Shown here: in pieces, positions 1 through 64,000 of the stretch
Position numbering within the stretch: position 1 is the stretch's first letter
How the letters are laid out: each line of letters opens with the position of its first letter
Virus genome (UHGV): UHGV-0179803
From: a virus
Length of the DNA: 64,000 nt
Strand: one strand, 5' to 3'
Program-made: the position numbers and the translations under genes
The notes under the pieces: model-generated
The model's input: the letters and a program-made list of their open reading frames with translations, nothing else
Database searches by the model: none
What the model was told of the DNA's origin: nothing

Positions 1-2
1 AC

Positions 3-416
3 CAGTACAAGAAAGAGTCAGGAGTACTTGACTTCTTCTGTTCAGAATGCTATGATTGGGTTATGAATGGGGAAATAGAACATTCATTTGAAGCTATTGA
101 GCACCCTCGCAAAACCTTAGGTTGGAACAGGAACGAAATCCATTACCTCGCAGGGTTTGTACCTGGTAAAGATTTAGCTCCAGTGTATGGCTATGACCCA
201 GAGAAGAACTATCAGGAATTTTTGTGGAGAGTGATCTGCGGTAACATCTGTACTACTGAGTATCATTACCCAGAGGTACAGCAGTACGTATGGGCTTATC
301 CGCAACTTATGAATGATAGTATCACATTCAGTGCGAAAGAGTCAACTGTTGTTCACATGGGGCAGACAGCCCTTAAAAGCTACACAGAAGATGTGACACC
401 ACCAGACCTTTCATAA
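3..416 (+). CDS. hypothetical protein, 5' end outside window
   Basis: Frame open from first full codon of the window to stop at 414-416; lies just upstream of the fiber genes; no motif recognised. Confidence 0.4.
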   Translation, partial: QYKKESGVLDFFCSECYDWVMNGEIEHSFEAIEHPRKTLGWNRNEIHYLAGFVPGKDLAPVYGYDPEKNYQEFLWRVICGNICTTEYHYPEVQQYVWAYPQLMNDSITFSAKESTVVHMGQTALKSYTEDVTPPDLS

Positions 417-429
417 TCAGGAGAAATAA

Positions 430-1470
430 ATGGCTAAACCTAGTTTTCCTCTGGAGATATGGGCAGCGGAGGATCAAATCCTCCCCAACTCCCATAAACA
501 GAACAAGATGCGCCCCATTGACGACCTCTGGAGAAAAGGTTGGGATAAAGGGCAGAAACCATCGTGTGAAGAACTGAACTATCTCCTGAACATGATGGCT
601 ACCTGGGCTAAATACATTTCTGAAGATCAGATCCCGTCTATGGAAGGACGTTATCTTATTAAGGACAACAACCTGAGTGATCTTCTGAATGTAGAGATTG
701 CCCGTAAAAACCTTGGCATTGTTACCCAGGCTGAGACTGACGCTCGTTACGTTAAGATCACTGGTGACACAATGACAGGCCCTCTGGGGTTGCAACGTAT
801 TAATTTTGCGGCAGCGGAAACAGATGCGGCATGGATAGAAACCACAATCAGCCCAGATAAAACCTTGTTGGACTTCTGTCTGATGGATAACGTTGGTTCA
901 TTTGACGATGGTGGTACTTCCACAGTTGATGCTTTCCGTTGGAGATTCCAGCCTACACAACCAGATATCAACCCAGAGTTTACACTGATGCACCTGAATG
1001 CTATCTCTGTTAACCGTGCACTTCTCAAAGTCATCGGTAACATTGAAGCACAAGATAACGTGCGTTCCAACACAGTCACCATCACTGGTACAGCTTCCTT
1101 CGGTAACGTCAGCGTATCGAGCCAGTTGACCACAGGTAGCTTCTATGCTAACGGTGGTTCCAACGTTGATAACATGACAGTCCGTAGCCAGTATTGTGTG
1201 GTTGGTGGTCGCCATGTAGTTCGTTCAGTCAACGGTGTGAACGCAGATGGTAATGGTAACCTGACTATCAGTATCCCAGCTTCAGGCGTTCAGGATATTC
1301 GCTGCGGCGGTATGTTGATCGATGGGGTTTCTGATAACAGGGTACGTCCGGGTTATGTTATGAGAGGATGGGCTAATGGTAATAAAAAAGAACTCCGTGG
1401 TGCAGGTTACTGGGCAGCTCCGCTACAGAAACTTGTTAACGGACAGTGGATTACCGTTCAGACATTATAA
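430..1470 (+). CDS. tail fiber protein, paralog A
   Basis: 346 aa; SD AGGAG upstream; fiber motif RYVKITGDTMTGPL; N-terminal ~130 aa and C-terminal ~45 aa shared with ORF 2509..3573, central part divergent. Confidence 0.75.
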   Translation: MAKPSFPLEIWAAEDQILPNSHKQNKMRPIDDLWRKGWDKGQKPSCEELNYLLNMMATWAKYISEDQIPSMEGRYLIKDNNLSDLLNVEIARKNLGIVTQAETDARYVKITGDTMTGPLGLQRINFAAAETDAAWIETTISPDKTLLDFCLMDNVGSFDDGGTSTVDAFRWRFQPTQPDINPEFTLMHLNAISVNRALLKVIGNIEAQDNVRSNTVTITGTASFGNVSVSSQLTTGSFYANGGSNVDNMTVRSQYCVVGGRHVVRSVNGVNADGNGNLTISIPASGVQDIRCGGMLIDGVSDNRVRPGYVMRGWANGNKKELRGAGYWAAPLQKLVNGQWITVQTL

Positions 1471-1486
1471 TTGAGGGTTATAGATT

Positions 1487-2104
1487 ATGATTAAAATAGC
1501 TACAGGTTTTGAGTTGTATGATCCGCAAGAGCCTCGCCCAGAGGTGTTGGCTCTTGATGAAGATCAGCCACAAACCTTGGAATTAACAGAGCAGGAGATT
1601 GAAGATTACGCTCGCTATTCTGCTTACTTCCTTCGCAACGAGCACGGTGACTGGTATGCCCAGACCCGAGAATTACAGCAGATTGCCCAGGAATCTGGAG
1701 TAGAATACCTGTTTGCAGTCATAGAAGCTGATGGTTTACTGAAAATTGTAACCACGGACCCAACAGGTATTTTCCCCAGCAACGGTCTTCAAGTCCTGCA
1801 TGGTAAACGAGAGGAGTTCCCGGAAGACATTGAAAACATGATCAATGCCTACCGCTGGAATGGTGAGAAATTTGTTGTTGATAACAAACCTTACATCGAT
1901 GCTGCACAACAGGTTGTCGAAGAAGAGTTGCAATGGGCTACAGCAAGGCTTGGAGCTTTCAGCGACATGCTGGACTTGGATTATATACTCTCTCCTGCAC
2001 AGGAGCAGTTTGTTAAGGAATTAAAACTTTACAGGATTCATCTACTGGAGATTGATATAAACAAAGCCCCCAACATACATATCCCTGATCGCCCAGCCCT
2101 CTAA
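1487..2104 (+). CDS. hypothetical protein, possible tail fiber assembly chaperone
   Basis: 205-aa acidic ORF directly downstream of fiber paralog A; assignment by position only. Confidence 0.45.
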   Translation: MIKIATGFELYDPQEPRPEVLALDEDQPQTLELTEQEIEDYARYSAYFLRNEHGDWYAQTRELQQIAQESGVEYLFAVIEADGLLKIVTTDPTGIFPSNGLQVLHGKREEFPEDIENMINAYRWNGEKFVVDNKPYIDAAQQVVEEELQWATARLGAFSDMLDLDYILSPAQEQFVKELKLYRIHLLEIDINKAPNIHIPDRPAL

Positions 2105-2113
2105 GGAGGTAAT

Positions 2114-2428
2114 GTGGAACTGGACTTTGGTACGCTTTTTGAGATAATCATGAGCGCTATTGTCCCTATAGGTGTCTGGATTTTTGGTCAGTGGCACGTA
2201 AAATGGAAAGCCGTCTCTAAAAGATTGGATGATTTAGAGAAGGACCTTATTTTGGTGAAAAGCAATATGGTTACGAAAGACAGACTTGACGCGGTGCTAA
2301 ATCAGCGTCTTAAAGATATTCAAGATAACCTTGACGAACTAAGGAAAGAGGTCAAAGGTGACGTTAATGGATTGCGTAGTGATATTCAACAAATTATCCA
2401 GATTCTTCTCAGTAACAAGGAGAAATAA
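2114..2428 (+). CDS. small membrane-anchored coiled-coil protein
   Basis: 104 aa; GTG start shortly after AGGAGG; N-terminal hydrophobic helix (IIMSAIVPIGVWIFGQW) then charged heptad-like region. Confidence 0.45.
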   Translation: MELDFGTLFEIIMSAIVPIGVWIFGQWHVKWKAVSKRLDDLEKDLILVKSNMVTKDRLDAVLNQRLKDIQDNLDELRKEVKGDVNGLRSDIQQIIQILLSNKEK

Positions 2429-2508
2429 CCTGCGGCAAGGAAGCCTCTGGTTGCATTTTGAGGAGTTTAGTGCTAAAATAATGTCAAGAATTTTAGTCAG
2501 GAGAAAAC

Positions 2509-3573
2509 ATGCCAAAACCAACTTATCCGCTTGAGGTGTGGGCATATCAGGATGTGATGCTTGACACCACGCGAGAATTAAATAAGGCCCAGCCTAGTAA
2601 GGAACAAAGGTTAGCTGGTTGGGACTTCAGTCAGAGAATCGCTGTTGAACATATGAATTTCGAGTTCAATATGATTAGTAACTGGCTGAAATACTTGAAC
2701 GAAGAGGTTGTTCCTGGTTGGGATGATCGATTTTTAAAAGTTGCAAATAACCTAGCAGAAATACCGGATAAAGCTGCTGCAAGACAAAACTTAGGTTGCC
2801 TGACAATAGAGGAGATGGATGACCGTTATGTTCACCTAACAGGGGATACCTTGAAAGGTACTATGACTTTAGGGGTTACAAGGATTAATTTTAAATCTGC
2901 TGATACAGACTCGTGTGCGATTTATTGTTCCACGATTGCAGATACCCCAGGGTATAAAGGTGGGGATAAAACCTATTTCGATTTTCGTATGGCAGACAAC
3001 TACGGTACAGATGACATTGAGGCATCTTACTATACAGGCACAGAAGGATTCCGCTACAGATTCCACCCCGCAGGCGGTAGCTTGTTCACATTGATGAAAT
3101 TGTGTGCTATCTCTCCAAACCGTGGGAGATTGTCCGTAGTAGGTGACATTATTGCTGCTGATAACTTACGTGCTGGTTCTATGAATGGTAACACTGTTGA
3201 TATCTGGAGTACAGCTTCTGTATCAAGTCAGACACTGTGTGGTAACCTCTATACCAACAGTTTTAACTGCGATAGCCACACAACCCGTAGTAATTACCAT
3301 GTTGTAGGTGGAAGACATGTTTGCAGGTCAGTAAACGGTGCCACAGCGGATGGTAACGGCAACTTAACATTAACACTACCTCAACCCGCTATCTCTGATG
3401 TTCGTTGTGGAGGTATGCTGATAGATGGCACAGGTGATAACCGCGTAAGGGCTGGCTACGTAATGCGTGGTTGGCAGAATGGTAATAAGAAACAATTGCG
3501 TGGCGCTGGCTATTGGGCAGCTCCACTCCAGAAACTGGTAAATGGTCAATGGATCACAGTACAGACATTGTAA
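2509..3573 (+). CDS. tail fiber protein, paralog B
   Basis: 354 aa; SD GGAGAA upstream; motif RYVHLTGDTLKGTMTLG; C-terminus (RGAGYWAAPLQKLVNGQWITVQTL) identical to paralog A at protein level with many synonymous DNA differences. Confidence 0.75.
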   Translation: MPKPTYPLEVWAYQDVMLDTTRELNKAQPSKEQRLAGWDFSQRIAVEHMNFEFNMISNWLKYLNEEVVPGWDDRFLKVANNLAEIPDKAAARQNLGCLTIEEMDDRYVHLTGDTLKGTMTLGVTRINFKSADTDSCAIYCSTIADTPGYKGGDKTYFDFRMADNYGTDDIEASYYTGTEGFRYRFHPAGGSLFTLMKLCAISPNRGRLSVVGDIIAADNLRAGSMNGNTVDIWSTASVSSQTLCGNLYTNSFNCDSHTTRSNYHVVGGRHVCRSVNGATADGNGNLTLTLPQPAISDVRCGGMLIDGTGDNRVRAGYVMRGWQNGNKKQLRGAGYWAAPLQKLVNGQWITVQTL

Positions 3574-3583
3574 AGAAGGGGTG

Positions 3584-3952
3584 ATGTTTAAGAAAACCAA
3601 AGCCTTTTTGTGGATGTTGGTCGCAGCACCAGACGATCCCGACAAGGTATCTCAGACCAAGTTGTGGTCCAATATAGGTATGCTAGCTATGACTATCGTT
3701 TTCCTGCACATGGGGTACACTAATACTTTGCAGGAATGGTATGCATGGATCTATGCTCCTTCAGTTGCTTGCCCACAACTGATCAGCAAGTTTATTTCAC
3801 TTCGTTGGGGCTGGAGAAGTCCTTCTTTTGGTGAACGCTACCCAGATGAGGAGTATCCTGGTAGCAGATACTCAGGAGATTGTAACTACAGGCATTCTGA
3901 ATGTTCTGACTCCCCCATTGAACCAGAAGATTATAGAGATTCAAGGAGATAA
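3584..3952 (+). CDS. hypothetical protein
   Basis: 122 aa from ATG at 3584 preceded by GAAGGGG; hydrophobic segments; between fiber genes. Confidence 0.4.
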   Translation: MFKKTKAFLWMLVAAPDDPDKVSQTKLWSNIGMLAMTIVFLHMGYTNTLQEWYAWIYAPSVACPQLISKFISLRWGWRSPSFGERYPDEEYPGSRYSGDCNYRHSECSDSPIEPEDYRDSRR

Positions 3953-3953
3953 C

Positions 3954-5708
3954 GTGGCTCAAGATATGACAAACTTTGAGGAGGCCGTGGATCAGGTCAT
4001 AATTGATTCTGAGCGCCTCCATCTGGTTGTCAATGGTACTGCCGTGGATGAAGTTGTGGTAGAGGATGGGACAACCATCCCTACCGTCCGTAAGGCACTA
4101 CTTGATAACCTGTATTTTAAAACTCCACCAATCCCGTGGGTATATGGTTCTTCCACCACAGTATTTAACCAGATTTATGAATACAAAGCGGATGGAAAAA
4201 TCACATGGTGGTATGCTCCTGGAGCATCTAAATCCACACCAGTGCGCTTGCCAGCAGACCCTTTCACCTCTACCGCGTGGAGGTTGTATACTGATGCCAA
4301 CGTGCTTGCTGAATTCTATGCTAAACTGAGTAGCCCACTCTTCCAGGGGGATCCGCGTGTTCCGACACCGCCGATGGATGATAAATCTCTGTCCATTGCC
4401 AACACCACATTCGTTGTTGACTATGTAGACAGCATTTTTGAAGCTATGGCTGGTATGCAGGTCACAGTTGGTTCCCTAGTTGTTCGTGGCTTATCAGAAT
4501 TAGCTAACACTATTATTGACGGTACTTTAACTGTACGTGGTCCTTTAAATGCTTCCGACTTTGCTGGGCGTTTCAAAGAGTTGACTTTAACAGGTAAAGA
4601 TTCCGCTATCAATTTTAACTGGACAGACAGGAACCATCCTAACTGGACCTCCACAGCGCTGGATCCTTACAACATCGAGACTCACCTGTTGACCTCTGAT
4701 GTGATCCACAATGGTGCTCCGGTAAGTGATAACACCACTGTTCACTTCGATGGTCGCGGTAACAACTTCTTTGACTACGTTTATATTCGGGGGAATTCTC
4801 AGAAAGATGTTCAGGAACCCACCCTGACGGTTGACGGTGTAACTCAAGTCAAAGATCTGAAAGTAACAGGTAAAGTTGAAGGTATTGTTCACTCTGTAGA
4901 TGGTCTGGATATTTACCCGAACTATCTGGAAACAACTAACGATGCCCGTGTCAACGGTGACTTGCAGGTTGGTGGATCAGTGGTTATTCAGGGTAATGCA
5001 ATGGTTCAGGATTTGTCTACCAACACATTCAGATCTAACCAGCAGGCTACTTTTGAGGGTAACGGTATTGTTGCCAATAAAGCTGCGATTACGACTTTAA
5101 CTGGTACAACTGCCACCATTGATACTGGTAACTTCACTAATTGTAATGTGAATCACAACTTGCAGGTAAATGGGGATGTAAGCCTGAACGCAGAGGGTAA
5201 TGGTACGACTTATGTTCATAACATCCAGGTCTCTGGCACACTGACAGGTTGGATGCCGGATTACACAGGTAAAACTCTCAACTGTGGCGGTGTGAACGCA
5301 TCAGGTAACATCAGCATCAATGGCGACCTCAGCGTTGGTGGTAGCACTACAATTGGGAAGATCCGTACAACCAAACTGGAATTCGAATCTGAGGATATCG
5401 CTGGCGCTACGGGGACATGGACCCCATCAGGAAATGCTAACATGTACGTTGTTGAAGTTACTGGCGACCTGAACGTAGCAACATGGCCTGGCGTTACAGC
5501 AGCTTCAGAAGAGGATAAACCTTATCCGTTCTCAGTGGTGATTTATTTCCGTCAGGATGCTACAGGGCATCAGGTCACATTCAGTGATAAGTATGCAATC
5601 TTGTCTGCAACTCCTGTAGTTAACAACAAAGCCAATAGCGTGACCCTTTGTCAACTAACCTACCCTGGCTTCGGCGACATTGTGGACGTTATTATTGCAC
5701 AACGTTAA
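3954..5708 (+). CDS. tail fiber protein with conserved collar motif
   Basis: In-frame GTG 5 nt after AAGGAG (alternative ATG at 3828 would overlap upstream ORF); motif PTPPMDDKSLSIANTTFVVDYV typical of phage fiber N-terminal domains. Confidence 0.65.
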   Translation: MAQDMTNFEEAVDQVIIDSERLHLVVNGTAVDEVVVEDGTTIPTVRKALLDNLYFKTPPIPWVYGSSTTVFNQIYEYKADGKITWWYAPGASKSTPVRLPADPFTSTAWRLYTDANVLAEFYAKLSSPLFQGDPRVPTPPMDDKSLSIANTTFVVDYVDSIFEAMAGMQVTVGSLVVRGLSELANTIIDGTLTVRGPLNASDFAGRFKELTLTGKDSAINFNWTDRNHPNWTSTALDPYNIETHLLTSDVIHNGAPVSDNTTVHFDGRGNNFFDYVYIRGNSQKDVQEPTLTVDGVTQVKDLKVTGKVEGIVHSVDGLDIYPNYLETTNDARVNGDLQVGGSVVIQGNAMVQDLSTNTFRSNQQATFEGNGIVANKAAITTLTGTTATIDTGNFTNCNVNHNLQVNGDVSLNAEGNGTTYVHNIQVSGTLTGWMPDYTGKTLNCGGVNASGNISINGDLSVGGSTTIGKIRTTKLEFESEDIAGATGTWTPSGNANMYVVEVTGDLNVATWPGVTAASEEDKPYPFSVVIYFRQDATGHQVTFSDKYAILSATPVVNNKANSVTLCQLTYPGFGDIVDVIIAQR

Positions 5709-5715
5709 TTAATTA

Positions 5716-5745
5716 GCCTCTCCTGCGGGAGAGGCTTTACTGTTT
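5716..5745 (+). terminator. intrinsic terminator
   Basis: Hairpin GCCTCTCC-TGCG-GGAGAGGC followed by T-rich run, immediately after fiber gene stop. Confidence 0.7.
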
Positions 5746-5755
5746 GGAGAACACA

Positions 5756-8700
5756 ATGCTTCCAATTCCTCTGTTAAAACTTGCTAATTTCCATCTGGAC
5801 TCGAAGGATGGGATCAAGGAACTTGCTGTTCTGTCCTACCCAATAGATAAAAGTGATGGTACTAGCAGCACAGTATCTTATGTAAACAGTCTTGCAATTC
5901 TTTATGCAGATGGTTTGCTCGTTCTGACAGGCGCTAACAAGTATGGCGAATGTGGAACAGGTAATCGCAACGAATGCATTTACCCGAACGAGTCGATCCG
6001 CAACATCGATCATGTCTGGAGAGCAGATCGTTCTTTCGTGGTTGAAACTTTTGATCATGAATTCTTTTACATCGGCTGCACAGCGGGTCTTATTGGCTCC
6101 ACAGCGGCTGGTGGTAACGATGTTTGTGTAACCCAGTGGACTGCACTACCTTCACAAATTACGACCACTCTGGGGCTTGATAAGCACCCAGAACGCTTGC
6201 TTGAAGTTTGCGGTGGGATGAACAACACTTGCTGGGTAATTGGTGCACCTGAAGGTGAAGGTATCTGGGATATCTACGGTTCAGGCAACAACACCTACGG
6301 TTCTTTGCATGTGGATAAAAACCAACATGCCAACCCTGTTAAAATTGCTGAAACTTCTCAGGATCCTGTAACAGGGCAGTGGAAAAACCCAGCACTAAAT
6401 CTGGAGGTCCACGATAACTCTGTGATCTATGGTGGCCCAGATGGCTACTGGATTGCTGGTTACGATTTCCTGCGCAATAATAGTGAGCTTAATCTGGTTT
6501 ATCCACCAGAACACGGGACATGGGCAGCTTTGACAGGCAGCAGTGAAACCTACAAATGGTTCATGTGTGGTCCGAATGGGGCTGTAGTTGCTACAGAGCG
6601 TAATCACACAGATGGTATACCTGTGTATGTATTCCGTGGACAGAATTCCTGGGGTGATAAAACCTGGCGCCCATTGAACCTCACCTATACCCATGAAGTG
6701 ATTATTGCACAAGGTCATGCTACTAACGGCATCTTCTTTAATAACGGTACAAAACAGTACAGAGGTTTCTCTCGTAACCTGTGTAACGATATTGGCTGGT
6801 CGTCTGCTGAAGCCAACCCTCGTGCACAGTTCCAGCACAAGCAGGCAATTGCTACAGCTGCATACGTCGAACAACGTACACCTGTTAGTTGGGCTGAGAA
6901 CGTATACTTCCAGGGCATCAACCGGGAAGGTTACTTGGGCACACTAACTGTGGTAAACGGTAAACTTTGGTGGTCCGGTATTCCTCGTGGCAGCTTCCCA
7001 GGAAGCAACAACCTGTTTGGAGGCCAACTCAATTCTCAAGGTTTTACACAGGTAGACCCGAACTGGATTAAGAACGTTCCAGTATCCAGTTTTGAGGTTG
7101 AAGAAGTTATTAGAGTCAACGGTTGGGGGACTGAGCGCCCTGTCAGTAACATTTATATTGGGGATACTGTTCAGCTCAGAATTAAAGCTCTACCAAGAGG
7201 TGCTACATGGTTTGTAGACAAAGTTGAGATCACAAATGCAGCACAAACTGTTGTAAGCGATCCTCTGTATACTGCAACCATTAACCACAACGTGTTTGGT
7301 GTATGGGATAGTATTGTTACCCAACAGAATAAAAACGTTGATCGTCGTGGACTGTACCATGTTAAAATCACCTACCATGATAAAAATGGTACTCACACAC
7401 ATCTAACCAGAAACATCAACTGGAACACGATTGTACCTGTGATCCCTTCGGATAGTACATGGTACACTCAAGGTCTGAGCCGCTCTTTGTCTTTGGGCAG
7501 CACAACCTATTTGGGTCTGGATACTGCACAACCTGCAACTGAAAATGCTGACGCTTTTAAAATCAGATTACACAGGAAAGATGCAGGCTCTGTGACCTAT
7601 GATGTGACACAAGAACTTTACAACCAACGCCGTGAAATGTATAACTTCCTGGTCACTCATCAGGCACTGTGGGAATACAACCCGAACGGTGCTGGTGGTA
7701 AAATGTATCAGGCCAACGAACAGAACGGGACTTCTCTGAACATCCACTCAGATAAAAACCCGTGGGCTACGCCTGAAAGACCTCCTAGCTGGGCACGTAC
7801 TCTGAAAGTTGTCAGCTACGACGCAGGTTTCTTTGGTTTGCGTTGGGAATCAACAATTGAATACTATGATGGTACTCACCAGAACATCGGGTTAACCCTT
7901 GGTGGGGATTCTGCCAGCACTTCACGTAAGATTGTCCGTACGCCACGCGGTGTGGATATCTCTGTTGATCTTGTTAAGAACAGTTATGGGGATATTCAGG
8001 CGCATGTAACACCTGCTGAGGCTGCGAATAATATATCTTATAATATTGCGGCATTCAAAGAGGATCCTCGCGTTGTTGGTGCGCACGATGCCGACTGGTA
8101 TTACACCATTACACCCACTGCTGATACTACCAACTTCATGTTAGGTATGAAACGTGACATGCAGAAAAAACTAGGTGTTACTGACCTGTGCTACGTTTGC
8201 ATTAAAGATACCCGTGTTAAAGATACGGATCCTGAAGCAAAATGGTTTACCGTTGACCCGAATACCATACGTAGTGATAAGTTTGTTAACGAATATATCC
8301 TGTGCGCTGGCGGTACTAACCTGAACTTGTTCTGGAGTGAAAACGCTGATAAATATTGTAGTTATGATTACTTACGTGATTATTGCTGTAACCAGTGGTT
8401 TACCAACGGCAACGGCTATGTGCCTCGCCAATGCCAGACACTGCCAGCCATCTTCACAGATAACCAGACATTTTTGCTGAAACAGGCTAATGAAGTTCAG
8501 GTTGATAAAAACGGGTATGATGGAACCAAATGGTTCTTTAACTGCTATGCTCAGTATTATTGGGGTCCTGGGGAGCTTCTCAGTGATGCAGGTTGCAATC
8601 TGATGGATAAAGAAATAGGCTCATGGACTCATATGAACCAAACCTGCAACTTTATTCCACAGAACGCAACATCTGAGGGGTCTTCAGTTCTGGATGCTTA

Positions 8701-16979: not shown

Positions 16980-17565
16980 TGCCATCTCCCAACAATTGAA
17001 GCAGAAGGTTGATACCTTCGTTTGGGTCATCATCCTCACCGTAGTGTTTGGCAGACATTGCATAGCCTTCACCATCCACATACTGTTTGATGTATTTGAA
17101 CAGGCTCGAACGCAGCATATCCATCCCCATCGGATCTCGCAGTAAGCGATCCAACAGTTTTGGTGCACGTTTTTCCATCACACAAGGGCCACCGTTATTG
17201 CCACAACCATTACGGTTAGTCAGGAGGTCAACTCCGAACTGTAGCAGCTCTTTCTTGTGCTTCTCGCGTTTTCTCCAGATCTTGACGTGCATTTCGCCAT
17301 CAACATCGTGGACCATGTTGCGAAGATCACTTATGCTGGGGTGCTCATTGTTCTTCAAAGCCCTTATCATTACTTTACACTTAGTAGTGTAAGTTTCTTC
17401 CCTGTAGTACCGTGGTACTGGGAAGATATACTTCTCGAATATCATCTTGAAGGCGTTGAAGCGAGAACTGGCAAAATAATTATCCCAGTAGTCCTTCCAC
17501 TCAAATTCAAGAAAAGTATCCAGATCCCTCTGGAGATTGTTAGTAAAAAATTCTACATTGCTCAT
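16972..17565 (-). CDS. hypothetical protein
   Basis: 197-aa ORF in the leftward operon; no motif recognised. Confidence 0.5.
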   Translation of the reverse strand: MSNVEFFTNNLQRDLDTFLEFEWKDYWDNYFASSRFNAFKMIFEKYIFPVPRYYREETYTTKCKVMIRALKNNEHPSISDLRNMVHDVDGEMHVKIWRKREKHKKELLQFGVDLLTNRNGCGNNGGPCVMEKRAPKLLDRLLRDPMGMDMLRSSLFKYIKQYVDGEGYAMSAKHYGEDDDPNEGINLLLQLLGDGNE

Positions 17566-17804
17566 AGCTCTACCACCGTACCTTCCAGGTCTTCTTCAAT
17601 CAGGTCATCCAGCTTAACCACCTTGATAAGGCCACGACGGATGTACAGATCCATCATCTCACGATAGTTTTTGAATGGATCGTCACTGTTACTGACTACA
17701 ACAACTTTATGGTCTTGACGAGCTTCTTGCCATACCAGACGGCAACGCATCAGGTGCCCCAGTACATCTTTATCCATTTCTGGCTTACGTGCAAACATTA
17801 TCAA
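17562..17804 (-). CDS. hypothetical protein
   Basis: 80 aa; start/stop overlap with neighbours. Confidence 0.45.
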   Translation of the reverse strand: MIMFARKPEMDKDVLGHLMRCRLVWQEARQDHKVVVVSNSDDPFKNYREMMDLYIRRGLIKVVKLDDLIEEDLEGTVVEL

Positions 17805-18235
17805 TCCCCCGTAAAATATTCTTTAAGTTTTTCTGTTAAAAAGTTTTGTAATTCCTGCTCGTCGAGCTTCTCGTCAAAGTCAGCAGCAGCTGCCTCAACA
17901 CACATATGATAGATCGCAATTTCAAGGTCGTCAAGCCCCAACATCAATTCGACCATCATATTTTCATCATCTGTTGGGTGAGCCGGATCAGAGATCATAT
18001 CCATTGGTACGATGACTTTCCAGTCTTCTTTAGTCCCCACAGGACCTTGAATTTTACGGCTAATCTCTATCAGATGCTTGGTGTAAAAGGCTTCGTACTG
18101 AACAATCTCGTAGTTATTACGGTAGTAAACGTAGTCGAGGTAAGTACCCAGCCGAAGCTGGCATACTTCAACCCCAAACCACTCCTTCTTCCACTGTTTT
18201 TCGCCTGAAGATTGGCATTGGCGTTTAGTCAGCAT
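17801..18235 (-). CDS. hypothetical protein
   Basis: 144 aa; AGGAGA upstream of ATG. Confidence 0.5.
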   Translation of the reverse strand: MLTKRQCQSSGEKQWKKEWFGVEVCQLRLGTYLDYVYYRNNYEIVQYEAFYTKHLIEISRKIQGPVGTKEDWKVIVPMDMISDPAHPTDDENMMVELMLGLDDLEIAIYHMCVEAAAADFDEKLDEQELQNFLTEKLKEYFTGD

Positions 18236-18250
18236 GGCTGGGTTCTCCTG

Positions 18251-18502
18251 TTATTGACGAGCGTATCCGCAGAGGACGATGGTTGCATTAATTTCTGTTG
18301 CAGATAAGTCCCCATCCATAATTTGTAAAGAGAAATCTTCCAGGTCTACAGTGTAGATGCCTCCGTCATAAGAGTTATCCTCCATGATTAGCACGTTGCG
18401 TACTTCAGCAGCCACTATGATTTCTACAATCGTACCTGGTTTAAAATTTTTGAGAGGTTTGACTACAGGTTCAAGCTCTCTTAAAGATACAGATGTTGCC
18501 AT
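18251..18502 (-). CDS. hypothetical protein
   Basis: 83 aa from ATG (MATSVSL) preceded by AGGAGA. Confidence 0.45.
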   Translation of the reverse strand: MATSVSLRELEPVVKPLKNFKPGTIVEIIVAAEVRNVLIMEDNSYDGGIYTVDLEDFSLQIMDGDLSATEINATIVLCGYARQ

Positions 18503-18512
18503 AATGTGTCTC

Positions 18513-19964
18513 CTATTTAACGTTTTCAATCAAATCTATAGTTCTGCCAAAAGATGGCGTATAGTCTTTGTTACCACCTTCTGTCCTAATCCAGAGCGTA
18601 TTATACTTATCCCAACCGTTGCTGTCAACCTCTTTTTCAAAACCTGATTCAAGAAACAGGTCAGTAAAGATAATAACATCCTGAACATCAGACAGATGTT
18701 TATCCAGATATTCAAACACACAACCTGCACGAGTACCGAACGTAGACTTGATCTGGTAGTCTGGCATCTGTGCAATATTCTGGTGAGTGTATACCTGAAC
18801 ATCACCAACTTCTGTTGACCAACAGAACATCGTAACTTTAAACTCTTTATACAGGCTGCACAACCCGCTGATTTCTGAAGTGATACGTTTCAGAGTCCGT
18901 GGAGAGATAGAGCCTGATACGTCGAATGCCACCACTATATCAATCGTTTTCTCCTGGTTGCGACCTGGGAGAATAACAGACTGGCGATTGTTGATAGCCC
19001 CTCTGCTACGCAATGTGTGAGTTAAAGCACCAGAGCGACGGGCCGGACGACGATAAGTCATATCAGCTTTCCGGTGTGACAACATACGTTGACGAATCAC
19101 ATCCAGATAGTTGATGATAGGCTTATTGCGATTCTTGATCCACTCACGCACCTGTGCCGGACCTTCACCACCTGCCGCTTTCATAGCAGCTTCCATCATG
19201 TCACCAGAGTCCTGCATTGCTGCATCTTTCTCTGCCTGAGTCATTGCTGGTTGGTTGCCTTTTTCGTAGCCCATAGCTTCACTGAGGTTGTCAGACTGGC
19301 CTTGTCCGTCCCCCATGTGAGTATCTGTGGCTCGTAGACCACCGCCACTAGCTTTACCTGGTTGTTGCTGTTGCTGTTGTTGTCTTTCCAGGTCTGCATA
19401 AACTTTTTCAGTTATCCACCCGTGGTATTTCTTATCACAATAACAATATTCAAGAAATGCAAACGGCTGGCCTTTTTTCAGCTGTGTGCGAATCCCGTGT
19501 GGGAACATTGCACATGGCGGTTCGGCTAAATCTACCATCAGACCAGTATTAATAACGTGGTCAGCGGCCTGATTAAACAGGTTGTGATCAGAGAAGGCTT
19601 TACCACGGCTGAGGTGATCAGCAATGATGTGACCTATCTCATGGCACAGGAGAAAAGCAACCTCTTTAAGCGTTTTAGGTGCATAGAAAGCGTCCAGCTG
19701 TTCTTTCATCTTATCATCGCACTTAGGCAGAATGATAGCACGGCGTTCCTGGCAAACACCTATGATGAACTCTGGATTGTAGTAAATCCGCTTATGGTCT
19801 GTGGCGATAGTGTCACACCATGTGTGGTTCTCAACAAATTGTAAGCCTGACAGGAGCACACCGTAGAAGCTCAATCTTTCCATGAGCCACATGCGAGCAC
19901 CCTGAAGCATACGTAGAGCTTCTGGTTTCTGTGCTAAAATCAGTTCTGAACTTCTTGCGTCCAC
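18513..19964 (-). CDS. VWA-domain protein with N-terminal HExxH metallopeptidase-like motif
   Basis: 483 aa; GTG start 6 nt after GGAGGA; HEIGHIIADH motif; VWA MIDAS-type motif VVAFDVSGSIS; poly-Gln linker. Confidence 0.65.
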   Translation of the reverse strand: MDARSSELILAQKPEALRMLQGARMWLMERLSFYGVLLSGLQFVENHTWCDTIATDHKRIYYNPEFIIGVCQERRAIILPKCDDKMKEQLDAFYAPKTLKEVAFLLCHEIGHIIADHLSRGKAFSDHNLFNQAADHVINTGLMVDLAEPPCAMFPHGIRTQLKKGQPFAFLEYCYCDKKYHGWITEKVYADLERQQQQQQQPGKASGGGLRATDTHMGDGQGQSDNLSEAMGYEKGNQPAMTQAEKDAAMQDSGDMMEAAMKAAGGEGPAQVREWIKNRNKPIINYLDVIRQRMLSHRKADMTYRRPARRSGALTHTLRSRGAINNRQSVILPGRNQEKTIDIVVAFDVSGSISPRTLKRITSEISGLCSLYKEFKVTMFCWSTEVGDVQVYTHQNIAQMPDYQIKSTFGTRAGCVFEYLDKHLSDVQDVIIFTDLFLESGFEKEVDSNGWDKYNTLWIRTEGGNKDYTPSFGRTIDLIENVK

Positions 19965-20015
19965 TACGATCCTCCAAAGGGGGCAAAAGCCCCCTCGTTG
20001 TTATTTTCTGCTATC

Positions 20016-21050
20016 TTACACCTTTTTAAAGATGTTTGCAAGCTCTGCCATCGTCATGTTAGTCGTTTTCATGAGGTCAGTCATCGCCTTTTCCATCACA
20101 GGTGTAACTACCATGAAGTTGCCTTTGACAAAACCTTTATCGCGATCAGCCACCAGGATAGATTTAAGGCCGTCACCCAGACGTTCACCAGTCAGTGCAC
20201 AACATTTTTTCTGGTACACTTGTTTGAACTGTCCGAATGTCAGATCTACTTTCATGCCTATATCATAGAAGACCTGACAGTAGAAAGCGTAAGCCTGAGC
20301 AATAGCCACATCTGGTGGTAATGCCTGAGGTAGCGGTTTAGGCTCTTCAGGAGCGTCTGTACGGTCCTCAACAACTTCGGCTTGTACTTCTTCAACTTCA
20401 GCCGTTTCTTCAACCACAGGCTCACTCATGATGTTCCTGACATGTTTTTCAGCACGTTTGTCCATGAACTCACGTAATTCCTGTGCAGGTGTCATAGGTT
20501 CTTCCTCCTTAGCTTCAATTTGTTGCAAAAGTGCTTCACCACCCAACAGGCCAAGTTCAGCTTTGTCATCTTCAGAGCCATATTGGCGCATGAAGTTTTC
20601 GAAAGAGTATTCTTCTTTCAAGGCCTCCATACTTTCTTCTGACAGGTGTAGCATCATCTGCTGAACAATTTTACGGTCAGTACGGTCTTTAATAAGGACC
20701 GCATTCTTCTTATCAACCAGCGAATCCTTGAGTTCATTACACCGTGTTCCGACCACACAGCAGTTATGCAGAGCATACGCCCCGTCATCGTCGATACGCT
20801 CTAACGATGGGTAGAACGGGTTGCCTAAACCGTTCTCGTCAGTGTGCATATCAAAAGGAAGAAGAGTGTAGTCACATACACCGTCCCCAAGTAATTTCTT
20901 ACCGAAGAACAGCCACTCTTCCCACGTCAACGTAAACATGATGCCCCTTTTCTTAGCATTACCTTGTTTACGTTTATACTTTTTATTCAGCTTCTCCAAC
21001 TCCCACGGTTGATAGCAGCCCTCCAGATATTGAATGTGTGTCTTAGCCAT
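20016..21050 (-). CDS. hypothetical protein with acidic low-complexity linker
   Basis: 344 aa; first gene of the leftward operon; Cys/His cluster (ALHNCCVVGTRCNELK) that might be HNH-like, not established. Confidence 0.5.
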   Translation of the reverse strand: MAKTHIQYLEGCYQPWELEKLNKKYKRKQGNAKKRGIMFTLTWEEWLFFGKKLLGDGVCDYTLLPFDMHTDENGLGNPFYPSLERIDDDGAYALHNCCVVGTRCNELKDSLVDKKNAVLIKDRTDRKIVQQMMLHLSEESMEALKEEYSFENFMRQYGSEDDKAELGLLGGEALLQQIEAKEEEPMTPAQELREFMDKRAEKHVRNIMSEPVVEETAEVEEVQAEVVEDRTDAPEEPKPLPQALPPDVAIAQAYAFYCQVFYDIGMKVDLTFGQFKQVYQKKCCALTGERLGDGLKSILVADRDKGFVKGNFMVVTPVMEKAMTDLMKTTNMTMAELANIFKKV

Positions 21051-21084
21051 AGCAAATGTCCTTGCTTGTGTTTATGTAAGGCGA

Positions 21085-21113
21085 ACATTAGCATGAAAAT
21101 TAATTCTTGTCAA
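21085..21113 (-). promoter_or_regulatory. candidate sigma70 promoter of the leftward operon
   Basis: Minus strand reads TTGACA-17 nt-TAATGT upstream of the gene starting at 21050. Confidence 0.45.
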
Positions 21114-21126
21114 CTGAAAAATGTTG

Positions 21127-21155
21127 TTGACTTTTGGTTCATCTTGATCTATTCT
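21127..21155 (+). promoter_or_regulatory. candidate sigma70 promoter of the rightward operon
   Basis: TTGACT-17 nt-TATTCT, back to back with the leftward promoter. Confidence 0.5.
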
Positions 21156-21187
21156 TCGCCAATAACAGAACGAGAGAGGAACCTTTC

Positions 21188-22084
21188 ATGTTTGAGCATC
21201 ATATTACACCATTTGACCCTATGAGTCAAGCCCCAACAGATGTAGGAACAATACTTTCTTCTTTGTATGAGAGTATCCTGTACCGTCGCAGACTATTTAC
21301 AGCTTGCCATCCATTCTACAACTTCATAGCAAACGCGATCAATACCACACTCAACAGTGCAGGCTTTGACGATTTCCACTGGGTCTTCACTAAAGAAGAC
21401 AAACCGGACAAGGTTTTTGTAGGCAGCTTCAGCATGGAGATCAATAAGGCTGTGTCATGGCAGCGTGCAGGTTGTGTCATGTTCCGTTTCCAACAAGGTT
21501 TTGCCTCTATAGCGGAGCATCCTTCTTTTATGAACGGCATTGAAGGTGGAGAGAAAGGTTTCTTCAAAATGCTTGCAAAAGTATTTGACATGCAGCCTTT
21601 TATGATATATGTTTATTATAGCCTGAATGGCAGGAGCGTATGCTACTCTTCAGATATCTCTATTGATCTGCTTGACTTGCCATACGTTTTCTGCTACGAT
21701 GGAAAAATAACTAGCAGGATGACTGGTAATCAGAATGTAGCAGACTTCGCCCCGTTGCAGATTAAGTCACGGGAATACACAGCTTTGGGTGGAGAACCTG
21801 TTATGTTGATCAACAAGTATCACACAACAGGGGAATTTCTGATGTTCCAGTACCGGAAGCGGGATAGCCGGATGGAGTATGCCCGTGTCAGCTCAGACAC
21901 TCTGGAGTCATTTCAGGGTGAGGATGGTAGCTATACAGCTGAATCTCTTGAAGTTATGGAAGCGATGGGAATAAAAGATCAATTATGGGTTGACAACCTG
22001 TTGGGTAATGAGTTAGAATTACTACGTCCTATGTTGAAGTGGGACGAAGAAACTAAAGCTAAATACGAAGGAGACTTCCAATGA
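21188..22084 (+). CDS. hypothetical protein
   Basis: 298 aa from ATG (MFEHHITPF) after GAGAGAGGAACC; no motif recognised. Confidence 0.55.
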   Translation: MFEHHITPFDPMSQAPTDVGTILSSLYESILYRRRLFTACHPFYNFIANAINTTLNSAGFDDFHWVFTKEDKPDKVFVGSFSMEINKAVSWQRAGCVMFRFQQGFASIAEHPSFMNGIEGGEKGFFKMLAKVFDMQPFMIYVYYSLNGRSVCYSSDISIDLLDLPYVFCYDGKITSRMTGNQNVADFAPLQIKSREYTALGGEPVMLINKYHTTGEFLMFQYRKRDSRMEYARVSSDTLESFQGEDGSYTAESLEVMEAMGIKDQLWVDNLLGNELELLRPMLKWDEETKAKYEGDFQ

Positions 22085-22359
22085 AAAAACACCAGATTTT
22101 TCACGTAGGTGAAGACGCACAGGCAGATGCTGTATGGTTCGCAATGCACCACACAACGGATGACGAACTGGCTATGGGCCATGCATTCGTTAACCCTGGT
22201 GATAAACTGCCGTATCCTGGTGATTATGTTGTGGCAGCAATGGACGGTTACACTTTGTGTTTGCGGGTAACTAAAATCTTCCTGGATCCGCGCCACAATC
22301 ATCGTCTGGTTCTGGCATTTGAAGAAGCTCCTGCATATGCTCTGGGGGATGGAGAATGA
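22081..22359 (+). CDS. hypothetical protein
   Basis: 92 aa; ATGA stop/start overlap with upstream gene. Confidence 0.5.
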   Translation: MKKHQIFHVGEDAQADAVWFAMHHTTDDELAMGHAFVNPGDKLPYPGDYVVAAMDGYTLCLRVTKIFLDPRHNHRLVLAFEEAPAYALGDGE

Positions 22360-22634
22360 AAGTAGTTGTATTACGCAATCTTGAACCTGTGATGCTGGAT
22401 CAAATTACACTTCTGAATAAAGGTGAGTGTTTAGCTGTCTGTATCCCTGAACAAGACATAGCCTACCTGATGGGATGCTTACCGGAGAATGTGGATAAAA
22501 AAATAGCTCATTTAAAGGAAAAAGGTATAGAAGATTTATTGAAGCACGGGTATGGTGATTCTATCTTTGCAGCCGAAGAGTTCATCAATCCGTCTGAATG
22601 TGTAGCAGAATTTGAAGTGGAGATCGAAGAATGA
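22356..22634 (+). CDS. hypothetical protein
   Basis: 92 aa; ATGA overlap. Confidence 0.5.
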   Translation: MKVVVLRNLEPVMLDQITLLNKGECLAVCIPEQDIAYLMGCLPENVDKKIAHLKEKGIEDLLKHGYGDSIFAAEEFINPSECVAEFEVEIEE

Positions 22635-22897
22635 AAAAAGTTGTAAACGTTTATCTGAATGCAGAAGAAGTTAAAGTTGATGGTAGCCTTTTTGAAGTTG
22701 GCGATCTGATGATTATCCACTTCGTAAAAGAGGATAAAGGATACATCTCATTGAACCTGCTGGAGTATGTTCCTGAAGAGATGATGCCTACAGTGTGTCA
22801 GGCTTTGTATGCAGGTGGTGATTCTAAACCTCTGGCAGAGCTGAATATTGGCCCTAAAAATCTGGTCATCTCTACAACAGTAGACGTGGGAGAATGA
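22631..22897 (+). CDS. hypothetical protein
   Basis: 88 aa; ATGA overlap. Confidence 0.5.
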   Translation: MKKVVNVYLNAEEVKVDGSLFEVGDLMIIHFVKEDKGYISLNLLEYVPEEMMPTVCQALYAGGDSKPLAELNIGPKNLVISTTVDVGE

Positions 22898-23268
22898 CTA
22901 TGGCACAGTGGAACAAGACGCTGGATTTATCTGACTGGTGGGCAGGACTACCACTTGGGGATGGTACAATCCAGGTATGGACTGGCAATAATGTCCACAA
23001 GTTCGCCAAACGGATAGCCCGAAAAATAGCTGAACTCTACCCACGGCAATTAAACAAAGATTGCCCAGAGTATGATTGGGTTCTTGATGATGTGGTTGAT
23101 CACTTCCTGGCAATTCTCCCACCAGAGGAGTTCAACAAACAGGTTCACGCCTACATCAACGAAGAAACTGATTTTCTGGTCACACCTATAGAAGATTTCA
23201 ATTATGCTATGTCTGAGCTTTACGACTGGGCAGACAGGCACAATCTATGGGTGAAAACAACTTTCTAA
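22894..23268 (+). CDS. hypothetical protein
   Basis: 124 aa; ATGA overlap. Confidence 0.5.
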   Translation: MTMAQWNKTLDLSDWWAGLPLGDGTIQVWTGNNVHKFAKRIARKIAELYPRQLNKDCPEYDWVLDDVVDHFLAILPPEEFNKQVHAYINEETDFLVTPIEDFNYAMSELYDWADRHNLWVKTTF

Positions 23269-23283
23269 CACGGAGGTTGATCT

Positions 23284-23535
23284 ATGTCAAACAAATACAG
23301 AGAATTAGACTTTGACAGGGACTACGAAAAGTATTATCATAGCGGCATGAGGGGTGGATCACGCAGGTGCACCCCTGCATACTTCTACGCTAATCGGGCA
23401 ATTGACCCACAAGAAGTTGTAGCTTGCAGAATGGCTTATAATTTCGACATAGCGTATGGCATCCCTGTCTTCGATGTAATGACAGAACTTGAAAACTTTG
23501 AACATACTTACGAAGTAAGAGAGGAGCTTTACTAA
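23284..23535 (+). CDS. hypothetical protein
   Basis: 83 aa; GGAGG upstream. Confidence 0.5.
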   Translation: MSNKYRELDFDRDYEKYYHSGMRGGSRRCTPAYFYANRAIDPQEVVACRMAYNFDIAYGIPVFDVMTELENFEHTYEVREELY

Positions 23536-24728
23536 TGTCAAGAAATATTTTCGAGAGTGGGCAGATTACGGTTCGTGAATTGCCCACTATGATCAAGTTT
23601 GCCAAGCGTCACGGCAAATCTTTATTTATACTGGGTTCTCCGGGCGTTGGTAAGAGCCAGGTCATCAAGCAAACTGCCGATAAACTGTTTGGAGAACGGG
23701 AAGATAACCTGATTGATATCCGTCTGTCGGATAAAGACCCAACAGACCTGTCTGGCCTGCCTGTTCCGGTGACAGAGGAAGATGGCACTACTCGCACTGT
23801 GTTTGCCACACCTAGCTTCTGGCCTACTGACCCAGACTGGGAAGGTATTATCCTGCTGGATGAAATGAACCATGCAGATAATTTTCTCCAGAAAGTAGCC
23901 ATGCAGATCATGTTGGACCACAAATGTGGTTGCTACAAATTCCCGAAAGGTGCGGTGTTTGTAGGTGCAGGTAACCGTTCTGGTGATGGTGCAGTGCTGT
24001 CTGTGTTGGAAGCACCTCTGGCAAACCGTTTAACGATTGTAGAAGTTATCCCAGATGCCAACGTCTTCCTGGAAGACTATGCATTCTCACGAGGTGTACA
24101 TTCTTCTGTGATCGGTTATCTGAAACGCCAGCCGTCATCGATTGAGAACTATGAAGCAATGGCAGACTGCAACTGTCCTGCATTCGCCACACCTCGTTCA
24201 TGGGTGACTGCTTCGGATATTATGTGGGACCTTGATCGCCATCTGGTTTCAGAAGCTGAAGCCCGTGTCTTGTTACAAGGGACGATTGGTCACACGATGA
24301 TGTTGGAGATTATGACTTACCACATGAAGAAACGCAATCTGCCGGAGATTGGGGATATCTTTGCTGGGGCTGTCAAAGAGTTCAAAGGTCAGAAATCTCC
24401 AGACCTCATCTGGATTCTGGGTTCAGAAGGTTGTATTGGTTTACGCAACATGATGGCTAACATTGAAGTTGATGATGACGAAGTGGTTAGCAGTGCTGCA
24501 AACTTCCTGGACTACTTATGGAGTAACTTCCAGAACGACAACAGAGACTTCGTATTCTCTGTGTTCAAAGCAATGATTAGCCCGAATGCACTTGGCAATG
24601 CTATTCTGGTGAACAAAGAGCATGGTCGTGAGAAAATCATGGCTAAACTGATTAAAGCGTACCCTAACCTGATGGCTATCGTCAAACAGTTTGGGGAAGA
24701 GTTCCGTGACTTGTTAGCTAAGGCTTAA
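23535..24728 (+). CDS. AAA+ ATPase, MoxR/CbbQ/CobS-like
   Basis: 397 aa; Walker A GSPGVGKSQ; Walker B IILLDEMNHAD; sensor region VFVGAGNRSGDG. Confidence 0.75.
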   Translation: MSRNIFESGQITVRELPTMIKFAKRHGKSLFILGSPGVGKSQVIKQTADKLFGEREDNLIDIRLSDKDPTDLSGLPVPVTEEDGTTRTVFATPSFWPTDPDWEGIILLDEMNHADNFLQKVAMQIMLDHKCGCYKFPKGAVFVGAGNRSGDGAVLSVLEAPLANRLTIVEVIPDANVFLEDYAFSRGVHSSVIGYLKRQPSSIENYEAMADCNCPAFATPRSWVTASDIMWDLDRHLVSEAEARVLLQGTIGHTMMLEIMTYHMKKRNLPEIGDIFAGAVKEFKGQKSPDLIWILGSEGCIGLRNMMANIEVDDDEVVSSAANFLDYLWSNFQNDNRDFVFSVFKAMISPNALGNAILVNKEHGREKIMAKLIKAYPNLMAIVKQFGEEFRDLLAKA

Positions 24729-24738
24729 GGAGTGCACA

Positions 24739-25107
24739 ATGGCTGCATTAGGTAAGAAACGCCGTGGTAATTTCCTGGTGGTCTTGACAGACCATCCAGA
24801 GGAAGAGTATCATTGCAGATCAACACGGGTTATCCCAGTCCAGGATCGTGAAGGTGATGAAATCTGGGATGAATTAATGTTGACTTGTTCTGACAGTGAA
24901 TATTTCTTCATCTACGTTAAAGACAAAGCAGGTTTCTTTGAAAATGATGATCTGCTGCGTTATGATATTGCAGATATGGTAAGAGCTTGCCACAAAGACA
25001 GTGCTGAACTCTTCGGTCTGCAACTTAAGGATAAAACTTTCTTCTATCAGGACGAATGCGTGGAGATTTACAGGGAAGTGGAAGATGAATTACTCCACGA
25101 TAACTGA
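24739..25107 (+). CDS. hypothetical protein
   Basis: 122 aa; AAGGAG upstream. Confidence 0.5.
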   Translation: MAALGKKRRGNFLVVLTDHPEEEYHCRSTRVIPVQDREGDEIWDELMLTCSDSEYFFIYVKDKAGFFENDDLLRYDIADMVRACHKDSAELFGLQLKDKTFFYQDECVEIYREVEDELLHDN

Positions 25108-25166
25108 TACTAATCCACAACACTTTGCCCCTCTTACTGAGGGGCTAACTGCTATGGAGCTGACCA

Positions 25167-27182
25167 ATGATTATTAAAAGTGACCATAAAGAAGCAACCA
25201 TTCTCGGTAAGAGTGAAGTTACCACAGGGACAATTGCGCTGAATGCTGAGACGTTTGGCCTGATTATCAAAGGTATTTACAAAGATCCTTTACTTGCTTC
25301 CTGCCGTGAGCCTATCTTTAATGCTGTGGATGCTCATGTTGAAGCGGGTCGTAAAGATGTGCCTATCAAGATCCATACACCAACCGACCTTGAGCCTTAC
25401 TTCTCTGTACAGGACGAAGGCCTCGGCATGTCTGAAGAGACTGTACGCACAATCTTTATGACATTGGGCGACTCCACTAAGCGTCAGAGCAACGAATTGG
25501 TGGGTGCCAAAGGTATTGGTTCGAAAGCACCTCTGAGCAAGGTGGAAGCCTTTAACGTTATAAGCGTCTATAACGGCACAAGAAGCGAATATCTTGTCTT
25601 TATGGACAAAGGTATACCGAAAGTCACTAAAACGCGTAGCGAGCCTTCTACGCAGCATAACGGCATCACAATCAGGTTCCCTGTGAACAAAAAAGATGTG
25701 TCTGCGTATCGCCATGCAATAGCTTCATGCCTGAACTATGCTAAGTTTCCGTTTGAGGTGTCGGATCCGATCACCACACGGATGCTGGAGCAATTTAAAA
25801 GCAACATTGACTACACATACAAAAAAGATGGGTGGACTCTGTACATCTACCACGGCAATACTTGCTCTCTGGAAAGTCGTGTTGTGATGGGGCACCAGCC
25901 TTATCGTTCAGAGTATCTTGAATCTATGATAGATTATCCGCGTCTGGTGGTAGAGATTCCGATTGGTGATTGCGATATCAACCCTGGCCGTGAATGGACG
26001 ATTGAAGGTGATGATGATGGTGGGTTCCTTGAACAACTGAAAGCCTTTGTGGACGAAGGTATCAGTAAACGTGGTGAAGAGATTGAAGTGCTGCTGAATA
26101 AAGCCACTTCTGCTATTGAAGCTCGCCGTATCATTAAAGAGTCTGGTGGCTTCTTCTCGCGTCTGGTAGGCTGGAAGTTTATGACTGCTAAATGGAAAGC
26201 CATAATGCAGGGGCATACTGTCCCAGTTATCAGTGAGTTGCCTGTGTTTGTAGGTGGTACTCGGATTGGCGCTAACTCTCTGAAACGAGATATGTACGGA
26301 CCTTCTGAGTTTTCAGCAGGTCGTAAGCTGGTACTGAATGACGCAAATGGTAAATTCAACCGGATTAAATGTAACTATCTGGCTAATGAGACTAGTCGCA
26401 ACGTCTACTATGTAGAAGACCCATACCTGTCAGAAGAGTTGGCTAAGTATGTGGACGATCCATTCTACAGTGACGTGCTGTTCCTGTTGTCTGAGCTGCC
26501 TAAGCCACCAAAAGACCAACGTCAGGCGAGCAGTACGTATCAGCCGGGTTATTTTGTCAAAAAGCTGGATGAACACGGTTGGTTCTGCCGCGAACGCATA
26601 AGCAAGCAGGATTTTAAAGATATCAAGTATTGCATCCCGTATGATGGGGATATCCAAAGAGGCCGTAGTTGGTTGGGTGAGAACAATAACATCTACCAAC
26701 AGGATCCGGTAGTCTTCCGTGAGGCCTTTGGTATCCCACAGGATGAAGATGTTTACATGGTTGCTGAAAGTCGCTTGACATGGGTGGCAGAAGATTGTAA
26801 GATTATCACAGAGGTTGATGCAAAACCTGTTCTGGAACAGGACGCCTGGAACTGGCTCTTGATGAGAGCTGCAAACACGACAGGTTACACAAAATACAAA
26901 ATGCAACTGGGTAAACTGGGTGTGAAAATGTGCATTGACCCAGAAGTAAAAGAAAACGAGTATAAGGTTCGTATGTGGATGGGATGCTACTCGTGGAAGT
27001 ACAGAGATCTGGCTGACAGAGCAGATCATCTTGTGAACCTTCATGTGAAGTGTGCTCGCCGCTACATGGATGGTGTATACCAACGCTACCCGTTGCTGAA
27101 ACGCATCCATGGGGATCACTGGGATAAACCGGAAGTTATTGAATATATTGAATTAATGAAAGCTAAGAAGGAGACTGAATAA
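25167..27182 (+). CDS. GHKL-type ATPase protein, rIIA-like
   Basis: 671 aa; Bergerat-fold motifs N-box EPIFNAVDAH, G1 VQDEGLGMS, G2 GAKGIGSKA near N-terminus; followed by overlapping partner gene as in rIIA/rIIB pairs. Confidence 0.55.
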   Translation: MIIKSDHKEATILGKSEVTTGTIALNAETFGLIIKGIYKDPLLASCREPIFNAVDAHVEAGRKDVPIKIHTPTDLEPYFSVQDEGLGMSEETVRTIFMTLGDSTKRQSNELVGAKGIGSKAPLSKVEAFNVISVYNGTRSEYLVFMDKGIPKVTKTRSEPSTQHNGITIRFPVNKKDVSAYRHAIASCLNYAKFPFEVSDPITTRMLEQFKSNIDYTYKKDGWTLYIYHGNTCSLESRVVMGHQPYRSEYLESMIDYPRLVVEIPIGDCDINPGREWTIEGDDDGGFLEQLKAFVDEGISKRGEEIEVLLNKATSAIEARRIIKESGGFFSRLVGWKFMTAKWKAIMQGHTVPVISELPVFVGGTRIGANSLKRDMYGPSEFSAGRKLVLNDANGKFNRIKCNYLANETSRNVYYVEDPYLSEELAKYVDDPFYSDVLFLLSELPKPPKDQRQASSTYQPGYFVKKLDEHGWFCRERISKQDFKDIKYCIPYDGDIQRGRSWLGENNNIYQQDPVVFREAFGIPQDEDVYMVAESRLTWVAEDCKIITEVDAKPVLEQDAWNWLLMRAANTTGYTKYKMQLGKLGVKMCIDPEVKENEYKVRMWMGCYSWKYRDLADRADHLVNLHVKCARRYMDGVYQRYPLLKRIHGDHWDKPEVIEYIELMKAKKETE

Positions 27183-28399
27183 TGTCAAACTGCTCAACCG
27201 TATCTGTATACGTGCGTACTTACAAAACTCGTAACGATGCTCGTGTAGCAAAAGCAAAATACGAAAGTCGCGGCTTTCCAGTAGGTAAACCATACCTTCT
27301 TGATGGTGAATGGTGGATAGACGTACATTCCCCAGTAAGTTGCGACATTGATAATGAATTTATGGAAGTGGAATACCACTATGCAGAGTTCCCTTCTCGT
27401 GGGGAGGCTCGTAAGTTCAAAGAGAACTGCATGGAAGGTTCCACAATTATCGACCGTGGCCCTTATGCGACTGTACCGCGTTGGGTGGTCAAATACCCTG
27501 GCGATGTAGTAGGGGTATTACACTGGGAAAATGTAAGTCCTAAAACCCTTGTTTACACCCCAGCAGAAAACGCAGTGACTTACGATGTTGGCACTTTGGT
27601 GCCAAATAATGACCCTGTGGTGGTTATCTTCGGTAGCATGATCCAGATTATCACTCGTGAAGATACCTACACTGTAGAGTCTGAGGACAACGAAGCACTC
27701 TACAAAGAGGTATTTGCAAGAGTTAGTGCTAACGACTTCGATAGTGCTATTCAACTCATTAAGGACGCTGAAAAAGAGAGTAGTGAAGGTTATGAAGTGC
27801 TGGATGAAGAGAATCATCTTATAATGCTTGATGGTGAACTCTTCTACTACGGTGTACATCTGACTTCTACTATCGCCAAACGTATTGAAAAGGATGCAGC
27901 AGAAGGTACTTTGGATGACCGCTATATTAAGTTCTTGGTCCGTCTGCTTCGTAACCCGTCTGCTAAGTCTGTAGAAATGCTCTACGACTTTATGCAGGCA
28001 AATGATATTGACATTCTACCAGATGGTCGTATAGAATGTTTCCGTGGTGTCACCCAGCTACCTGACGGAAGTTGCGTAGACTACCATTCTGGTAAAGTCC
28101 CACAATACGAAGGTTGCTTTATCTCAATGCCTCGTAACTTTGTAGAGGATAACCCAGAGGTGGCTTGCTCTCACGGTCTGCACTGTGCAAGCGCTGAGTA
28201 TGCCAAAGGTTATGGCGTGTTAACTAAAGTAGCTGTTGACCCAGCAGATGTGGTTAGCGTACCATATGACTACGATTTTGCTAAATGCCGTTGCTGCCGA
28301 TTCGAAATACTCACGGCCCCTGCTAAACGTACAGAGGGTATCCCAGATGAGTATGTAGTTGACCGAGATGGCAACGTAATAGAAGAGATCTTCTTCTAA
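27182..28399 (+). CDS. rIIB-like protein (by synteny)
   Basis: 405 aa; start overlaps stop of the GHKL gene (TAATG); no independent motif. Confidence 0.4.
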   Translation: MSNCSTVSVYVRTYKTRNDARVAKAKYESRGFPVGKPYLLDGEWWIDVHSPVSCDIDNEFMEVEYHYAEFPSRGEARKFKENCMEGSTIIDRGPYATVPRWVVKYPGDVVGVLHWENVSPKTLVYTPAENAVTYDVGTLVPNNDPVVVIFGSMIQIITREDTYTVESEDNEALYKEVFARVSANDFDSAIQLIKDAEKESSEGYEVLDEENHLIMLDGELFYYGVHLTSTIAKRIEKDAAEGTLDDRYIKFLVRLLRNPSAKSVEMLYDFMQANDIDILPDGRIECFRGVTQLPDGSCVDYHSGKVPQYEGCFISMPRNFVEDNPEVACSHGLHCASAEYAKGYGVLTKVAVDPADVVSVPYDYDFAKCRCCRFEILTAPAKRTEGIPDEYVVDRDGNVIEEIFF

Positions 28400-28408
28400 G
28401 GAGGAAGA

Positions 28409-29797
28409 GTGGGAGAACATACTTATGAGATTGGCACGGATGCCGCTCTCGCCGCTGTGTTATGTGGTGAAAACGTCTATATCAGCGGACCTGGCGGGAC
28501 CGGGAAGACTCATCTTTTACAAGATATACAGTCTTTACTTGGCGAATCCTGTATGGTTGTTGCCCCAACAGGGGTAGCCGCGCTTAACGCGGGAGGTGTT
28601 ACCGCACACAGAGCTTTTGACCTGTCAGCAGGTGTGACTGTCCCAGAAGACTTCACAGAGATTCGTTCTAAAACAGCAAAACCTCTCAAAAGTAAAGCGC
28701 TACGGACTTTAGTCATTGATGAAGTGTCTATGGTCCGTGCGGATAAGTTTGTGGAGATGGATAAGAAACTCCAGCACCTCCGTAAAACCAGTGAACCTTT
28801 CGGAGGTTTACAGGTGATCATGTTTGGGGATTTCTACCAGGCACAACCTGTTATCTCTACGCAAGAAAGGGAGGACTACTACAAATATTGGGATACTGAC
28901 CTTTGTTTCTATACCCAATCGTGGAAAGATCTTAATCTGAAATGTGTTGCCCTTGTGGAGCAATTCAGGCAAGAGTCAATCCGGTTTGCCACAATGCTGA
29001 ACTGCGTTCGTGAAGGTAGGAGAACAGGCGATGTGGTTAAAGAATTAAACTCTCGTTGTTACCACGGGGGGCAGGCCTCTGATGCTATCATCCTTTGCTC
29101 AACCAACAAAAGAGTGGAGGAGATAAACAGAGAGTTCTATGACCGTATTGATGGTGAGGAGAGGATGTATAAAGGGACGCTGAAAGGTAAATTCCCTCCC
29201 AATCAGCTACCTGTGGAAGATTTGATGTGCCTTAAAGTGGGAATGAAAGTCATGATTGTTGCCAACGACCTTAATCCTAATCACAAAGTTCCTTGTTATG
29301 TTAACGGTTCTCGTGGCACAATATTAAAATTCTATGATGATAAGGTTGACATTGAACTAGATAATGGTACACTTGTGACTGTACCTAAAAAGCTATGGGA
29401 AAGCTACGAATACAAACCGTCCCTGAAAATGGATTGGAAGGCTCGTAAACAGAAAAGAGTGATTGAGAGAATAACCACAGGGTCATTTGAACAGTTGCCT
29501 TTGAAGTCTGGATACGCGTACACAATTCACAAAAGCCAGGGTCTTACGTTAGATGCCTATAACTTGGATCTTGGTAAGAGAGGCGCATTCGCAGCGGGAA
29601 TGACTTATGTTGCTCTTAGTCGTGCTAAGAAAATTCAGAGCATTACCCTCTTGCGTCCTGTCAGAGAAAGTGATATTATTGTAGACCCAAGAGTGGTACA
29701 GTTTTACGCTGATACGTTCCCGGGGTTGGATGAAAAAGTAAGAAAAGATCTTGAAGTCAAAGTTAAAAAGGAGGCCGAGAATGAGTCTACTGGCTAA
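28409..29797 (+). CDS. SF1 DNA helicase, Dda/RecD/Pif1-like
   Basis: 462 aa; GTG start after AAGGAGG; Walker A GPGGTGKTH; VIDEVSMV; FGDFYQAQPV; C-terminal YAYTIHKSQGLT and ALSRA motifs. Confidence 0.8.
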   Translation: MGEHTYEIGTDAALAAVLCGENVYISGPGGTGKTHLLQDIQSLLGESCMVVAPTGVAALNAGGVTAHRAFDLSAGVTVPEDFTEIRSKTAKPLKSKALRTLVIDEVSMVRADKFVEMDKKLQHLRKTSEPFGGLQVIMFGDFYQAQPVISTQEREDYYKYWDTDLCFYTQSWKDLNLKCVALVEQFRQESIRFATMLNCVREGRRTGDVVKELNSRCYHGGQASDAIILCSTNKRVEEINREFYDRIDGEERMYKGTLKGKFPPNQLPVEDLMCLKVGMKVMIVANDLNPNHKVPCYVNGSRGTILKFYDDKVDIELDNGTLVTVPKKLWESYEYKPSLKMDWKARKQKRVIERITTGSFEQLPLKSGYAYTIHKSQGLTLDAYNLDLGKRGAFAAGMTYVALSRAKKIQSITLLRPVRESDIIVDPRVVQFYADTFPGLDEKVRKDLEVKVKKEAENESTG

Positions 29798-30104
29798 TGT
29801 GGTTAATTATGTCGCCGATATTGATACATCTGAACCACAAGATGTAACAGTGCACGACTTTACACAACGTCATAAAAATCATGATCTTTTGTTGGTGGCA
29901 GACAGTGAGGATTATGATGTTTACCATGCTTTTGTGTTCTCTGATACTGTTTTTGAAGTAGGTCAATTCCTGACTGTTAACTTCGGAGAAGATACAGGTG
30001 TGGAAGATATTGTAACTTTCATTATCGAAGGTCTGGATTGTGTTGACGAAGACGGTACTGCGTTTGAATTGATTCTTCGTGTTGTAGAAGAGCTTGACAT
30101 ATAA
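29781..30104 (+). CDS. small acidic protein
   Basis: 107 aa from ATG after AGGAGG; strongly acidic. Confidence 0.45.
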   Translation: MSLLANVVNYVADIDTSEPQDVTVHDFTQRHKNHDLLLVADSEDYDVYHAFVFSDTVFEVGQFLTVNFGEDTGVEDIVTFIIEGLDCVDEDGTAFELILRVVEELDI

Positions 30105-30170
30105 TCCCAACTTTGGTAACATCAGAAGCATGAAGGGGAGTAGGTGCTCCCCACTACTAAGGAGACAGTC

Positions 30171-30461
30171 ATGGCTAACAAATTACACAGTTTCTATCTA
30201 GATTTCACACACGAAGAGTATGTATGTGAATGCCTATGCCGAGTCCAATTGCCAGATTACAATGAACGGGCATCGGACATTGATTACTACGGCTTCCGCG
30301 AAATCGCAGAGATTGAAGTCTACAAAGATGGTAACAAATTACCGTTCTTACCTAAAGGTTTACGTAATAAAATCAACTTTGCAGCACACAAAGCTCTGGA
30401 AGAACACTTGCACTCTGCTGATGTGCTCTCTTCGTTTGCTGAAGAAACAGGTGGCTTTTGA
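30171..30461 (+). CDS. hypothetical protein
   Basis: 96 aa; GGAGACAGTC upstream. Confidence 0.5.
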   Translation: MANKLHSFYLDFTHEEYVCECLCRVQLPDYNERASDIDYYGFREIAEIEVYKDGNKLPFLPKGLRNKINFAAHKALEEHLHSADVLSSFAEETGGF

Positions 30462-30655
30462 TGGATGTTAAAATTCTGAGCTTCAACTTAAGTGTCAGTT
30501 ATGAGTGTGCTGAACAACAGTTGGCTAGTTACCTAAGACTTGGCTACAAGATCAAAGGTCAATCTCATAACGACAAATACCTTATTTATACTTTAGTTGA
30601 AGATTCTCCAACACTCGAAGATAAAGAACGAAAACAATGTATGGGAGGCTTCTGA
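30458..30655 (+). CDS. hypothetical small protein (tandem paralog 1)
   Basis: 65 aa; MMDVKILSFNL...; similar to the next ORF. Confidence 0.45.
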   Translation: MMDVKILSFNLSVSYECAEQQLASYLRLGYKIKGQSHNDKYLIYTLVEDSPTLEDKERKQCMGGF

Positions 30656-30936
30656 TGGCTGCTGATGTAAAAATTATCGGGGTCCCGTGTATCGATAGTT
30701 GCCTTAATTCTCTGGAAGAGGATTTAAGCAAATATGTTGACGAAGGTTATGCTATCACAGGCCAATGCATAACACCTCAGGGCAATATCATCTATACACT
30801 GGTTAAAAACGTAGACGAAGCTAAGGTTGTTCCTACGCCAACACCAGTGCTTGAAGAGATCGATATTGATTTTGTTCTGGAAACACTGGAAGCAGACTGG
30901 ATCAAAAACAAAAGTAGGAGGGTAGCTAAAAAATGA
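30655..30936 (+). CDS. hypothetical small protein (tandem paralog 2)
   Basis: 93 aa from ATG after GGGAGG; MAADVKIIGVPC...IIYTLVKNVD parallels upstream ORF. Confidence 0.45.
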   Translation: MAADVKIIGVPCIDSCLNSLEEDLSKYVDEGYAITGQCITPQGNIIYTLVKNVDEAKVVPTPTPVLEEIDIDFVLETLEADWIKNKSRRVAKK

Positions 30937-31406
30937 TTTACGAAAGTGACTATATCTGGAAGATTGGCCCTGCTGCACAAGATCTGATTGAAGTGCCACG
31001 GGAAACGCTACAAAAAGCTGCTTTTAAGTTCCGTGATCTTGCAGTGATTGGTAACAGGATCCTGAAATATCTTAAAAACAAACGTTATGTTGAAGAGAAG
31101 TTCTTCGGATTGATCAAAAAAGAAACTACAGTATGGGAACACTACTTGAAAGAGTCTCAGAGCTTCTATGCTGGGCTGGGCGTAGCTCAGATGGTGATGC
31201 ATGACGGTTACATCAACCCAACTGAAATGCGTTGCCTACGCTACGCTATAAGCGATTACCCTGGGTTCCTGAAGTATCATTTAACTGGCACAGCCTCTGA
31301 AAAGATTTATCTGACAGAGGAACATTTCGAACAACTGAATAAAATTTTAAACATAGACTTGACATTAGTCTCAACAGAGTATACAATTGGGATTCGTGTC
31401 GAGTAA
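30933..31406 (+). CDS. hypothetical protein
   Basis: 157 aa; ATGA overlap. Confidence 0.5.
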   Translation: MIYESDYIWKIGPAAQDLIEVPRETLQKAAFKFRDLAVIGNRILKYLKNKRYVEEKFFGLIKKETTVWEHYLKESQSFYAGLGVAQMVMHDGYINPTEMRCLRYAISDYPGFLKYHLTGTASEKIYLTEEHFEQLNKILNIDLTLVSTEYTIGIRVE

Positions 31407-31411
31407 TAACA

Positions 31412-31437
31412 GCCCTGCCCGAAAGGGCGGGGTTTTT
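31412..31437 (+). terminator. intrinsic terminator
   Basis: GCCCTGCCC-GAAA-GGGCGGGG hairpin followed by TTTTTGTGTTT. Confidence 0.65.
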
Positions 31438-31458
31438 GTGTTTGGAGGGCTAAATAGT

Positions 31459-32193
31459 ATGAAGCAAGGTGTAGTGTGGGCTTTATTCAATGGCTCCGAT
31501 ATTGCTGTCAAACCCTGGGCTGATGCAGGGTATTTGTGCTTCTGCTTCAATGCAGAAGGGGCAGATCACGGGAGCTATGCAGAGGTAGTAGAAGAACATC
31601 CCAACATTAAGTACATAGATTACTGGATTGACCCGTGGTTCCCACAAGAAACCTTGGGGATGTATCCTGCACCAGATTTCATCCTGTCGTTTCCACCATG
31701 TACCCACTTAGCGGTATCTGGAGCAGCACATTTCAAGAAAAAATTACAAAAAGATCCGTTGATTCAGGTCAATGCTGTAAAAGATGCACGTATTGCAGAA
31801 ACATTGGGTAACATGTATAATTGTCCGTGGCATGTGGAGAACCCTGTTGGGGTTATGTCTAATATGTGGCGTAAACCAGACTACAAGTTCCATCCGTCTG
31901 AGTATGGTGGCTATCTGCCGGAAGATGACCAGAACCCGTGGTTCCCTGACCTGATTAAGCCCAGAGATGCTTATCCGAAGCTAACCTGTGGATGGTTTGG
32001 GAATGGTTTTGTTGTCCCTGAGAAACGACCTGTGCCGCAGATTTGTGATGTAAATGGGTATTCTTTCCAACATACCAAACTGGGAGGAAAATCTCCTCGT
32101 ACCAAAATGATCAGAAGCCTGACACCTCGTGGTTGGGCATTAGCCGTGTTTGAAGCCAACGAACCCGTTGTAAGGAGCAAACTCAATGGTTGA
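31459..32193 (+). CDS. C5-cytosine methyltransferase-like protein (minimal, no obvious target-recognition domain)
   Basis: 244 aa from ATG after GGAGGG; motif I-like LFNGS, motif IV SFPPCTHLAVSGAA (Pro-Cys), motif VI HVENPVG (ENV), in the order and spacing expected for C5-MTases. Confidence 0.5.
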   Translation: MKQGVVWALFNGSDIAVKPWADAGYLCFCFNAEGADHGSYAEVVEEHPNIKYIDYWIDPWFPQETLGMYPAPDFILSFPPCTHLAVSGAAHFKKKLQKDPLIQVNAVKDARIAETLGNMYNCPWHVENPVGVMSNMWRKPDYKFHPSEYGGYLPEDDQNPWFPDLIKPRDAYPKLTCGWFGNGFVVPEKRPVPQICDVNGYSFQHTKLGGKSPRTKMIRSLTPRGWALAVFEANEPVVRSKLNG

Positions 32194-32857
32194 CTGGAGC
32201 AAATATTTCACCTACAGTGACGGTAAACTGTTCTGGGCGTATACCGCAAAAGCCGGAAGAGGCAGGGTTATACATCACGCAGGCGAGGAGGCCACAGGTA
32301 CAGACACAGATGGCTATAGGGTGATAAGTGTGTCAGGTGTTGGACGTGTTAGTAGGCATAGAATAATTTGGGAGATGCATTACGGGGAGATACCTGAAGG
32401 CCTTGTTGTGCGGCACAAGAACGACATAGCAGGCGATGATAGGATAGAGAACTTAGTCCTAGGAACACAGGGAGATAATGTACGAGACATGATCTACAGT
32501 GACAAATTGAACATTAACAATACCTCAGGGTGTCGAGGTGTATGCTACCATAGGGGTGTAAAAAGATGGATTGCATCTGCTGGAGACATATATTTAGGAT
32601 GTTTTAAGACAAAAGAGGATGCAATTACATGCAGAAAGTTATGGGAGGAGGGAAAATTCGTCCCGCAAGAATTAGATGTTAGAAATACCAGCGGTGTAAC
32701 AGGGGTGTTCTATGTGCCAAGCTCTGGAAGGTGGAGAGTTAGAGTACAAAGTGGCAAAAAGAGAAAGAGCTATGGTAGTTACAACACTTTAGAAGAAGCA
32801 AGAGCTGTAAGGGACAGAGTGATGAAAGAGATTGAGGAGTCTAAAGATGGGGAATAA
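32186..32857 (+). CDS. HNH homing endonuclease with AP2-type DNA-binding repeats
   Basis: 223 aa; HNH_3-like GYRVISVSG...RVSRHRIIWEMHYG...VVRHKNDIAGDDRIENL; two AP2-like repeats (TSGCRGVCYHRGVKRWIA, TSGVTGVFYVPSSGRWRV). Confidence 0.75.
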   Translation: MVDWSKYFTYSDGKLFWAYTAKAGRGRVIHHAGEEATGTDTDGYRVISVSGVGRVSRHRIIWEMHYGEIPEGLVVRHKNDIAGDDRIENLVLGTQGDNVRDMIYSDKLNINNTSGCRGVCYHRGVKRWIASAGDIYLGCFKTKEDAITCRKLWEEGKFVPQELDVRNTSGVTGVFYVPSSGRWRVRVQSGKKRKSYGSYNTLEEARAVRDRVMKEIEESKDGE

Positions 32858-35800
32858 GTTTATACCCTCTGCGTATAGTCGTTATGGGGAACCGAACCCA
32901 GTTGCAACAAGATACAAAAGCGGAGGCAGTATGGCACGAGACTATCGTGATGAAAAAGAGGTTGAAACTGTAGAGACTGTTTTAGAAAATACTAAAATTG
33001 TCCCTGTTCCACAACAAAATATCGGACTGACGGCTGCACAATATTTCGGTGTGCGATCAGCATTGTCCCAAGAAGATGGTGTGACAGTCGTTGCAACATA
33101 TTTCCCATATTACAACCGCTACGGCAATCTATCTGGCTTTAAAAAGCGTGATTGGTCTAAGCCAAAAGAGCAGAAAGGGCACTGGTCTGTAGTAGGCATT
33201 GTTAAGGCCAACAGCCAGTTCTTCGGTCAGAAAATGGTTGGTGAAGGCTCAGACCATCGTAAAATCATTGTCTGCGAAGGTGAAGGCGATGTTATTGCTG
33301 CGTGGCAGACTGAATGGATGATGGTCAGGAAAATAGCTACAGACCCGTCATCAAATAAGAAAGCTAAAGCGTGGGCACAAAGCGTTCTTGACGGTATTAA
33401 AGCCGTGCAGGATGGTGGTTCTGCTAAAGGTTTTCCCACAATTAACGTGGTAGGGCTTAATTGTGGTTGTGCGAATGCCGTAGACGCTTTTGCCAACAAC
33501 GAGAAGTTTATTCGTGGCTTTGATGAGATTGTCCTGGCCTTCGATAATGACGCTGCAAATGATGTTGAGAAGCTAAAACATGTCACCAAAGGTGTTGAAG
33601 CCACTCACAATGTTGCAGCTTTCCTGATGGCTGACAACGTTTTCCATGTGCAGTATCCGAGCGAGGTAAATGATCCAGAGGGTTACAAAGATATCCGTGA
33701 TTTGTTCCAGGCTAAAAAGTATGATCAAATTCACGATATGTTCAAAAACCCGATCAAATACGTGCCAGACGCTGTAGCAGGCCTGAATGATTTCTCAATT
33801 GAAGATTTACGTAAAAAATCCACCAATGGTGTTGACATTGGGGCAGAGTTCCCTAAACTCCAGAAAATGTTGAAAGGTTTGCATAAAGGCACACTGGTCA
33901 TGTTGACTGGCCCTTCCGGCGGTGGTAAGACTACGGTAGCTAAGAAGATTGAGCACCAGATAGCTAAATACCTGATGGATCCTACGGTGGCTAAAGCTGA
34001 TGACTACGACCCCGAAGACAGGTTGTGTATGATTCACCTGGAAGAGGACCCAGAAGAAGCCATCAACTCGCTGTATGCTAACCAGCTGGGGTATGATATC
34101 AAGAATTTCATGGAGGACCCAAGCAAGTATCTGACCGAGCAGGAACACTTTGAAATCCACAAAGCCTGGGTTGATGCTGATAAAATCAGAGTATTCCGGC
34201 ACTTCGGTTCAATACCTGTAAACGACCTGATCACCAAGCTGAAACAGATGGTGTGCTTGTATCATTGTCGTTACATCGTACTGGATCATCTGTCAATGGT
34301 TATTTCTGGTTTGAATGTAAAAGATGAGCGTAAAGAGCTGGACCTTGCAATGACGCAGCTTGCAGCATTCTGTAAGCAATTCAATGTGTTCATTTTGGTG
34401 ATTGCACACTTACGTCGTACAGAGATTATCCCACCGAAGGATAAAGAAGGTAGGGCTTTACCGTTCTGGTATCCTGTCCGTAAAGAAAACCTTCGTGGTT
34501 GTGTTTCTGCGGACACAGAGTTTTTAACCCCGCAGGGGTGGAAACGCATAGATAACTATGCAGAAGGGGATTTGGTTGCGCAGCACGATGAAAATGGCGT
34601 AATGACTTTCGTAACCCCGAAAGCCTACATCAATCTTCCTTGCGAAGAAATGTGGCATGTTTCCAACACTCACGTTGTAGACATGTTGTTGAGCGATGAA
34701 CATCGTGTTGTATATGTGAATGACAGAACGCCAGATGTTTTCCGTACGAAAACCATGTTGGAAGTTGTCTATGACCACAACAACAAGCCTTCAGGTATGC
34801 GTGGGAAAATACCTGCTACGTTCCTCACAGGGTGCAATGGGACGCTGGGGTTGACTGATGACCAATTACGCCTACAGGTTGCTGTAAATGCTGATGGGAC
34901 AGTTCTTACTGAGTCAACAGGAAGAGTGGCTGTGAGAATCAAAAAAGATCGGAAAAAACAACGTCTCGAGATGCTGCTGGAGAAAACAAACACCACTTAT
35001 AGGCGTCTTGATTTGCACGGGGTGCACGAAGGACGCACAGAGTACCAATTTAAAGCACCGTGTGGGTATAAAGGTGTGACTGGGGAATGGTTTAATCTCA
35101 AACAACACGAGTTGGAGATTATCTGTGATGAGGTTATGTATTGGGACGGAGATTCTGTGAACAAAAACAGGGTGTCCACCATTAACAAACTTGAAGCGGA
35201 CTTCTTACAGTTTGCCTACAGCGCCTGTGGACATAGAACATCTTTATCCATGAAGGAGAACAACAGTGGCTTTGGCGGTAGTTACAACTGTAAACCTTTG
35301 TACGAGGTAAATGTTTGCAATACTAAGTACATGCATATACGCAAAGGTAGTAATAACAAACCCTCTATTGAACGTGTACCTTCCCCAGATGGACGTAAGT
35401 ATTGCTTTACGTTACCGTCGGGTATGTGGGTGGCGCGCCGCAATGGGCATATTTTTATCACAGGAAATTCGGGGAGTATGGAACAACTCAGTTGGGTTGT
35501 CATAGGGGTAGAAGCAGAAGAGATGCCTGACAGGTCCCGTGGGCGTGTCCGTTTAGTTAGCCTAAAAAACAGGCCAGCTAAAACCTTGGGTATCGCTGAT
35601 GTGCTGATTATGAACCCTGAGACTGGTAAATTCTCCGATGCCAGTGACTGGGTGTGGGATAAAGAGACAGGTTTCTTCCTGAACAAAGATGGGGATATTG
35701 TCTGGAGGCCACAAGATATGTTCGACAATGAAGAACATGTTGTTGTGGAAACTCCTGAAGGTAAGGTTACCGCCGATGTGAAACCTCAACCAAAATCTGT

Positions 35801-35888
35801 TGACGCAGAAGGGGAAGAAGATGATGGAGTGGATGATCAGAGTGTAATCCAACAGGAGTTCCCTGAGGATGAAGATTGTCCGTTCTGA
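32847..35888 (+). CDS. primase-helicase (TOPRIM primase plus DnaB-like helicase), interrupted by an intein
   Basis: TOPRIM IIVCEGEGDVIAAW and LAFDNDAAND; Walker A LTGPSGGGKTTV; helicase motif split as ENLRG / SGSMEQLSWVVIG around a 323-aa insert. Confidence 0.8.
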   Translation: MGNKFIPSAYSRYGEPNPVATRYKSGGSMARDYRDEKEVETVETVLENTKIVPVPQQNIGLTAAQYFGVRSALSQEDGVTVVATYFPYYNRYGNLSGFKKRDWSKPKEQKGHWSVVGIVKANSQFFGQKMVGEGSDHRKIIVCEGEGDVIAAWQTEWMMVRKIATDPSSNKKAKAWAQSVLDGIKAVQDGGSAKGFPTINVVGLNCGCANAVDAFANNEKFIRGFDEIVLAFDNDAANDVEKLKHVTKGVEATHNVAAFLMADNVFHVQYPSEVNDPEGYKDIRDLFQAKKYDQIHDMFKNPIKYVPDAVAGLNDFSIEDLRKKSTNGVDIGAEFPKLQKMLKGLHKGTLVMLTGPSGGGKTTVAKKIEHQIAKYLMDPTVAKADDYDPEDRLCMIHLEEDPEEAINSLYANQLGYDIKNFMEDPSKYLTEQEHFEIHKAWVDADKIRVFRHFGSIPVNDLITKLKQMVCLYHCRYIVLDHLSMVISGLNVKDERKELDLAMTQLAAFCKQFNVFILVIAHLRRTEIIPPKDKEGRALPFWYPVRKENLRGCVSADTEFLTPQGWKRIDNYAEGDLVAQHDENGVMTFVTPKAYINLPCEEMWHVSNTHVVDMLLSDEHRVVYVNDRTPDVFRTKTMLEVVYDHNNKPSGMRGKIPATFLTGCNGTLGLTDDQLRLQVAVNADGTVLTESTGRVAVRIKKDRKKQRLEMLLEKTNTTYRRLDLHGVHEGRTEYQFKAPCGYKGVTGEWFNLKQHELEIICDEVMYWDGDSVNKNRVSTINKLEADFLQFAYSACGHRTSLSMKENNSGFGGSYNCKPLYEVNVCNTKYMHIRKGSNNKPSIERVPSPDGRKYCFTLPSGMWVARRNGHIFITGNSGSMEQLSWVVIGVEAEEMPDRSRGRVRLVSLKNRPAKTLGIADVLIMNPETGKFSDASDWVWDKETGFFLNKDGDIVWRPQDMFDNEEHVVVETPEGKVTADVKPQPKSVDAEGEEDDGVDDQSVIQQEFPEDEDCPF
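34500..35468 (+). mobile_element. intein (323 aa) within the helicase domain
   Basis: Starts CVSADTEFL (block A-like Cys1); ends NGHIFITGN followed by Ser +1; flanking extein residues reconstitute a DnaB-type RG-SG motif; size allows an endonuclease domain. Confidence 0.65.
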
Positions 35889-35952
35889 TGCTTAACTGAG
35901 AGTGGGGAGAGCAGTACAGCCAACTCCCCCTTACATGTAAGGTATTAATAAT

Positions 35953-38739
35953 ATGGCGCTTTTTTGTTATGACTTTGAGGCCTCAGGCTTGCTCGATGAG
36001 CCTGAACTGTACTACCATTGTGGACTGTTTAAACAGCACCACAAAAACAATTTCATGCTATTCCTGCCGCTAAACGACAGGACCCATTACACAGAGGAAG
36101 ATGTAGAAACAGCAAAACAATTTGCTCTCAATAAGCAGACAATTTACAAAAACTGTCAGGTGCGGGTTGCCGACTTCGGGTATCTGGAAGAGTGGTTGAC
36201 AGGACATTCTGATTGGTCACCAACAGCTCTTGCCTGCCACAACTGCTTTGATTATGACCAGATTTTGATGGAAAAACTGTCAGGCATTCATTTCGACCTG
36301 TTCGAAGATAAAGATTGCATGGGAACCATCAACGGTCACAGGGTTAACCTGTTCGATACTCTGCCGATGAGTCGTATACTGTGGCCTGATCGCCCGTTAC
36401 CGAAGGGTTGCCCAGAATCAGTATTCAACCCGGTAACGAAGAAAAGTCAAGCTGTAGGTCCACACGGGTTGATGGCCTGGGGCTATGCACTTGGCAACCA
36501 GAAAGTTAAGATTGATGACTGGCGCAATCTTCCACTCTGGAAATACGTAGACCGTGTGTGGGAAGACGTTATCATCCAGGAATTGCTCTGGGACGAACTG
36601 ATCGCCGAGTCCAAAGGGACATTCTACGGTAAATCTGACATGCAAAACTTTATGTATGATCCAGACAAAGAGAAACCTGGTGGATTCAAACAGATCACTT
36701 GGAAGTATGCTCTGCGTCGTGGGATGCTTCAGCACTTCCTGATGGGCTTACAGGCAAGACAAGGTGTTTATTTTGATATTGATGGGGCGATAGCTTTACG
36801 TCAGAAGTGTGACGACATGATGAAAGAGATCGCTGATCGTGTGGAACCGCAGCTGCCACTGAAAGAAATTTCAGAGGCCCAGAAGCCTAAGTTCCCACAG
36901 AAACCGTTTAATACGGATGGTAGTATCTCTTCTCACGGCTACAGCTGGTTGAAGAACAAACTGGGGTATCCAGTTAATGAAGCAGCTTTCGACTTCAAAC
37001 CTGCACCTAAACGGGCTTTCAACAAAGATGGTAGTGTTAGTGCCACAGGTGCTAAATGGTGTGTAGAAAGAGGTTGCACCGATCCTGAAAAACAGGCAGA
37101 CTTCCTGAGGGCAGCACGGTCAGAGGAAGCACCTAAACCTCTGCCGGATGACCTGATGCAACAGGCAATTAAGGATTTGCAGGATAAGAAAATGCCTGAT
37201 TGCATGGTGCCTATGAGAATGAATAACCAGATGGATATCAAGCGTTATCTAATCTCTGTAGGCTGGCAACCAACAATGTGGAGAACGAAAGATTTAACCC
37301 GTGATTACCACAAAAAACAGTTGCCGGATGCTGAAGTTGATGCTAAAGTAAGGGAGTATATGGATGAACTGGAAACATCTGAGTATCGTGCCCTGATCAT
37401 CCGTGAACTGAACAAGGATGCACGATTCAAAATTTCAGAAGCGAAGTTTCTGAGTCGTAAGAACTCCCCGAGGGTTGAGCAGGAGGTGTTCGCTAAGTTC
37501 CGGCGTAAAGCCAGAGGACTACCAACATCCCCGCAGCTGAAAGATAGCTTCGGGCATTTGTGTCCTAACCTGGCAAGACTGCAAGGAGAGATGGCAAAAG
37601 ATATTGTGTTCTGGCTGTCATTGCGTAACCGTAGGTCAGTACTTGACCCAATCAAGGAAGATAAAGTTGATACCGGATTGTTGAATCATCCGAGATTGCA
37701 GATCGATCACCGCTTACCCGCAGAAAGCTCTGGTTTGACTGCTACCGGACGACAGAAGCATAAAATATGTGCCAACCAGCCTAAACCTTCACCAAAAGTT
37801 GTATTGGGTAAGGAGATGCGTAGCCTCTGGAAACCTGCTCCTGGTAAGTATCAGTTGGGGGTGGATGGTTCCAACCTTGAACAGCTGATAGGTGCATGGG
37901 GTGCTTACGATTTCGACAACGGGGCGTATTACAGGATTATAAGCGAAGGGGACGCACATGCTTTGAACGCCAAAGCCTACTCTAAAGTTGTGGGCAGGGA
38001 AGTTTCCCGTGGTGATGGTAAACCAATCACCTATGGTGTGATGTATGGCGCTCAAAAGGATAAAGTAGCGGATATGCTCGACGTTGTGCCGGAGGTTGGT
38101 CAGCAGGTAATTGATGCATTCTGGGATACCAACTTCGGCCTGAAAGGTCGTAAAGAGGCACTTGAGAAATTCTGGGAGGCAACAGGTAAGAAATTTATCT
38201 ATGCTTTCGATGGTCATGCCATCTGGACACGCTCTAAACACTCCTTGCTGAATGCATATCAGCAGAATGGTGGCGCTTCATTGTGTGACTTGGTAGGCTT
38301 ACTGGTTCATCGCAACCTAGTGACCTTGAAAATAGATAATAAAACTTGGTATGACCTAGGTGTCAGAAGAATAATTTATTACCATGACGAATTTCAGTAT
38401 GAAATTCCAGATAATGGCTTATTTAAAACAGTTTATGAGTTTGATACTCTGGAAGAACTGGAAAAATTCAAAGCAGAGGAGGAAGCAAAAGGTCGTATCT
38501 TTACTGGCAACAAATACAAAAAAGCCCGTAAAGATGAAAATGGTGAAGAAGTAGTTGACAGCAACGGTAAAACCGTGTATGATCCAATCATAAACGAAAA
38601 CGGCAAATGCCAGTTGATTCATTGCAAGGTTGGTGAAATGGTTGTTAAATGCTTCCACCAGGCATCTCGCATCATGAAAGTACCTTTCCAGATCACAGGT
38701 GAAGGTCTTGTGGGATACTCGTGGGGCGAATGCCACTGA
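35953..38739 (+). CDS. DNA polymerase, family A, with N-terminal 3'-5' exonuclease
   Basis: 928 aa; Exo I-like FCYDFEASGL; motif B REVSRGDGKPITYGVMYGAQ; motif C IIYYHDEFQYE. Confidence 0.85.
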   Translation: MALFCYDFEASGLLDEPELYYHCGLFKQHHKNNFMLFLPLNDRTHYTEEDVETAKQFALNKQTIYKNCQVRVADFGYLEEWLTGHSDWSPTALACHNCFDYDQILMEKLSGIHFDLFEDKDCMGTINGHRVNLFDTLPMSRILWPDRPLPKGCPESVFNPVTKKSQAVGPHGLMAWGYALGNQKVKIDDWRNLPLWKYVDRVWEDVIIQELLWDELIAESKGTFYGKSDMQNFMYDPDKEKPGGFKQITWKYALRRGMLQHFLMGLQARQGVYFDIDGAIALRQKCDDMMKEIADRVEPQLPLKEISEAQKPKFPQKPFNTDGSISSHGYSWLKNKLGYPVNEAAFDFKPAPKRAFNKDGSVSATGAKWCVERGCTDPEKQADFLRAARSEEAPKPLPDDLMQQAIKDLQDKKMPDCMVPMRMNNQMDIKRYLISVGWQPTMWRTKDLTRDYHKKQLPDAEVDAKVREYMDELETSEYRALIIRELNKDARFKISEAKFLSRKNSPRVEQEVFAKFRRKARGLPTSPQLKDSFGHLCPNLARLQGEMAKDIVFWLSLRNRRSVLDPIKEDKVDTGLLNHPRLQIDHRLPAESSGLTATGRQKHKICANQPKPSPKVVLGKEMRSLWKPAPGKYQLGVDGSNLEQLIGAWGAYDFDNGAYYRIISEGDAHALNAKAYSKVVGREVSRGDGKPITYGVMYGAQKDKVADMLDVVPEVGQQVIDAFWDTNFGLKGRKEALEKFWEATGKKFIYAFDGHAIWTRSKHSLLNAYQQNGGASLCDLVGLLVHRNLVTLKIDNKTWYDLGVRRIIYYHDEFQYEIPDNGLFKTVYEFDTLEELEKFKAEEEAKGRIFTGNKYKKARKDENGEEVVDSNGKTVYDPIINENGKCQLIHCKVGEMVVKCFHQASRIMKVPFQITGEGLVGYSWGECH

Positions 38740-38805
38740 TAAATCAATAACTTACGTAACATACTGGAGGGGAATACTTCCCCTCCCCAATCAGGAGAGT
38801 TAGCC

Positions 38806-39057
38806 ATGACAGAACGTGAAGTAATCCCAGTAGTATGTGTTTACGCAGCAGGTGAAGATGACGGTTATCCACACCTGGAAGGTTTATTTGTTGAAGGCCA
38901 TGAGTACGTACTCGTCCGGTCAGAGGAAGAAGACGAAGAAGGGATCTACCTGGTTAAAGACGAAAGAGTACCGTTTGAATGGTCAGCAATAGAACAGGAA
39001 GATGGTGTGTGGACTGTCGAAGGTCTGGAGCTGATTGCAGAATTCGAAGAACTTTAA
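38806..39057 (+). CDS. small acidic protein
   Basis: 83 aa; ends ...LELIAEFEEL; similar to next ORF. Confidence 0.45.
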   Translation: MTEREVIPVVCVYAAGEDDGYPHLEGLFVEGHEYVLVRSEEEDEEGIYLVKDERVPFEWSAIEQEDGVWTVEGLELIAEFEEL

Positions 39058-39068
39058 GGGGCACCACA

Positions 39069-39290
39069 ATGGAAGACTGTATCTTAGTAAAAGCTAAATT
39101 CGTCAATCCTAGAGCATTTTGGTTTACAGAAGGTGGTACTTACGTACTCCAGAAGTCTCCTCAAATAGCTGGCAATTTAATAGTCATTGACGACGATGGT
39201 GAATCATGGTTCACAACTCCACAGTTTGACGGTACGTGGGAAGTAGTGGGCACTTACACTCACGCTGTATTCGAGGAGATAGAGGAATGA
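39069..39290 (+). CDS. small acidic protein (paralog of upstream ORF)
   Basis: 73 aa from ATG (MEDCILVKAK); ends ...HAVFEEIEE. Confidence 0.4.
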   Translation: MEDCILVKAKFVNPRAFWFTEGGTYVLQKSPQIAGNLIVIDDDGESWFTTPQFDGTWEVVGTYTHAVFEEIEE

Positions 39291-39664
39291 AAGTTAAAGG
39301 CACAGAACACATAGAACGCGCTGTGGAGGTTGAACTGGATGCCCGTGAAGTGGGCGAACTCATCGACAACACAGCAGAAGAAGTGCTCCTGCATTCGATT
39401 CAGTGCCGTGCAATGCAACGTTTCTATGAACGGGTTGCAGGTTTTGAAGGCTCTTTTTGTGTGCGGCAGCGGCAGGGAGATAATGGTATACTTGTGTACC
39501 AACTGTGGAAAATTGATGCTGACTGGGACTACCACAATGATGTTGGCATCGATGAAAAAATAAAAGACTTGACAACAGAGGAGGTTGTGGAGTATATTTA
39601 CCTCCGTGGTTGGGTAGAGAACGCAATATTCCAGTTAAGAATTCCAGTTGGAGAAGCCAAATGA
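39287..39664 (+). CDS. hypothetical protein
   Basis: 125 aa; ATGA overlap. Confidence 0.5.
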   Translation: MKVKGTEHIERAVEVELDAREVGELIDNTAEEVLLHSIQCRAMQRFYERVAGFEGSFCVRQRQGDNGILVYQLWKIDADWDYHNDVGIDEKIKDLTTEEVVEYIYLRGWVENAIFQLRIPVGEAK

Positions 39665-39918
39665 AAATTATTATCAAAGAAGACAAACTGATTTCTGATG
39701 AAACTTTCCGTGATTGCACTGCTGGTGCAGTCTATGAAGCGAAAATGTGTGAAAATCCGCTAATTGCACTCTGCGAACAACTCGGTATCCACCTTGACGA
39801 AGAAGATATTCGTTACGCCGAAGAAGGTCTGCAATGTCTCCTCTTCCACGACGATAAAGGAGAGGCTGTGTATTGCACTTTCAAAGACGTGGTTATTGTA
39901 AAACCTGAACATTATTGA
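39661..39918 (+). CDS. hypothetical protein
   Basis: 85 aa; ATGA overlap. Confidence 0.45.
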   Translation: MKIIIKEDKLISDETFRDCTAGAVYEAKMCENPLIALCEQLGIHLDEEDIRYAEEGLQCLLFHDDKGEAVYCTFKDVVIVKPEHY

Positions 39919-39927
39919 TATTAACTA

Positions 39928-39956
39928 TTGACAAGCGTGGCGGGGTTATGTATAAT
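39928..39956 (+). promoter_or_regulatory. consensus sigma70 promoter
   Basis: TTGACA-17 nt-TATAAT exactly, ~30 nt upstream of the gene starting at 39985. Confidence 0.7.
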
Positions 39957-39984
39957 AGCCCCGTTAACAAAGAGGAGAGCCAGA

Positions 39985-40242
39985 ATGAAAGCACAACGTG
40001 TCAAAGCTAAAGTAAAACGTTTCTGCCTTGAAGAAGACTGCGCATTTTGTGATTGTGAACTAGGTGTCATCTATGATGCTATCATCAATCTGGATGACGA
40101 AGATGATCCTCAACTGGGCAAAGAATGTGTCCTGATCGACGGGCATGGTGATGATGTTTACTGCACAACAGCAGAGCTGGAAATCGTAGAAGAAGGTGAA
40201 GTCTACGAAACTACTTACACAGAACTTTTCCGTAGCTTTTAA
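39985..40242 (+). CDS. hypothetical protein
   Basis: 85 aa from ATG after AGGAGAG. Confidence 0.5.
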   Translation: MKAQRVKAKVKRFCLEEDCAFCDCELGVIYDAIINLDDEDDPQLGKECVLIDGHGDDVYCTTAELEIVEEGEVYETTYTELFRSF

Positions 40243-40254
40243 AGGTGCCACAAG

Positions 40255-40653
40255 ATGAAAAAACTTTGGGATTTAGACCTCTTCGATCTTACTGGGTTTG
40301 ACGATTCATTCGGTGTTATCACAGTCCGTGATGGTGTGGCTGTGCTTAACTTGAATGGTCAGCAATTCCTGCTTGAAGATATGGCTTTGGTACGTGCAGA
40401 TGACAATCCAAAAGCTGATCTGTTTGACCGTTTACAGCCGTTCAATTTCCGTAAAGGTACAAAAGCAGACCTTGATTGTAAGGTCAACGTGATGGTCACA
40501 CAACAAGGTCCGTACCTGGTAATCTGCGCAGTAAAGAAAATGTGCAGCCTGAATGATCACGACCCACGGGCTAAAAACGATGTTATCATCCTCAAAGTGG
40601 GTGATGCGATGGAAGATTTGATGAATGCAACTGGAGGTACTGGTGAGGACTGA
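40255..40653 (+). CDS. hypothetical protein
   Basis: 132 aa; no motif recognised. Confidence 0.5.
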   Translation: MKKLWDLDLFDLTGFDDSFGVITVRDGVAVLNLNGQQFLLEDMALVRADDNPKADLFDRLQPFNFRKGTKADLDCKVNVMVTQQGPYLVICAVKKMCSLNDHDPRAKNDVIILKVGDAMEDLMNATGGTGED

Positions 40654-40945
40654 TTACGAAAATATGGATCCTGAAGACTTCCTGAAGATCTTACGCCGCG
40701 TAATGAACTCACAAAACGAGATCACTTTGGAAGATGAGTTACTTGCCTCTTACCTCGAAGAGGCTGGCGATGAGCTTCCAATCTATGCGGGTCCGGGGGG
40801 CATGTATGCTTTGTGGCGCAAGATAGACATTCTTGAAACAGGGAAAGATATGATTATCTGGCACCTGATCAACAATGTTGGGGTCCCTGCATTTGACAAA
40901 GCGGTTGCAGAATTTTATCAACTTGACGAAGGCTACCCAGTATGA
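40625..40945 (+). CDS. hypothetical protein (start uncertain)
   Basis: ORF overlaps upstream gene; the true start may be the internal ATG near 40664. Confidence 0.4.
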   Translation: MQLEVLVRTDYENMDPEDFLKILRRVMNSQNEITLEDELLASYLEEAGDELPIYAGPGGMYALWRKIDILETGKDMIIWHLINNVGVPAFDKAVAEFYQLDEGYPV

Positions 40946-41202
40946 AACGCTTAACAGACCATGTATTCAAAGAAGGTGACAAAATCGTATTCGATGAGTT
41001 AGGTCCTGGCGCTGAAGCATGTGAAAACCTGACAGTAGGTAAAGAGTATGAAGTTGTAACTCCTACTTACAAACACACACAGCTGTTCGGTATTGATGCT
41101 GAAATCTTACTACCAGGTATGTTTGAAATCCGTGATGATGCAGGTGATCTGATCGTAGGCGTACTTGGTGACGGCCTGTGGGGTGTTGCACGCCCAGTGT
41201 GA
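40942..41202 (+). CDS. hypothetical protein
   Basis: 86 aa; ATGA overlap. Confidence 0.5.
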   Translation: MKRLTDHVFKEGDKIVFDELGPGAEACENLTVGKEYEVVTPTYKHTQLFGIDAEILLPGMFEIRDDAGDLIVGVLGDGLWGVARPV

Positions 41203-41223
41203 TACTGTATAAACAATCAGTAT

Positions 41224-41260
41224 TGTTATTCCTGTAGGGAAGTGCTATAATGGTACTTCC
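41224..41260 (+). promoter_or_regulatory. sigma70-like promoter with dyad-symmetric operator over the -10
   Basis: TTGTTA-16 nt-TATAAT; palindrome GGGAAGT...ACTTCCC brackets the -10 element. Confidence 0.5.
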
Positions 41261-41298
41261 CTTTAATACGTTGTTCAACTAATCGGAGATTTCCTATA

Positions 41299-41694
41299 AT
41301 GGAACAAATGAACGATCAAGAAACGGTGGCAATGAACGTGCCAAACGAAGAACAACCTCAAGAAGCTGTATTCTTAGGGTTATCACGAGATCAGGTAGCT
41401 TTGCTGGCTGTTCTCTCTTCCTTCTTCTCCAACCTTACCGAAGTCATGAAGCAACAAGATGCTGATCGACTCTTCCAGGCACTGGTTGAAGAACCAAATT
41501 ACAGACGCTTAGATTATGCTTTAGGTTGGGTAGCTCGCAACCGGGATGATATCCTTGCTTTGGTGGGAACCTGCAACTTTGCACTGGGCCTACTGGCTAA
41601 AGTACAGGATACCTTAATCAAAGTCGGCTTCCAGGCTGGTGATCAGCAACAAGAAGCAGAGCAACCACAACAAACTGAAGGAGACAAACAATGA
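41299..41694 (+). CDS. hypothetical protein
   Basis: 131 aa; acidic Gln-rich C-terminus. Confidence 0.5.
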   Translation: MEQMNDQETVAMNVPNEEQPQEAVFLGLSRDQVALLAVLSSFFSNLTEVMKQQDADRLFQALVEEPNYRRLDYALGWVARNRDDILALVGTCNFALGLLAKVQDTLIKVGFQAGDQQQEAEQPQQTEGDKQ

Positions 41695-42944
41695 GTGTTG
41701 TACAAGAATTCAAAAACCCAATGAATCCCCGTGAAACTATTCTCATGGCTCACGGTATCATCAAACGGGTAAGTATTAAACCTATCAAAGGGGCTGATCC
41801 TGAAACAGGCATCAAAACTACTGTGTGGCAAGGTAAGAAAATAGAATCCTCACACACTATTGCTCTTCTAATCGCTGAAGTGGATGAGAACGACAAACTG
41901 CTCCAGGGCGGTGAAGAGATGTGGGTTAGCATGGGCGATAAACTCCTGAAACCTGGTCATCAGGATTCTGTTAGCGTTAAGATTAATGACAAATGGGAAA
42001 CTGTAGTACCTGGCTGGATTGTTAACATCCCGCTTAAATCCAACGAGTACAACGGTAAAACCTATTACAAAGGATCTCTGGCTAAAATTGTTGTGTTAGG
42101 GGCTGGTGAAGTACCTGCAAGTGCTCCTAAAGCGCAGCAGAAAGGCCAACAACAGCCTAAACATGGTCAGGGTAAGCAACCACAAGGCAACCAACAAAAA
42201 CCTGCTCAGAAAGGGGCTAATGACGTTTTACGCATTTATGGTACTATCACCGCCATTGATGGTAAATCCGTAACCGTTGATGATCAGAAGATTGGTGTTG
42301 GTGTGATGGTTGTCAACAACCCAAATCAGTTGAAAGAGCTGGTTGTAGGTGGTCGTGTTGCAGCTGTATGCGATACAGCGGGTAATGTCCTGAGTGGTTT
42401 TAAAGCATATCCACCACTGGAAAACAAAACACCTCGTAAGTCAACCTACGACCCTATTGGTGTGAGCACTGGTCATGCTCTTAATGCAATGCAAATTCTT
42501 CTGGATCGTGGATTGAATCCGGGGAGTACGACAGATTTAGGTATCGCAATGCAACTCCACACCTTGACAATTGACCTTAAAATGGAGTATGCTAAGGCAA
42601 CAGGGAATGAAGAGGATGCTGTTGGGGCAACTGTAGGTAATGCTGTACTTAATGCATGTCGCCGTGTTAACATCGACAACCTACAGAATCTTGATTGTCT
42701 GTTCAAAGATATCAAAGCTGAAGCCAATAACGTTCTGGTAAATCTGGCTGAACCTTTGTATCAGTGGATCAAAACTGGCAGCACAACCGCTGTTTCTAAA
42801 CAGGGAACCAAACAGGAACCTGTGCCGGAACAGAAGCCAGAACCGCAACCGGAGCCTCAGCAGAATACTGTAGATGCTCCACCAGTAGAAGAGGAGGAAC
42901 CTGATCCTACAGAGTGGGCCTTTGATGAAGACATACCCTTCTGA
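41691..42944 (+). CDS. single-stranded DNA-binding protein-like, with E. coli SSB-type acidic tip
   Basis: 417 aa; Gln/Pro-rich linkers; C-terminus EWAFDEDIPF resembles the DDDIPF tip of bacterial SSB. Confidence 0.5.
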   Translation: MSVVQEFKNPMNPRETILMAHGIIKRVSIKPIKGADPETGIKTTVWQGKKIESSHTIALLIAEVDENDKLLQGGEEMWVSMGDKLLKPGHQDSVSVKINDKWETVVPGWIVNIPLKSNEYNGKTYYKGSLAKIVVLGAGEVPASAPKAQQKGQQQPKHGQGKQPQGNQQKPAQKGANDVLRIYGTITAIDGKSVTVDDQKIGVGVMVVNNPNQLKELVVGGRVAAVCDTAGNVLSGFKAYPPLENKTPRKSTYDPIGVSTGHALNAMQILLDRGLNPGSTTDLGIAMQLHTLTIDLKMEYAKATGNEEDAVGATVGNAVLNACRRVNIDNLQNLDCLFKDIKAEANNVLVNLAEPLYQWIKTGSTTAVSKQGTKQEPVPEQKPEPQPEPQQNTVDAPPVEEEEPDPTEWAFDEDIPF

Positions 42945-43008
42945 TAAGTCATTGATTTATAGAGGATTTTAGCCATGTTCAACGAAGAAAACTGGGATGT
43001 GTAACGAT

Positions 43009-43035
43009 AAGGCCACCTTCGGGTGGCCTTTTTTA
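43009..43035 (+). terminator. intrinsic terminator
   Basis: AAGGCCACC-TTCG-GGTGGCCTT followed by TTTTTTATT. Confidence 0.7.
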
Positions 43036-43064
43036 TTGACAAGAGAAAAATTTTAGGCTATAAT
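43036..43064 (+). promoter_or_regulatory. consensus sigma70 promoter
   Basis: TTGACA-17 nt-TATAAT immediately after the terminator; ~300-nt leader before the next well-supported start at 43367. Confidence 0.65.
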
Positions 43065-43366
43065 GCGACCACTAAGAGAAAGATAAGGACTACCACTAGG
43101 ATTAAGCAAGACATTATCAAAGCACGCAAACAGTTGACAGCGGAAGAAGCTCTTGATCGGGGTTATCGTTTTGCACAGACTTATAAAGCTATTCGTGAAG
43201 CACTGACTGATATGGTCAATGGGCAGCGGGAAGTGATGAAAAACAATATCAGCATTAAAATTTCTGAGTACACAATTTGCAGGTTAGAAAGTTTAGGCAT
43301 CACTGTTCGTGATTTTGCTTTCAAAGTCTTGTTCCGTTTGGAACGTTTGTGAGAGGGAGGTATTCC

Positions 43367-44005
43367 ATGAAAAAGTTTATTGGCAAGGTAGTGGCTGTAG
43401 ATGTGGACCTTACTTTTGTTGATTCTGGTCGTGCATGGTTAGACTGGTGTCAGAAAAGGACTGGTCTACCTATTAACGTTTTTCTGCCGCCACAGAATCC
43501 ACAGATGCGTTTCTATTATGACCTGACAAAATACTTCCCTGAATGCTACAAGAAAGATTTGAGGCTTTTCTGGAAGTTGGGTGGCATCTATGACAACCTT
43601 GAGCCGTTGCCTGGTGCTGTTGACACTATCAAGTGGTTGCATGATGAAGGAGCCATCATCTGGTTTTTAACTGGGTCTTTAAGCCACAAACAACATGTTA
43701 ATAAATTCGATTTCATTAACAAGTGGTGTCCTTTCCTGGAGATAAAATGGGGAGGCCACGGAAACAGGAACGAAAACGAACTGATCCGTGTGAAAGATAT
43801 GTACGAGAAGGTAAATTTCGAGTGGGACGTGCTCATAGATGATCGCATAGAGGCATTTCCTCCTCGGAAAGATTCTCACGCCGGAAGCACGATTCTGATG
43901 GATACTCCTTACGATCAGAGTTGTACGGATTGGACACGTGTTGACGCTGTTGTTAACGGTTGGGGTGATAAAATGAAAGAGCACCTTGAATGGGCTTTAG
44001 CTTGA
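43367..44005 (+). CDS. HAD-family phosphatase, 5'(3')-deoxyribonucleotidase-like
   Basis: 212 aa from ATG after GGGAGG; motif I VVAVDVDLTF; motif IV VLIDDRIEAF. Confidence 0.55.
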   Translation: MKKFIGKVVAVDVDLTFVDSGRAWLDWCQKRTGLPINVFLPPQNPQMRFYYDLTKYFPECYKKDLRLFWKLGGIYDNLEPLPGAVDTIKWLHDEGAIIWFLTGSLSHKQHVNKFDFINKWCPFLEIKWGGHGNRNENELIRVKDMYEKVNFEWDVLIDDRIEAFPPRKDSHAGSTILMDTPYDQSCTDWTRVDAVVNGWGDKMKEHLEWALA

Positions 44006-44463
44006 TGCCTTCCCACAAAGCAGAGGTACACCACATGTGCAAATGTAAATCTTACAATAAGAAAGTGAAGGGCGCTAAACACCCAAATGTTATTCTGGAA
44101 GTTCCTAAACGTCTTCGTACAAAACGGTTAGATGGGACGGAACAACGCACTATTGCAGTTGATAAATGCATGGCTAAACGGCTGGTTAGTTTGTGGGCAG
44201 CAGGTTTGCAGACTATGAACTGTTGCTGTGGTCACAACAAGTTTATGCCTACAATAATCATTCCAGAAGATGCTTGTCTGGAAGATTATTTCAAGATTCT
44301 TGATCGCTATGAGCAAACTTGTGTTGCACAGTGGCGTAAGTTCAAAGGTGAGTTTAGTCTGTTCTACTACATTAAGGTGGGTTCAGCTATACTTTGTATC
44401 AGTGAGCCTCCAAAAGTTCATGGCCCAGATTTTTATATAGCCACCAAAGTGTTCAATCAATAA
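43990..44463 (+). CDS. Cys/His-rich hypothetical protein (possible zinc-binding)
   Basis: 157 aa; HHMCKCK...AVDKCMAK...NCCCGHNKF cluster. Confidence 0.45.
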   Translation: MGFSLMPSHKAEVHHMCKCKSYNKKVKGAKHPNVILEVPKRLRTKRLDGTEQRTIAVDKCMAKRLVSLWAAGLQTMNCCCGHNKFMPTIIIPEDACLEDYFKILDRYEQTCVAQWRKFKGEFSLFYYIKVGSAILCISEPPKVHGPDFYIATKVFNQ

Positions 44464-44480
44464 GTTAAGATATTAAGTTC

Positions 44481-44738
44481 ATGAAAAGAAAACTAATTAA
44501 GCGCAATAAGGCATTTTTAAGTAAGTGTATTAAGGACGCTAAGGGCTGGCCTCTATACCTCTTCCTTTATGACAGGTATTCTAAAATGTCGGTTATGGAA
44601 ATGCGGTACTACAAGAAGCTCAGAAAGGAATCATATACGAAACAGGGCCGCATTAACGGACTTTACCTGATGTGGTACGGTAAAGAACCGTCCAGAATCT
44701 GTGTTGGGTTAAAGGGGCGTATACGGAACAAAAATTAA
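44481..44738 (+). CDS. hypothetical basic protein
   Basis: 85 aa; Lys/Arg-rich. Confidence 0.45.
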   Translation: MKRKLIKRNKAFLSKCIKDAKGWPLYLFLYDRYSKMSVMEMRYYKKLRKESYTKQGRINGLYLMWYGKEPSRICVGLKGRIRNKN

Positions 44739-44788
44739 TATTTTGCAACTTTACCTCTTGACAACACCAACAAAAAAGAGTACATTAA

Positions 44789-44815
44789 AGGCCAACAAAG
44801 ATTGTTGGCCTTTTT
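44789..44815 (+). terminator. hairpin plus T-run (terminator or attenuator)
   Basis: GGCCAACAA-AGAT-TTGTTGGCC followed by TTTTTATTTT; a TTGACA-17-TACATT promoter-like site lies immediately upstream (44758..44786). Confidence 0.5.
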
Positions 44816-44834
44816 ATTTTCGGAGAGACATATC

Positions 44835-45338
44835 ATGGCACTTAGTCTGAAACACGAATTTGGCGGTCTTGTTAACAGAGAACTTTTCGGTATTGACTGG
44901 TGTGTAGAGAAGTTTACTGGTTATCAAGACAAGGAAGAGGCTTACGTTACGCTGTCTGTACAAATTTACACTACAAGAATCACTATCCACCAGGGTGATG
45001 GAAATGTAACTCTTGACGAAATGTATGCCAAATACGATCTTATCCGTGATATGATCGAGCGCTGGATGTTTGCTCTGGATAACAACATCAAATGTAGTGA
45101 TCGTATCTGGTTAGACAACTCTCACGCCAAAGGGCACATGCACGGGAATTGCACTTTCGAGGTCTGTGTTGACGGCGACAGTAGTGATGACACTTTCACT
45201 TTAGCTGATTGTCAAAAACGGCTGTATTTTTCTCCTTACCAAATAGACCAAGTAAAATTACTGCATAAAGAACTTTGCAACCTTCTTAAAGCAATCAAGT
45301 ATTGCAAAACTCATGACGTTTATGGGGGTGCATTATGA
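44835..45338 (+). CDS. hypothetical protein
   Basis: 167 aa from ATG after GGAGAG. Confidence 0.5.
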   Translation: MALSLKHEFGGLVNRELFGIDWCVEKFTGYQDKEEAYVTLSVQIYTTRITIHQGDGNVTLDEMYAKYDLIRDMIERWMFALDNNIKCSDRIWLDNSHAKGHMHGNCTFEVCVDGDSSDDTFTLADCQKRLYFSPYQIDQVKLLHKELCNLLKAIKYCKTHDVYGGAL

Positions 45339-45790
45339 TTTTTGGTAGTGACGGTGGCAAATGGTACGGTGATGACTACTACGGAATCAGCTACCACATA
45401 GAACTGAACAAAAAGCTGCCTTGTGTGTTTGAACTGTGCATTAAAAAGGCAGAACGTGTTGTTCGCCTGCACAATGATCATTTTGCAGACTTCCTGATAA
45501 AAATCGAAAGACTGCAAGACTGTTTGTGTGATTTTTTACAAGCAGTAGATAACGGTGAGAAAAGTTACGGCAGGGTTGATCTCGACAGCAGTGATGAATT
45601 TTTCAAAATGCTGGCGCGTTGTTGCTGGCATGTCGGGATGGAAGGGGCTTGCTATCCAGAGTTTTGTATCTCTGATTGCTACCGCATCAATCATTTTACT
45701 TCTATCGAGTTTTTAAAAGACCTCGAAAACGAGTTAAAGGTTGTGTTAGACTACCTGCACAAACACGCAGCAGAGTACGGAGATCGTTAA
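45335..45790 (+). CDS. hypothetical Cys-rich protein
   Basis: 151 aa; ATGA overlap. Confidence 0.5.
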   Translation: MIFGSDGGKWYGDDYYGISYHIELNKKLPCVFELCIKKAERVVRLHNDHFADFLIKIERLQDCLCDFLQAVDNGEKSYGRVDLDSSDEFFKMLARCCWHVGMEGACYPEFCISDCYRINHFTSIEFLKDLENELKVVLDYLHKHAAEYGDR

Positions 45791-45811
45791 GCTAAGTAGA
45801 AGAGGGGCACT

Positions 45812-46273
45812 ATGATTATCGGTACTGTAAATGGGGATTTAATCTCTATCTTTAAAAGCGGGGCTGGTCACCTGATCCACGGTTGCAACTGCTTCCACAC
45901 AATGGGTGCAGGCATAGCAAGGCAGATTGCCAAAGAGTTTCCTCAAGCGTTGGAGACTGATAGGATGACTGCTTACGGTGATCCAGACAAGTTGGGCACG
46001 CTCTCTTGTTGGGAGCATTTTGCCAAGAACAGGATTGTATACGGGATTAACATGTATACTCAATTCCGACCAGGGCCTAATGCTGATTACTCTTCAATCA
46101 TGAATGGTTTTGAGCAAGTCAATGAGGTATTCGAAGGTATGTCGTTACCGTTCTACATCCCTAAGATTGGGTGCGGTATAGGAGGTCTTATGTGGGAGCA
46201 TGTAGAGAATATCATCAACCTCACGACTCCTGATATAAAAGTGATCGTAGTGGAATACTGCAAAAAAGGTTGA
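45812..46273 (+). CDS. macro-domain protein (ADP-ribose binding / ADP-ribosyl hydrolase-like)
   Basis: 153 aa; N-terminal GDLISIFKSGAGHLIHGCNCFHTMGAGIARQIA matches the macro-domain GDI..DAIVNAAN..GGGVDGAI pattern; later IPKIGCGIGGL matches the second glycine-rich loop. Confidence 0.6.
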   Translation: MIIGTVNGDLISIFKSGAGHLIHGCNCFHTMGAGIARQIAKEFPQALETDRMTAYGDPDKLGTLSCWEHFAKNRIVYGINMYTQFRPGPNADYSSIMNGFEQVNEVFEGMSLPFYIPKIGCGIGGLMWEHVENIINLTTPDIKVIVVEYCKKG

Positions 46274-46297
46274 CACCGGAAAATTATGGTGTATAAT
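46270..46297 (+). promoter_or_regulatory. consensus sigma70 promoter
   Basis: TTGACA-16 nt-TATAAT. Confidence 0.65.
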
Positions 46298-46330
46298 GCA
46301 AACACATAAACCAACAGAGAGCGACATGTT

Positions 46331-46522
46331 ATGGTAATTTTTAATCGAGATGGTATTATTGTCCAACAGCACCCGTTCCTCGAATACTATCAGGTTGAGC
46401 AATGGAGCTACGGTGATTGCAGCCACACTTACGGTCAAGGCTGGGGGTATCATGTAGTTTTTGAATCAACTGACCTTAATGAAGTAAAACAGAAAGTTTT
46501 AGAACTCCTTAACAGCAAGTAA
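46331..46522 (+). CDS. hypothetical small protein
   Basis: 63 aa downstream of promoter. Confidence 0.4.
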   Translation: MVIFNRDGIIVQQHPFLEYYQVEQWSYGDCSHTYGQGWGYHVVFESTDLNEVKQKVLELLNSK

Positions 46523-46548
46523 GTATTACCGCACCAGTTAAAAATTGG

Positions 46549-46577
46549 TTGACAACAGGTGTGGAATCTGGTACAGT
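46549..46577 (+). promoter_or_regulatory. sigma70-like promoter
   Basis: TTGACA-17 nt-TACAGT. Confidence 0.55.
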
Positions 46578-46609
46578 ACATCCTATACAAAAGAGAAGGA
46601 GCACACACT

Positions 46610-46837
46610 ATGTTGTATCGAGTTAAAGTTGCAGCGGATGTTCAGGGTCCGTGGGCTGAGTGGGCAGGCTGGTATTTACTTGCTCCAATGGAGGGTTGTA
46701 CTGATATTAAGTACAATGCTTGCCTCTACAACGAAGAGGAACTTGAAGAGGAACTCTTCATTGCAGATGGTATAGAGCACGGCCTGTTTGAAGTAGAGCC
46801 AGCTTTCGACTCTATACCGGGTTATTATTCTTATTGA
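46610..46837 (+). CDS. hypothetical small protein
   Basis: 75 aa from ATG after GAAGGAG. Confidence 0.5.
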   Translation: MLYRVKVAADVQGPWAEWAGWYLLAPMEGCTDIKYNACLYNEEELEEELFIADGIEHGLFEVEPAFDSIPGYYSY

Positions 46838-46848
46838 GGGGACGAAAA

Positions 46849-47067
46849 ATGAGCATTCAAGAACATGCAGCACATATGTGCCATATGATCACAACTCAGT
46901 ACCCTCAGCAAATGGCATCAGACTTACGTCTGATCGAGATCCATAGCCGCTTTGCCAATATTGTAGAGGATCCTGTTTATTACTCTGGTGTACACGGTGA
47001 ACGTGCATTTGATGCCGCTTGCAACGATTTTGTAGACTGGGAAGATGCACTTTGCTACCAGAGTTAA
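46849..47067 (+). CDS. hypothetical small protein
   Basis: 72 aa from ATG after GAGGGGA. Confidence 0.5.
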   Translation: MSIQEHAAHMCHMITTQYPQQMASDLRLIEIHSRFANIVEDPVYYSGVHGERAFDAACNDFVDWEDALCYQS

Positions 47068-47088
47068 GATGGTTGAGGAGGTTCTCCG

Positions 47089-47247
47089 ATGGAAGTTTTA
47101 GGTTTATCAGTAATGCTCTGTGTTTTTGTGGTATTTTGTATTAGCTTTATGCCACTATCAACAGCTAACAAGGCGTTCTTCATCACGCTGATTCTGCTAT
47201 TTATTATCGGCGGCACTATGTATGAAGCTGGAATTATCTTTCACTAG
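47089..47247 (+). CDS. small membrane protein (52 aa)
   Basis: ATG after GAGGAGG; two hydrophobic helices; below ORF-track cutoff. Confidence 0.4.
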   Translation: MEVLGLSVMLCVFVVFCISFMPLSTANKAFFITLILLFIIGGTMYEAGIIFH

Positions 47248-47258
47248 GAGGACGTACA

Positions 47259-47453
47259 ATGGGTGATTTACAGAAAATCTTATTTACTGTCCTGCTCCTT
47301 GTCGGTATGTTTGCGGCAGTAGGCTTTGTGGCTATTAGTGCTGCACACTACGCAGACTTTCCTGCATGGGTACGTGCTTCGTATTCAGCTATTATGTTGG
47401 GGGGTTTGTGCGGTTTCTTAAAATATATAGGACGTGAGGTGCCTGAAAAATGA
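47259..47453 (+). CDS. small membrane protein
   Basis: 64 aa; two hydrophobic helices; AGGAGG upstream. Confidence 0.5.
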   Translation: MGDLQKILFTVLLLVGMFAAVGFVAISAAHYADFPAWVRASYSAIMLGGLCGFLKYIGREVPEK

Positions 47454-47878
47454 TCTACCCTGTACCTAAACTAATTCCGGTATATGACAACGATTCTCGC
47501 TTTCAGGTAATGATTGCAGGTATCCTTGTCACTGGTAAAATCGATAGCTATGTGTTCAATGGTGAACGTTTTAAAGAATACTCTATTGAATGGGATGGCT
47601 ATGACTATAACGTCTACTTCGATGAAAACGGGGAGATGTACTTCGAAGAAGTAGAAATGTTGTTAGGTGTTGCAGGTATCATCAAACCTAAGGATGTAGA
47701 ATTTGCTGAAGGGGAATGCGATGACTGCGGTGACTATTGCGTCTGCGATATCCACTTACCTTCAGGGGAAACTATCTATTTTGAAACGCATTTCGGTGAA
47801 ACGAACTTCCCTAATGATTGGGAAGAGTTTTTCGAGATTGTGGAAAAAGAAAGGGAAGTGTTAAGAAGCCGTCGATAA
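47450..47878 (+). CDS. hypothetical protein
   Basis: 142 aa; ATGA overlap; Cys cluster CDDCGDYCVC. Confidence 0.5.
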   Translation: MIYPVPKLIPVYDNDSRFQVMIAGILVTGKIDSYVFNGERFKEYSIEWDGYDYNVYFDENGEMYFEEVEMLLGVAGIIKPKDVEFAEGECDDCGDYCVCDIHLPSGETIYFETHFGETNFPNDWEEFFEIVEKEREVLRSRR

Positions 47879-47909
47879 ACCCAGTGTAATAATTTTCACT
47901 TATTTGCTA

Positions 47910-47945
47910 TTGACAACTGTGTGGGAGAGTGTTATACTCTCCCCA
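47910..47945 (+). promoter_or_regulatory. sigma70-like promoter with dyad-symmetric operator over the -10
   Basis: TTGACA-17 nt-TATACT; palindrome GGGAGAGT...ACTCTCCC overlaps the -10, same architecture as 41224..41260. Confidence 0.55.
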
Positions 47946-47967
47946 TCTTAAAAAGAAGGAGAGAGTT

Positions 47968-48162
47968 ATGGCAACAGTACATCTTATGGCTATCAAACGT
48001 CACAATACTTTGTATGGCCCGATTTATGAAACTGTTCTCGGCAATCTGTATATCATCAATGGGACTAGCTTCAGCAAAATTGACATTCACCACATCGAAG
48101 CGTTTCGTGTAGCAGAGCCAGAGTTAGGTTGCTGGTTCCTTCCTGTAGAATGCAATTTATGA
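47968..48162 (+). CDS. hypothetical small protein
   Basis: 64 aa from ATG after AAGGAGAGAG. Confidence 0.5.
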   Translation: MATVHLMAIKRHNTLYGPIYETVLGNLYIINGTSFSKIDIHHIEAFRVAEPELGCWFLPVECNL

Positions 48163-48170
48163 GGTGCAGC

Positions 48171-48383
48171 ATGGCTACTGCAACATGTGTATCTACGCAG
48201 CATGACAAATGGGAACTCTTCGAAGAGTATGAGGTCATCGGTGAGCCAAATGAATTTACTATACTGGTAAAAGCCTGTGATGGTGAAACATGGTGGTTCC
48301 ATAAGAGCTGTGATTACCCTGGTTACCATTTTGCACGTACTTCAACTGGCAAATACATTTACTTACTGGTGAACGAGGACTGA
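48171..48383 (+). CDS. hypothetical small protein
   Basis: 70 aa from ATG after GAGGTG. Confidence 0.45.
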   Translation: MATATCVSTQHDKWELFEEYEVIGEPNEFTILVKACDGETWWFHKSCDYPGYHFARTSTGKYIYLLVNED

Positions 48384-48384
48384 T

Positions 48385-48729
48385 ATGAAAAACCGTACAC
48401 ATCCGCTCTATCTTCGAGAACGTAATAGTATTGCTATGGTACTGTGCGATATCTTCAATGTTTCAGATCCGTACGATACTCACAATATGTGGGAGACAGC
48501 ACGCATCCTGTTCCCAACACCAGTGATTGTAGCCATCTCAAAGAATGGCTTGGTGAAAAGAGCATGGGATAAGTTTGGGCAGTCTTACGTCTGGGCTGAT
48601 CAACTGGGGTGCTGGTTTGAAGAAAGAAACCCTGTTAGCCTGAACAATGAACGTATGCGGGGAATTGATATCATCACGGGCAAAAACATTCGCCTGAAAG
48701 GCGAGATTGTTTTCTGGCTTCCACAATAA
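48385..48729 (+). CDS. hypothetical protein
   Basis: 114 aa. Confidence 0.5.
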   Translation: MKNRTHPLYLRERNSIAMVLCDIFNVSDPYDTHNMWETARILFPTPVIVAISKNGLVKRAWDKFGQSYVWADQLGCWFEERNPVSLNNERMRGIDIITGKNIRLKGEIVFWLPQ

Positions 48730-48741
48730 CAGGAGAGATCA

Positions 48742-49083
48742 ATGAAGAATCAAACAGTAACAATGCAATGGGTAGATGTTGATGGCGTGGAGAACATGCC
48801 AATCGGTGTATATTTCGTATGTATGCGGGACTGTAATGGTCTGCAACAATATGGTGTATGCGAAGTTGTTATGGCTGGGCAGGGCAAATATGCACATAAA
48901 GTTGGCGTGATCAGTGGTCAATTTTATTTTGAATTCCCACCAATCGTAGCATACATGGTTATCCCAGACTATGTGCCGATTCAGGACGGAAAACGCCGTT
49001 GCCCACACTGTGGTAGCACTGATATCGGTATGGCGCGGGACGATTTATTCTGCTTCTGCTGCCGCCGTTTCCTGGTGGAATAA
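48742..49083 (+). CDS. hypothetical protein with C-terminal zinc-ribbon
   Basis: 113 aa; CPHCGS...CFCCRR pattern at C-terminus. Confidence 0.5.
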   Translation: MKNQTVTMQWVDVDGVENMPIGVYFVCMRDCNGLQQYGVCEVVMAGQGKYAHKVGVISGQFYFEFPPIVAYMVIPDYVPIQDGKRRCPHCGSTDIGMARDDLFCFCCRRFLVE

Positions 49084-49093
49084 GGAGTGTACT

Positions 49094-49288
49094 ATGTTCG
49101 AGCTTAAATCTTGCACAATCGTAGCACCAGGGGATCGTATCCGTATCCCAGGCCGTCACGAAATCCTACAGGTTAAAAGCATCGAGTCTGTAGGTAACCG
49201 TGTTCTCCTGTTCAAATTTGAAAATGGACACCAGGTGTACATGAGAATGAGAAGCAAAGTGTACATTGACAGGGGTGCTAAAGAATGA
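49094..49288 (+). CDS. hypothetical small protein
   Basis: 64 aa from ATG after TAAGGAG. Confidence 0.45.
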   Translation: MFELKSCTIVAPGDRIRIPGRHEILQVKSIESVGNRVLLFKFENGHQVYMRMRSKVYIDRGAKE

Positions 49289-49611
49289 ATGAAGTATGGG
49301 AAATCTGTGTAGACGTAGCAGGAATCACGCTTATAGGTGCTCTGGTTATTGCTCTGGCGCTGGTAGGATACAAGATGGCACTTCTGCCTTTCCTGGAAGC
49401 ATTCAGCCTGTGTCATTGCTGGCGTAGAGCATATGGACCACAACCTGTAAAAGACTGGTTCACTTTGTACCGTATTGCACTATCTTACACGTTTGATCAT
49501 TCACGCTTAAACTGCATTGAAAGCTATCATGCTGATGGTTGGTGGTGGGTAGGATTATTCAGATGGGAGGTGACAGAGGTAACTCCGAAACGAATGCTTA
49601 AGAAAAATTGA
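49285..49611 (+). CDS. membrane protein
   Basis: 108 aa; hydrophobic N-terminal helix (VAGITLIGALVIALALVGY); ATGA overlap. Confidence 0.5.
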   Translation: MNEVWEICVDVAGITLIGALVIALALVGYKMALLPFLEAFSLCHCWRRAYGPQPVKDWFTLYRIALSYTFDHSRLNCIESYHADGWWWVGLFRWEVTEVTPKRMLKKN

Positions 49612-49939
49612 TTTTAGAATTATAAAAGTTTTAGATGACAAGGGGAAATCTGTAATAGATTTTCCCTTATTTATCAGATATTTGCAGATATTTGAAAATC
49701 ATTAGAAACTTAGGTAATTAGGAGCGTACGAAAATGGATTTTTTAAAAGCATAAGCAATCATTTAGCAAATTAGCCAAATAGATTTTAGCCTATTGCTAT
49801 TGTGTATGCATGTATTTGCATATGCCTTGCACATATCCCCACACACCTCTTCCCACATTCCCACACAGTTCTCGGTTGACCCGCCAATCTCCCCTCCACA
49901 ACTCTCCCAGTAATTTCCTTAAGTACTCGATCTGTTTTT

Positions 49940-50047
49940 CAAAATCGAAATCGGATTCTGAAAATCTCGACAGCTTTTCTCCTCGGTTCTCGATAGGTTT
50001 TTTATTTTCGATTTTGGATTCTGGATCTCGGTCTGGTTCTGGCTAGG
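49940..50047. repeat. direct repeats of a GG(A/T)TTCTG-type unit
   Basis: tcggattctg, cggttctcg, tggattctgg, cggtctgg, tggttctgg within about 110 bp of non-coding DNA. Confidence 0.5.
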
Positions 50048-50185
50048 CCTGCGCCTGAGGAACGAAAGCACTTTTTTATTTTTGAAAGTGGATTTTGAAT
50101 TTCTATATAGAAAAAATTTACCCCCTACCATTTTTGGTAGATAGTCACGGTACGTAATTAGCCTGCTAACTAAATTTTAGATAGT

Positions 50186-50380
50186 TTCATGAGTGATTAT
50201 CACCGTTACTATAAATTGCCGTAACTATAAATCACCGTGCGTTACTATTTTAATTTCACCATGCAACTATAAATCACGGGCCGTTATTATTTATATAGAA
50301 AACTATTACTAACCGTGCGTTATTACCTCAATTTGCTTAGGTTACTATTAATCACCGTAAGTAACTATTTTTTAAATGAT
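50186..50380. repeat. iteron array, ~9 units at ~20-bp period (candidate origin or regulator-binding array)
   Basis: Units such as GTAACTATAAATCACCGTG, GTTACTATTTTAATTTCACCATG, GCAACTATAAATCACGGG, GTTACTATTAATCACCGTAAG spaced 15-22 bp. Confidence 0.65.
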
Positions 50381-50399
50381 AATCATTCTCAAAATATAT

Positions 50400-50700
50400 T
50401 GCGTGCATCCCCGGTGATTGTCTCCCGGCCCCTGGTGCCCCGGCTTGATTATATAATAACAGATCCGGCCCCCATGTCAACAGCTTTTTTAGAAAAATAT
50501 TAGTTACAACATCCTGGCGCCACCTGGCAGGGCCATCATGACCATGATCCGGTCCGGCGCTTGCGCCCTGGTCCATCCTCCGCACATTAGTTACAGCATT
50601 CCAACGACCGATCCCCGATAGTCTGCAACCTGGCGGGGCCGCCTGGTCCACTGGACCGCCTCCCCTGGTCCGGTGGGGAGTCCGGCTTGCAATTCAAAAT
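50400..50700. other. GC-rich island of palindromes rich in CCTGG
   Basis: GGTCCACTGGACC palindrome, CTCCCC...GGGGAG and GGCGCTTGCGCC inverted repeats, about seven CCTGG sites in about 250 bp, inside otherwise AT-rich non-coding DNA. Confidence 0.5.
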
Positions 50701-50732
50701 GTGATCTGTGTCAACCTTTCACCATGTAGCTA

Positions 50733-50760
50733 TTGATCAGGTTACGGCCTAGTGTATTCT
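50733..50760 (+). promoter_or_regulatory. sigma70-like promoter of first micro-gene
   Basis: TTGATC-16 nt-TATTCT. Confidence 0.45.
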
Positions 50761-50828
50761 ATAGGTGAAGGGAAACAAAGGGGAAACGGAAAGCAAAACA
50801 CCAGGCCGCAAGGCAGGAGGAAAATAAA

Positions 50829-51005
50829 ATGAAAGGCATGGTTAACAACAACAACGTAAAAGAGAGGGAAATTATTGTTAATGGTCGTGAGATTGACAAT
50901 AAACGCCGGAAAGCTATGCGTGATGCCCTGGTCAACTGGTTGGATTATGAAAAAATGATGGTAATGGCAGCGGGTGCCGCAGCTGGTGAATTTAACCACA
51001 GATAA
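50829..51005 (+). CDS. micro-gene product (58 aa)
   Basis: ATG after AGGAGGAAAATAAA; below ORF-track cutoff. Confidence 0.4.
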   Translation: MKGMVNNNNVKEREIIVNGREIDNKRRKAMRDALVNWLDYEKMMVMAAGAAAGEFNHR

Positions 51006-51021
51006 CCACAGGGGGGCAAAG

Positions 51022-51216
51022 GTGTTAGCTTATAATCTTCCAGGCCGTCGCCGTACGGTTGCCGACCAGGTAACGGCAAAGGCAGACGTAACAATCAACA
51101 ACGGGCAGGGCCTTTACAAGTTTAAACGGGGGAACAGCTATACGATCCAGTTTCTTAACCGTTGTGCTTTAACACCTGGTCAGATCAACCATTGGTTTAA
51201 AGCTAAAAAATTTTAA
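51022..51216 (+). CDS. micro-gene product (start uncertain)
   Basis: GTG after AGGGGGG; ORF-track frame 50974..51216. Confidence 0.35.
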   Translation: MLAYNLPGRRRTVADQVTAKADVTINNGQGLYKFKRGNSYTIQFLNRCALTPGQINHWFKAKKF

Positions 51217-51224
51217 AAAATTAG

Positions 51225-51255
51225 TTGACACCAGAAAGAAATAAAGTATTATAGA
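51225..51255 (+). promoter_or_regulatory. sigma70 promoter
   Basis: TTGACA-17 nt-ATTATA followed by conserved GAAAGCAGTA box. Confidence 0.6.
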
Positions 51256-51301
51256 TAGTGAAAGCAGTACACAAGGTTAACAAAATATAAGGAGTAACAT
51301 C

Positions 51302-51703
51302 ATGAGCGCTTTTAACACTGATTTCGATTTCTCTGGTCTGGAAGAAGTTCGCGATCTTCGTAACTGCCGCCGCGAAAACGGTTTTTATAAATCTCTGGAC
51401 CTGGTGGCACTGGACCACAAAATGGACCTGGAAGAAGTAGCAACGATTCGTTTCTACCAGTCACCGCGCGGTAACACTGTTTACTGTGTAGTATGGGTAC
51501 ATGAAGCAGGGCACGAATTTTATGCCACTGCTGGCGGGAAAGCTGGTGGCTATGGTTACGATAAAGAGGAGGCCGCATTACGGGAAGCTATCGAGGCGAT
51601 GGGTGTAAAAGCTGGCGATTATGCTCACCCTGAAAAATTTTTAATCCAGCTTGCTCGCTACTTCGGATATGAAAAAGCTAAAGTGATTGAAGCACACGCA
51701 TAA
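51302..51703 (+). CDS. hypothetical protein
   Basis: 133 aa; AAGGAG upstream. Confidence 0.55.
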   Translation: MSAFNTDFDFSGLEEVRDLRNCRRENGFYKSLDLVALDHKMDLEEVATIRFYQSPRGNTVYCVVWVHEAGHEFYATAGGKAGGYGYDKEEAALREAIEAMGVKAGDYAHPEKFLIQLARYFGYEKAKVIEAHA

Positions 51704-51744
51704 GCTGCCTTTTAGATGGCCCCCTGGTGGGGCCATTGATAAAG
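51704..51744 (+). repeat. conserved intergenic hairpin element, copy a
   Basis: GCTGCCTTTTAGATGGCCCCCTGGTGGGGCCATTGATAAAG directly after a stop codon. Confidence 0.5.
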
Positions 51745-51780
51745 GTAACTTGGGGCAACAATAACCGAGAGAAAGAAAAT

Positions 51781-52215
51781 ATGAAACGTTTACCACGCTG
51801 GATCCGCTTTATTAATAAACTTGCCGCAGATGAAAAAATCCAGGCTATGCATAAAGATAACCGCGAACGCCGTGCTGCCTTACGAGATTATCGCCGCATG
51901 TTGGCAAAGTTAGCCAATAAAAATGGCGTTCTTAAACCGTTCCGCAAAGTGATCCACCTGGTCGCTATGGGAGCGCCTAAGGTGGCAAACGTTCCAAACG
52001 TCCATAAGATTGATGACCGCGACGTTGTAAGAGATATTGATAAAGATTTTTCTCCGAAGGCCATCAATCAGCGGATCAACAGCTGCAAAAATAAGAAAGA
52101 TCTTGATAATTTGTTAGATAGCCTCGACGCTTTAGGGTGTGATTATGATTTCTTAGATGACAAGATTAATAAAAAATACCGCGAATTGGCTGGTTATCGC
52201 GTCAACCGGATTTAA
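51781..52215 (+). CDS. hypothetical basic protein
   Basis: 144 aa from ATG (MKRLPRW) after GAGAGAAAG. Confidence 0.5.
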   Translation: MKRLPRWIRFINKLAADEKIQAMHKDNRERRAALRDYRRMLAKLANKNGVLKPFRKVIHLVAMGAPKVANVPNVHKIDDRDVVRDIDKDFSPKAINQRINSCKNKKDLDNLLDSLDALGCDYDFLDDKINKKYRELAGYRVNRI

Positions 52216-52428
52216 CATATCAGAATAGTTGGCCCTGGTGGATCCGATCCGTGCACGGTCCAGGGTATGCCCGAAAACCTCCCCCATTACGCCGCTACGC
52301 CTGTTTTGAAGGTGTGGCGGTGTAGTTGCACCTCTTTGCAAAACACCTCGCCATAATACTTATTTGATGCCTTATTTTCGATACGCTCAAATAATGACCA
52401 ATCAATCGCCCCCACCATGATTTTTTTC

Positions 52429-52456
52429 TTGCAATCCCCCAATGTATGAATACAAT
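52429..52456 (+). promoter_or_regulatory. sigma70-like promoter
   Basis: TTGCAA-16 nt-TACAAT. Confidence 0.5.
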
Positions 52457-52502
52457 AACAATTGAAGGCAGTATTAACAAAAACACAAGAAGGGGAAACA
52501 AA

Positions 52503-52673
52503 ATGGATAAAATCTATTACGTTGTTTATCGCGGCCTTAATGTTGCCTGGTACGACAATTTGGCTGAGGCAATGGAAGAGGCGCACGACCGTTACGACCT
52601 GGGGCGTAACCGCCTTGAAGTGGTGGATAGCGACGGCGTGATCTATTGGTGTAGTGAGGATCTGGAATACTGA
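52503..52673 (+). CDS. micro-gene product (56 aa)
   Basis: ATG (MDKIYYVVY) after AAGGGGAAAC. Confidence 0.45.
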   Translation: MDKIYYVVYRGLNVAWYDNLAEAMEEAHDRYDLGRNRLEVVDSDGVIYWCSEDLEY

Positions 52674-52684
52674 AAAAAAAATAG

Positions 52685-52715
52685 TTGACACGACCGTTTG
52701 AAAGTGTAGTATATA
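52685..52715 (+). promoter_or_regulatory. sigma70 promoter
   Basis: TTGACA then AGTATA/TATATA at 16-19 nt. Confidence 0.6.
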
Positions 52716-52768
52716 AACCGAAGGGGAAAGAAATTTCCCAGAGGTAAAAAACAAAGAGGATAAAAATC

Positions 52769-53044
52769 ATGGCTATCATCGAAAAAGTAAACGTTCCAGC
52801 CACTTATAATAAAGGTTATAACGGTTGGAAAAATTACAATCAGTGGAACGTTGCACTGTGGATCAATAACGACGAAAGTTTATACTTCTTTGCCCTGGGC
52901 TTGATTAATGAGTGTGGCAATAAAGACGCGGCAGCTGATTTGATGGTTTACCGCTTGAAAGAAGAGGGGATCACTCATACGCCTGATGGGGTGCCTTACA
53001 ATAAAACTAACATCCGCGCCGCTATGGTCGGAATGCCGCACTGA
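52769..53044 (+). CDS. hypothetical protein
   Basis: 91 aa; AAGAGGA upstream. Confidence 0.55.
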   Translation: MAIIEKVNVPATYNKGYNGWKNYNQWNVALWINNDESLYFFALGLINECGNKDAAADLMVYRLKEEGITHTPDGVPYNKTNIRAAMVGMPH

Positions 53045-53120
53045 TAGCCGCCTTACCCTGGGGCCGTGGCAGCGCCCCATGAATAAGGTTACTACCCCCA
53101 CAATAACAGGAGGTAACATT

Positions 53121-53231
53121 ATGAACATTATCGCGGCAATCATTGTAGGCTATGCCCTCTTTTTGCTGGGCTTGCACCTGGCGGCAGTTATCAAAGGCCT
53201 GATCGATTTCTTTAAAAAAGATGAAAAATAG
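53121..53231 (+). CDS. small membrane peptide (36 aa)
   Basis: MNIIAAIIVGYALFLLGLHLAAVIKGLIDFFKKDEK; ATG after AGGAGGTAACATT. Confidence 0.4.
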   Translation: MNIIAAIIVGYALFLLGLHLAAVIKGLIDFFKKDEK

Positions 53232-53233
53232 TG

Positions 53234-53261
53234 TTGACAGGTGAGAGAAAATAAATATACT
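53234..53261 (+). promoter_or_regulatory. sigma70 promoter
   Basis: TTGACA-16 nt-TATACT followed by GAAAGCAGTAAAC box. Confidence 0.6.
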
Positions 53262-53311
53262 TAACCATGAAAGCAGTAAACGAGATTAATAAAACACAGG
53301 AGAAAAAGATC

Positions 53312-53722
53312 ATGAAAACTACTTTCCGTAATGCAAATGGTTTAACTGCATTCGCTTTAGCTTGTGGATATGTTCAAATGGTAGAGGGGCGGGATCGTGA
53401 AATGGTGGATCTGTTTAAAGCCCACGGTTGCTACCATGTTCGCGCTTTTAATGCTGATGGCGAGCGGCAAGCATGGTTTAGTGTGCCATCTTTAACTGAT
53501 GCCCGTCGCCATTGGAAAGAACTGGTAAAACTGATTTTCGGTGCACGCATTGCACAAGTGAAACGCTGCAAACGTTACGAAGTGCGCCACGTCCTGGACC
53601 TGAGAGGGGAGGCAGTTTACCAGGTTATCTATCGCTACGATGGGGAGTCTCGCCACGTCGGCTACTGTGAAAACGTGGACGCGGCATGGATGATTGCACA
53701 CCGCGACTATGTAAGCCTATAG
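53312..53722 (+). CDS. hypothetical protein
   Basis: 136 aa from ATG (MKTTFRNANG) after CAGGAGAAAAAG. Confidence 0.55.
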   Translation: MKTTFRNANGLTAFALACGYVQMVEGRDREMVDLFKAHGCYHVRAFNADGERQAWFSVPSLTDARRHWKELVKLIFGARIAQVKRCKRYEVRHVLDLRGEAVYQVIYRYDGESRHVGYCENVDAAWMIAHRDYVSL

Positions 53723-53806
53723 GTTATTTTTCGGTGGCCTGGGTATTGACACCGGGCCATCTATAAAGTAACCTAAAGATCCACACAACGAAGGGGGGGA
53801 ACAATC

Positions 53807-53899
53807 ATGAAAAACTATTCTCACTATTTGATCCGTCGTGATGTTATGATTATGGCCCTGGGCTACCTGGTTATGTTTGCTTTTCGTGTAATGCTGTAA
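53807..53899 (+). CDS. small membrane peptide (30 aa)
   Basis: MKNYSHYLIRRDVMIMALGYLVMFAFRVML; GAAGGGGGGG upstream. Confidence 0.3.
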   Translation: MKNYSHYLIRRDVMIMALGYLVMFAFRVML

Positions 53900-53917
53900 A
53901 ATAAATTAAAAAATTAG

Positions 53918-53946
53918 TTGACACAGTAGCAAAAATAAGTAAACTT
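53918..53946 (+). promoter_or_regulatory. sigma70 promoter
   Basis: TTGACA-17 nt-AAACTT followed by GAAAGAAGTAATTAG box. Confidence 0.5.
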
Positions 53947-53990
53947 AAAACTGAAAGAAGTAATTAGTAAACCACAAAGAGGAAAACATC

Positions 53991-54350
53991 ATGAAACGCA
54001 TCAATAAGGCTATGGCTAACGCAATCCGTGCTTATGTAGTTGACAGCTTAAACTTTGACGACATGGAACACGACAACGACGTTGAGGAACTGAAAGCACG
54101 CTTTGAAGCTGAGCATTTTGACGGCTATTATATCCGTCGCTTTAACGGCAACCGTGTAAAAGCAATGGCCGACTGGTTAGCAGGACTGCCGAGCGGTGTA
54201 GACATTGACTTCTGTAATGATGACATTTTAAACCGCTTGCGTGAGTTCGGAATCATTGACGAAAAAACTAAAGAAGACACTAAAGATCGCTACATTGACG
54301 AATGGTTTGAACTGATGGCGCGGTTTTATGTGGAACTAGCATACAAATAA
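53991..54350 (+). CDS. hypothetical protein
   Basis: 119 aa; AGAGGAAAAC upstream. Confidence 0.55.
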   Translation: MKRINKAMANAIRAYVVDSLNFDDMEHDNDVEELKARFEAEHFDGYYIRRFNGNRVKAMADWLAGLPSGVDIDFCNDDILNRLREFGIIDEKTKEDTKDRYIDEWFELMARFYVELAYK

Positions 54351-54388
54351 AATAGCTTGCTTTTAGATGGCCTCGAAAAAAAAAATAG

Positions 54389-54417
54389 TTGACACGGGGC
54401 CATCGATAAAGTAAACT
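54389..54417 (+). promoter_or_regulatory. sigma70 promoter embedded in conserved hairpin element
   Basis: TTGACA-17 nt-TAAACT; the spacer is the GGGGCCATCGATAAAG arm of the recurrent hairpin element. Confidence 0.55.
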
Positions 54418-54455
54418 AACACACAGTAAGAAGTAACAACAAAGGAGAAAACATT

Positions 54456-54794
54456 ATGAACGCTAACATTGAACTGATTGCACGTCGTGCCGCCCTGGTT
54501 GCAGCTATCGAACAATTGAACAATAAAATTGAAAACTTTGAAATTGATCCAGATGACTACGAAAACGACTACGATGATTTACTAGACGAAGGCGGTGCGG
54601 TAGTGGTAGGCGGTTGCGAATTTCTCCCGTCTAGAATCCTCCGCGAACTGGATCCGATTGCTTATCGTTGCGGCCTGAATGATTATATAGACAACATTGA
54701 TGTAAGCGATGACGCAAACTATTGTGATTTGTGTGACGATCTGGCTGACCTTGAGGCAGAACTAGGGGAAGTCGAGGAAGCGCTACGTAACTAA
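54456..54794 (+). CDS. highly acidic small protein (candidate DNA mimic)
   Basis: 112 aa; about a quarter Asp/Glu, few basic residues; AAAGGAGAAAAC upstream. Confidence 0.55.
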   Translation: MNANIELIARRAALVAAIEQLNNKIENFEIDPDDYENDYDDLLDEGGAVVVGGCEFLPSRILRELDPIAYRCGLNDYIDNIDVSDDANYCDLCDDLADLEAELGEVEEALRN

Positions 54795-54836
54795 GTTGCC
54801 TTTTAGATGGCCTCCCTGGCGGGGCCATCCATAAAG
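54795..54836 (+). repeat. conserved intergenic hairpin element, copy c
   Basis: GTTGCCTTTTAGATGGCCTCCCTGGCGGGGCCATCCATAAAG directly after a stop codon. Confidence 0.5.
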
Positions 54837-54873
54837 ATAATTTAGTGTAACCACAATAAAAAGGAGTTACGCA

Positions 54874-55122
54874 ATGGCAAAATTAATTAACTTTGCAGCG
54901 GTGGACCTGGTAAAAGCTGATTGGTATTATAGCAATGGTCGCGCCGTTTGGTGGCGTGAAGGGGGTGCCGAGGGCAAAGTAAAAGCGCGTATGATTAAAG
55001 GTTACCATTTAGATCGCCCTGTAATTCGTATCAATGGGAAGCTGGTCGCTTTCATGCATATCAAAGCGGTTGACGATATTGAAAAAATTTTGAACGTCAA
55101 CTATTTTAAAATGTTAGGGTGA
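54874..55122 (+). CDS. hypothetical protein
   Basis: 82 aa; AAAAGGAG upstream. Confidence 0.5.
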   Translation: MAKLINFAAVDLVKADWYYSNGRAVWWREGGAEGKVKARMIKGYHLDRPVIRINGKLVAFMHIKAVDDIEKILNVNYFKMLG

Positions 55123-55211
55123 CATGCCAGGCGGGGGCCGTTAGTCCGGCCCCCTCTATCCAACCAGGAGGAGGTGACACTATGCCCAGTTAACAACAGA
55201 GAGGAAAATAT

Positions 55212-55550
55212 ATGGACCTCATGACGTGCATACTCGCATTTATTGCAATAGGTGTAGTCTGGAACAAAGTAAAAAACCAGAGTTATTACGCCAGATGCCA
55301 GGCTTTTCGGGTGAATCCGTGGGATATTGATCCGGGTGCTGATTATGTTATCAAGTACCAGGACCGACACGGCAAACAATATGTAACGCCGTCGCCGATA
55401 CCGGCCTATTGCTTGCTGGAATACACAGACAAGATAAAACAGGCAGGTTTTTTAATTGTTGACCTGTGGGGCCGCCACGGTGACGCGAAAAAATTTATTA
55501 AAGCAGTGGCTGCAAATATTGCAGCACAAGAAAACGACGATGAAGAGTAA
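55212..55550 (+). CDS. hypothetical protein with N-terminal hydrophobic helix
   Basis: 112 aa; GAGAGGAAAA upstream. Confidence 0.5.
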   Translation: MDLMTCILAFIAIGVVWNKVKNQSYYARCQAFRVNPWDIDPGADYVIKYQDRHGKQYVTPSPIPAYCLLEYTDKIKQAGFLIVDLWGRHGDAKKFIKAVAANIAAQENDDEE

Positions 55551-55564
55551 CAGGAGCGCCGATT

Positions 55565-55786
55565 ATGAACATGGTAAACTTTGAAAAAATTACTAAGCGC
55601 AATCATTTATCTGACGAACTACCGGAACGCCGCCAGCGTAACAACAAGCTGAATAAACCGCGTCGATTTGGTAAACTGTGGCGCAACTATTACGACCGTA
55701 ATTTACGCCGCCTGTTACTTGAACGTGAACGCCAACAAATGAGATACGCAGCACGGCGGGAACGGATGAAAGCAGACGAAATTTAA
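55565..55786 (+). CDS. highly basic small protein (Arg-rich)
   Basis: 73 aa; Arg/Lys-rich, nucleic-acid-binding-like composition. Confidence 0.5.
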   Translation: MNMVNFEKITKRNHLSDELPERRQRNNKLNKPRRFGKLWRNYYDRNLRRLLLERERQQMRYAARRERMKADEI

Positions 55787-55792
55787 CCGATA

Positions 55793-55818
55793 GGCCCCCA
55801 GGTGGGGGCCTTTCTTCA
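55793..55818 (+). terminator. intrinsic terminator
   Basis: GGCCCCC-AGGT-GGGGGCC followed by TTTCTTCATTT. Confidence 0.6.
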
Positions 55819-56026
55819 TTTGTAACATAGCGCAATCAATTTTAAGGCCCTTAAAACGCCCTACAACGCAAAGAAGCCTAAAGGTGAACAATTGCATTAC
55901 CCGCCCCCAATTAGTAATTTGTGATCAAGATCTCACAAAAATTAATAGGTAAAAACCTTATTTACTTCTTATAGGATCTGCATACCATTTTAATTGAAAG
56001 AAGAAACACAGCAGGAGGAAAATAAA

Positions 56027-56236
56027 ATGGTCTACTGTGATTATGCCAATGATGCACTGGGCCGCTATGAGAAAGGCCGTTATTATGACCTGAGCGAAAT
56101 AATTGATAACGAGGATTATTACATCGATAAGAATGATGATCATCTAGTCGTTATCCATCGCGTAGTCGATCCGATGTGCTTCGTGGACGTTAGCCCGATT
56201 GTGGCACGCTTTGAAATTATGGTATTGGAGGCTTGA
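56027..56236 (+). CDS. hypothetical small acidic protein
   Basis: 69 aa from ATG (MVYCDYAND) after AGGAGGAAAATAAA. Confidence 0.5.
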   Translation: MVYCDYANDALGRYEKGRYYDLSEIIDNEDYYIDKNDDHLVVIHRVVDPMCFVDVSPIVARFEIMVLEA

Positions 56237-56238
56237 TT

Positions 56239-56340
56239 ATGTTACTTGAAATGCTGATGAATCCGATTATTTCTATGGGCCTGATCTTTGTAGTTGTCTG
56301 CCTGGTTGTTGGTTTTATCTTGAGCAATATGCGGAAGTAA
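56239..56340 (+). CDS. small membrane peptide (33 aa)
   Basis: MLLEMLMNPIISMGLIFVVVCLVVGFILSNMRK; ATG after GGAGG. Confidence 0.35.
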   Translation: MLLEMLMNPIISMGLIFVVVCLVVGFILSNMRK

Positions 56341-56367
56341 AAATTTTTAAAAAGCTATGAAAAAGTG

Positions 56368-56396
56368 TTGACACGGCCCCCCGGTTTGGTATTCTA
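56368..56396 (+). promoter_or_regulatory. sigma70 promoter driving a non-coding purine-rich transcript
   Basis: TTGACA-16/17 nt-TATTCT; no ORF for ~250 nt downstream. Confidence 0.55.
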
Positions 56397-56399
56397 TAG

Positions 56400-56540
56400 C
56401 TGAAAGGAAAAGAAAGGGAACAAGAAGGAAAGTTCCGGGAGCGGGAAAAGAAGGGTAAGGGAAAAGCCTTGAAGCATAGCTAACCGAAGGACCGAGGGAG
56501 CCGGGAGCGGCCCTAAAAGATACTCAAAGAAGTAAAAAGA
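56400..56540 (+). ncRNA. candidate GGA-rich purine-tract non-coding RNA
   Basis: ~140 nt almost entirely A/G with repeated GGA motifs and short hairpins (CCG-GGAG-CGG, GCCG-GGAG-CGGC); promoter upstream, no ORF, next promoter at 56543. Confidence 0.3.
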
Positions 56541-56542
56541 AG

Positions 56543-56571
56543 TTGACAAGGTAACACAAAGCAGTAAAATA
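56543..56571 (+). promoter_or_regulatory. sigma70-like promoter
   Basis: TTGACA-16 nt-TAAAAT; purine-rich leader continues to the next start codon. Confidence 0.5.
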
Positions 56572-56649
56572 AAGTTGAAAGGGAAGGATGCAGGGAGCAA
56601 CAAGGACCGGATAAACCGGGGGGAGCTGAAAGAAAACGAGGAAAATAAA

Positions 56650-56736
56650 ATGAAAGACTACTACAAAGCAAACGAATATGAAAGGGTAGCAGATTTCATT
56701 AAAGAAATGTTAAAAGGTCTGAATAATAAAAAATGA
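56650..56736 (+). CDS. micro-ORF (28 aa)
   Basis: MKDYYKANEYERVADFIKEMLKGLNNKK; ATG after CGAGGAAAATAAA, same start context as neighbouring genes. Confidence 0.3.
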   Translation: MKDYYKANEYERVADFIKEMLKGLNNKK

Positions 56737-56744
56737 GGTGGGGT

Positions 56745-56858
56745 ATGAAAAACAAGCAAGAAAGGCCCGAAGATGACAAATTTACATGGCGTGAGCTTTT
56801 AAACATCTGGTACATCATTTACGGGCAACATTATAAACACAGAGGAGGGAGGTTATAA
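56745..56858 (+). CDS. micro-ORF (37 aa)
   Basis: ATG after GAGGTGGGG; followed by hairpin GGGAGG-TTATAAA-CCTCCC. Confidence 0.3.
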   Translation: MKNKQERPEDDKFTWRELLNIWYIIYGQHYKHRGGRL

Positions 56859-56905
56859 ACCTCCCACCACAAAGAAAGAAACAACAACCAAGCGAGGAAA
56901 ATAAA

Positions 56906-57133
56906 ATGAGCAACGTTATCAAGTTCCCCATGAATCGTGTAAAACCATCTAAAGGTGTGGTTAATTTCGATAATAAGGTTTACCGCATGGCCTGGATCGT
57001 TAGAAACAGCGACAATAAGGGCGATATCTGGGTAGAGGCATTCAGGCGGGAGGTTGATGCTATTTTTTCAAGAAGTGTAAGGGGAGGCCGGATCATTAGA
57101 GGATTTTTCAAAGCGGCACCGGAAGAGGTTTAA
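56906..57133 (+). CDS. hypothetical small protein
   Basis: 75 aa; CGAGGAAAATAAA upstream. Confidence 0.5.
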   Translation: MSNVIKFPMNRVKPSKGVVNFDNKVYRMAWIVRNSDNKGDIWVEAFRREVDAIFSRSVRGGRIIRGFFKAAPEEV

Positions 57134-57138
57134 AAAGG

Positions 57139-57166
57139 TTGACAAATCATAAAAAACAAGTAGACT
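57139..57166 (+). promoter_or_regulatory. sigma70 promoter
   Basis: TTGACA-16 nt-TAGACT followed by GAAAGCAGTAAAC box. Confidence 0.55.
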
Positions 57167-57208
57167 GATAATCGAAAGCAGTAAACAATTTAAAAGGAGA
57201 ACATAATC

Positions 57209-57403
57209 ATGAAACACATCAACATCGTAAACCTGAAAAAAGTTTGCAAAATTGCAATTTTTGTGGAAGGTGTCGAGGCTTATCGTTGCGACTACGAAGA
57301 TTATAAAGATGCGTTAGCTTTCCTCCTGGACGTGGCACACCACAACAATCTAGACTATGAAGCCATCGAGGCAGCCGAAAAAGTTATGGCAATTGCCGCA
57401 TGA
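57209..57403 (+). CDS. hypothetical small protein
   Basis: 64 aa; AAGGAGAACATAATC upstream. Confidence 0.5.
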   Translation: MKHINIVNLKKVCKIAIFVEGVEAYRCDYEDYKDALAFLLDVAHHNNLDYEAIEAAEKVMAIAA

Positions 57404-57450
57404 GTTAGCTTTTAGATGGTCCACGATGCGAAAGTGGATCATCAATAAAG
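57404..57450 (+). repeat. conserved intergenic hairpin element, copy d (with compensatory changes)
   Basis: GTTAGCTTTTAGATGGTCCACGATGCGAAAGTGGATCATCAATAAAG; arms changed but still complementary. Confidence 0.5.
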
Positions 57451-57484
57451 AAAACTCAACCACGAAGCAAGAAGGAGAAACATC

Positions 57485-57715
57485 ATGGACCTTATGACAG
57501 CTGTTGCAACATACGACTATAAAAACTTTTTTGATGTAGTCATGATTAAAAAACCAGCTAACGCCCGGATGCCTGCAAATGGTTACGGTAAAAAATTACC
57601 GACTAACTGGATGATCAATTTCGAGGGCCGTATGCGCCGCGTCTATGTTGATATCTGTGGCAATTCTGGACACAGGTACATCATGGTTAAAGGCCGTAAA
57701 TTTACTATCATGTAA
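57485..57715 (+). CDS. hypothetical small protein
   Basis: 76 aa; AAGGAGAAACATC upstream. Confidence 0.5.
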   Translation: MDLMTAVATYDYKNFFDVVMIKKPANARMPANGYGKKLPTNWMINFEGRMRRVYVDICGNSGHRYIMVKGRKFTIM

Positions 57716-57776
57716 CACGATTTCAACCAGGGCCGGAAGTCCGGCCCTATCATCAACCAACAAAGGGGATCAAAAA

Positions 57777-57896
57777 ATGAAAGACAAGCCTCGACCTTGC
57801 AGCGATACAATTTACCATCTGATAGCATGGTGTGAGATCCTGGCAATTGAAGCCCTTATGGGTGTTGGCATTTACTTTATAGCGATCTATAATTAA
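57777..57896 (+). CDS. small membrane peptide (39 aa)
   Basis: ATG after AAAGGGGATCAAAAA; C-terminal hydrophobic helix. Confidence 0.35.
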   Translation: MKDKPRPCSDTIYHLIAWCEILAIEALMGVGIYFIAIYN

Positions 57897-57929
57897 CGCG
57901 AAAGGAAATAGCCATGAGGAATAAAAGCA

Positions 57930-58286
57930 ATGAGAATCATCGACCTGTTAAACCGTATGCCGGACGTCAACGAGATGGCCCCCGATATGAACGAAATTGA
58001 TCGAGAAGCTGCCGAAAAAGCGGCCCGTAAAATTAAATGCCGTGGGGCCGCTATCGGTGCGGTGCTTTTTGGCCTTGCTTATGCTCATATTGATTTGGTC
58101 CATAACATTTTCCACAATGCACCGATCAAAATCGTGTTAGCCTGGATTGTCTGCTACGTGTGCGGTGAGTACATTTACCCGGTTGCCAAAAAATTGGCCC
58201 CGTGGGCCGTCCTGGGTGCGGTGATCTATTATGTTGCGCCTGTGATTATTGCAATCGTAAAACATTACACAGCGCAACAAATGTAA
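57930..58286 (+). CDS. membrane protein
   Basis: 118 aa; three hydrophobic segments. Confidence 0.5.
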   Translation: MRIIDLLNRMPDVNEMAPDMNEIDREAAEKAARKIKCRGAAIGAVLFGLAYAHIDLVHNIFHNAPIKIVLAWIVCYVCGEYIYPVAKKLAPWAVLGAVIYYVAPVIIAIVKHYTAQQM

Positions 58287-58296
58287 GAGATTCTAA

Positions 58297-58321
58297 GGGC
58301 CGCAAATAAGCGGCCTTTTTT
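58297..58321 (+). terminator. intrinsic terminator (copy 1 of an exactly repeated hairpin)
   Basis: GGCCGC-AAATAA-GCGGCC followed by TTTTTTAT. Confidence 0.7.
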
Positions 58322-58547
58322 ATGGCCCCGCCTCCTGTGTTTAAAATCCTTCCTGTAAGCCCCGCCATTGAGATTTACCCGCAAGATAAGCAAGTGTAAA
58401 GCCCCACCATTCCAGGCCGTTGCAGGCCCTGCCAGGTGCCTAAAAATCGATTTATACGCTTCCACTATTGCCAACCTTCAAAGCGATCCAGACTTAAAAG
58501 TGTTGCCCCTGCAAAATGAGAATAGTTATCATCTTATAAATTTTTCT

Positions 58548-58575
58548 TGCAATGTGGTCTGTTGTGTGTATACTT
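58548..58575 (+). promoter_or_regulatory. sigma70-like promoter
   Basis: TTGCAA-16 nt-TATACT; followed by GGGGAATACCTCCCC hairpin in the leader. Confidence 0.5.
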
Positions 58576-58625
58576 ATTCTTGAAAGGGGAATACCTCCCC
58601 CACCAACAACAAAGGAGTTAAAATT

Positions 58626-58907
58626 ATGTTCCCTAACCTATTCCCTGGTGCGGTTATCAATTTTGAAGCCCGTTATTTGCAAGCTGGTATGATTATCATT
58701 CGAAATGATCGCCCATTGAAATTAACTAGGGTAGAATACAATGAAGGCCAGGCCCCTGGCGAGGAAACTGTAGACTACTTCTTCATGTATGCAGATGAGG
58801 ATCCAAATGATAACACTGGCGAATGGTTTAACTTCTTCCTGCCGGACGAAATGATTAAAGTGCTTTATTATCCTGGTAACCGTTATCCGCTTCATGCGCT
58901 TTTCTAA
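58626..58907 (+). CDS. hypothetical protein
   Basis: 93 aa; AAAGGAG upstream. Confidence 0.55.
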   Translation: MFPNLFPGAVINFEARYLQAGMIIIRNDRPLKLTRVEYNEGQAPGEETVDYFFMYADEDPNDNTGEWFNFFLPDEMIKVLYYPGNRYPLHALF

Positions 58908-58923
58908 AAAAAATCTTCATAAA

Positions 58924-58947
58924 GGCTTGCAATGTGCAGGCCTTTTT
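58924..58947 (+). terminator. intrinsic terminator overlapping a promoter-like site
   Basis: GGCTTGCA-ATG-TGCAGGCC followed by TTTTT; TTGCAA-17 nt-TACTAT spans the same bases. Confidence 0.5.
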
Positions 58948-59002
58948 CCTACTATAAAGGTGAAGAAAGAAGTAAGGCCAACAGTTAGAGGAGTAACAAA
59001 TT

Positions 59003-59212
59003 ATGGGCATGGGAAGAGATAAACGTAAAGCGGCGAAAGCAAGAAAAGCGGCAGCAAAGGCCGCACCTGTTAAAGCTGTACCGTACCACGTCAATATAAA
59101 CAACCTGGAAGTAATGAACAATCCGGCCCCTATGGAAGAATTTAACGATGCGGATTGGAGGGCGGTAGCAAGAATGGTTATCCGGCTTGAACGCCTTGCC
59201 AGGGAAGAGTAA
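59003..59212 (+). CDS. hypothetical small basic protein
   Basis: 69 aa; N-terminal Lys/Ala/Arg-rich segment. Confidence 0.5.
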   Translation: MGMGRDKRKAAKARKAAAKAAPVKAVPYHVNINNLEVMNNPAPMEEFNDADWRAVARMVIRLERLAREE

Positions 59213-59233
59213 AAAAGTTAGAAAAAAAAACGG

Positions 59234-59261
59234 TTGACACAGAATAGAGAAGGCCTATAAT
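59234..59261 (+). promoter_or_regulatory. consensus sigma70 promoter
   Basis: TTGACA-16 nt-TATAAT followed by GAAAGAAGTAATTAG box. Confidence 0.65.
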
Positions 59262-59311
59262 TAAAGTGAAAGAAGTAATTAGAAACAACAAAATAAGAAG
59301 AGGTAAGTATC

Positions 59312-59578
59312 ATGAAAATGGTAGACGTTAAAGGCATCAAGAACGTTAAAATGCAAAAAAATACTCCCGCAAACGTTCTTAAAAAAGCCCTGAGCATCCT
59401 AGAAGCACACAACGCAAAAACGGTGCATCCTGTTAAATTAAATTGCGGTTATGGCTATAAATACAATATTAATAAAGACTGGAGGCTGTTAAACCGTGAT
59501 GGCGAATTTAAAGATTGGTTAATTGTTGAGCACTTGGAGTATAATCGTCTGGTTGGCGTAAAAGGCGCTCATAAATAA
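59312..59578 (+). CDS. hypothetical protein
   Basis: 88 aa; AGAGG upstream. Confidence 0.5.
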   Translation: MKMVDVKGIKNVKMQKNTPANVLKKALSILEAHNAKTVHPVKLNCGYGYKYNINKDWRLLNRDGEFKDWLIVEHLEYNRLVGVKGAHK

Positions 59579-59623
59579 CGCCAGAACATGAAAACACAGC
59601 ATAAAACACTAAGAGGGAACGCC

Positions 59624-59803
59624 ATGATTAGAGAATCCCAAATACTTTACGAAAATGGCAACTACTGGATCCTTGAGGCTAAACCGGGGGTTTACCAGGT
59701 GATGGTAAAAGGTTTAACGCATTCGACTTGCGATAGCGCCTACGCAGATTTTGATCTAGCATTGGCCCGGTGTGAGTACCTGGCACGAAGAGAAAACGCA
59801 TAA
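59624..59803 (+). CDS. hypothetical small protein
   Basis: 59 aa from ATG after AGAGGGA. Confidence 0.45.
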   Translation: MIRESQILYENGNYWILEAKPGVYQVMVKGLTHSTCDSAYADFDLALARCEYLARRENA

Positions 59804-59809
59804 AAGAAA

Positions 59810-59834
59810 GGCCCCACCCAGGGGCCTTAACTTT
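59810..59834 (+). terminator. hairpin, probable terminator
   Basis: GGCCCC-ACCCA-GGGGCC followed by TTAACTTT. Confidence 0.5.
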
Positions 59835-59858
59835 ATGAAAAAAAATCTGAAAAAATAG

Positions 59859-59887
59859 TTGACACCTTGCTGGGATAGTATATTATT
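59859..59887 (+). promoter_or_regulatory. sigma70 promoter
   Basis: TTGACA followed by AT-rich -10 region and GAAAGCAGTA box. Confidence 0.5.
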
Positions 59888-59929
59888 AAATTGAAAGCAG
59901 TACTAAACCACTTGAAAGAGGAAAAGATC

Positions 59930-60412
59930 ATGAAAGCGTTCAAATATGTTTTAGCGGCCCTGGCGATGGTTATCGGTGTAAATGTGAATGCTGGCGGTTT
60001 TAGAGTCGAGGCCCCCGAGCATATCAATCCGGTTTATGTGAAAGAAATTTTAATGAATTGCGCCGGGGAAATGGTTGCACCTGATGCGGTGTTTAATCCT
60101 GATGCACCGATCAACGTTAAAAAAGGTTGGCTGGCTAAAGCTGACAAAGAATGTAAAACATTGGTAAATAATGTTATCGTTCACGCCCTGATTGTTGACC
60201 TGATTATCAAGAAAGGCCCTGAAAATATGAAGGGCATGGACGAAGAGGAGTTTAAAGAGTATTTCTATAACGAAGAAATGAAAGTGGAGAATTACCATTT
60301 TGATGAAAACGGTTATGAAGATGTTAAAGCTAACTTGAAAGATGTTTACAATCTTGCGCTTGAAAATCCTAAAGCCGCCCATGCTATCAAGGTGCGAATG
60401 ATGGGAAAATAA
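59930..60412 (+). CDS. secreted/periplasmic protein
   Basis: 160 aa from ATG after AAGAGGAAAAG; signal-peptide-like MKAFKYVLAALAMVIGVNVNA. Confidence 0.55.
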   Translation: MKAFKYVLAALAMVIGVNVNAGGFRVEAPEHINPVYVKEILMNCAGEMVAPDAVFNPDAPINVKKGWLAKADKECKTLVNNVIVHALIVDLIIKKGPENMKGMDEEEFKEYFYNEEMKVENYHFDENGYEDVKANLKDVYNLALENPKAAHAIKVRMMGK

Positions 60413-60417
60413 AAGTA

Positions 60418-60445
60418 TTGACAAGCTGCCAGGTTGTTGTAAGAT
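60418..60445 (+). promoter_or_regulatory. sigma70-like promoter
   Basis: TTGACA-16 nt-TAAGAT. Confidence 0.55.
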
Positions 60446-60489
60446 GTAAATAAAAGAAGTACCACACCAAATAAGAGGAGTACCAAATC

Positions 60490-60669
60490 ATGAAACGGAA
60501 TATTAAAAAGGTCAACAACCTGGTAAATGTTGCAATGCGTGAACGTGAAAATGCTCTAGACCTTCTCCCCGATGACGATATCGATGAGGAGGTGGCAGAA
60601 AAAGCCGTCTACCTGGCTAAAAACCTTGAGAATTTCGACATGCACGAACTGTTAAAAATGGCCCTGTAA
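60490..60669 (+). CDS. micro-gene product (59 aa)
   Basis: ATG after AAGAGGAG; acidic middle (DLLPDDDIDEE); below ORF-track cutoff. Confidence 0.4.
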   Translation: MKRNIKKVNNLVNVAMRERENALDLLPDDDIDEEVAEKAVYLAKNLENFDMHELLKMAL

Positions 60670-60721
60670 GGCGGGGCCGATACCCCGCCAGCTATCCACC
60701 AAATCGAAAGGAGTGATTATT

Positions 60722-61018
60722 ATGTTTATCCCTGCAAACGGTTTATTCTTCTTTGACGGTATGATCGACAATGCCGCCGTAATGGTCGAGATTGCCAACA
60801 AAAACGGCGGCCAGGTGATGGCATTCCGTGATGACCATGACCATGATCGATGGTTAGAGGTCGAGATCCAAAAAGTGGACGAAAAAAGCTATCTAGTGAT
60901 CTACCGCCTCTTTGAAGACGGTCGCCAGGAGGCAGGGGATCAGGCCATCTTCCCGCGCTACATGGTCCAGGGTGCGATCATCGCTTTCGTGAACGATGTT
61001 TTCCCTGTTGAAGAATAA
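60722..61018 (+). CDS. hypothetical protein
   Basis: 98 aa from ATG 8 nt after AAGGAG. Confidence 0.5.
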   Translation: MFIPANGLFFFDGMIDNAAVMVEIANKNGGQVMAFRDDHDHDRWLEVEIQKVDEKSYLVIYRLFEDGRQEAGDQAIFPRYMVQGAIIAFVNDVFPVEE

Positions 61019-61225
61019 CCGACTATACTCGAAAGCTGAAAATCAAAAAATAGCCCATCTAATCGCCACACAGGCGGGATAAACCTGGGGAGGCCTTGCA
61101 AGTGCATAGCCTCCTTTTTCATGCCCTTAAAACGCTTCCTGTTGCGTTTCCTGCGATACGGTCCAGGCCGTGACGGCGGTCCGGTCCGGTGTAGGGTGTT
61201 CAAATGTTGTAACTAAAAATAATCC

Positions 61226-61253
61226 TTGCACCGATTCACAAATAGGCTATAAT
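61226..61253 (+). promoter_or_regulatory. sigma70-like promoter
   Basis: TTGCAC-16 nt-TATAAT followed by GAAAGAGGTAATTACC box. Confidence 0.55.
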
Positions 61254-61297
61254 AAAAATGAAAGAGGTAATTACCTCACATAATAAGGGGCAAAATC

Positions 61298-61555
61298 ATG
61301 AAAGGCTGGATTAAAAAGGTGACCGAAAAACGTTTTAACGCCATTTGGGATCTTATTGAAAAGGAAGAAGGTGCCTCAAGCCGCTACCTCAATAATCTTG
61401 AATTTCATTACGTGGAAGCGATGAATGCAGAACATGACCACAAAGGCGGCGCGGATGATTTTGCAAAAAGGTACGGTTTTAATAATGCCAACGAGATGAT
61501 CGAGGCGGTTGTACTCCAGGCAGAAGAAGACTACGCAGAAAGGGCGCTTGGTTAA
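61298..61555 (+). CDS. hypothetical protein
   Basis: 85 aa; AAGGGGCAAAATC upstream. Confidence 0.5.
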   Translation: MKGWIKKVTEKRFNAIWDLIEKEEGASSRYLNNLEFHYVEAMNAEHDHKGGADDFAKRYGFNNANEMIEAVVLQAEEDYAERALG

Positions 61556-61598
61556 TACACGGGCCGAAAGGCCCACCACACAAAGAGGAGTAAAAATT

Positions 61599-61793
61599 AT
61601 GGCACTTAAAAAATTAACTGAAAAAACTCGTTGGGATATGATCGACGGGGAAGTCTATATTTTCGCCCGTAAACCTGGCGATCAAAAATGGGTAAAAGCG
61701 TTCACTTGTCACCCTGCTGTTATTGACCTCATTAAAAGTAAAGGCCTACGTGAAGCAGTGGCACGTAGTCTATTAATCCCTTGCAAAGAATAA
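61599..61793 (+). CDS. hypothetical small protein
   Basis: 64 aa from ATG after AAGAGGAG. Confidence 0.5.
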   Translation: MALKKLTEKTRWDMIDGEVYIFARKPGDQKWVKAFTCHPAVIDLIKSKGLREAVARSLLIPCKE

Positions 61794-61815
61794 TATAACT
61801 GACGAAATAATAAGA

Positions 61816-64000: not shown

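Follow-up and report, generated by a model that had tools for sequence, protein, structure and literature searches.

Two short tail fibres of an uncultured rV5-like phage carry near-identical distal tips that appear to have evolved in concert

Introduction

Why should a phage genome carry two complete tail fibre genes whose products end in almost the same amino acids, while the parts in front of this end have drifted far apart? This question is raised by a locus in the first kilobases of a 64,000-nucleotide stretch of the virus genome UHGV-0179803 (in the following: the window). A first-pass annotation had interpreted the two fibres (hereafter A and B) as a dual-receptor cassette with conserved ends, swapped central domains and, possibly, cognate chaperones encoded between them.

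A pair of this type has been published for phage rV5 in 2013 (Kropinski, PMC3606486) and again in 2021 (Maffei, PMC8594841). The rV5 proteins gp30, gp32 and gp33 have all been detected in virions by mass spectrometry, and HHpred similarity of gp30 and gp33 to gp12 of phage T4 has been noted (PMC3606486). A pair of paralogous short tail fibres with a chaperone, homologous to Mu GpS/GpU, has been described for these phages, and glucose of the lipopolysaccharide (LPS) outer core is given as the terminal receptor of Vequintavirinae (PMC8594841). Fibres A and B and their shared chaperone represent this already described arrangement in a relative that is uncultured; new is only that the tips of A and B are kept nearly identical, in part through gene conversion between the two copies.

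Results

Gene organization of the short tail fibre locus

All genes of the locus are located on the plus strand. The window begins within a gp34-like gene (1..416; N4 gp65-like 'non-contractile tail sheath' receptor-binding protein) that is truncated by the window start and occupies the position of rV5 gp34; the remaining 3' end matches phrog_6040 (E 4e-40) and, weakly, PF23845, and the full-length homolog from the related genome L002 matches PF23845 (E 1e-78) and PF23844 (E 5e-15). It is followed by the genes for short tail fibre A (430..1470; 346 amino acids), the tail fibre assembly chaperone Tfa (1487..2104), a small gp31-like protein with a GTG start (2114..2428; phrog_5345, E 4e-34) and short tail fibre B (2509..3573; 354 amino acids). 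Both fibre genes listed in the first-pass annotation are real and intact, and each is preceded by an AGGAGA ribosome-binding site. Downstream of B are situated a gene for an rV5 gp29-like small membrane protein (3584..3952; phrog_1322, E 1.5e-26, and synteny), whose start was taken from our reading of the sequence, and a gene for an rV5 gp28-like tail fibre (3954..5708; phrog_4549, E 6e-208) with an AAGGAGA ribosome-binding site. For the latter, a listed TTG start at position 3828 was over-extended, and the GTG start was read from the sequence instead; the corresponding product in relatives comprises 584 amino acids and contains PF26208/PF26209. Open reading frames antisense to A and B were taken as by-products of the coding strand.

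When the rV5 annotation was compared with the open reading frames of the window and their PHROG and Pfam matches, the gene order gp34-gp33-gp32(Tfa)-gp31-gp30-gp29-gp28-gp27 was found to be matched. The same locus is present in five related genomes, which are metagenome assemblies. Megablast searches with positions 1-6000 of the window yielded no match among cultured phages, and those with positions 22-46 kb only patchy matches of 73-89% identity; relatives were therefore found via their proteins. The module is the Vequintavirus-type short-tail-fibre set of an uncultured rV5-like myophage with a genome of about 139.5 kb.

The sequence TGCTAAAATA (2471..2480) sits 29 nucleotides upstream of the ATG start codon of B. 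The window contains no other match (0.55 expected by chance). The sequence recurs at the same position in L002-L004 and resembles the late-promoter motif TggTAaAAtA described for rV5 (PMC3606486), which itself has TGTTAAAATA at this place. These features hint at a late-promoter-like element, although only weakly. Promoter-like sites of the sigma-70 type were no more frequent than in shuffled sequence (11 versus 10.8 expected), and terminator-like sites were in slight excess only (7 versus 4.3 +/- 2.0).

A single chaperone gene accompanies the two fibre genes

The small open reading frames between A and B had been suggested to encode cognate chaperones. This holds for the first of them: Tfa scores 27.0 bits against PF02413 (Caudo_TAP; cutoff 22.1), matches phrog_136 (E 3e-19) and resembles rV5 gp32 (44% identity), more closely so in the C-terminal half. 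A PDB sequence search with Tfa returned irrelevant weak matches only. The gene product of 2114..2428, 51% identical to rV5 gp31, is on sequence grounds no recognizable chaperone; it is predicted to consist of an N-terminal hydrophobic, putatively membrane-spanning segment and a coiled-coil-like remainder. Its counterpart also follows tfa in those relatives that have one fibre only, and is annotated as a membrane protein with one transmembrane segment in two such phages, PVP-SE1 and KpS8. The Caudo_TAP gene directly adjoins A, while the gene downstream of B encodes a small membrane protein, and a tblastn search with Tfa detected no second copy within the window that might be dedicated to B. A common chaperone alone does not force tips to be identical, since in rV5 a single Tfa stands beside two clearly different tips (21/44 identical, or 48%, over the last 45 residues).

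A and B are full-length paralogs

BLASTP aligns A and B from end to end (184/363 identical residues, 51%; E 6e-120), and each of them covers positions 1-341 of the 342 positions of phrog_4465 (E 1e-150 for A, 5e-114 for B). The paralogy noted at first reading, including the GDTMTG and GDTLKG motifs, is thereby corroborated, but its description of the domains requires revision. The centre, held to be unrelated between the two fibres, is 42% identical (50/120) and thus not below the N-terminus, of which some 130 residues had been counted as a conserved end and whose first 120 residues are only 40% identical (47/118). Solely the C-terminal part of about 100 residues is distinctly more similar (79/104, 76%). 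In structure prediction, which had been recommended for the central domains, helices and strands succeed each other in the same order along the whole of A and B. With a pLDDT of 67 and a pTM of 0.37, the AF2 monomer models reach low to medium confidence, too uncertain for residue-level inference, and were used for the order of secondary structure elements and the top fold match only. Collectively, these comparisons identify A and B as ancient full-length paralogs of one Mu-gpS-like fibre.

The age of the duplication is apparent from the N-terminal 120 residues, in which A is 76% identical to rV5 gp33 and B 61% to gp30, while the cross pairs reach 39-42% and A and B 40%. In the centre, the orthology of A is clear (77% to gp33) and that of B ambiguous (40-44% to all other copies). 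Over its whole length, A is 73-75% identical to gp33, and the best phage matches of B sit at the gp30 position (48% identity). The lone short tail fibre of other Vequintavirinae is by position the ortholog of A, and in these single-copy genera the genes are arranged as STF-Tfa-gp31. By these criteria A corresponds to gp33 and B to gp30, one to one, a pattern that is broken at the tip.

The N-terminus of A (residues 1-104) matches residues 1-106 of the short tail fibre of phage phiTE (PDB 9CUY) with 75 bits (E 7e-20), and that of B matches residues 1-104 with only 33 bits (E 3e-7). The residues P4, P7, W11, N25, P29, G37, D39, E47, N50 and W59 are invariant and present in both fibres. In phiTE, residues 3-92 serve in docking of the fibre on the baseplate wedge (PMC11972413). 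Hence, the first 90 or so residues of A and B can be assigned by homology to the phiTE trimer domain that docks on baseplate wedge protein 1, and this domain is, to judge from the alignments, much better kept in A than in B.

The two fibres share one type of distal tip

The tip modules comprise residues 287-346 of A (1288..1467) and 295-354 of B (3391..3570). They are identical at 52 of 60 positions and, as the first reading had stressed, essentially so over the last 45 residues (42/45, 93%). The underlying DNA is only 75% identical in the last-45-residue stretch (pS 0.84, pN 0.08), with no identical run longer than 11 nucleotides in the tip. Of the 38 conserved tip residues under comparison, 14 are encoded by the same codon, where independent draws predict 14.8 +/- 2.9. 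The synonymous sites are thus fully randomized, and selection for additional synonymous divergence between the repeats, as a means of avoiding recombination, is ruled out. In the window, the identity of the tips is now held purely by purifying selection at the protein level, and a recent tract is absent. At the DNA level, the shared part forms a direct repeat (1294-1490 and 3397-3593; 72% identical), whose apparent extension beyond the stop codons reflects RBS-like similarity only.

When the family profile was compared with the PDB, it matched residues 438-503 of Mu gpS (5YVQ; E 1.4e-6) and residues 480-553 of the phiTE fibre (E 1e-7). The best Foldseek match of both models was also 5YVQ (5yvq_A; E 3e-8 for A and 1.5e-8 for B), at TM-scores of only 0.22-0.26. 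The last 65 or so residues of both fibres and the distal Mu gpS tip are hence homologous. In PVP-SE1 and phi92-like fibres, too, the motif G[ND]KKELRG...PLQ..[VI]NG.W.TV occurs.

Variation in fibre B and the question of a second receptor

Among four genomes of the clade, 80 alignment columns are variable in B and 34 in A, so that B, in terms of sequence the more divergent paralog, evolves about 2.4 times faster. Variation in B has a hot-spot within the central beta domain (residues 147-206; 2947..3126), where 26 of 60 residues vary, and an insertion loop of eight residues relative to A, lying between central strands in the model, falls partly within this region.

These data bear on the proposal that the two fibres recognize two receptors, with specificity residing in the diverged centre. 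The idea dates from 2013, when two LPS chemotypes were proposed as the targets of the two rV5 fibres (PMC3606486), whose tips do differ. That the centres of A and B are about 58% different, that only B contains the loop, that its centre is the most variable among the clade genomes, and that both rV5 orthologs are present in virions would all fit such a role, and the variability of the B centre could mean that receptor contact occurs outside the tip. However, the distal C-terminal domain, which in the solved Mu gpS structure lies at the end of the fibre and is the chaperone- and receptor-binding part, is the same in A and B. Among 17 B alleles, the few tip residues that set B apart from A show polymorphism in the direction of A. 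Moreover, pN/pS averages about 0.1-0.36, and not more than 1, across the B centre. A dual-receptor role is therefore not supported for the tip, and we consider two specificities unlikely for the pair as a whole.

The tips evolve in concert

In the comparison of A with its ortholog gp33, conservation is lowest at the tip, but between the paralogs of the window it is highest there. Over the last 45 residues, A is 93% identical to B and 62% to gp33, and B is 43% identical to gp30. In the last 60 codons, pN is 0.12 between A and B and 0.25 between A and its rV5 ortholog, and window A lies no nearer to the outgroups, and no farther from them, than gp33 does. Derived states, judged relative to gp33, PVP-SE1 and PaulScherrer, follow the same pattern: in the last 60 residues, 14 are common to A and B, one is found in A only and six in B only, while in the N-terminal 120 residues 3 are common, 4 are restricted to A and 28 to B.

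In sister genomes, perfectly identical A/B tracts are directly visible (110 nucleotides in L003, 46 and 47 in L009, 30 in L004 and 23 in L002), and these are restricted to the last 60 or so codons. L010, which comes from an independent sample, has the same B tip sequence as L009, and B alleles are mosaic for A-type tip residues. A permutation test for conversion was significant for L002-L004 (p <= 0.0005) and rV5 (p 0.003). For the pair in the window, the test gave no direct sign of conversion (p = 0.23), and we infer it from the shared derived residues and the sister genomes. Since the tips of orthologs are less alike than those of paralogs and tracts are present in the sisters, we conclude that the tips of A and B have evolved in concert in this lineage, evidently by gene conversion combined with purifying selection; it is because of this process that the tip departs from the orthology of the remainder.

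The first reading had attributed the shared end to selection acting on an old duplication. Selection is borne out in the window, but mere retention of an ancestral tip, with divergence of rV5 gp30 only and without concerted evolution, is improbable. Saturation of the synonymous sites, the lack of a detectable tract in the window pair and the occurrence of the above motif in PVP-SE1 and phi92-like fibres speak in its favour; yet the 14 shared derived residues are left unexplained, the paralogs show half the pN of the orthologs even though the duplication is older than their split, and tracts are plainly visible in four related genomes. The faster evolution of B and its weaker resemblance to the phiTE docking domain might suggest that this copy is dispensable or in decay and without a role of its own. 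This is very improbable, because B is preserved intact in each of the seven genomes analysed, belongs to a cluster of more than 170 intact members, has a strong ribosome-binding site and the conserved late-promoter-like motif, shows, like A, pN far below pS in every segment (neither copy being the pseudogene that the first-pass annotation had named as its refutation), and has an ortholog, gp30, that is found in rV5 virions (PMC3606486).

Discussion

The explanation that best accounts for this locus is a fibre pair of the rV5 type, served by one Tfa and ending in a shared, concertedly evolving tip; we assign it a probability of roughly 0.6. Both fibres would be trimers that fold from their C-termini with the help of the single Tfa, which, by analogy with Mu and rV5, may remain on the virion. 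As the same tip is present on both fibres, they most likely address the same conserved element of the LPS core during irreversible adsorption. A and B would then differ in anchor and shaft, and so in where, in what geometry or in what number they sit on the baseplate, and not in tip specificity. A common chaperone, a common receptor or both might render exchanged tip segments interchangeable and keep them in lockstep.

A more specific and, in our view, still tentative version of this reading, to which we give somewhat less than even odds, sees A and B as two clients of one chaperone. Both tips would have to fit the single Tfa as well as the same LPS-core receptor, so that their segments could be exchanged freely, and recurrent bidirectional conversion confined to the last 60 or so codons would drive their concert while anchor and shaft diverge. 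The pair would thereby present one kind of tip from two positions on the baseplate or in two geometries, or provide 12 instead of six fibres, without broadening the receptor range; trimers that contain both A and B chains, with the common tip as their nucleus, are conceivable within this scheme.

While the pair and its chaperone are known from rV5-like phages, so that the finding as first written adds an uncultured member, its tips show that two co-resident fibres can be homogenized in the very part to which host range is commonly ascribed. This argues against inferring a further receptor specificity whenever a fibre is duplicated, and is of relevance for genome-based prediction of host range and for the engineering of rV5-like therapeutic phages.

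Comparison with known systems

The closest known system is rV5, whose gene order from gp34 to gp27 is that of the window, with A corresponding to gp33, Tfa to gp32, the small open reading frame to gp31, and B situated at the gp30 position. The two differ in that the rV5 tips are dissimilar while both window tips are gp33-like, in that B has diverged far more from gp30 than A from gp33, and in the lack of megablast-level DNA similarity across the locus.

With Mu gpS/gpU (TfaMu; 5YVQ), the window fibres share the C-terminal tip (E 1e-6) and, in profile comparisons, the central region (E 9e-4), as well as a Caudo_TAP chaperone gene immediately downstream of a fibre gene (A). In Mu, however, DNA inversion swaps two C-terminal parts together with two chaperones (S/U and S'/U') and thereby creates two specificities, whereas the window contains two complete genes on the same strand, one chaperone and one type of tip, and its N-terminal anchor is of the phiTE/Vequintavirinae type. 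Switching by a Mu G-like invertible segment was considered and rejected: both genes are in plus orientation, and the inverted repeats found are only 14-22 nucleotides long, at chance level, and none flanks the locus.

The resemblance to T4 gp12 is functional only and concerns an analogous proposed role, irreversible binding to the LPS core after primary adsorption. The window chaperone is of the Tfa type and not gp57A, and T4 gp12 chains are absent from the PDB sequence matches at E <= 1 and from the Foldseek matches listed.

Finally, the phiTE short tail fibre (9CUY) and phi92 fibre III (gp147) have homologs of both the N-terminal wedge-docking domain and the last 65 or so residues, and their genes directly follow the wedge genes. 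The phiTE fibre differs by its length of 554 amino acids, its long coiled coil and its Ig-like domains, and phiTE is flagellotropic. Both phages possess one fibre copy only, and their solved virions display six downward-pointing fibre trimers on the wedge; the pair described here thus raises the testable question of where on the baseplate a second short tail fibre has its site.

Organization of the Fibre Locus and Its Place Among rV5-like Phages

Genes on the plus strand of window positions 1-6000 are tightly packed in one run. The window start truncates a gene for an N4 gp65-like receptor-binding protein, leaving its 3′ end (1-416); fibre gene A (430-1470; 346 aa), a tail fibre assembly (Tfa) chaperone gene (1487-2104; 205 aa; above the Pfam cutoff for Caudo_TAP, phrog_136 match), a gp31 homolog with a GTG start (2114-2428; 104 aa; phrog_5345) and, after a spacer of 80 nt, fibre gene B (2509-3573; 354 aa) follow. 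The gp31 homolog combines a hydrophobic N-terminal segment with coiled-coil-like sequence. An AGGAGA ribosome-binding site precedes both A and B. The conserved late-promoter-like sequence TGCTAAAATA is present at 2471-2480, 29 nt 5′ of the B start; it resembles the published rV5 late-promoter motif and recurs at 5963-5972 in the related metagenomic loci L002 and L003 and at 4911-4920 in L004. The exact motif is found in rV5 and KpS8 upstream of a baseplate wedge gene.

Downstream of B, and likewise on the plus strand, are genes for a gp29-like small membrane protein (3584-3952; 122 aa; real start ATG 3584), a gp28-like fibre (3954-5708; 584 aa, as called in relatives; real start GTG 3954 behind an AAGGAGA ribosome-binding site) and an rV5 gp27-like giant fibre (5744-11563; 1939 aa, TTG start; phrog_15684). 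The mechanically listed start TTG 3828 of the gp28-like fibre overlaps the preceding gene and was rejected. Among close relatives, the gp29-like protein has 90 aa in L009 (4576-4848) and L010 (2305-2577), and 118-126 aa in others. The giant fibre gives weak RCC1-like and Ig-like domain matches, and the L002 gene in its position encodes only 838 aa, so that this distal fibre gene is highly variable within the clade.

In tblastn searches, A and B both belong with rV5-like phages (Vequintavirinae), and every Vequintavirus genome yields two matches. The rV5 annotation has the same order as the window: gp34, gp33 (tail fibre), gp32 (tail fibre assembly protein), gp31, gp30 (tail fibre), gp29 (membrane protein), gp28 (tail fibre) and gp27 (Ig-like giant). 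The single-fibre genera PVP-SE1, EspYZU14, KpS8 and PaulScherrer carry wedge genes, fibre, Tfa and a gp31-like gene in that order, which makes A the positional ortholog of the lone fibre and B the extra copy. The first-pass annotation had suggested that the small intervening ORFs may be cognate chaperones; this holds for 1487-2104 but not for 2114-2428, since a gp31-like gene present also in single-fibre genera is not a B-specific chaperone. No second Tfa gene was found in the window. An additional 4-TM membrane protein takes the place of B in single-fibre genera. The gene upstream of A encodes an N4 gp65-like ‘non-contractile tail sheath’ protein (PF23844 and PF23845, E 1e-78; full copy at L002 1821-3899); it occupies this position in rV5 and this clade but is missing there in those single-fibre genera that were examined, so that in this place it coincides with the second fibre.

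The locus is a further instance of a published short-tail-fibre module. Similar short-tail-fibre-like proteins with 42% identity, gp30 and gp33, were described in rV5, whose virions contain gp30, gp32 and gp33, and two LPS chemotypes were suggested (Kropinski et al., 2013, PMC3606486). For Vequintavirinae sensu stricto, Maffei et al. (2021, PMC8594841) noted two paralogous short tail fibres and a chaperone homologous to Mu GpS/GpU, and located the terminal receptor in the LPS outer core.

Window positions 1-6000 are 100% identical over 6 kb to positions 993-6992 of L011, a metagenomic contig of 139,523 bp (ENA ERZ1034815 NODE_8); B is identical to DAM57125.1 (‘MAG TPA: Caudoviricetes sp.’), and over 150 variants of the clade occur in metagenomes. 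Megablast over the locus returned no match to cultured phages, and the best cultured-phage protein identities are 75% for A and 48% for B. Judged by these comparisons, this is an uncultured rV5-like lineage without a close cultured relative.

Elsewhere, the best megablast match to a cultured Vequintavirus within window 22-46 kb covers ~31515-33315 (genes for a Dcm-like methyltransferase and a homing endonuclease, plus the start of the primase/helicase) at 83-89% identity, as against patchy matches of 73-77% in the rest of that region, a pattern suggestive of recent exchange of a mobile segment. The minus strand carries a cluster of three tRNA genes (Met-CAT, Thr-TGT, Arg-CCT) at 14557-14800; the minus-strand block around it (~12-22 kb) stands out by its reversed GC skew.

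A and B Are Homologous Throughout and Share Their Tip

The BLASTP alignment of A with B spans both proteins in full (184/363 identical, E 6e-120), and both match phrog_4465 (‘tail fiber protein’, 342 positions) from position 1 to 341. Two paralogous tail fibres are thus present, as the first-pass annotation had recognized; its key structural claim of conserved ends around swapped, unrelated centres, for which it proposed structure prediction as a check, is wrong. Identity amounts to 40% in the first 120 aa (47/118), 42% in the centre (50/120), 76% in the last 105 aa (79/104) and 93% in the last 45 aa (42/45); the N-terminus is not better conserved than the centre. In the AF2 models, helices and strands follow the same succession in A and B, centre included. 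Together with the full-length alignment and the common PHROG, this marks the centre as diverged yet homologous.

Across four clade genomes, 80 residues of B vary versus 34 of A, with a hot-spot in B at aa 147-206, in the central β domain and overlapping an 8-aa loop insertion. This variable centre favours a dual-receptor cassette, as originally proposed, in which the centre would set specificity; the tip (the last ~60 aa), however, is common to both fibres, and we regard such a role as unlikely. On the best-supported reading, what sets A and B apart is the anchor and the shaft rather than the tip.

The Tips Evolve in Concert

The window copies, A_win and B_win, are two ‘pure’, long-separated nucleotide lineages coding for almost the same tip. 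Their last 45 codons have 75% nucleotide identity (pS 0.84, pN 0.08), the longest identical run is 11 nt, and the same codon occurs at 14 of 38 conserved residues, versus 14.8 ± 2.9 expected if codons were drawn independently according to the codon usage of the phage. The near-identical C-terminus with many synonymous differences, and an old duplication with the tip under selection, are thereby borne out, as N-terminal data place the duplication before the split from rV5.

Identity of A to rV5 gp33 drops from 76% (N-terminus) and 77% (centre) to 62% over the last 45 aa: between orthologs no region is less conserved than the tip, yet between the window paralogs none is more conserved. Over the last 60 codons, pN is 0.12 between A and B and 0.25 between A and gp33, the reverse of what a duplication predating the split would predict. 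Equal outgroup distances of A_win and gp33 rule out a faster rate in rV5 as the cause. When states were polarised against gp33, PVP-SE1 and PaulScherrer, the last 60 aa held 14 derived residues in both A and B, one in A only and six in B only; the corresponding numbers for the first 120 aa were 3, 4 and 28. Sister genomes carry identical A/B tracts of 110 nt (L003), 46 and 47 nt (L009; the same B tip sequence is present in L010, an independent sample), 30 nt (L004) and 23 nt (L002), all inside the last ~60 codons. Patches also cross genomes; the L002 copy of B, for example, equals A_win over 32 nt. Simple retention of the ancestral tip is quite improbable given the shared derived states and these tracts.

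In a GENECONV-like permutation test, L002-L004 reached p ≤ 0.0005, rV5 0.003 and the window 0.23. B_win and A_win are told apart by five tip residues, all of them polymorphic in a set of 17 B alleles, where A-type states are combined in mosaic fashion; at these positions no B-type state was seen in the 15 A-cluster alleles that were read for the clade, and of the sequenced loci L002 alone has one in its A copy (P to A). Taken together, these sequence patterns indicate that recurrent inter-paralog gene conversion homogenised the tip, which strong purifying selection then kept. Decay of B is hardly credible in view of its intact ORF and purifying selection (pN/pS <1 throughout for the paralogs). 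Concerted evolution of these tips was not found in the literature searched and constitutes a modest, specialist-level addition.

A Model for the Two Fibres and Comparison With Known Systems

The phiTE fibre N-terminus is matched by that of A with 75 bits and by that of B with 33 bits. When 54 members of the family were combined into a profile, it matched the ~65 C-terminal residues both of the phiTE fibre (E 1e-7) and of Mu gpS (E 1e-6), and also the central part of Mu gpS (E 9e-4). The Mu gpS-gpU complex 5YVQ is the sole significant Foldseek match of the A and B models, which are of modest quality (pLDDT 67); the TM-scores are low. PMC9608196, summarising North et al. (2019), describes Tfa as attaching to the distal end of the fibre by a variable N-domain and as having a conserved C-domain that trimerises, with TfaMu remaining on the virion. 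Conservation between the window Tfa and rV5 gp32 sits in the C-terminal half, which fits this scheme.

In what we regard as the best-supported mechanism, the two short tail fibres, each probably trimeric, would be anchored by their N-terminal domains at the baseplate periphery, presumably B as well as A. Each would fold from its Mu-gpS-like tip with the assistance of the single Tfa, on which both may depend. The tip presented would be the same for both, its most likely target being the conserved LPS outer core, and binding there would be irreversible and would follow that of the lateral fibres.

Phage Mu differs in possessing an inversion switch, whereas no inverted repeats pointing to a Mu-like switch were found at the window locus. 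In phiTE (PDB 9CUY) and phi92 (fibre III), the fibre is single copy, and six trimers are attached to the baseplate wedge via its N-terminal ~90 residues.

Follow-up and report, generated by a model that had tools for sequence, protein, structure and literature searches.

A divergently encoded MoxR-type ATPase and metallopeptidase-VWA protein as a probable functional pair in a distant rV5-like phage

We analysed a 64,000-nucleotide stretch of the virus genome UHGV-0179803 (the window), which represents a distant rV5-like phage (61-72% amino acid identity). Two of its genes, on opposite strands and with start codons 3570 bp apart, encode an AAA+ ATPase and a protein joining a zincin-like peptidase to a VWA domain. 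The locus comprises the following genes and candidate control elements:

18513-19964, minus strand: zincin-VWA protein, 483 aa (N4 gp25 / Bas54 0055 / rV5 ORF12-13 family)
19978-19995, minus strand: GC-rich mRNA hairpin directly upstream of the zincin-VWA Shine-Dalgarno sequence
20016-21050, minus strand: Srd-like "anti-sigma factor" gene, first in the minus-strand block and directly upstream of the zincin-VWA gene
21051-21187, no strand assigned: intergenic stretch where the two gene blocks diverge, presumably a bidirectional promoter region
23312-23340, plus strand: sigma-70-like site TTGACA-17-TATCAT (11/12), a consensus match only, some 195 nt ahead of the ATPase start
23535-24728, plus strand: MoxR-clade AAA+ ATPase, 397 aa (N4 gp24 / Bas54 0063 / rV5 ORF4 family)
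25167-28399, plus strand: rIIA and rIIB, which follow the ATPase downstream within its plus-strand block

Between the two genes the coding strand switches only once, at the intergenic region of about 21051-21187. This region holds only weak sigma-70-like matches (9/12); the rV5 annotation places promoter P11 at the equivalent position, and promoter P4 within ORF5, just upstream of the rV5 ATPase gene. At the position equivalent to the 19978-19995 hairpin, rV5 likewise has a hairpin, with different yet complementary arms. The Srd-like gene matched PHROG 3118 at 8e-90 and the Srd family PHROG 1400 at 7.6e-13, and its product is 64% identical to bas54_0056. The rIIA and rIIB genes (PHROG 612 at 1.1e-105 and PHROG 609 at 9.6e-54) are syntenic with Bas54 0066/0067. 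The ATPase and zincin-VWA genes sit in the early region. The initial annotation had correctly described a divergent layout about 3.5 kb apart, which is conserved across the rV5/PVP-SE1-like clade.

The zincin-VWA reading frame begins with GTG, preceded by GGAGG, and its product is divided as follows:

19386-19964, minus strand: N-terminal zincin-like (minigluzincin/M48-related) peptidase domain, aa 1-193
19614-19643, minus strand: HExxHxxxxH motif HEIGHIIADH, aa 108-117
19548-19574, minus strand: second peptidase motif NxAxDxxIN (NQAADHVIN)
19293-19385, minus strand: poly-Q/Gly-rich disordered linker, aa 194-224
18531-18944, minus strand: C-terminal VWA domain with complete MIDAS (D348, S350, S352, T411, D435)

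The Pfam families DUF2201_N (zincin, E=1.7e-30) and DUF2201 (VWA, E=6.2e-11) both matched beyond their curated cut-offs, and PHROG 1314 matched at E=1.8e-109; homologs were found in 516 phage records (tblastn), and identity to bas54_0055 is 60.7%. A profile of the N-terminal domain matched MJ1213 best (PDB 4qhf, E 1.9e-4), followed by the M48 peptidases BepA, HtpX and Ste24. In the alignment of this domain, H108, E109, H112, A133, D135, N139 and Y189 are invariant, and H117 is conserved in at least 90%. The H-E-H-H pattern is intact in 76/80 viral homologs, and the same count is given for HExxH..H together with a full MIDAS. Within NxAxDxxIN, N131, D135 and I138 are invariant among homologs. 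These two most conserved peptidase motifs are occupied by inteins in two homologs, one inserted exactly after HExxH (P0188) and one within NxAxDxxIN (P0223). Since the first His of HExxH is lost in three of nine cellular homologs, proteolysis is not universally required. The predicted model has a pLDDT of 81.9, falling below 50 at aa 201-224 of the linker, whose length varies among homologs; a D-x-H motif in the linker region (nt 19317-19325) contains the invariant H216. The MIDAS sequence DVSGS corresponds to aa 348-352 (nt 18909-18923).

Features of the ATPase are:

23634-23657, plus strand: Walker A GSPGVGKS, K40 invariant
23757-23807, plus strand: predicted beta-hairpin between beta2 and beta3 (model strands 75-80 and 86-91)
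23847-23864, plus strand: Walker B IILLDE, D109 and E110 invariant
23967-24200, plus strand: region with N147, R165 and R221, invariant in the alignment of homologs

Judged by position, N147, R165 and R221 are the putative sensor 1, arginine finger and sensor 2, respectively. The K-S/T-D-E-N-R-R pattern is present in 87/87 homologs covering all seven positions (89 homologs in the set). The predicted hairpin would fit the helix-2 insert that marks the MoxR/dynein/midasin clade. The protein belongs to PHROG 1297 ("ATPase", E=3.8e-101) and has homologs in 813 phage records (tblastn). Whereas profile searches recovered the DUF2201-type zincin and VWA domains, the ATPase itself stayed below every Pfam AAA gathering cut-off (16.1 bits for bpMoxR and 17.1 bits for AAA_14, against 27). 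It is assigned to the MoxR group through transitive homology and its predicted fold. Homologs at E 1e-37 to 1e-44 bear AAA_3 and AAA_5, and the predicted fold comes closest to CbbQ, dynein, NorQ, MoxR 2r44 and midasin. Given the Pfam and PHROG matches and the tblastn homologs, the two reading frames are not chance ones. The earlier proposals of an HExxH-plus-MIDAS protein and, with catalytic residues intact, of a MoxR/CbbQ-like AAA+ protein both held, and we assign the domains and families of the two proteins with high confidence.

Of 97 related loci, 91 have an ATPase homolog no more than 10 kb away from the zincin-VWA gene. At 31 loci, including 9 of 13 cellular ones, the two genes are immediate neighbours (gap -22 to +122 nt), and in five of these the reading frames overlap, among them the locus of Thiothrix eikelboomii, whose chromosomal surroundings are not those of a phage. 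The usual arrangement in bacteria, N4-like phages and jumbo phages is co-directional, with the ATPase gene immediately ahead of the zincin-VWA gene; the pair is also adjacent in N4 (gp24/gp25), Ab09, 121Q and phiA019. The rV5/PVP-SE1-like clade stably shows a divergent split of 3.4-5.1 kb and keeps both genes, with all catalytic residues intact, down to 38% identity. Divergence of the two proteins is congruent (Mantel r=0.93; 0/2000 permutations reached r). With the conserved neighbourhood, this congruence and the published genetics of the Bas54 orthologs, the suggested partnership gained support, and the two proteins very probably form a functional pair.

The closest characterized relatives are Bas54 (Escherichia phage MaxBurger, MZ501093), with bas54_0063 (MoxR ATPase) and bas54_0055 ("putative metallopeptidase"), and rV5, with ORF4 (ATPase) and ORF12-13 (zincin-VWA); these are orthologs of the window pair. 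Synteny is complete, from the Srd-like gene through the divergent region, six small genes, the ATPase and a small gene to rIIA and rIIB, and the divergent layout is the same. Amino acid identity to Bas54 is 72% for the ATPase and 61% for the zincin-VWA protein, but DNA similarity is absent at the megablast level, and the window lacks the SleB-like hydrolase gene located between the ATPase block and rIIA. A gp24/gp25-type pair is present in every N4-like phage examined, and the function of gp24/gp25 is listed as unknown (PMC2784036). N4 gp24 (AAA ATPase) and gp25 (vWFA) matched the window proteins by hhalign with probabilities of 100 (E 3e-42) and 99.9 (E 9e-35). They are shorter (352 and 380 aa), gp25 lacks an insert of about 40 residues ahead of HExxH, and their genes are co-directional, 167 nt apart with the ATPase first, whereas the window pair is divergent. 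Neighbours of the pair in the window, rV5, Bas54 and N4 are Srd-like, rIIA/B, dCTP deaminase and DNA polymerase genes.

Group 2.2 jumbo phages have the identical combination of a MoxR ATPase and a vWA cochaperone with an N-terminal metallopeptidase (Iyer et al. 2021, PMC7824862), and the pair of jumbo phage 121Q is homologous to that of the window. The same paper cites as precedent the viral MoxR-VWA pair p618 and p892 of Acidianus two-tailed virus; this archaeal-virus pair is without a peptidase domain and has been connected with tail development outside the cell, and ORF892 gave a weak structural match. MoxR ATPases with VWA partners also make up CbbQ-CbbO (Rubisco activase) and NorQ-NorD (nitric oxide reductase maturation), but their targets are metabolic enzymes, CbbO and NorD lack a peptidase domain, sequence identity is only 14-17%, and the window ATPase carries an additional helical region at its C-terminus (aa ~280-397). 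Midasin/Rea1 joins an AAA ring and a MIDAS domain, but not a protease, in one giant eukaryotic polypeptide for ribosome assembly. Minigluzincins (MJ1213, projannalysin) and M48 peptidases (BepA, HtpX, Ste24) share the strand and HExxH-helix core with the N-terminal domain profile (E 1.9e-4 to 0.03) over about 45 residues only; they are stand-alone or membrane proteases without a VWA domain or AAA+ partner.

The earlier view of an unknown function in phages now needs partial updating: in a 2025 preprint on Bas54 the ATPase ortholog was required against the defence system DS-28 (bioRxiv 10.1101/2025.11.20.689424). In its transposon screen neither gene was essential on K-12, where 60/64 and 81/86 TA sites carried insertions (~94%). 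In the DS-28-carrying isolate CFE311, bas54_0063 was depleted with a log2FC of -7.23 (q<1e-5) and bas54_0055 with -2.20 (q=0.009); these figures stem from CFE311 alone, as the sheet labelled "CFE303" repeats the CFE311 run. The depletion of bas54_0055 could reflect a polar effect on downstream genes, because bas54_0051 shows -2.28 (q=0.195). Validation against cloned DS-28 used a clean knockout of the ATPase gene, and the second validated anti-DS-28 gene was bas54_0140 rather than the VWA gene (same preprint). No homolog of bas54_0140 was found within the 64-kb window.

These observations suggest that the two genes encode two subunits of a MoxR-type AAA+ machine. The ATPase would form a hexameric ring, with the 483-aa protein as a VWA cofactor that carries a zincin-type metallopeptidase at its N-terminus. 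As in CbbQ-CbbO, NorQ-NorD and midasin, taken as models, an acidic residue of a specific target would be captured at the MIDAS metal site; the ring would engage the VWA subunit and, on ATP hydrolysis, pull on or remodel the bound target, while the HExxH domain would cut the exposed target or the adaptor itself. Such an early-region accessory module would be dispensable for basic growth and most likely used to neutralise a host protein, especially a defence-system component, as with DS-28 in Bas54, if the window phage uses it in the same way. In rV5-like phages an ancestral ATPase-then-VWA operon may have been split over one divergent promoter region with both genes kept.

Other readings of the pair were weighed against this one. 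The published proposal for jumbo phages is that the ATPase and vWA cochaperone assemble virion parts while the peptidase trims structural proteins (Iyer et al., PMC7824862). There the genes are adjacent, and in 121Q they directly follow a virion structural gene block; ORF892 of Acidianus two-tailed virus is also among the structural matches of the VWA model (rank 37). Since some 94% of TA sites tolerate insertions on K-12, the Bas54 pair is not needed for building infectious virions; moreover, in the window, rV5, Bas54 and N4 the genes lie amid early, replication and host-takeover genes outside the structural module, and bacterial chromosomal operons of the pair have no virion context. The ortholog data point instead to a dispensable, host-specific role, and an assembly function is improbable here. 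It is also unlikely that the two proteins are uncoupled in rV5-like phages, with the ATPase working, for example, with a small Bas54 0140-type protein and the zincin-VWA protein otherwise employed or being lost. Separate transcription units, the strongly unequal conditional phenotypes in Bas54 and the validation of 0140 as the partner gene against DS-28 favour such a split; the retention of both catalytically intact genes throughout the divergent clade, their tightly correlated divergence and the significant depletion of the zincin-VWA gene in the same host argue against it.

Wss1/SPRTN zincins act with the Cdc48/p97 AAA+ ATPase on proteins stuck on DNA. A comparable protease for host takeover or replication, aimed at a housekeeping host protein or a DNA-stuck protein rather than an immune one, would make the DS-28 phenotype indirect. 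In N4 and Ab09 the pair is surrounded by genes for nucleotide metabolism and replication (dCTP deaminase, helicase, DNA polymerase), in 121Q its neighbours are DprA-like and thymidylate synthase genes, and in the window the zincin-VWA gene adjoins the Srd-like anti-sigma gene. Yet the Bas54 pair carries no fitness cost when disrupted on K-12, a Pfam search of both proteins detected no DNA-binding domain, and the hits of the N-domain profile were to minigluzincin and M48 peptidases instead of SprT or WLM entries; this role is doubtful. Metallocentre maturation of the CobS/CobT, BchI/BchD or NorQ/NorD type, for a host or phage metalloenzyme, is very improbable. The ATPase fold does resemble NorQ and CbbQ, the partner VWA domain resembles BchD and NorD, and there is a weak match to a "cobalamin biosynthesis protein" PHROG (5.9e-5). 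This match spans only residues 53-131, in the peptidase region and not a chelatase feature; the zincin domain replaces the N-terminal regions of CobT or NorD, the Pfam search found no CobT, NorD or chelatase domains, and the conserved HExxH points to hydrolysis, not chelation. The earlier comparison with CobS/CobT stands only as a loose analogy, because no CobT-type domain turned up.

An accessory, ATP-driven, MIDAS-targeted remodelling and protease module that neutralises a host (defence) protein is overall the best explanation, with a probability of roughly 0.5; that counter-defence is its main role is a tentative reading. Counter-defence cannot be the original function of the pair, because it also occurs as a chromosomal operon in bacteria. 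The pair was already described by Iyer et al. 2021 (Viruses 13:63; PMC7824862). An ATP-driven motor with a zinc-protease, metal-dependent docking partner is a known and widespread two-gene set, whose role is only starting to emerge.

Both open reading frames lie exactly where the initial annotation had placed them, with the lengths and motifs it had described. The start codons of the two genes are on opposite strands with 3570 bp between them, and the sole strand switch in this interval is an intergenic stretch at about 21051-21187. Both genes belong to the early region, where an Srd-like anti-sigma gene and rIIA/rIIB are their neighbours.

Open reading frames and motifs of the pair
18513-19964, minus strand: zincin-VWA protein, 483 aa, with a GTG start 7 bases past a GGAGG Shine-Dalgarno sequence
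amino acids 108-117 of the zincin-VWA protein: HEIGHIIADH
amino acids 348-352 of the zincin-VWA protein: DVSGS, part of the MIDAS motif
23535-24728, plus strand: ATPase, 397 aa, with an ATG overlapping the stop of the preceding small open reading frame
amino acids 34-41 of the ATPase: Walker A, GSPGVGKS
amino acids 105-110 of the ATPase: Walker B, IILLDE

A Pfam search found two domains on the zincin-VWA protein in N-to-C order, both above the gathering score: DUF2201_N (PF13203, "putative metallopeptidase domain"; E 1.7e-30, 107 bits against a cut-off of 23.2) and DUF2201 (PF09967, "VWA-like domain"; E 6.2e-11, 42.9 bits against a cut-off of 26.4). Curated models thus bear out the DUF2201-type and VWA identities first proposed from the sequence. 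The N-domain holds an HExxH motif (HEIGH, amino acids 108-112) followed by H117, and the VWA fold carries the MIDAS pattern DxSxS...T...D. Comparison of the whole protein with PDB sequences by phmmer gave nothing meaningful, and a profile of the N-domain was required; its top match was the minigluzincin MJ1213 (PDB 4qhf, E 1.9e-4), the M48 peptidases BepA, HtpX and Ste24 came next, and the matches span the edge-strand-plus-HExxH-helix core. Across 16 homologs, H112, H117, D135, H216 and the MIDAS residues D348, S350, S352, T411 and D435 are invariant, while H108 and E109 are nearly so. The H-E-H-H set and the full MIDAS are kept in 76 of 80 viral homologs, and the last His is replaced by Tyr in three. 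The first His of HExxH is gone (QEALH, KQALH) in three of nine cellular homologs, which retain the MIDAS; since this residue is missing, some bacterial versions of the pair may work without proteolysis. The three come from bacterial MAG loci (L006, L007 and L013) and keep an adjacent ATPase along with the full MIDAS.

Two over-long homologs had been suspected to be Rosetta-stone fusions of the ATPase and the zincin-VWA protein; this was ruled out, as their extra length consists of inteins. In P0188 (794 aa) an intein with Hint and LAGLIDADG domains lies exactly after HEVLH, and in P0223 (733 aa) a Cys...HN/C insert without a Pfam match lies inside the NxAxDY motif; these are the two most conserved peptidase motifs. 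Inteins typically occupy the most constrained sites of proteins important to the element. Because inteins interrupt exactly these motifs, HExxH and NxAxDY would fit the active site of the protein. A literature search for a biochemical peptidase assay on any protein with DUF2201_N and DUF2201 found none.

Several database records of this gene call for correction. The common label "HNH endonuclease" (the name of PHROG 1314, which RefSeq also uses for N4, 121Q and Ab09) is an annotation error: there is no HNH Pfam domain, and zincin, linker and VWA cover the whole protein. The label "anti-sigma factor", also found on this gene, is the name of its neighbour. In the rV5 record (DQ832317, 7756-9217) the gene is broken by a frameshift into ORF12 and ORF13 and reads HGVGH instead of HEVGH; in other rV5-like phages it is one intact open reading frame, and both peculiarities are probably sequencing errors of the 2006 record.

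For the ATPase, neither Pfam AAA_3 nor AAA_5 scored above the gathering score (bpMoxR reached 16.1 and AAA_14 17.1 bits, against cut-offs of 27), and phmmer against PDB sequences returned only P-loop-level matches to ClpB and ClpC. The search for homologs recovered 3633 proteins; matches at E 1e-37 to 1e-44 carry AAA_3 (PF07726, MoxR family), AAA_5 (PF07728) and AAA, and the ATPase of the Thiothrix operon exceeds the AAA_5 cut-off (30.2 against 22 bits). The predicted fold is closest to MoxR, CbbQ, NorQ, dynein and midasin, with a helix-2 insert hairpin. K40, D109 and E110 of Walker A and Walker B are invariant in 33 homologs; N147, R165 and R221 are invariant as well, and correspond by position to sensor 1, the arginine finger and sensor 2. 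In a set of 89 homologs, all 87 that span these positions have the K-S/T-D-E-N-R-R pattern. Because the six residues are invariant and homologs carry AAA_3/AAA_5, the protein is, judged by its sequence, a catalytically intact MoxR-clade AAA+ ATPase. The MoxR-type assignment is upheld by Walker motifs, conserved residues at the sensor and arginine-finger positions, homologs and the predicted fold, with the protein's own AAA_5/AAA_3 score below the cut-off. We regard the family assignment of both proteins as very probably correct. NCBIfam models gave nothing informative for either. P0065, a full-length ATPase homolog of Salmonella phage SSBI34 (35% identity), is named "ribosomal protein uS19" at NCBI, which is an annotation error.

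By megablast, none of 50,697 phage records matched positions 18000-25200 at the DNA level, so the phage was placed at the protein level. The best matches were rV5-like phages (Vequintavirinae; 72% identical in the ATPase, 61% in the zincin-VWA protein), and metagenomes hold near-identical phages at 95-98% amino acid identity. The layout of rV5 is the same: ORF4, "MoxR ATPase", stands against ORF12-13 on the other strand at a distance of 3.6 kb, and the two are likewise separated by an Srd-like gene and a divergent promoter region. Bas54 (Escherichia phage MaxBurger) is fully syntenic from the gene below the zincin-VWA gene through rIIB. A SleB-like cell wall hydrolase gene in the interval between the ATPase block and rIIA of rV5 and Bas54 (L001 of our loci, 1980-2480; L098, 8859-9359) is absent from the window at 24739-25167. 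More distantly, the ATPase has a homolog in N4 gp24 and the zincin-VWA protein one in N4 gp25 (hhalign probability 100 and 99.9, respectively); the N4 proteins have been described as "AAA superfamily" and "vWFA superfamily" proteins of unknown function common to N4-like phages (PMC2784036). The N4 genes are adjacent and co-directional with the ATPase first, whereas those of the window are on opposite strands 3570 bp apart. Sixteen records (MG0656xx) named "Campylobacter phage" (~140 kb, host C. jejuni) also carry rV5-type genes, with identities equal to those of E. coli rV5-like phages, and their host label looks doubtful.

The initial annotation had proposed that the two proteins function together. 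We collected 97 loci with a zincin-VWA homolog (13 bacterial genomes or MAGs, 80 viral contigs and 4 reference phages) and scanned them with profiles of both proteins. An ATPase homolog was present, within the available sequence, in 91 of the 97, and in five of the other six the sequence extends upstream by less than 2 kb. Among the loci with complete 10-kb flanks, only L025 (IMGVR_UViG_3300045988_163358) has a zincin-VWA gene (44% identity) without a nearby ATPase homolog; its ATPase is either further off or lost. In 31 loci the ATPase gene is the immediate upstream neighbour on the same strand (gap -22 to +122 nt); in 17 it lies upstream within 2 kb, in 21 it is co-directional at a greater upstream distance (3.8-8.5 kb), and in 20 the two genes are divergent (3.4-5.1 kb). 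The adjacent form is found in 9 of 13 cellular loci, with overlapping frames in five, among them Thiothrix eikelboomii; the flanks in this isolate are ordinary chromosomal genes (amino-acid kinase, FAD oxidoreductase, UvrD helicase, TetR regulator and ABC ATPase). In N4, the N4-like Ab09, the jumbo phage 121Q and Aeromonas phage phiA019, the ATPase gene immediately or almost immediately precedes the zincin-VWA gene. Only the rV5/PVP-SE1-like clade has the divergent form, which is stable there at identities as low as 38%; six of seven representatives show a single strand switch between the two genes. Pairwise distances of the two proteins across 40 non-redundant loci were correlated (r=0.93; equalled in 0 of 2000 permutations), which fits inheritance as one module, with whole-genome co-inheritance adding to the signal. 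The locus survey, the clade-limited divergence and the correlated distances show that the divergent split is derived, and they make it likely that the genes form a functional pair, as first proposed.

A pair of this kind is known: the MoxR annotation in rV5 dates to 2006, N4-like phages have it, and the MoxR/metallopeptidase-vWA pair was described by Iyer et al. in 2021 (PMC7824862). Functional data followed in 2025 with the HIDEN-SEQ gene essentiality map of Bas54 (bioRxiv 10.1101/2025.11.20.689424). On E. coli K-12 both genes are non-essential, with 60/64 TA sites hit in bas54_0063 (MoxR ATPase) and 81/86 in bas54_0055 (putative metallopeptidase). The clinical isolate CFE311 carries a two-gene predicted defence system, DS-28, and on this host bas54_0063 was strongly depleted (log2FC -7.23, q below 1e-5); the sensitivity of a clean bas54_0063 knockout to cloned DS-28 was validated, as was that of the 99-aa gene bas54_0140. 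A search of the 64-kb window for a homolog of bas54_0140 found none. The metallopeptidase gene receives no mention in the text of the preprint, and only the supplementary table lists bas54_0055 as depleted on CFE311 (log2FC -2.20, p=0.0009, q=0.009), as 1 of 27 significant genes. This is the only genetic hint of a role shared with the ATPase; the depletion is much weaker than that of the ATPase gene and could be polar on downstream genes (bas54_0051: -2.28, q=0.195). Sheet S6 of Extended Data Table 8, "resampling_K-12_vs_CFE303", is identical in command line and values to the CFE311 run of S7, so that the specificity of the Bas54 phenotype for CFE311 versus CFE303 cannot be judged from it. DS-28 is a small, uncharacterised, plasmid-associated family about which we found nothing further, and neither of two other phage transposon screens, nor the CRISPRi-ART paper, has anything on this pair.

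Early-region location, dispensability on K-12 and the need for the ATPase against DS-28 point to an accessory, host-directed function of the pair, with counter-defence the most likely one. The reading as a whole, a MoxR-VWA-zincin pair with such a function, likely in counter-defence, has in our estimate a probability of about 0.5; that counter-defence is the main role is plausible but somewhat short of even odds. The proposed mechanism takes the MoxR-VWA systems CbbQ-CbbO, NorQ-NorD and midasin-MIDAS as its model. By analogy, the ATPase would form a hexameric ring engaging the VWA subunit, the MIDAS site would grip a specific target by one of its acidic residues, ATP hydrolysis would exert force on this target or remodel it, and the fused zincin domain would cut it. 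The sequence data establish the domain identities, the conserved motifs, the pairing and the orthology, whereas the complex, the capture of a target and its cleavage are inferred. The more specific proposal, that the pair is an ATP-dependent, MIDAS-targeted phage protease degrading or disabling an immune protein of the host (DS-28 in Bas54, perhaps other targets elsewhere), is speculative and on balance improbable. Linkage to rIIA/rIIB as a general counter-defence neighbourhood was dropped: these genes are near the pair in only 8 of 80 viral loci, restricted to the rV5-like and N4-like lineages. No defence system in PADLOC-DB matched the zincin-VWA protein, and the ATPase gave only a P-loop-level hit (PDC-M54A, 5.5e-4, 44 residues). 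A MoxR-vWA ternary conflict system was rejected, there being no beta-propeller or VMAP third component.

Iyer et al. proposed virion assembly with peptidolytic processing for such pairs, a role that may hold in jumbo phages, where the pair follows structural genes. That role is weakened by the dispensability of the pair on K-12 and by its non-structural gene context in rV5-like and N4-like phages. The separate operons and unequal phenotypes of the two genes suggest that the proteins have become functionally uncoupled in rV5-like phages, against which stands the fact that the whole clade has kept both genes with their motifs intact. The module may also be a protease for general host takeover or linked to replication. 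The CobS/CobT likeness raised in the initial annotation is no more than a loose analogy: there is no CobT Pfam domain, the cobalamin-type PHROG hit of the zincin-VWA protein is partial (5.9e-5, amino acids 53-131), and no cobalamin genes lie nearby, and the reading as a CobS/CobT cobaltochelatase was rejected. A chelatase-like role in the wider sense is unlikely, since the partner has a peptidase domain and is without CobT-, NorD- or BchD-specific regions.

The sequence around the pair has further features. A GC-rich hairpin in the minus-strand mRNA (AGGGGGC-TTTT-GCCCCCT, 19978-19995) follows the stop codon of the Srd-like gene and precedes the Shine-Dalgarno sequence and GTG of the zincin-VWA gene, and rV5 has AGGGGCC-AAT-GGCCCCT at the same position (7727-7743). 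Because the arms differ yet stay complementary, comparison of the two sequences suggests a conserved RNA element, with attenuation, transcript processing or mRNA stability among its possible roles. Within the 3' end of the zincin-VWA gene is a perfect sigma-70 consensus (TTGACA-17-TATAAT, 12/12; 18600-18628, minus strand) directed at downstream small genes (18251-18529 and beyond); single sigma-70-like sites are weak evidence, because the scan found 17 against 11.7±2.7 expected. The minus-strand open reading frames 16374-17168 and 16972-17565, neighbouring and partly overlapping, both match PHROG 12232 (unknown function) and look like tandem paralogs, with the start of the first probably over-extended. 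The gene at 21134-22084 likely starts at the ATG at 21188 and not at the TTG at 21134; its ortholog in rV5 and Bas54, at only 27% identity, is labelled "putative alpha 1-3 fucosyltransferase", and the product encoded in the window had no Pfam match.

For the window itself, the outcome is chiefly a correct annotation, with the labels "HNH endonuclease" and "anti-sigma factor" removed: it holds a divergent new member of the pair, with a split typical of its clade and nothing unusual beyond that. The modestly new point is that published Bas54 data show the zincin-VWA partner to be depleted too, which opens the hypothesis of a counter-defence protease machine to direct testing. The family is very large (19,532 cluster representatives at E≤1e-3, against 11,590 at E≤1e-10), and the phages that carry it include groups in therapeutic use or suggested for it, among them rV5-like, N4-like, and large Klebsiella, Salmonella and Pseudomonas phages. 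We know of few counter-defence mechanisms that are enzymatic and consume ATP, and a protease targeted at host immunity would be one. If the hypothesis is true, the N4 gp24/gp25 family of rV5-like, N4-like and jumbo phages would be a widespread class of enzymatic machine for counter-defence. It would then account in part for host range on clinical isolates, and would provide a function for the matching bacterial operons and a tractable model of MoxR-VWA target choice.

Follow-up and report, generated by a model that had tools for sequence, protein, structure and literature searches.

Background

The best-described relative of the gene analysed herein is the 711-bp dcm gene of phage K42, a strain of KarlJaspers, which was characterized in a preprint on retron Ec86, also called Eco1 (10.1101/2023.08.16.553469). 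All phages that escaped this retron had lost or silenced dcm, and expression of the gene was toxic solely when the retron was present. By LC-MS, 5-methylcytosine (5mC) in the msDNA was high with K42 dcm and low with the empty vector or with a C82A/E128A/K175A/K176A mutant, in which four residues, including the cysteine and glutamate equivalents, were changed together; besides, defence was lost when either C of the CCTGG within the stem-loop of the msDNA was changed. The CCWGG specificity of the K42 enzyme was assumed from its name and not mapped, and the dcm+ host MG1655 alone showed neither strong msDNA methylation nor retron firing (10.1101/2023.08.16.553469). Later papers treat the phage Dcm as an established trigger of the retron (e.g., PMC12916289). 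Another relative, gp52 of Pantoea phage AAS23, was described as having no domains detectable by BLAST, and AAS23 DNA was reported to be Dcm-methylated, as it resisted EcoRII digestion, a resistance that could instead be due to the host Dcm. Since the K42 site was assumed, the dcm+ host is inactive on the retron and a host Dcm may account for the AAS23 result, the specificity of the family is plausible but not mapped. A literature search combining Vequintavirus and CCWGG returned no paper, and no report of Vequintavirus methylation, within the searchable papers.

Here, we analysed a stretch of 64,000 nucleotides (the window) from the virus genome UHGV-0179803, in which an ORF of 244 aa runs on the + strand from 31459 (ATG) to 32193 (TGA). 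Along its entire length, its product shares 52% identity with the Dcm-like protein of KarlJaspers (Bas06; L001 40087-40797), and it is also 52% identical to AAS23 gp52. The 2 kb around the ORF share about 83% nucleotide identity with Vequintavirus (rV5-like) coliphages, in which the matched gene is annotated as "Dcm-like C5 cytosine methyltransferase", "DNA cytosine methyltransferase" or "hypothetical protein". Thus, far from being the oddity for which it was taken in the first-pass annotation, the ORF is a conserved and annotated Vequintavirus gene, a further member of a very large phage family that is widespread and backed by experiments on homologues, and the value of naming it the Vequintavirus Dcm-like methyltransferase is routine. 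Its product is probably a SAM-dependent DNA cytosine-C5 methyltransferase, compact and made of a single domain, that belongs to the phage Dcm-like family and has an orthologue in Vequintavirus.

Gene structure and neighbourhood

The features of the gene and its surroundings are the following:

14557-14800, - strand: three adjacent tRNA genes, Met(CAT), Thr(TGT) and Arg(CCT)
28409-29797: PIF1-like helicase
31359..31387, + strand: predicted sigma-70-like promoter, TTGACA-17-TACAAT (11/12), from a consensus scan, within the end of the upstream ORF
31411..31434, + strand: terminator-like hairpin and T-run between the upstream ORF and the methyltransferase start, 10-bp stem with 7 GC pairs
31459..32193, + strand: predicted compact Dcm-like DNA cytosine-C5 methyltransferase gene, PHROG 757 family
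32186-32857, + strand: HNH (PF13392) and AP2 homing endonuclease, overlapping the methyltransferase stop by 8 nt
32832-35888, + strand: primase/helicase

A GGAGGG ribosome-binding site precedes the ATG at 31459. An alternative longer ORF, with a TTG start at 31387, would cross the terminator-like hairpin, for which reason 31459 is the sensible start. The hairpin folds at -24.2 kcal/mol (z -3.6), and the corresponding sequence ahead of the HeinrichReichert orthologue shows 79% conservation. In the window, the sigma-70 match precedes the hairpin by about 25 nt, so that both elements stand just ahead of the methyltransferase; the scan behind it gave 20 matches in the region against 14.2 expected. 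Together they could form a leader or attenuator arrangement, or the promoter match could have arisen by chance.

Five small ORFs without a Pfam match, in a module that has four to five of them, separate the PIF1-like helicase from the methyltransferase. This gene order is conserved in Vequintavirus, whose orthologues (HeinrichReichert bas58_0073 and LL12 CPT_LL12_214, about 80% identical in amino acids to the window protein) share the position, with the small ORFs after the PIF1-like helicase on one side and the primase/helicase on the other; in relatives, the DNA polymerase lies downstream of the primase/helicase. Given its place within the replication module, the methyltransferase would act on replicating phage DNA, and expression alongside the replication genes fits an enzyme that modifies newly made phage DNA. 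The homing endonuclease is found in only some Vequintaviruses, and in relatives that lack it the methyltransferase directly overlaps the start of the primase/helicase. The endonuclease shares 91% identity with its HeinrichReichert counterpart, against 76-80% for the genes on either side, a difference that suggests a recent horizontal transfer. The primase/helicase itself is longer than in relatives (1,018 vs 692 aa) owing to a 323-aa insert (aa 557-879; 34500-35468, + strand) within the DnaB-like domain, and outside this insert it is 76% identical to the HeinrichReichert protein. The insert begins with Cys (CVSADTEFL) and ends in ...HIFITGN followed by Ser, which reads as the signature of an intein.

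Compared with the Vequintavirus orthologues, the N-terminus of the window protein has 10 fewer residues and GSD in place of GSG. Against the HeinrichReichert orthologue, pN was 0.135 and pS 0.78, values that are given in place of dN/dS because synonymous sites are saturated. This low pN beside a saturated pS points to strong purifying selection across the methyltransferase gene, and the saturation itself marks the window copy as a distinct lineage.

Family membership and predicted fold

A full-length match at E 1.8e-81 assigns the window protein to PHROG 757, a profile named "DNA methyltransferase"; aa 1-242 were aligned to positions 12-226 of the 247 in the profile. Searches of Pfam, NCBIfam and PDB sequences with the single protein gave no match, and PF00145, the DNA methylase family proposed earlier as a check, was absent even at E<=10. 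The same family was nevertheless matched weakly by 27 of 51 close relatives (E<=1, best E 1.3e-6), among which no other family recurred. Family profiles searched against the PDB gave marginal N-terminal matches only, to DNMT3B and M.HaeIII (E about 0.7-0.8).

The family is large. By tblastn, 1,500 of the 50,697 phage records contain a homologue, and in 1,466 of these the match spans 80% or more of the query. The phages that carry it infect mostly Escherichia, Klebsiella, Salmonella and Shigella and belong to several families; 240 plasmid or phage-plasmid records have a homologue as well. Clustering at 90% left 1,336 relatives, and an exhaustive profile search retrieved 2,136 clusters of 50% identity at E<=1e-3, with 974 at E<=1e-10. 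The median length is 236.5 aa among the best 150 representatives of the profile search, and hence the small size of the window protein is a property of a large, mostly phage-borne family and not a truncation. In a few relatives (P0357, P0365, P0386; BFVD A0A6J5SE15, A0A6J5NPY6), the compact methyltransferase follows an N-terminal extension of 170-200 aa or lies within helicase-containing proteins of 1,100-1,400 aa, so that the module is open to fusion with other DNA-handling domains.

An AlphaFold2 model built from 51 sequences (mean pLDDT 90.1, pTM 0.90) has the strand order of a Rossmann-type methyltransferase, with seven strands and a C-terminal helix-loop-helix. The top Foldseek matches in the PDB were all DNMT3A/3B chains (E about 4e-6), followed by DNMT3A, M.HhaI, M.HaeIII, DNMT1, M.MpeI and Dnmt2; all of the top 16 were cytosine-C5 methyltransferases, with generic Rossmann proteins coming after. 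In BFVD, the best structural matches were 225-aa phage "DNA-cytosine methylases". Structure prediction thus bears out the first-pass call of a C5-methyltransferase-like enzyme. The accompanying suggestion of a repurposed pyrimidine-C5 enzyme fares less well, because the fold is that of a Rossmann-type C5 DNA methyltransferase and the 52% identical homologue puts 5mC on DNA; methylation of RNA (Dnmt2-like tRNA m5C) or of free nucleotides rather than DNA seems to us extremely improbable.

Conserved motifs and the target-recognition region

The following segments of the protein are discussed below (all on the + strand):

31483..31500: motif I region LFNGSD (aa 9-14), presumed SAM-binding loop after strand beta1
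31690..31725: motif IV FPPCTHLAVSGA (aa 78-89), with the predicted catalytic nucleophile Cys81 (C81 in 63/63 members)
31837..31845: motif VI Glu-Asn-Pro (aa 127-129), equivalent to ENV
31894..32001: block aa 146-181 (PSEYGGYLPEDD..PRDAYPKLTCGW), conserved, forming the beta6/beta7 hairpin and holding a family-specific insert where motif VIII would be expected
32002..32082: short variable loop aa 182-208, where other C5-methyltransferases carry the target-recognition domain (TRD), with the lowest conservation among core segments
32083..32154: motif IX/X block GGKS..IRSLTPRGWA (aa 209-232), presumed cofactor-binding loop and C-terminal helix

In the order typical of C5-methyltransferases, the ORF carries LFNGS (aa 9-13), SFPPCTHLAVSGAA (aa 77-90, with Cys81) and HVENPVG (aa 125-131, with Glu127), exactly as had been read at first sight. 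This pattern is not a chance one, given the full-length PHROG 757 match, the PF00145 matches in 27 of the 51 close relatives and the predicted fold. In 63 diverse members of the compact family, C81, E127, P146, Y172, W179 and P187 are invariant, and F78, P79, T82, G88, N128, P129, R138, D170, K174, T176, R219, S220, P223 and G225 are conserved in at least 90%. The window protein has every invariant residue as well as the near-invariant R219/S220, and its length fits the family range of about 200-260 aa.

Motif I shows a deviation. Here it reads F10-N11-G12-S13-D14, with the F and the first G present and the second G replaced by Asp, against a family consensus of FDx(T/S)G in which position 12 is variable; the segment aligns with SLFDGIATG of DNMT3B and TFAGGGGS of CmoX. 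Position 14 is G in 45 of the 63 diverse members and T, D, A or R in the others, and among the 120 closest clusters FDGSG occurs in 97, FNGSD in six and FDGSE in one. The Glu at this position belongs to a 250-member Vequintavirus cluster, and DNMT3B has Ala at the aligned position. The FPPC of motif IV aligns with SPPC of CmoX, PPC of M.HaeIII and the PC motif of M.HhaI. As for motif VI, E127 is invariant, and N128 and P129 are found in 59 and 62 of the 63 members, respectively.

The C-terminal half is less canonical. The block of aa 146-181, with the insert consensus EYGGYLPEDDxHPxFPxxIxPRDAYxKxTCxW, would occupy the position of motif VIII, judging by the order of secondary-structure elements in the model. 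The canonical motif VIII QxRxR is absent from the window protein, which has PRDAYPK (R169, D170, Y172, K174) in its place, Lys174 likely replacing the canonical Arg; likewise, IRSLTP stands where the canonical motif X GN(A/S)V is absent. We infer from their placement that PRDAYPK and IRSLTP may be functionally equivalent to motifs VIII and X. The IX/X block forms the helix-loop-helix of the model and is well conserved (R219 61/63, S220 60/63, P223 60/63, G225 61/63). Motif X is GNSV in M.HhaI and GRSWSVP in DNMT3A, the latter resembling IRSLTP. By motif pattern only, the block appears to match motif X of M.HhaI, DNMT3A and CmoX (GRMVPP). When the family was aligned by hhalign with SpCmoX, with a 25-member CmoX alignment and with M.HhaI, motifs I-IV alone were covered and the C-terminal halves were never aligned, and for this reason the correspondence of R219/S220 to N304 of M.HhaI and R350 of CmoX is one of motif pattern only, with R219 falling near the site where the Arg of CmoX would be expected.

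The first-pass annotation had also held the protein too short for a conventional TRD, and this is confirmed. From W179 to G209, between strand beta7 and the IX/X block, the 63 diverse members have 20-44 residues (median 26) and the window protein has 29. M.HhaI has about 85 residues at the TRD position. The absence of a TRD is therefore a trait of the family. Judged from position and conservation only, DNA would be read by the conserved insert of aa 146-181 together with the short loop of aa 182-208.

CCWGG sites and restriction-site avoidance

The window has 159 CCWGG sites (100 CCTGG and 59 CCAGG), with an observed/expected ratio of 0.85 under a third-order Markov model, a mild deficit that is the third lowest of the 32 quasi-palindromic pentamers tested. 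It had been remarked that CCTGG is concentrated in the non-coding hairpins of this genome, a remark that holds in so far as some GGCCCC-loop-GGGGCC hairpins have CCWGG at the apex, but there is no non-coding enrichment (11.9% of the 159 sites, with 12.0% of the window non-coding) and the concentration is not specific to CCWGG. Density does reach 5.3/kb at 48.5-62 kb against 1.5-2.3/kb elsewhere, a threefold difference; in the same region, however, GGCC is enriched 3.7x, CGGCC 8.7x, GGCCC 6.9x and AAAAA 3.5x, the G/C k-mers because the region is full of G+C-rich hairpins between small genes. A link between the CCTGG hairpins and the methyltransferase was accordingly rejected as statistically non-specific, GGCC and CGGCC being equally or more enriched.

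The region from 48500 to 62000 contains many small ORFs on the + strand, and its G+C content (0.43) is that of the rest of the window although its k-mer make-up is very different. Terminator-like hairpins of the GGCCCC-loop-GGGGCC type lie between genes, e.g., at 51723, 54815, 55798 and 59818. Within this region, a stretch of about 780 nt (50050-50830) has few ORFs; it includes AT-rich, iteron-like direct repeats CACCGT..TTACTAT(A/T)AAT in at least six copies (50190-50370) and a G+C-rich part (50400-50690), where CCTGG occurs seven times within 240 nt beside several short inverted repeats. Scans of this CCTGG-rich non-coding stretch (50.0-50.8 kb) for tRNAs and Rfam families found nothing; an origin or a region of early regulation may lie here.

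As many as 14 of the 64 six-base palindromes are wholly absent from the window (AAGCTT, CTGCAG, GGTACC, TCCGGA, GCATGC, GGGCCC, TGGCCA, CGATCG, ACCGGT, CCGCGG, CGGCCG, GAGCTC, GTCGAC and GCCGGC), for which about 130 occurrences were expected, and of 4,032 non-palindromic hexamers only 25 are missing. CTAG, in turn, occurs at 0.37 of expectation. Palindrome loss and CTAG deficit read together as strong avoidance of restriction sites. That CCWGG was kept while other sites were avoided is what would be expected if it were methyl-protected, or if it were not under selection, and is circumstantial. The phage thus appears to combine two anti-restriction strategies, the total loss of many 6-bp palindromes and the presumable methyl-protection of its 159 CCWGG sites.

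Proposed function and alternative explanations

We infer the activity of the window protein, its CCWGG specificity and its anti-restriction role from the homologues described above. By this analogy, the enzyme probably guards the phage against restriction by methylating the DNA of the phage itself, and CCWGG is the target to which we lean, with a little more than even confidence. In the proposed mechanism, the target cytosine would be flipped into the pocket, Cys81 (FPPC, motif IV) would attack C6 and Glu127 (ENP, motif VI) would protonate N3, after which the methyl group would be transferred from SAM, itself bound by LFNGSD in the beta1 loop and by R219/S220 in the IRSLTP loop. DNA would be read by the aa 182-208 loop and the insert of the beta6/beta7 hairpin (aa 146-181), with no separate TRD. 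Methylation of CCWGG would protect the 159 sites of the window from EcoRII-type restriction while being invisible to McrBC, and in hosts equipped with retron Eco1 (Ec86) the enzyme would, as a side effect, set off that retron. If the phage does methylate itself as predicted, it should be sensed by this retron, which bears on its host range and on choices in phage therapy.

The reading that competes most directly keeps an active C5 DNA methyltransferase but gives it a target other or broader than that of the host Dcm (CCW, CC, the outer C of CCWGG, or hairpin or single-stranded DNA), on the ground that there is no real TRD; we consider it unlikely. The 20-44 residues at the TRD position speak for it, as does DNMT3, the best structural match, which reads just CpG with a small TRD. 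The phage K42 enzyme methylates msDNA and fires the retron, whereas the dcm+ host gives low msDNA methylation and no firing of the retron, a fact that sits uneasily with an identical CCWGG specificity; also, a change at either C of the msDNA CCTGG is enough to lose defence. These results are more readily understood if the phage enzyme has an activity that the host Dcm lacks. On the other hand, the EcoRII resistance of AAS23 DNA fits methylation of the inner C of CCWGG, and the strong conservation of aa 146-181 throughout the family suggests one fixed specificity, not looseness. Broad methylation that generates RmC would, moreover, expose the phage to McrBC, which is found in many E. coli strains. 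The promiscuous modifier put forward in the first-pass annotation is not favoured either, since publications on homologues point to methylation of the Dcm type (CCWGG, EcoRII-blocking). We regard as speculative, and on balance doubtful, the wider proposal that these enzymes of about 230-250 aa are possibly the smallest natural DNA C5-methyltransferases, reading DNA without a TRD and with a specificity or substrate preference unlike that of the host Dcm (for instance a shorter motif, the outer cytosine, or DNA in hairpin or single-stranded form). If true, such a difference would account for the response of retron Eco1 to the phage enzyme and its indifference to the host Dcm, and the Asp14 lineage could differ further in its handling of the cofactor.

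A catalytically dead or weakened copy, in which the Gly14-to-Asp change in the SAM-binding loop left a DNA binder or decoy, is improbable. Where the family consensus is FDGSG, this copy does have N11 and D14; megablast leaves the opening ~56 nt of the gene (to 31515) unmatched in the nearest relatives, and the protein falls below every Pfam threshold. Its invariant and catalytic residues are all intact, however, purifying selection is strong over the whole gene, other lineages of the family have T, D, A or R at position 14 and the 250-member Vequintavirus cluster has E, and DNMT3 has Ala there. Asp14 as the mark of a dead enzyme is weakened by this family-wide variability and by the selection alike. 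Even harder to sustain is a CmoX-like DNA cytosine C5-carboxymethyltransferase that would use carboxy-SAM from the host CmoA to make 5-carboxymethylcytosine. The N-terminal half does align with CmoX (FPPCTDLAVSG vs SPPCSAFSVAG, with FPPC rather than SPPC), but the product of the 52% identical homologue is 5mC by LC-MS. The Pro-Pro-Cys was dropped as a mark of carboxymethyltransferases, since the ordinary SAM enzyme M.HaeIII has PPC too, and an Arg in motif X (GRSW) is shared by DNMT3A, the best structural match and itself a SAM enzyme. In addition, tblastn of SpCmoA and SpCmoY against the 64-kb window gave nothing below E 2, and no CmoA or CmoY is annotated around the orthologues. We retain an active, SAM-dependent C5 DNA methyltransferase as the preferred reading, although the lack of Pfam, NCBIfam and PDB-sequence matches for the protein itself, the Asp14 of motif I and the unrecognisable canonical motifs VIII and X count against it, as do the assumed site of the K42 enzyme and the possible part of a host Dcm in the AAS23 result.

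Comparison with known systems

SpCmoX of Synechococcus phage S-B43 (PDB 8yf3) has 372 aa, a full TRD, a strong PF00145 match and adjacent CmoA and CmoY, none of which applies to the window protein. The catalytic domain of DNMT3A/DNMT3B, although the best structural match, shares only 11-16% sequence identity with it. DNMT3, which reads CpG with its small TRD, has regulatory domains and functions in hetero- or homotetrameric form. What remains of interest in the phage family, a very compact C5-methyltransferase scaffold, is its TRD-less mode of recognition and its sequence specificity.

The K42/KarlJaspers Dcm (Drexlerviridae) is like the window protein in size (236 vs 244 aa), motifs and PHROG family. 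Its C82, E128 and K175 align with C81, E127 and K174, while its K176 is Leu here and its motif I is FDGSG in place of FNGSD. K42 is a siphovirus and the window phage an rV5-like myovirus, with different gene neighbourhoods, and of the two it is the K42 Dcm whose activity was demonstrated. E. coli Dcm, at roughly double the length, includes a full TRD. With no Pfam or NCBIfam match and no TRD in the window protein, nothing in these searches ties it closely to E. coli Dcm or M.EcoRII, and, as it has no detectable PF00145 match, "Dcm-like" is a functional label and not a sign of close kinship. The chemistry is nonetheless the same as that of E. coli Dcm and M.EcoRII and, following the papers on homologues, the target site is probably the same as well.

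Follow-up and report, generated by a model that had tools for sequence, protein, structure and literature searches.

A probable bifunctional intein of a Cys1...Thr-Gly-Asn family in the DNA-binding motif H4 of a phage primase/helicase

The segment at positions 34500-35468 of the viral genome UHGV-0179803, whose 64,000 nucleotides are referred to here as the window, is very probably a bifunctional mobile intein, in which a LAGLIDADG homing endonuclease domain is inserted into a HINT splicing domain and the whole element lies in motif H4 of a T7 gp4-like primase/helicase. This reading draws on sequence comparison and on structure prediction. An earlier note had proposed an intein within a replicative helicase, an interpretation that the exact insertion, its absence from the phage EmilHeitz, the HINT blocks and the predicted HINT fold all uphold. 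The features of the gene and of the element are collected in Table 1; in the sequences given in the text, a slash marks an insertion point.

Table 1. Positions in the window of the primase/helicase gene and of the putative intein it contains
Feature	Position	Strand	Details
Primase/helicase precursor gene	32847..35888	+	1013-aa precursor, 690-aa predicted spliced product
N-extein coding region	32847..34499	+	end ...PVRKENLRG, equivalent to T7 gp4 ...R487-G488
Putative intein	34500..35468	+	323 aa, Cys1 ... Thr321-Gly322-Asn323
N-terminal lobe of predicted HINT splicing domain	34500..34814	+	~aa 1-105, boundary approximate; blocks A, B
Block A	within 34500..34814	+	C1-V-S-A-D-T6-E7-F-L...G13-W14
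Block B	34674-34715	+	aa 59-72: S65 = B:7, H68 = B:10, R69 = B:11, V70 = B:12
Predicted LAGLIDADG homing endonuclease domain	34815..35324	+	~aa 106-275, boundaries approximate
LAGLIDADG motif 1	34869-34898	+	RLQVAVNADG, aa 124-133, putative catalytic D132
LAGLIDADG motif 2	35118-35150	+	IICDEVMYWDG, aa 207-217, putative catalytic D216
C-terminal lobe of predicted HINT domain	35325..35468	+	~aa 276-323; blocks F, G
Block F	35394-35441	+	aa 299-314: Y301, C302 = F:4, P306, G308, R313
Block G	35448-35468	+	aa 317-323 HIFITGN: T321 = G:5, G322 = G:6, N323 = G:7
Putative +1 nucleophile Ser codon	35469-35471	+	first C-extein residue
C-extein coding region	35469..35888	+	begins SGSMEQLSWVVIG, rest of motif H4; stop codon 35886-35888

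The open reading frame that carries the insert in frame opens at a TTG at position 32832 and ends at 35888 on the plus strand, and its true start is likely the ATG at 32847, since a GAGGAG Shine-Dalgarno sequence lies 7 nt 5' of this ATG and the annotated start in the closest relative reads MGNKF.... The encoded protein contains a DnaB_C/AAA_25 helicase domain (Pfam DnaB_C, E 3e-11), gives weak Toprim signals with Pfam and is the sole primase/helicase found in the 64-kb window. By tblastn it groups with the primase/helicases of rV5-like Escherichia phages (Vequintavirus/Vequintavirinae), at ~72-78% amino acid identity. Because no phage record exceeds ~87% nucleotide identity, and ~87% itself is reached over the first ~480 nt only, the window derives from a relative of these phages that has not been deposited. 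An HNH endonuclease gene, free-standing, lies just upstream of the primase/helicase gene and a DNA polymerase gene just downstream; a DNA methyltransferase gene is also among the neighbours.

Translation of 34500-35468 (+) gives 323 amino acids, CVSADTEFL...NGHIFITGN, with ...PVRKENLRG before them and SGSMEQLSWVVIG after them, which is exactly the insert, Cys first and Asn last with Ser next to it, that had been claimed for this stretch. Of the intein-less relatives examined in detail, Escherichia phage EmilHeitz is the closest, and direct alignment with it (...PVRKENLRG/SAGLEQLSWVVI) leaves a gap of exactly 323 residues, across which the EmilHeitz junction reads ENLRG/SAGLEQ; such an alignment with intein-less homologs was a check that the earlier note had itself suggested. 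In its exteins EmilHeitz shares 79.5% (N) and 65.7% (C) identity with the window, and the DNA of its empty site matches the fused flanks of the window, TATCCTGTCCGTAAAGAAAACCTTCGTGGT/TCGGGGAGTATGGAACAACTCAGTTGGGTT, at 41/60 nt. The rV5-like primase/helicases among the matches listed align with the exteins only, in two pieces that cover ~65-69% of the query. Insertion within the helicase gene is confirmed, far beyond chance. The base composition of the insert carries no signal of recent acquisition, its GC content being 45.0% vs 44.5% in the N-extein.

By alignment, the insert splits motif H4 of the SF4 helicases, which is a DNA-binding loop. When the exteins are joined in silico, the helicase domain aligns with T7 gp4 (1E0J, 1CR0, 6N7I) at an E of about 1e-18 and motif H4, LRGSG..QLS, becomes contiguous, in agreement with the claim that removal of the insert restores a DnaB-family helicase motif. 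In the alignment with 6N7I, from which the T7 gp4 numbering is taken, I483-T-D-L-R487-G488-S489-G-A-L-R-Q-L-S496 of T7 pairs with R-K-E-N-L-R-G/S-G-S-M-E-Q-L-S of the window, and R487, G488 and S496 of T7 gp4 are classic motif-4 mutant positions. The junction of the Ssp and Mtu DnaB inteins, presumably RESG/SIEQ, lies two residues downstream of LRG/SGSMEQ in the window, and these two sites may match the pair of DnaB intein sites, a and c, that are two residues apart. Sites a and c are both in motif H4 and site b is in the P-loop (Novikova et al., PMC4760082), and the Msm DnaBi2 and Mtu DnaB inteins in H4 are of class 1 and carry endonucleases (Kelley et al. 2018, PMC6195587). The DnaB inteins at sites a and c (PMC4760082, PMC6195587) resemble the element of the window in splitting motif H4 of an SF4 replicative helicase and in having their +1 Ser within the motif, but they differ from it in their canonical His-Asn end, belong to other intein lineages and reside in cellular DnaB, whereas the host here is a gp4-like primase/helicase fusion.

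The insert alone has full-length homologs (1-323) with 30-40% identity in other primase/helicases and in proteins that carry the annotations PhoH-like, RtcB RNA ligase, RecD-like helicase or AAA ATPase, in phages of Pseudomonas, Acinetobacter, Bacillus, Enterocloster, Vibrio, Corynebacterium and others. A word-indexed homolog search returned only 2 proteins, and an exhaustive HMMER (phmmer) search of 1.84 billion cluster representatives was used instead; with a cutoff of E<=1e-3 it returned 3348 proteins, of which 563 passed E<=1e-30, and the alignments of the 150 matches listed of these 563 run from residue 1 to residue 323 (to 321 in one case), the element being embedded at differing places within larger proteins. 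For the counts of conservation given below, 154 embedded family copies were excised. Approximately 122 of them are in Walker-A P-loops (G/xGK[ST]) and 8 are at the same helicase site as the copy of the window (RG/S..(E)Q), while some proteins contain two copies, one within the Toprim EGE/xD motif; the +1 residue is Ser in 73 copies, Cys in 61 and Thr in 20. Within an annotated phage collection, the Escherichia phages TH18, 19-1-2, 18-1-2 and 24-2-1 have a divergent member, 34% identical, at the same site, in genes annotated merely as 'DNA primase/helicase'. A six-frame search of the 64-kb window detected no further family copies. The family HMM comprises 31 homologous embedded elements and the window's own copy, so its match to that copy (E 7e-121) is inflated. 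On these comparisons the element belongs to a very large, mostly phage-borne 'Cys1...Thr-Gly-Asn' intein family.

The splicing blocks were located through the family alignment, which placed blocks A, B, F and G on the window's copy, with the N-terminal nucleophile Cys1, the C-terminal Asn323 and Ser+1 all present. As mapped on this copy, block A is C1-V-x-x-D-T6-E7-F...G13-W14, block B L-S65-D-E-H68-R69-V70, block F Y301-C302-F-T-L-P306-S-G308...R313 and block G I-T321-G322-N323. Over the 154 copies, C1, H68 and N323 are each found in 154, R313 in 153, C302 in 152, G322 in 147 and T321 in 143. The T-x-x-H of block B is S65-D-E-H68 in the window; position B:7 is Ser in 119 copies, Cys in 18 and Thr in 17, and Ser is a conservative variant that is present in the AceL NrdHF intein too. 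The His at position 13 of block F is absent from the window's copy.

Because this single copy is below the thresholds of Pfam and NCBIfam, its identification rests on family profiles and on a predicted structure. With the intein, Hint and LAGLIDADG models of these two collections the insert alone scored under threshold (Hint_2 E 0.13; nothing with NCBIfam), and the sole match in a phmmer search of the insert against PDB sequences, ETR1, was dismissed as spurious. A profile of 32 diverse family members, however, matches the AceL NrdHF intein, whose structure is solved (6ZGQ), at E 8e-10, with weak matches to other inteins and to hedgehog Hog domains. AlphaFold2 run with the 32-sequence alignment gave a model with a pLDDT of 94.7 and a pTM of 0.92 (a run with a 3-sequence alignment, pLDDT 34, was discarded). 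The HINT fold is present in the predicted structure, which Foldseek matches to inteins bearing homing endonucleases at E values down to 8e-13. Bifunctional inteins of the PI-SceI, PI-PfuI and TliVMA type are larger than the element of the window, contain additional regions for DNA recognition, have the canonical His as their penultimate residue and share only ~11-13% sequence identity with it.

The same observations dispose of a reading in which the 323 residues are an integral, non-excised accessory domain of a helicase lineage. Such a domain could account for the insert at the same position in the TH18 group, P0003, P0005 and other related primase/helicases, but EmilHeitz is without exactly these residues, the other rV5-like phages among the matches listed align with the exteins only, and the module recurs in PhoH, RtcB, RecD-like and many unrelated proteins, always as Cys...Asn followed by Ser, Cys or Thr. 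The fold of the insert is furthermore that of a HINT domain, every splicing residue is in place, and a DNA-binding motif is split by it. The earlier note had named homologous helicases with the same 323 residues built in as what would overturn its proposal; the comparison with EmilHeitz points the other way, and the integral-domain reading is effectively refuted. A group I intron with an in-frame endonuclease ORF was also considered and rejected, the ORF being continuous, the HINT blocks lying at both ends and the boundaries being exact at the protein level.

The intein reading has to accommodate the penultimate residue, which is Gly322 in place of His, as the earlier note had pointed out; although unusual among inteins at large, this ending is normal for the family, in which Gly at G:6 is the consensus. 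Approximately 5% of functional inteins have no His at G:6 (PMC4031507). The AceL NrdHF intein, whose residues include S65, H68, R69, M70, C124 at F:4, a P128-G129 kink and T144-G145-N146, splices in minutes; its activity is abolished by G145H and slowed by R69A, and Arg at B:11 has been proposed to make up for the absent His (PMC7891396). S65, H68 and R69 occur at the same numbering in the copy of the window. Across the family, however, Arg at B:11 is only the plurality state (64/154), so that its compensating role is tentative, while R313 is nearly invariant. Among the class 1 inteins of mycobacteriophages the penultimate His is often replaced by Gly, Lys or Ser (Kelley et al. 2016, PMC5050341), and the Bethlehem RDF intein, with penultimate Gly316, splices completely, whereas its G316H mutant accumulates precursor (PMC5050341). 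We located this intein at residues 95-411 of a 572-aa phosphoesterase (C...WCLRVPNG...IHLTGN), where the family HMM matches it at E 5.8e-21, and its alignment with the copy of the window spans both over their full length. It is likewise from a phage, with 317 aa, Cys1, Cys at F:4, the ending ...LTGN and a LAGLIDADG-type endonuclease, but it is only ~20% identical, is inserted at another site in another host protein (a metallophosphoesterase) and has TxxH in block B against SxxH in the window. Because Gly at G:6 extends across the family and is functional in two tested relatives, the penultimate Gly is a lineage trait rather than evidence of decay.

It is hence hard to sustain, and in our judgment highly improbable, that the element is decayed, splicing-defective or conditionally splicing, with the penultimate Gly as the cause and much of the helicase left as inactive precursor. 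The missing canonical His at that position, the missing His of block F and a frameshift inside the element of the metagenomic relative L005 would fit such decay, but His is deleterious in the two tested relatives (PMC7891396, PMC5050341), functional inteins with another residue at G:6 are on record (PMC4031507), all other catalytic residues are intact, and, the helicase being presumably essential, an insert in its motif H4 that does not splice would be lethal.

We infer that the element splices, and in the proposed mechanism the gene would be expressed as a precursor of roughly 1013 aa from which the HINT domain would excise itself by class 1 chemistry. Cys1 would undergo an N-S acyl shift at Gly-1, Ser+1 would attack the thioester to give a branched intermediate, cyclisation of Asn323 would release the intein, and an O-N shift would remake the peptide bond in ...ENLRG-SGSMEQ..., yielding an active 690-aa helicase with the junction peptide GSGSMEQLSWVVIGVEAEEMPDR. 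Asn cyclisation would proceed with no penultimate His, assisted presumably by Arg69 (B:11, as shown for AceL NrdHF) and by the nearly invariant Arg313. Given splicing, class 1 chemistry is the probable route, since Cys1 is invariant, B:12 is never Trp, 61/154 copies have Cys+1, and Cys at F:4 and Thr at G:5 are known outside class 3; the class assignment carries some uncertainty because of these same F:4 and G:5 residues and because the closest solved relative is of class 3.

The same intein might instead splice by class-3-like or relay chemistry, which we consider rather improbable. The WCT triplet of class 3 (Trp B:12, Cys F:4, Thr G:5) is V70, C302 and T321 in the window, a match at two of three positions that is conserved in the family, and the Ser+1 of the window is typical of class 3. 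AceL NrdHF, the closest solved relative by sequence and structure, shares S65, H68, R69, the kinked P-x-G of block F and T-G-N, and its own triplet is MCT, Trp being dispensable (PMC7891396); moreover, class 3 is defined mechanistically, by an N-terminal nucleophile that is not required (PMC5222942). Against this, the invariance of Cys1 (154/154) implies a need for it, B:12 is V, I or M in the family, across inteins generally only one residue is commoner at F:4 than Cys (PMC4031507), Thr at G:5 occurs also in the class 1 gp41-1 intein (PMC7664689), the many Cys+1 copies are atypical for class 3, and the Bethlehem RDF relative has been treated as class 1 (PMC5050341). Membership in class 3 was not adopted, in view of the invariant Cys1 and of B:12 positions devoid of Trp. 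AceL NrdHF (PDB 6ZGQ; Hoffmann et al. 2020, PMC7891396) is a naturally split class 3 intein with Ala1 and no endonuclease domain, a free-standing GIY-YIG gene lying between its halves, in a ribonucleotide reductase subunit; the element of the window, in contrast, has the invariant Cys1, is contiguous, contains a LAGLIDADG domain and resides in a helicase. Its active site is the Cys1 counterpart of that unusual class 3 intein. A more speculative proposal, to which we give little credence, is that the 'Cys1 ... Cys(F:4) ... Thr-Gly-Asn' family is of class 1 and stands to the class 3 inteins of the AceL NrdHF type as a sister or ancestor-like lineage, and that the near-invariant Cys302, far from passively replacing Asp, relays the chain as a nucleophile (Cys1 to Cys302 to Ser+1) or works as a redox switch (a Cys1-Cys302 disulfide); if so, helicase maturation would be conditional on cell state.

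The insert had been judged large enough for a homing endonuclease domain, and a LAGLIDADG domain is indeed identified within it by its motifs and predicted fold. D132 is present in 152/154 copies and D216 in 153/154, and K149, R151 and K152 are invariant or nearly so. The predicted structure shows the duplicated alpha-beta-beta-alpha-beta-beta-alpha fold of LAGLIDADG endonucleases. Pfam LAGLIDADG_3 does not match the window's copy at E<=1, and it matches 11/32 family members (best E 8.4e-7). If the domain is active, the endonuclease of the free intein would cut intein-less helicase alleles at co-infection and the element would be copied in, and we propose such homing at the DNA level as the source of its patchy distribution. 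That distribution, with a relative, P0003, whose intein is 82% identical to the window's although its exteins are only 54% and 50% identical, with EmilHeitz, whose exteins are closer and which has no intein, and with the divergent member of TH18, fits what homing would predict. The gap between 82% and 50-54% was withdrawn as proof of recent transfer: synonymous sites are saturated, so lateral transfer is inseparable from stronger constraint on the intein. Selection was assessed against the metagenomic relative P0001 / L005, which has the same element at the same site; pN and pS are given, not dN/dS, because pS is saturated at 0.79. The pN is 0.136 for the HINT/endonuclease N-half, 0.150 for the endonuclease C-half with blocks F and G, and 0.37 for the C-extein, and, with pN low in both halves, the whole element is under purifying selection.

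Splicing could be active while the LAGLIDADG domain has lost its endonuclease activity, leaving the element immobile and vertically inherited, a situation that we hold to be unlikely. The failure of the window's copy alone to reach the LAGLIDADG_3 thresholds and the limited match of the EmilHeitz empty site to the window's flanks would be in keeping with it. On the other side, D132, D216 and the invariant K149/K152 are in place, purifying selection acts on the endonuclease half as it does on the HINT half, the endonuclease fold is predicted with high confidence, conservation between divergent hosts is far higher in the intein than in the exteins, and the endonuclease of the Bethlehem relative was toxic when cloned (PMC5050341).

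The gene should be annotated as a primase/helicase that contains an intein and whose mature product has 690 aa. The standard intein models of Pfam and NCBIfam miss the element, and PHROG profiles with internal inteins label it 'PhoH-like', as the insert alone scores, or 'ribonucleotide reductase'. Inteins in SF4 helicase motif H4, LAGLIDADG-bearing inteins and His-less Gly-Asn ends in phage inteins are already documented, and an intein specialist would expect nothing surprising here. For protein engineering, the family offers thousands of natural variants of a His-less T-G-N active site so far studied in two members only. For the phages themselves, the element would be one more mobile element in the DNA-binding loop of a presumably essential replication protein, beside a free-standing HNH gene, and the HNH neighbour and the intein together fit a view in which rV5-like phages serve as arenas for homing elements.

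The primase/helicase gene that hosts the intein is accompanied by a further homing element, a free-standing HNH endonuclease ORF that lies directly 5' of it and overlaps its start, so that the helicase gene has one homing element at its border and a second, the intein, within it. The same arrangement of HNH ORF and primase/helicase is found in the annotation of Escherichia phage EmilHeitz, the closest intein-less relative that we examined in detail. As for the 5' end of the helicase gene itself (32832-32850), translation likely begins at ATG 32847 because a Shine-Dalgarno sequence, GAGGAG, is located 7 nt upstream of this codon and because the start annotated in relatives (MGNKF) agrees with it. 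The downstream DNA polymerase gene is whole in the window; in EmilHeitz the annotation joins its CDS from two segments and places a putative homing-endonuclease gene within it. The mobile-element content of the locus therefore differs between close relatives.

Features of the window, with strand and supporting evidence
Feature	Position	Strand	Evidence or comparison
HNH homing-endonuclease ORF, free-standing, 223 aa	32186-32857	+	PHROG phrog_99, E 1e-51
Primase/helicase, mechanical ORF start	TTG 32832	+	ORF call
DNA polymerase gene, single uninterrupted 928-aa ORF	35953-38739	+	compared with EmilHeitz (L001) 5153-8010
Three clustered tRNA genes (Met-CAT, Thr-TGT, Arg-CCT)	14557-14800	-	

A metagenomic contig of 1512 nt from ENA (L005) carries the same intein at the same helicase site. 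Its stretch after APCGY (around nt 370-420) lacks 11 nt relative to the window, which shifts the frame within the endonuclease domain, and the gene is called as two ORFs; the cause is an error of sequencing or assembly, or else the copy is decaying. The database protein P0010 carries a mini-intein derivative from which the endonuclease has been deleted. P0002 (330 aa, Logan assembly) is homologous to the element over its entire length but stands free, with neither Cys1 (GFSGNTEFL...) nor the terminal Asn (...IFIAKGL). It may be a HINT and LAGLIDADG protein that no longer splices and has a gene of its own.

The family also occupies a second site, the EGE/xD motif of the Toprim domain: some other primase/helicases (P0004, P0006, P0017) carry two members, one in this motif and one in the helicase P-loop. 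The equivalent Toprim site in the window (codons for CEGE/GD, aa 148-153 of the 1018-aa ORF) is empty of any family member. The primase/helicase of Pseudomonas phage KIL1 (L002 1930-4731) contains a 40%-identical member in the P-loop, with the junctions ASG/C...FITGN/TGKST, and its CDS is annotated as a join of two pieces, which suggests that the annotators took part of the gene for an intervening sequence.

The insert alone (34500-35468) matches phrog_32482, labeled 'PhoH-like', with an E of 2.7e-58 over profile positions 76-405 of 589, and a 'ribonucleotide reductase' PHROG with an E of 1e-6. Both profiles contain inteins internally, and inteins inside PHROG profiles are a source of annotation error for phage genes that contain inteins.

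Follow-up and report, generated by a model that had tools for sequence, protein, structure and literature searches.

A Tk.4/AdfM-family macro-domain gene of an rV5-like phage lineage and its candidate role against DarT2-type DNA ADP-ribosylation

Macrodomain homologues are very common in phages, and roles have been assigned to them only in 2025-2026: an anti-DarTG2 function for T4 Tk.4 and PhiKZ gp104, and an ADP-ribose-1''-phosphate (ADPR-1''-P) phosphatase function for Adpp. Published work has already cast phage macrodomains as erasers of DarT-type defence, and just this role has been given to the closest characterised relative of the protein described here. Transposon mutagenesis of T4, screened on a host that expresses DarTG2, gave tk.4 as its only significant hit; a clean tk.4 knockout was DarTG2-sensitive and the gene was named adfM, for anti-DarT factor Macrodomain, while the removal of ADP-ribose from DNA by Tk.4 was proposed from genetics only (bioRxiv 10.1101/2025.11.20.689424). 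PhiKZ gp104, also called AdfM, strips DarT2 ADP-ribose from ssDNA in vitro and has N23 and K78 in its active site (PMC13309987). Orphan phage anti-DarT enzymes are an established class, which includes AdfN, a NADAR protein also found in some Vequintavirinae, as well as PhiKZ AdfM. ICP1 AdfB was considered as a further homologue and dropped, since it is a 77-aa DarT binder with no macrodomain.

Two other systems bear on the comparison. Adpp of Vibrio phage Gary, one of the macrodomains built into certain phage NARP1 operons (the NARP1-AP pathway), dephosphorylates ADPR-1''-P, which the RES-domain defence aRES produces, and this dephosphorylation lets NARP1 rebuild NAD+, for which all three operon genes (Adps, Adpp and Namat) are required; an H24A substitution was constructed as the inactivating Adpp allele (bioRxiv 10.64898/2026.01.28.702374). 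The Streptomyces coelicolor enzyme SCO6735 undoes DarT-made thymidine ADP-ribosylation at a higher rate than DarG or TARG1 does. It has no catalytic lysine and is inactivated by Q85A or Q85E; in its proposed mechanism the Val25 backbone positions a water molecule and Gln85 organises the water network, and its subclass has a mobile loop, five residues longer than that of DarG/TARG1 and bearing Lys89 and Lys93, which is proposed to clamp DNA (PMC9411070).

The sequence analysed here, which we call the window, is a 64,000-nucleotide stretch of the virus genome UHGV-0179803. A preliminary description, made from the letters alone, had placed a 153-aa open reading frame at 45812-46273, with a GDL motif, a first glycine loop and a second loop reading IPKIGCGIGGL, and had interpreted it as a macro-domain protein. 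The reading frame was found exactly there, on the + strand and with an ATG start, and each of the three motifs was located within it, as G8-D9-L10, H23GCNCFHTMGAGIARQIA40 and I116PKIGCGIGGL126. The start codon is right, because the N-terminus matches that of T4 Tk.4 residue for residue. The features of the gene are as follows.

45812..46273, + strand: macro-domain gene of the Tk.4/AdfM family (PHROG 335), 153 amino acids plus stop, ATG start; assigned from the reading-frame listing, profiles and AlphaFold2.
45800..45807, + strand: AAGAGGGG, Shine-Dalgarno-like, four bases 5' of the macro ATG; from reading of the sequence.
45878..45913, + strand: codons for H23-G34 (HGCNCFHTMGAG), comprising His23, Asn26 and the first glycine loop, the putative phosphate-binding loop; from conservation.
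46061..46063, + strand: codon for Gln84, at the position of the catalytic lysine of TARG1 (K84) and DarG (K80) and equivalent to SCO6735 Gln85; from HMMER alignments.
46169..46186, + strand: codons for G120-G125 (GCGIGG), the second glycine loop, with a predicted role in substrate/diphosphate binding; from family conservation and alignment.

Profile searches and structure prediction agree on the identity of the product, far beyond what chance would give. Pfam Macro (PF01661) is matched over its whole length (profile positions 1-118 of 118) at 25.4 bits and E 1.5e-5, above the gathering cut-off of 22 bits, and PHROG 335 is matched at E 1.7e-60; of 247 database homologues at E <= 1e-5, the majority carry a precomputed PF01661 match. 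An AlphaFold2 model built from a 112-sequence alignment has a mean pLDDT of 95.8 and a pTM of 0.90, and its best Foldseek match in the PDB is TARG1 (E 1.7e-10, TM 0.77-0.84), with Poa1p, DarG (T. aquaticus and M. tuberculosis), Bt_1257 and SCO6735 among the other strong matches. The model search returned 186 PDB matches at E <= 0.001, and the best 50 of these are nearly all macrodomains or serine hydrolases engineered on a macrodomain-like scaffold. Sequence searches of the PDB order these relatives differently according to the query: Poa1p comes first with the single sequence (E 2.6e-6), while the family profile places Bt_1257 (E 3.2e-17) and SCO6735 (E 3.7e-15) ahead of TARG1, DarG and Poa1p. 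Together these results confirm the macro-domain identity first proposed, with a predicted three-layer alpha/beta/alpha fold. It is the conserved glycine loops and N26 that point to ADP-ribose binding.

The gene also bears the signature of selection. Against its closest long relative, on a 48 kb metagenomic assembly (L006), dN/dS is 0.135, and all 27 amino-acid differences between the two proteins lie outside the blocks H23-A40, N80-Q84 and P117-G125; the low ratio and the lack of substitutions in the motif regions show that the gene is functional and under purifying selection. The protein is mildly acidic (pI 5.9), as is T4 Tk.4 (likewise 5.9). Isoelectric point and net charge were dropped as a proxy for DNA binding, for the Adpps alone range from 4.6 to 9.1.

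Homologues of the protein were found by tblastn in 2,753 of 50,697 phage records, or about 5%, with identities of 67-79% in rV5-like phages and about 40-45% in T4-like phages, where the homologue is tk.4, adjoining vs. For comparison with characterised proteins we used T4 Tk.4 (from the T4 record), eleven Adpps (Table S1 of bioRxiv 10.64898/2026.01.28.702374) and the PhiKZ gp104 record. Within this reference set the window protein and T4 Tk.4 are each other's best match, at 133 bits and E 1.5e-44 with 40% identity over residues 1-149; the NARP1-linked Adpps reach at most 91 bits at 25-37% identity (E down to 8.5e-28), and PhiKZ gp104 is 22% identical to the window protein and has a family-HMM score of 35 bits. 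Local features divide the sequences in the same way, in that the window protein and Tk.4 both carry HGCNCFHTMG and a short YTQFxPGPN loop, whereas every listed Adpp has an insertion of 3-7 residues after YxQ and most have HQxNC and YGQY. A neighbour-joining tree of 123 sequences, star-like and without support values and so to be taken as weak support only, places the window protein in an rV5-like clade inside a larger group that holds Tk.4. This larger group excludes the Adpps of Vibrio and Pseudomonas, and the Acinetobacter Adpp is nested within the broad family. The placement of the Acinetobacter sequence suggests that the association with NARP1 probably arose more than once, and with that nesting, and a star-like, unsupported topology, the tree alone cannot fix the substrate. 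By these alignments, the window protein is a member of the Tk.4/AdfM family (PHROG 335), with a stand-alone single domain of about 150 aa.

Candidate catalytic residues are among those conserved in the family. All 112 family members share H23, G24, N26, C27 and G34, together with G120 and G122 of the second loop, and G125 is kept in at least 90% of the same set; Gln84 is likewise kept in at least 90% of the family, with YTQ in 106 and HGCNC in 100 of the 112. By motif position, N26 would correspond to N22 of DarG and N23 of PhiKZ AdfM, and H23 aligns with H24 of Adpp. In HMMER alignments Y82-T83-Q84 stand opposite I82-T83-K84 of TARG1 and G124 stands opposite TARG1 D125; the second loop, GCGIGGL in the window, aligns to IGCGLAGG in Bt_1257 and SCO6735 and to IGCGLDRL in TARG1. 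The Lys84/Asp125 dyad of TARG1, and the catalytic lysine of DarG and PhiKZ AdfM, are therefore absent, their positions being occupied by Gln84 and G124. A TARG1-type glycohydrolase dyad was sought and rejected (YTQ against ITK, GCGIGGL against GCGLDRL).

Alignment with SCO6735 offers a different precedent. The family NaYtQ segment pairs with SCO6735 NMIGQ, whose Gln is Gln85 once an offset of 20 residues for the tag is allowed for, and the family pair H23-G24 aligns with SCO6735 His24-Val25. SCO6735 cleaves thymidine-ADP-ribose on DNA without a lysine, which makes a mechanism of this kind plausible for Tk.4-type proteins. The phage family nevertheless needs a gap of 5-6 residues after the Gln in this alignment, that is, its loop is short, and membership of the SCO6735 subclass was rejected for want of the extended mobile loop, though the Gln85 equivalent is present. 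The window protein and the T4 clade are, on these alignments, putative Gln-type enzymes with a loop of DarG/TARG1 length.

We consider it rather probable that the window protein is an orphan, early DNA ADP-ribosyl glycohydrolase that counters DarT2-type thymidine ADP-ribosylation, as has been inferred for T4 Tk.4/AdfM. The preliminary description had suggested a counter to DarTG-like systems, and homology to T4 Tk.4, a protein needed against DarTG2, lends weight to that suggestion. In the mechanism that we propose, host DarT2 would place ADP-ribose on thymidines of single-stranded phage DNA; the phage enzyme would hold the ADP-ribose between the glycine loops G32-G34 and G120-G125 and cut the bond between ribose C1'' and thymine, so that replicable DNA would be restored. 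The chemistry would probably be SCO6735-like, with Gln84 and a backbone carbonyl beside His23/Gly24 positioning the water network. We infer that the window protein shares its substrate and phenotype with its homologues. Several observations weigh against this reading. The window protein and T4 Tk.4 share only 40% of residues, and the enzymatic activity of Tk.4 is itself deduced from genetics; among phage AdfM proteins, biochemical proof exists only for PhiKZ gp104, a distant macrodomain of the Lys type; a proven ADPR-1''-P phosphatase belongs to the same family, and DarG profiles score it as well as T4 AdfM; the extended lysine-bearing mobile loop, which the SCO6735 authors (PMC9411070) tie to efficient DNA binding, is missing; and the protein is mildly acidic.

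The first rival explanation is that the protein is, as its main or second activity, an ADPR-1''-P phosphatase like Gary Adpp or yeast Poa1p, converting the ADPR-1''-P made when aRES depletes NAD+ to ADPR for the rebuilding of NAD+ or for detoxification. The homology to NARP1-associated Adpps is full-length and the motif skeleton is the same; Poa1p is the top PDB match of the single sequence and a strong fold match as well; the PHROG 335 label reads phosphatase; aRES is present in E. coli; and the Acinetobacter Adpp lies within the broader family in the neighbour-joining tree. The equivalence of the invariant His23 to Adpp H24 might be added to this list, but this residue does not discriminate, because T4 Tk.4 has the same His. 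No Adpp, moreover, is as near to the window protein as T4 Tk.4 is, and the window protein has no insertion after YxQ. Adpp helps only together with Adps and Namat, the benefit being lost on deletion of any one of the operon's genes (bioRxiv 10.64898/2026.01.28.702374). With partner queries (Adps, Namat, Nampt and Nmnat for NARP1/NARP2) taken from the supplement of the aRES preprint, tblastn found no homologue in the 64 kb window, which is about half of the genome (all E > 0.2), and the rV5-like phage JLBYU08 likewise yielded none over its first 100 kb; the published list of NARP1-linked macro genes contains no phage of Escherichia, Salmonella or Klebsiella. The lack of NARP1 genes in the window and in 100 kb of JLBYU08 makes a phosphatase less likely as the main role, and overall we regard this explanation as unlikely.

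A second rival holds that the substrate is some other ADP-ribose conjugate, either a modified protein or RNA (produced by CmdT-like host toxins or by phage ADP-ribosyltransferases) or a Thoeris signal such as His-ADPR or the cyclic ADPR isomers. The ALC1-like/TARG1 class does include enzymes that act on protein glutamate-ADPr and on O-acetyl-ADPr, SCO6735 is active on protein as well as DNA substrates (PMC9411070), and host Thoeris II effectors bind His-ADPR through a macrodomain. Yet the dyad that TARG1 uses for protein de-modification is replaced here by Gln84 and Gly124, and a Pfam scan of 20 neighbouring and early-region ORFs, outside which many ORFs of less than 90 aa fall, revealed no ART, NADAR or other ADP-ribose-related domain. 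As for Thoeris, the countermeasures that are known comprise sponges, RyR-domain enzymes and others, and the literature searched contains no phage macrodomain that acts on Thoeris signals; the suggestion, also made in the preliminary description, that the protein might defeat signalling through ADP-ribose-derived nucleotides thus found no backing in either the sequence or that literature. The only known phenotype of the closest characterised homologue is, besides, anti-DarTG2. We therefore think a different conjugate distinctly unlikely, and return to DarT2-type ADP-ribosylation as the preferred target.

The setting of the gene is that of an early-type region. Nucleotide matches between the window and rV5-like Escherichia phages (Vequintavirinae) are confined to short stretches, with about 80-84% identity. 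Its gene order is that of the rV5-like genomes: tail fibres, an anti-sigma-like gene, a MoxR-type ATPase, rIIA, rIIB, a Dda-like helicase and a cytosine methyltransferase, followed by primase/helicase and DNA polymerase genes, small ORFs, a gene for a 417-aa protein that JLBYU08 annotates as SSB, and finally the macro gene. Shared gene order combined with DNA matches of such limited extent indicates that the window comes from a divergent member or relative of the rV5-like group. The macro gene lies in a replication-adjacent, early-type region that is syntenic with rV5-like phages. An NT5C-type nucleotidase gene lies near it, and the same local arrangement recurs without change in the metagenomic relative: NT5C-like, 133 aa, 167 aa, 151 aa, macro and 63 aa. 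Four further features surround the gene.

44802 or 44835..45338, + strand: orf167/178, unannotated, weakly paralogous to orf151.
45335..45790, + strand: orf151, unannotated, the second of this pair, directly upstream of the macro gene.
44758..44786, + strand: candidate sigma-70 promoter (10/12) that could drive a unit of orf167/178, orf151 and macro; from a consensus scan only.
46270..46297, + strand: perfect sigma-70 promoter match, TTGACA-16-TATAAT (12/12), overlapping the macro stop and predicted to start the next early unit; from the scan.

The two upstream reading frames are 28% identical over 82 aa (E 3e-5), have no Pfam or PHROG match and have no counterpart in rV5-like genomes; both recur at 90-93%, in the same gene order, in the metagenomic relative. 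They are probably co-transcribed with the macro gene, and could conceivably be partners of it or further counter-defence genes. Assignment of the promoter at 44758..44786 is uncertain because of an adjoining hairpin at 44787-44813. There is a second 12/12 match at 43036-43064, and promoter-like sites number 19 against an expected 10.8 ± 3.2; the density of sigma-70 consensus promoters suggests early expression by host RNA polymerase, and the macro gene is probably made early in infection from such promoters.

This neighbourhood gives some colour to a third rival, namely that the protein is a non-catalytic binder of ADP-ribose or a housekeeping accessory of nucleotide metabolism with no role in counter-defence. 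Some macrodomains merely bind ADP-ribose, the nucleotidase gene is close by, and 146 genes were found to be non-essential on E. coli K-12 in a related Vequintavirus, in a study that does not discuss the macro gene. Against this, all of the family-invariant residues are kept, including H23, N26 and Q84, whose counterparts are needed for catalysis in homologues; purifying selection is strong; and the T4 homologue has a clear, defence-specific phenotype. We hold this third explanation to be very improbable, and continue to favour a DNA ADP-ribosyl glycohydrolase.

The preferred activity and that of a phosphatase need not exclude one another. Both reactions cleave at ribose C1'', so that a dual activity would be chemically plausible. 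Phage macrodomains that combine the Gln with a short loop (T4 Tk.4, the rV5-like clade and the window protein) may conceivably form a mechanistically distinct, bifunctional class, in which a single active site strips DarT2 ADP-ribose from thymidine in DNA and also dephosphorylates the ADPR-1''-P made by RES-type NADases or hydrolyses another C1''-linked conjugate, for example His-ADPR. We offer this as a speculation with a small chance of being right; if it were true, two or more unrelated defences based on ADP-ribose or NAD would be weakened by a single small protein made early. The comparison raises in any case the question of how one family splits or combines the hydrolysis of ADP-ribosylated thymidine in DNA and the dephosphorylation of ADPR-1''-P. 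Since anti-DarT2 and phosphatase activities are held by one family, annotation by homology only, such as the 'phosphatase' of PHROGs and RefSeq, is unsafe. The name AdfM now spans two distant lineages, one Lys-type (PhiKZ) and one Gln-type (T4 and the rV5-like phages, including the window). With the window gene the Tk.4-type branch reaches into a divergent lineage of rV5-like phages; its annotation is well supported and it offers a clean test case, and it leaves the field's picture unchanged. As rV5-like phages are used in therapy cocktails, the gene would predict resistance to DarTG2-carrying hosts.

Among the known systems, the type II antitoxin DarG resembles the window protein in fold and differs in its catalytic residue, its domain make-up and its gene neighbour. 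The DarG2 macrodomains of T. aquaticus and M. tuberculosis share the ALC1-like fold (E 2e-9 to 1e-8, TM 0.74-0.78) and, like PhiKZ AdfM, have a conserved Asn ahead of the first glycine loop. DarG profiles are matched in their macro half only, NCBIfam NF048014 at positions 4-139 of 338 (47.6 bits, E 1.3e-12, against a cut-off of 250 bits) and the PADLOC DarG HMM at positions 9-141 of 329 (E 2.7e-13); these profiles are useless for predicting substrate, because the window protein, T4 AdfM and Gary Adpp score about equally. DarG has in addition a C-terminal DarT-binding domain and an adjacent darT, whereas the window gene has neither, and no DarT or ART domain occurs in its neighbours, which are small phage ORFs. 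Membership of the DarG antitoxins was rejected, the score being below the equivalog level and the catalytic Lys, the C-terminal domain and the darT neighbour all missing. PhiKZ gp104, which is DarG2-like, is an orphan phage macrodomain, as is the window protein, but both it (K78) and DarG (K80) have a catalytic Lys where the window protein has Gln84.

Human TARG1/OARD1 is the top structural match and also reverses ADP-ribosylation of thymidine on DNA (PMC9411070), but its identity is about 25% and it has Lys84/Asp125 against Gln84/Gly124. SCO6735 (PDB 5E3B) and Bt_1257 (2FG1) are Gln-type and ALC1-like, with an IGCGxxGGxW loop and a TM of about 0.75; they differ in being bacterial chromosomal proteins of 21-24% identity, with a longer Lys89/Lys93 loop of their own that is missing from the window protein. 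Gary Adpp (KNV71_gp137) and Poa1p share the motif skeleton (GD, HxxNC, MGxGIA, NxYxQ and IGxGxxGG) and the conserved His, while Adpp differs in an identity below that of Tk.4, in its own insertion after YxQ and in its Adps-Adpp-Namat operon, which was not found for the window gene.

T4 Tk.4 remains the closest of the described systems. Sixty per cent of residues differ, and the second glycine loop reads GIGKGNW in T4 against GIGGLMW in the window; the T4 gene lies between vs and tk.3, whereas that of the window and of rV5-like phages lies downstream of a block of DNA polymerase and SSB-like genes. The two proteins are nonetheless alike in being stand-alone proteins of about 155 aa, colinear over their full length, that belong to PHROG 335 and have Gln at the position of the catalytic Lys, and both come from large virulent E. 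coli myoviruses.

The macro gene (45812..46273, +) stands out from its neighbours by its divergence when the window is set against L006, a 48 kb metagenomic assembly that is its closest long relative and has an identical local gene order. Its counterpart there (10001..10462) shares 82% amino acid identity at a dS of 0.73, while the flanking genes are less diverged, at 90-97% and dS values of 0.19-0.49. Its dN/dS nonetheless remains low, and this pattern suggests that the macro allele was swapped by mosaic exchange, rather than altered by positive selection. The features of the surrounding small-ORF region are as follows.

43009-43030, strong terminator-like hairpin
43036-43064, +, sigma-70 consensus promoter, perfect match (12/12)
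43349..44005, +, 218-aa protein carrying the HAD-type motif DVDLT
44787-44813, strong terminator-like hairpin, directly adjoining a 10/12 candidate promoter
44802 (or 44835)..45338, +, Cys/His-rich ORF of 167-178 aa
45335..45790, +, Cys/His-rich ORF of 151 aa
46270-46297, +, sigma-70 consensus promoter, perfect match (12/12)

Both promoter-like sites (19, against 10.8 in randomised sequence) and terminator-like sites (10, against 3.5) are enriched, and this excess suggests that the region is divided into many short early transcription units. The two Cys/His-rich ORFs directly precede the macro gene, overlap each other at their stop and start codons and are weak paralogues (28% over 82 aa, E 3e-5); neither had a match in Pfam or PHROG. 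L006 keeps both at 90-93%, and both are absent from the two rV5-like genomes compared, rV5_ev147 and JLBYU08. The pair may thus far be peculiar to this lineage, as early or counter-defence genes sharing a transcript with the macro gene. The 218-aa protein, whose gene lies four places upstream of macro, matches Pfam NT5C, a 5'(3')-deoxyribonucleotidase family (E 2.9e-7), and is 97% conserved in L006.

Elsewhere in the window, four further ORFs deserve comment.

18513..19964, -, 483-aa ORF, DUF2201 plus VWA-like domain
32186..32857, +, HNH homing endonuclease
32832..35888, +, primase/helicase of 1018 aa, with an insert at about 34500..35468
59891..60412, +, 173-aa ORF, possible cupin

The primase/helicase has 1018 residues against 692 in JLBYU08, and 323 extra residues (C557-N879) split its DnaB-like domain. 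This insert, which starts CVSADTEFLTPQGW and ends ...ITGN, followed by Ser, looks like an intein; the PhoH and RNR families of PHROG cross-match these residues, and a Pfam search of the protein returned no intein-domain match. The HNH gene is flanked by those for the cytosine methyltransferase and the primase, an arrangement shared with some BASEL Vequintaviruses. PHROGs label the 483-aa ORF an HNH endonuclease, but Pfam identifies it as a DUF2201 putative metallopeptidase with a VWA-like domain; it pairs with a MoxR-type ATPase (23535..24728). The 173-aa ORF matches the Pfam family 3-hydroxyanthranilate dioxygenase, of cupin fold, below threshold (21.4 bits, cut-off 25) and may simply be a generic cupin.

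The name AdfM (anti-DarT factor Macrodomain) has been given independently to T4 Tk.4 (bioRxiv 10.1101/2025.11.20.689424), to whose family the macro protein belongs, and to PhiKZ gp104 (PMC13309987). These are distantly related, with marginal similarity only (a 23-residue local match, E 0.029): T4 Tk.4 is a Gln-type macrodomain, whereas PhiKZ gp104 is Lys-type and DarG2-like.
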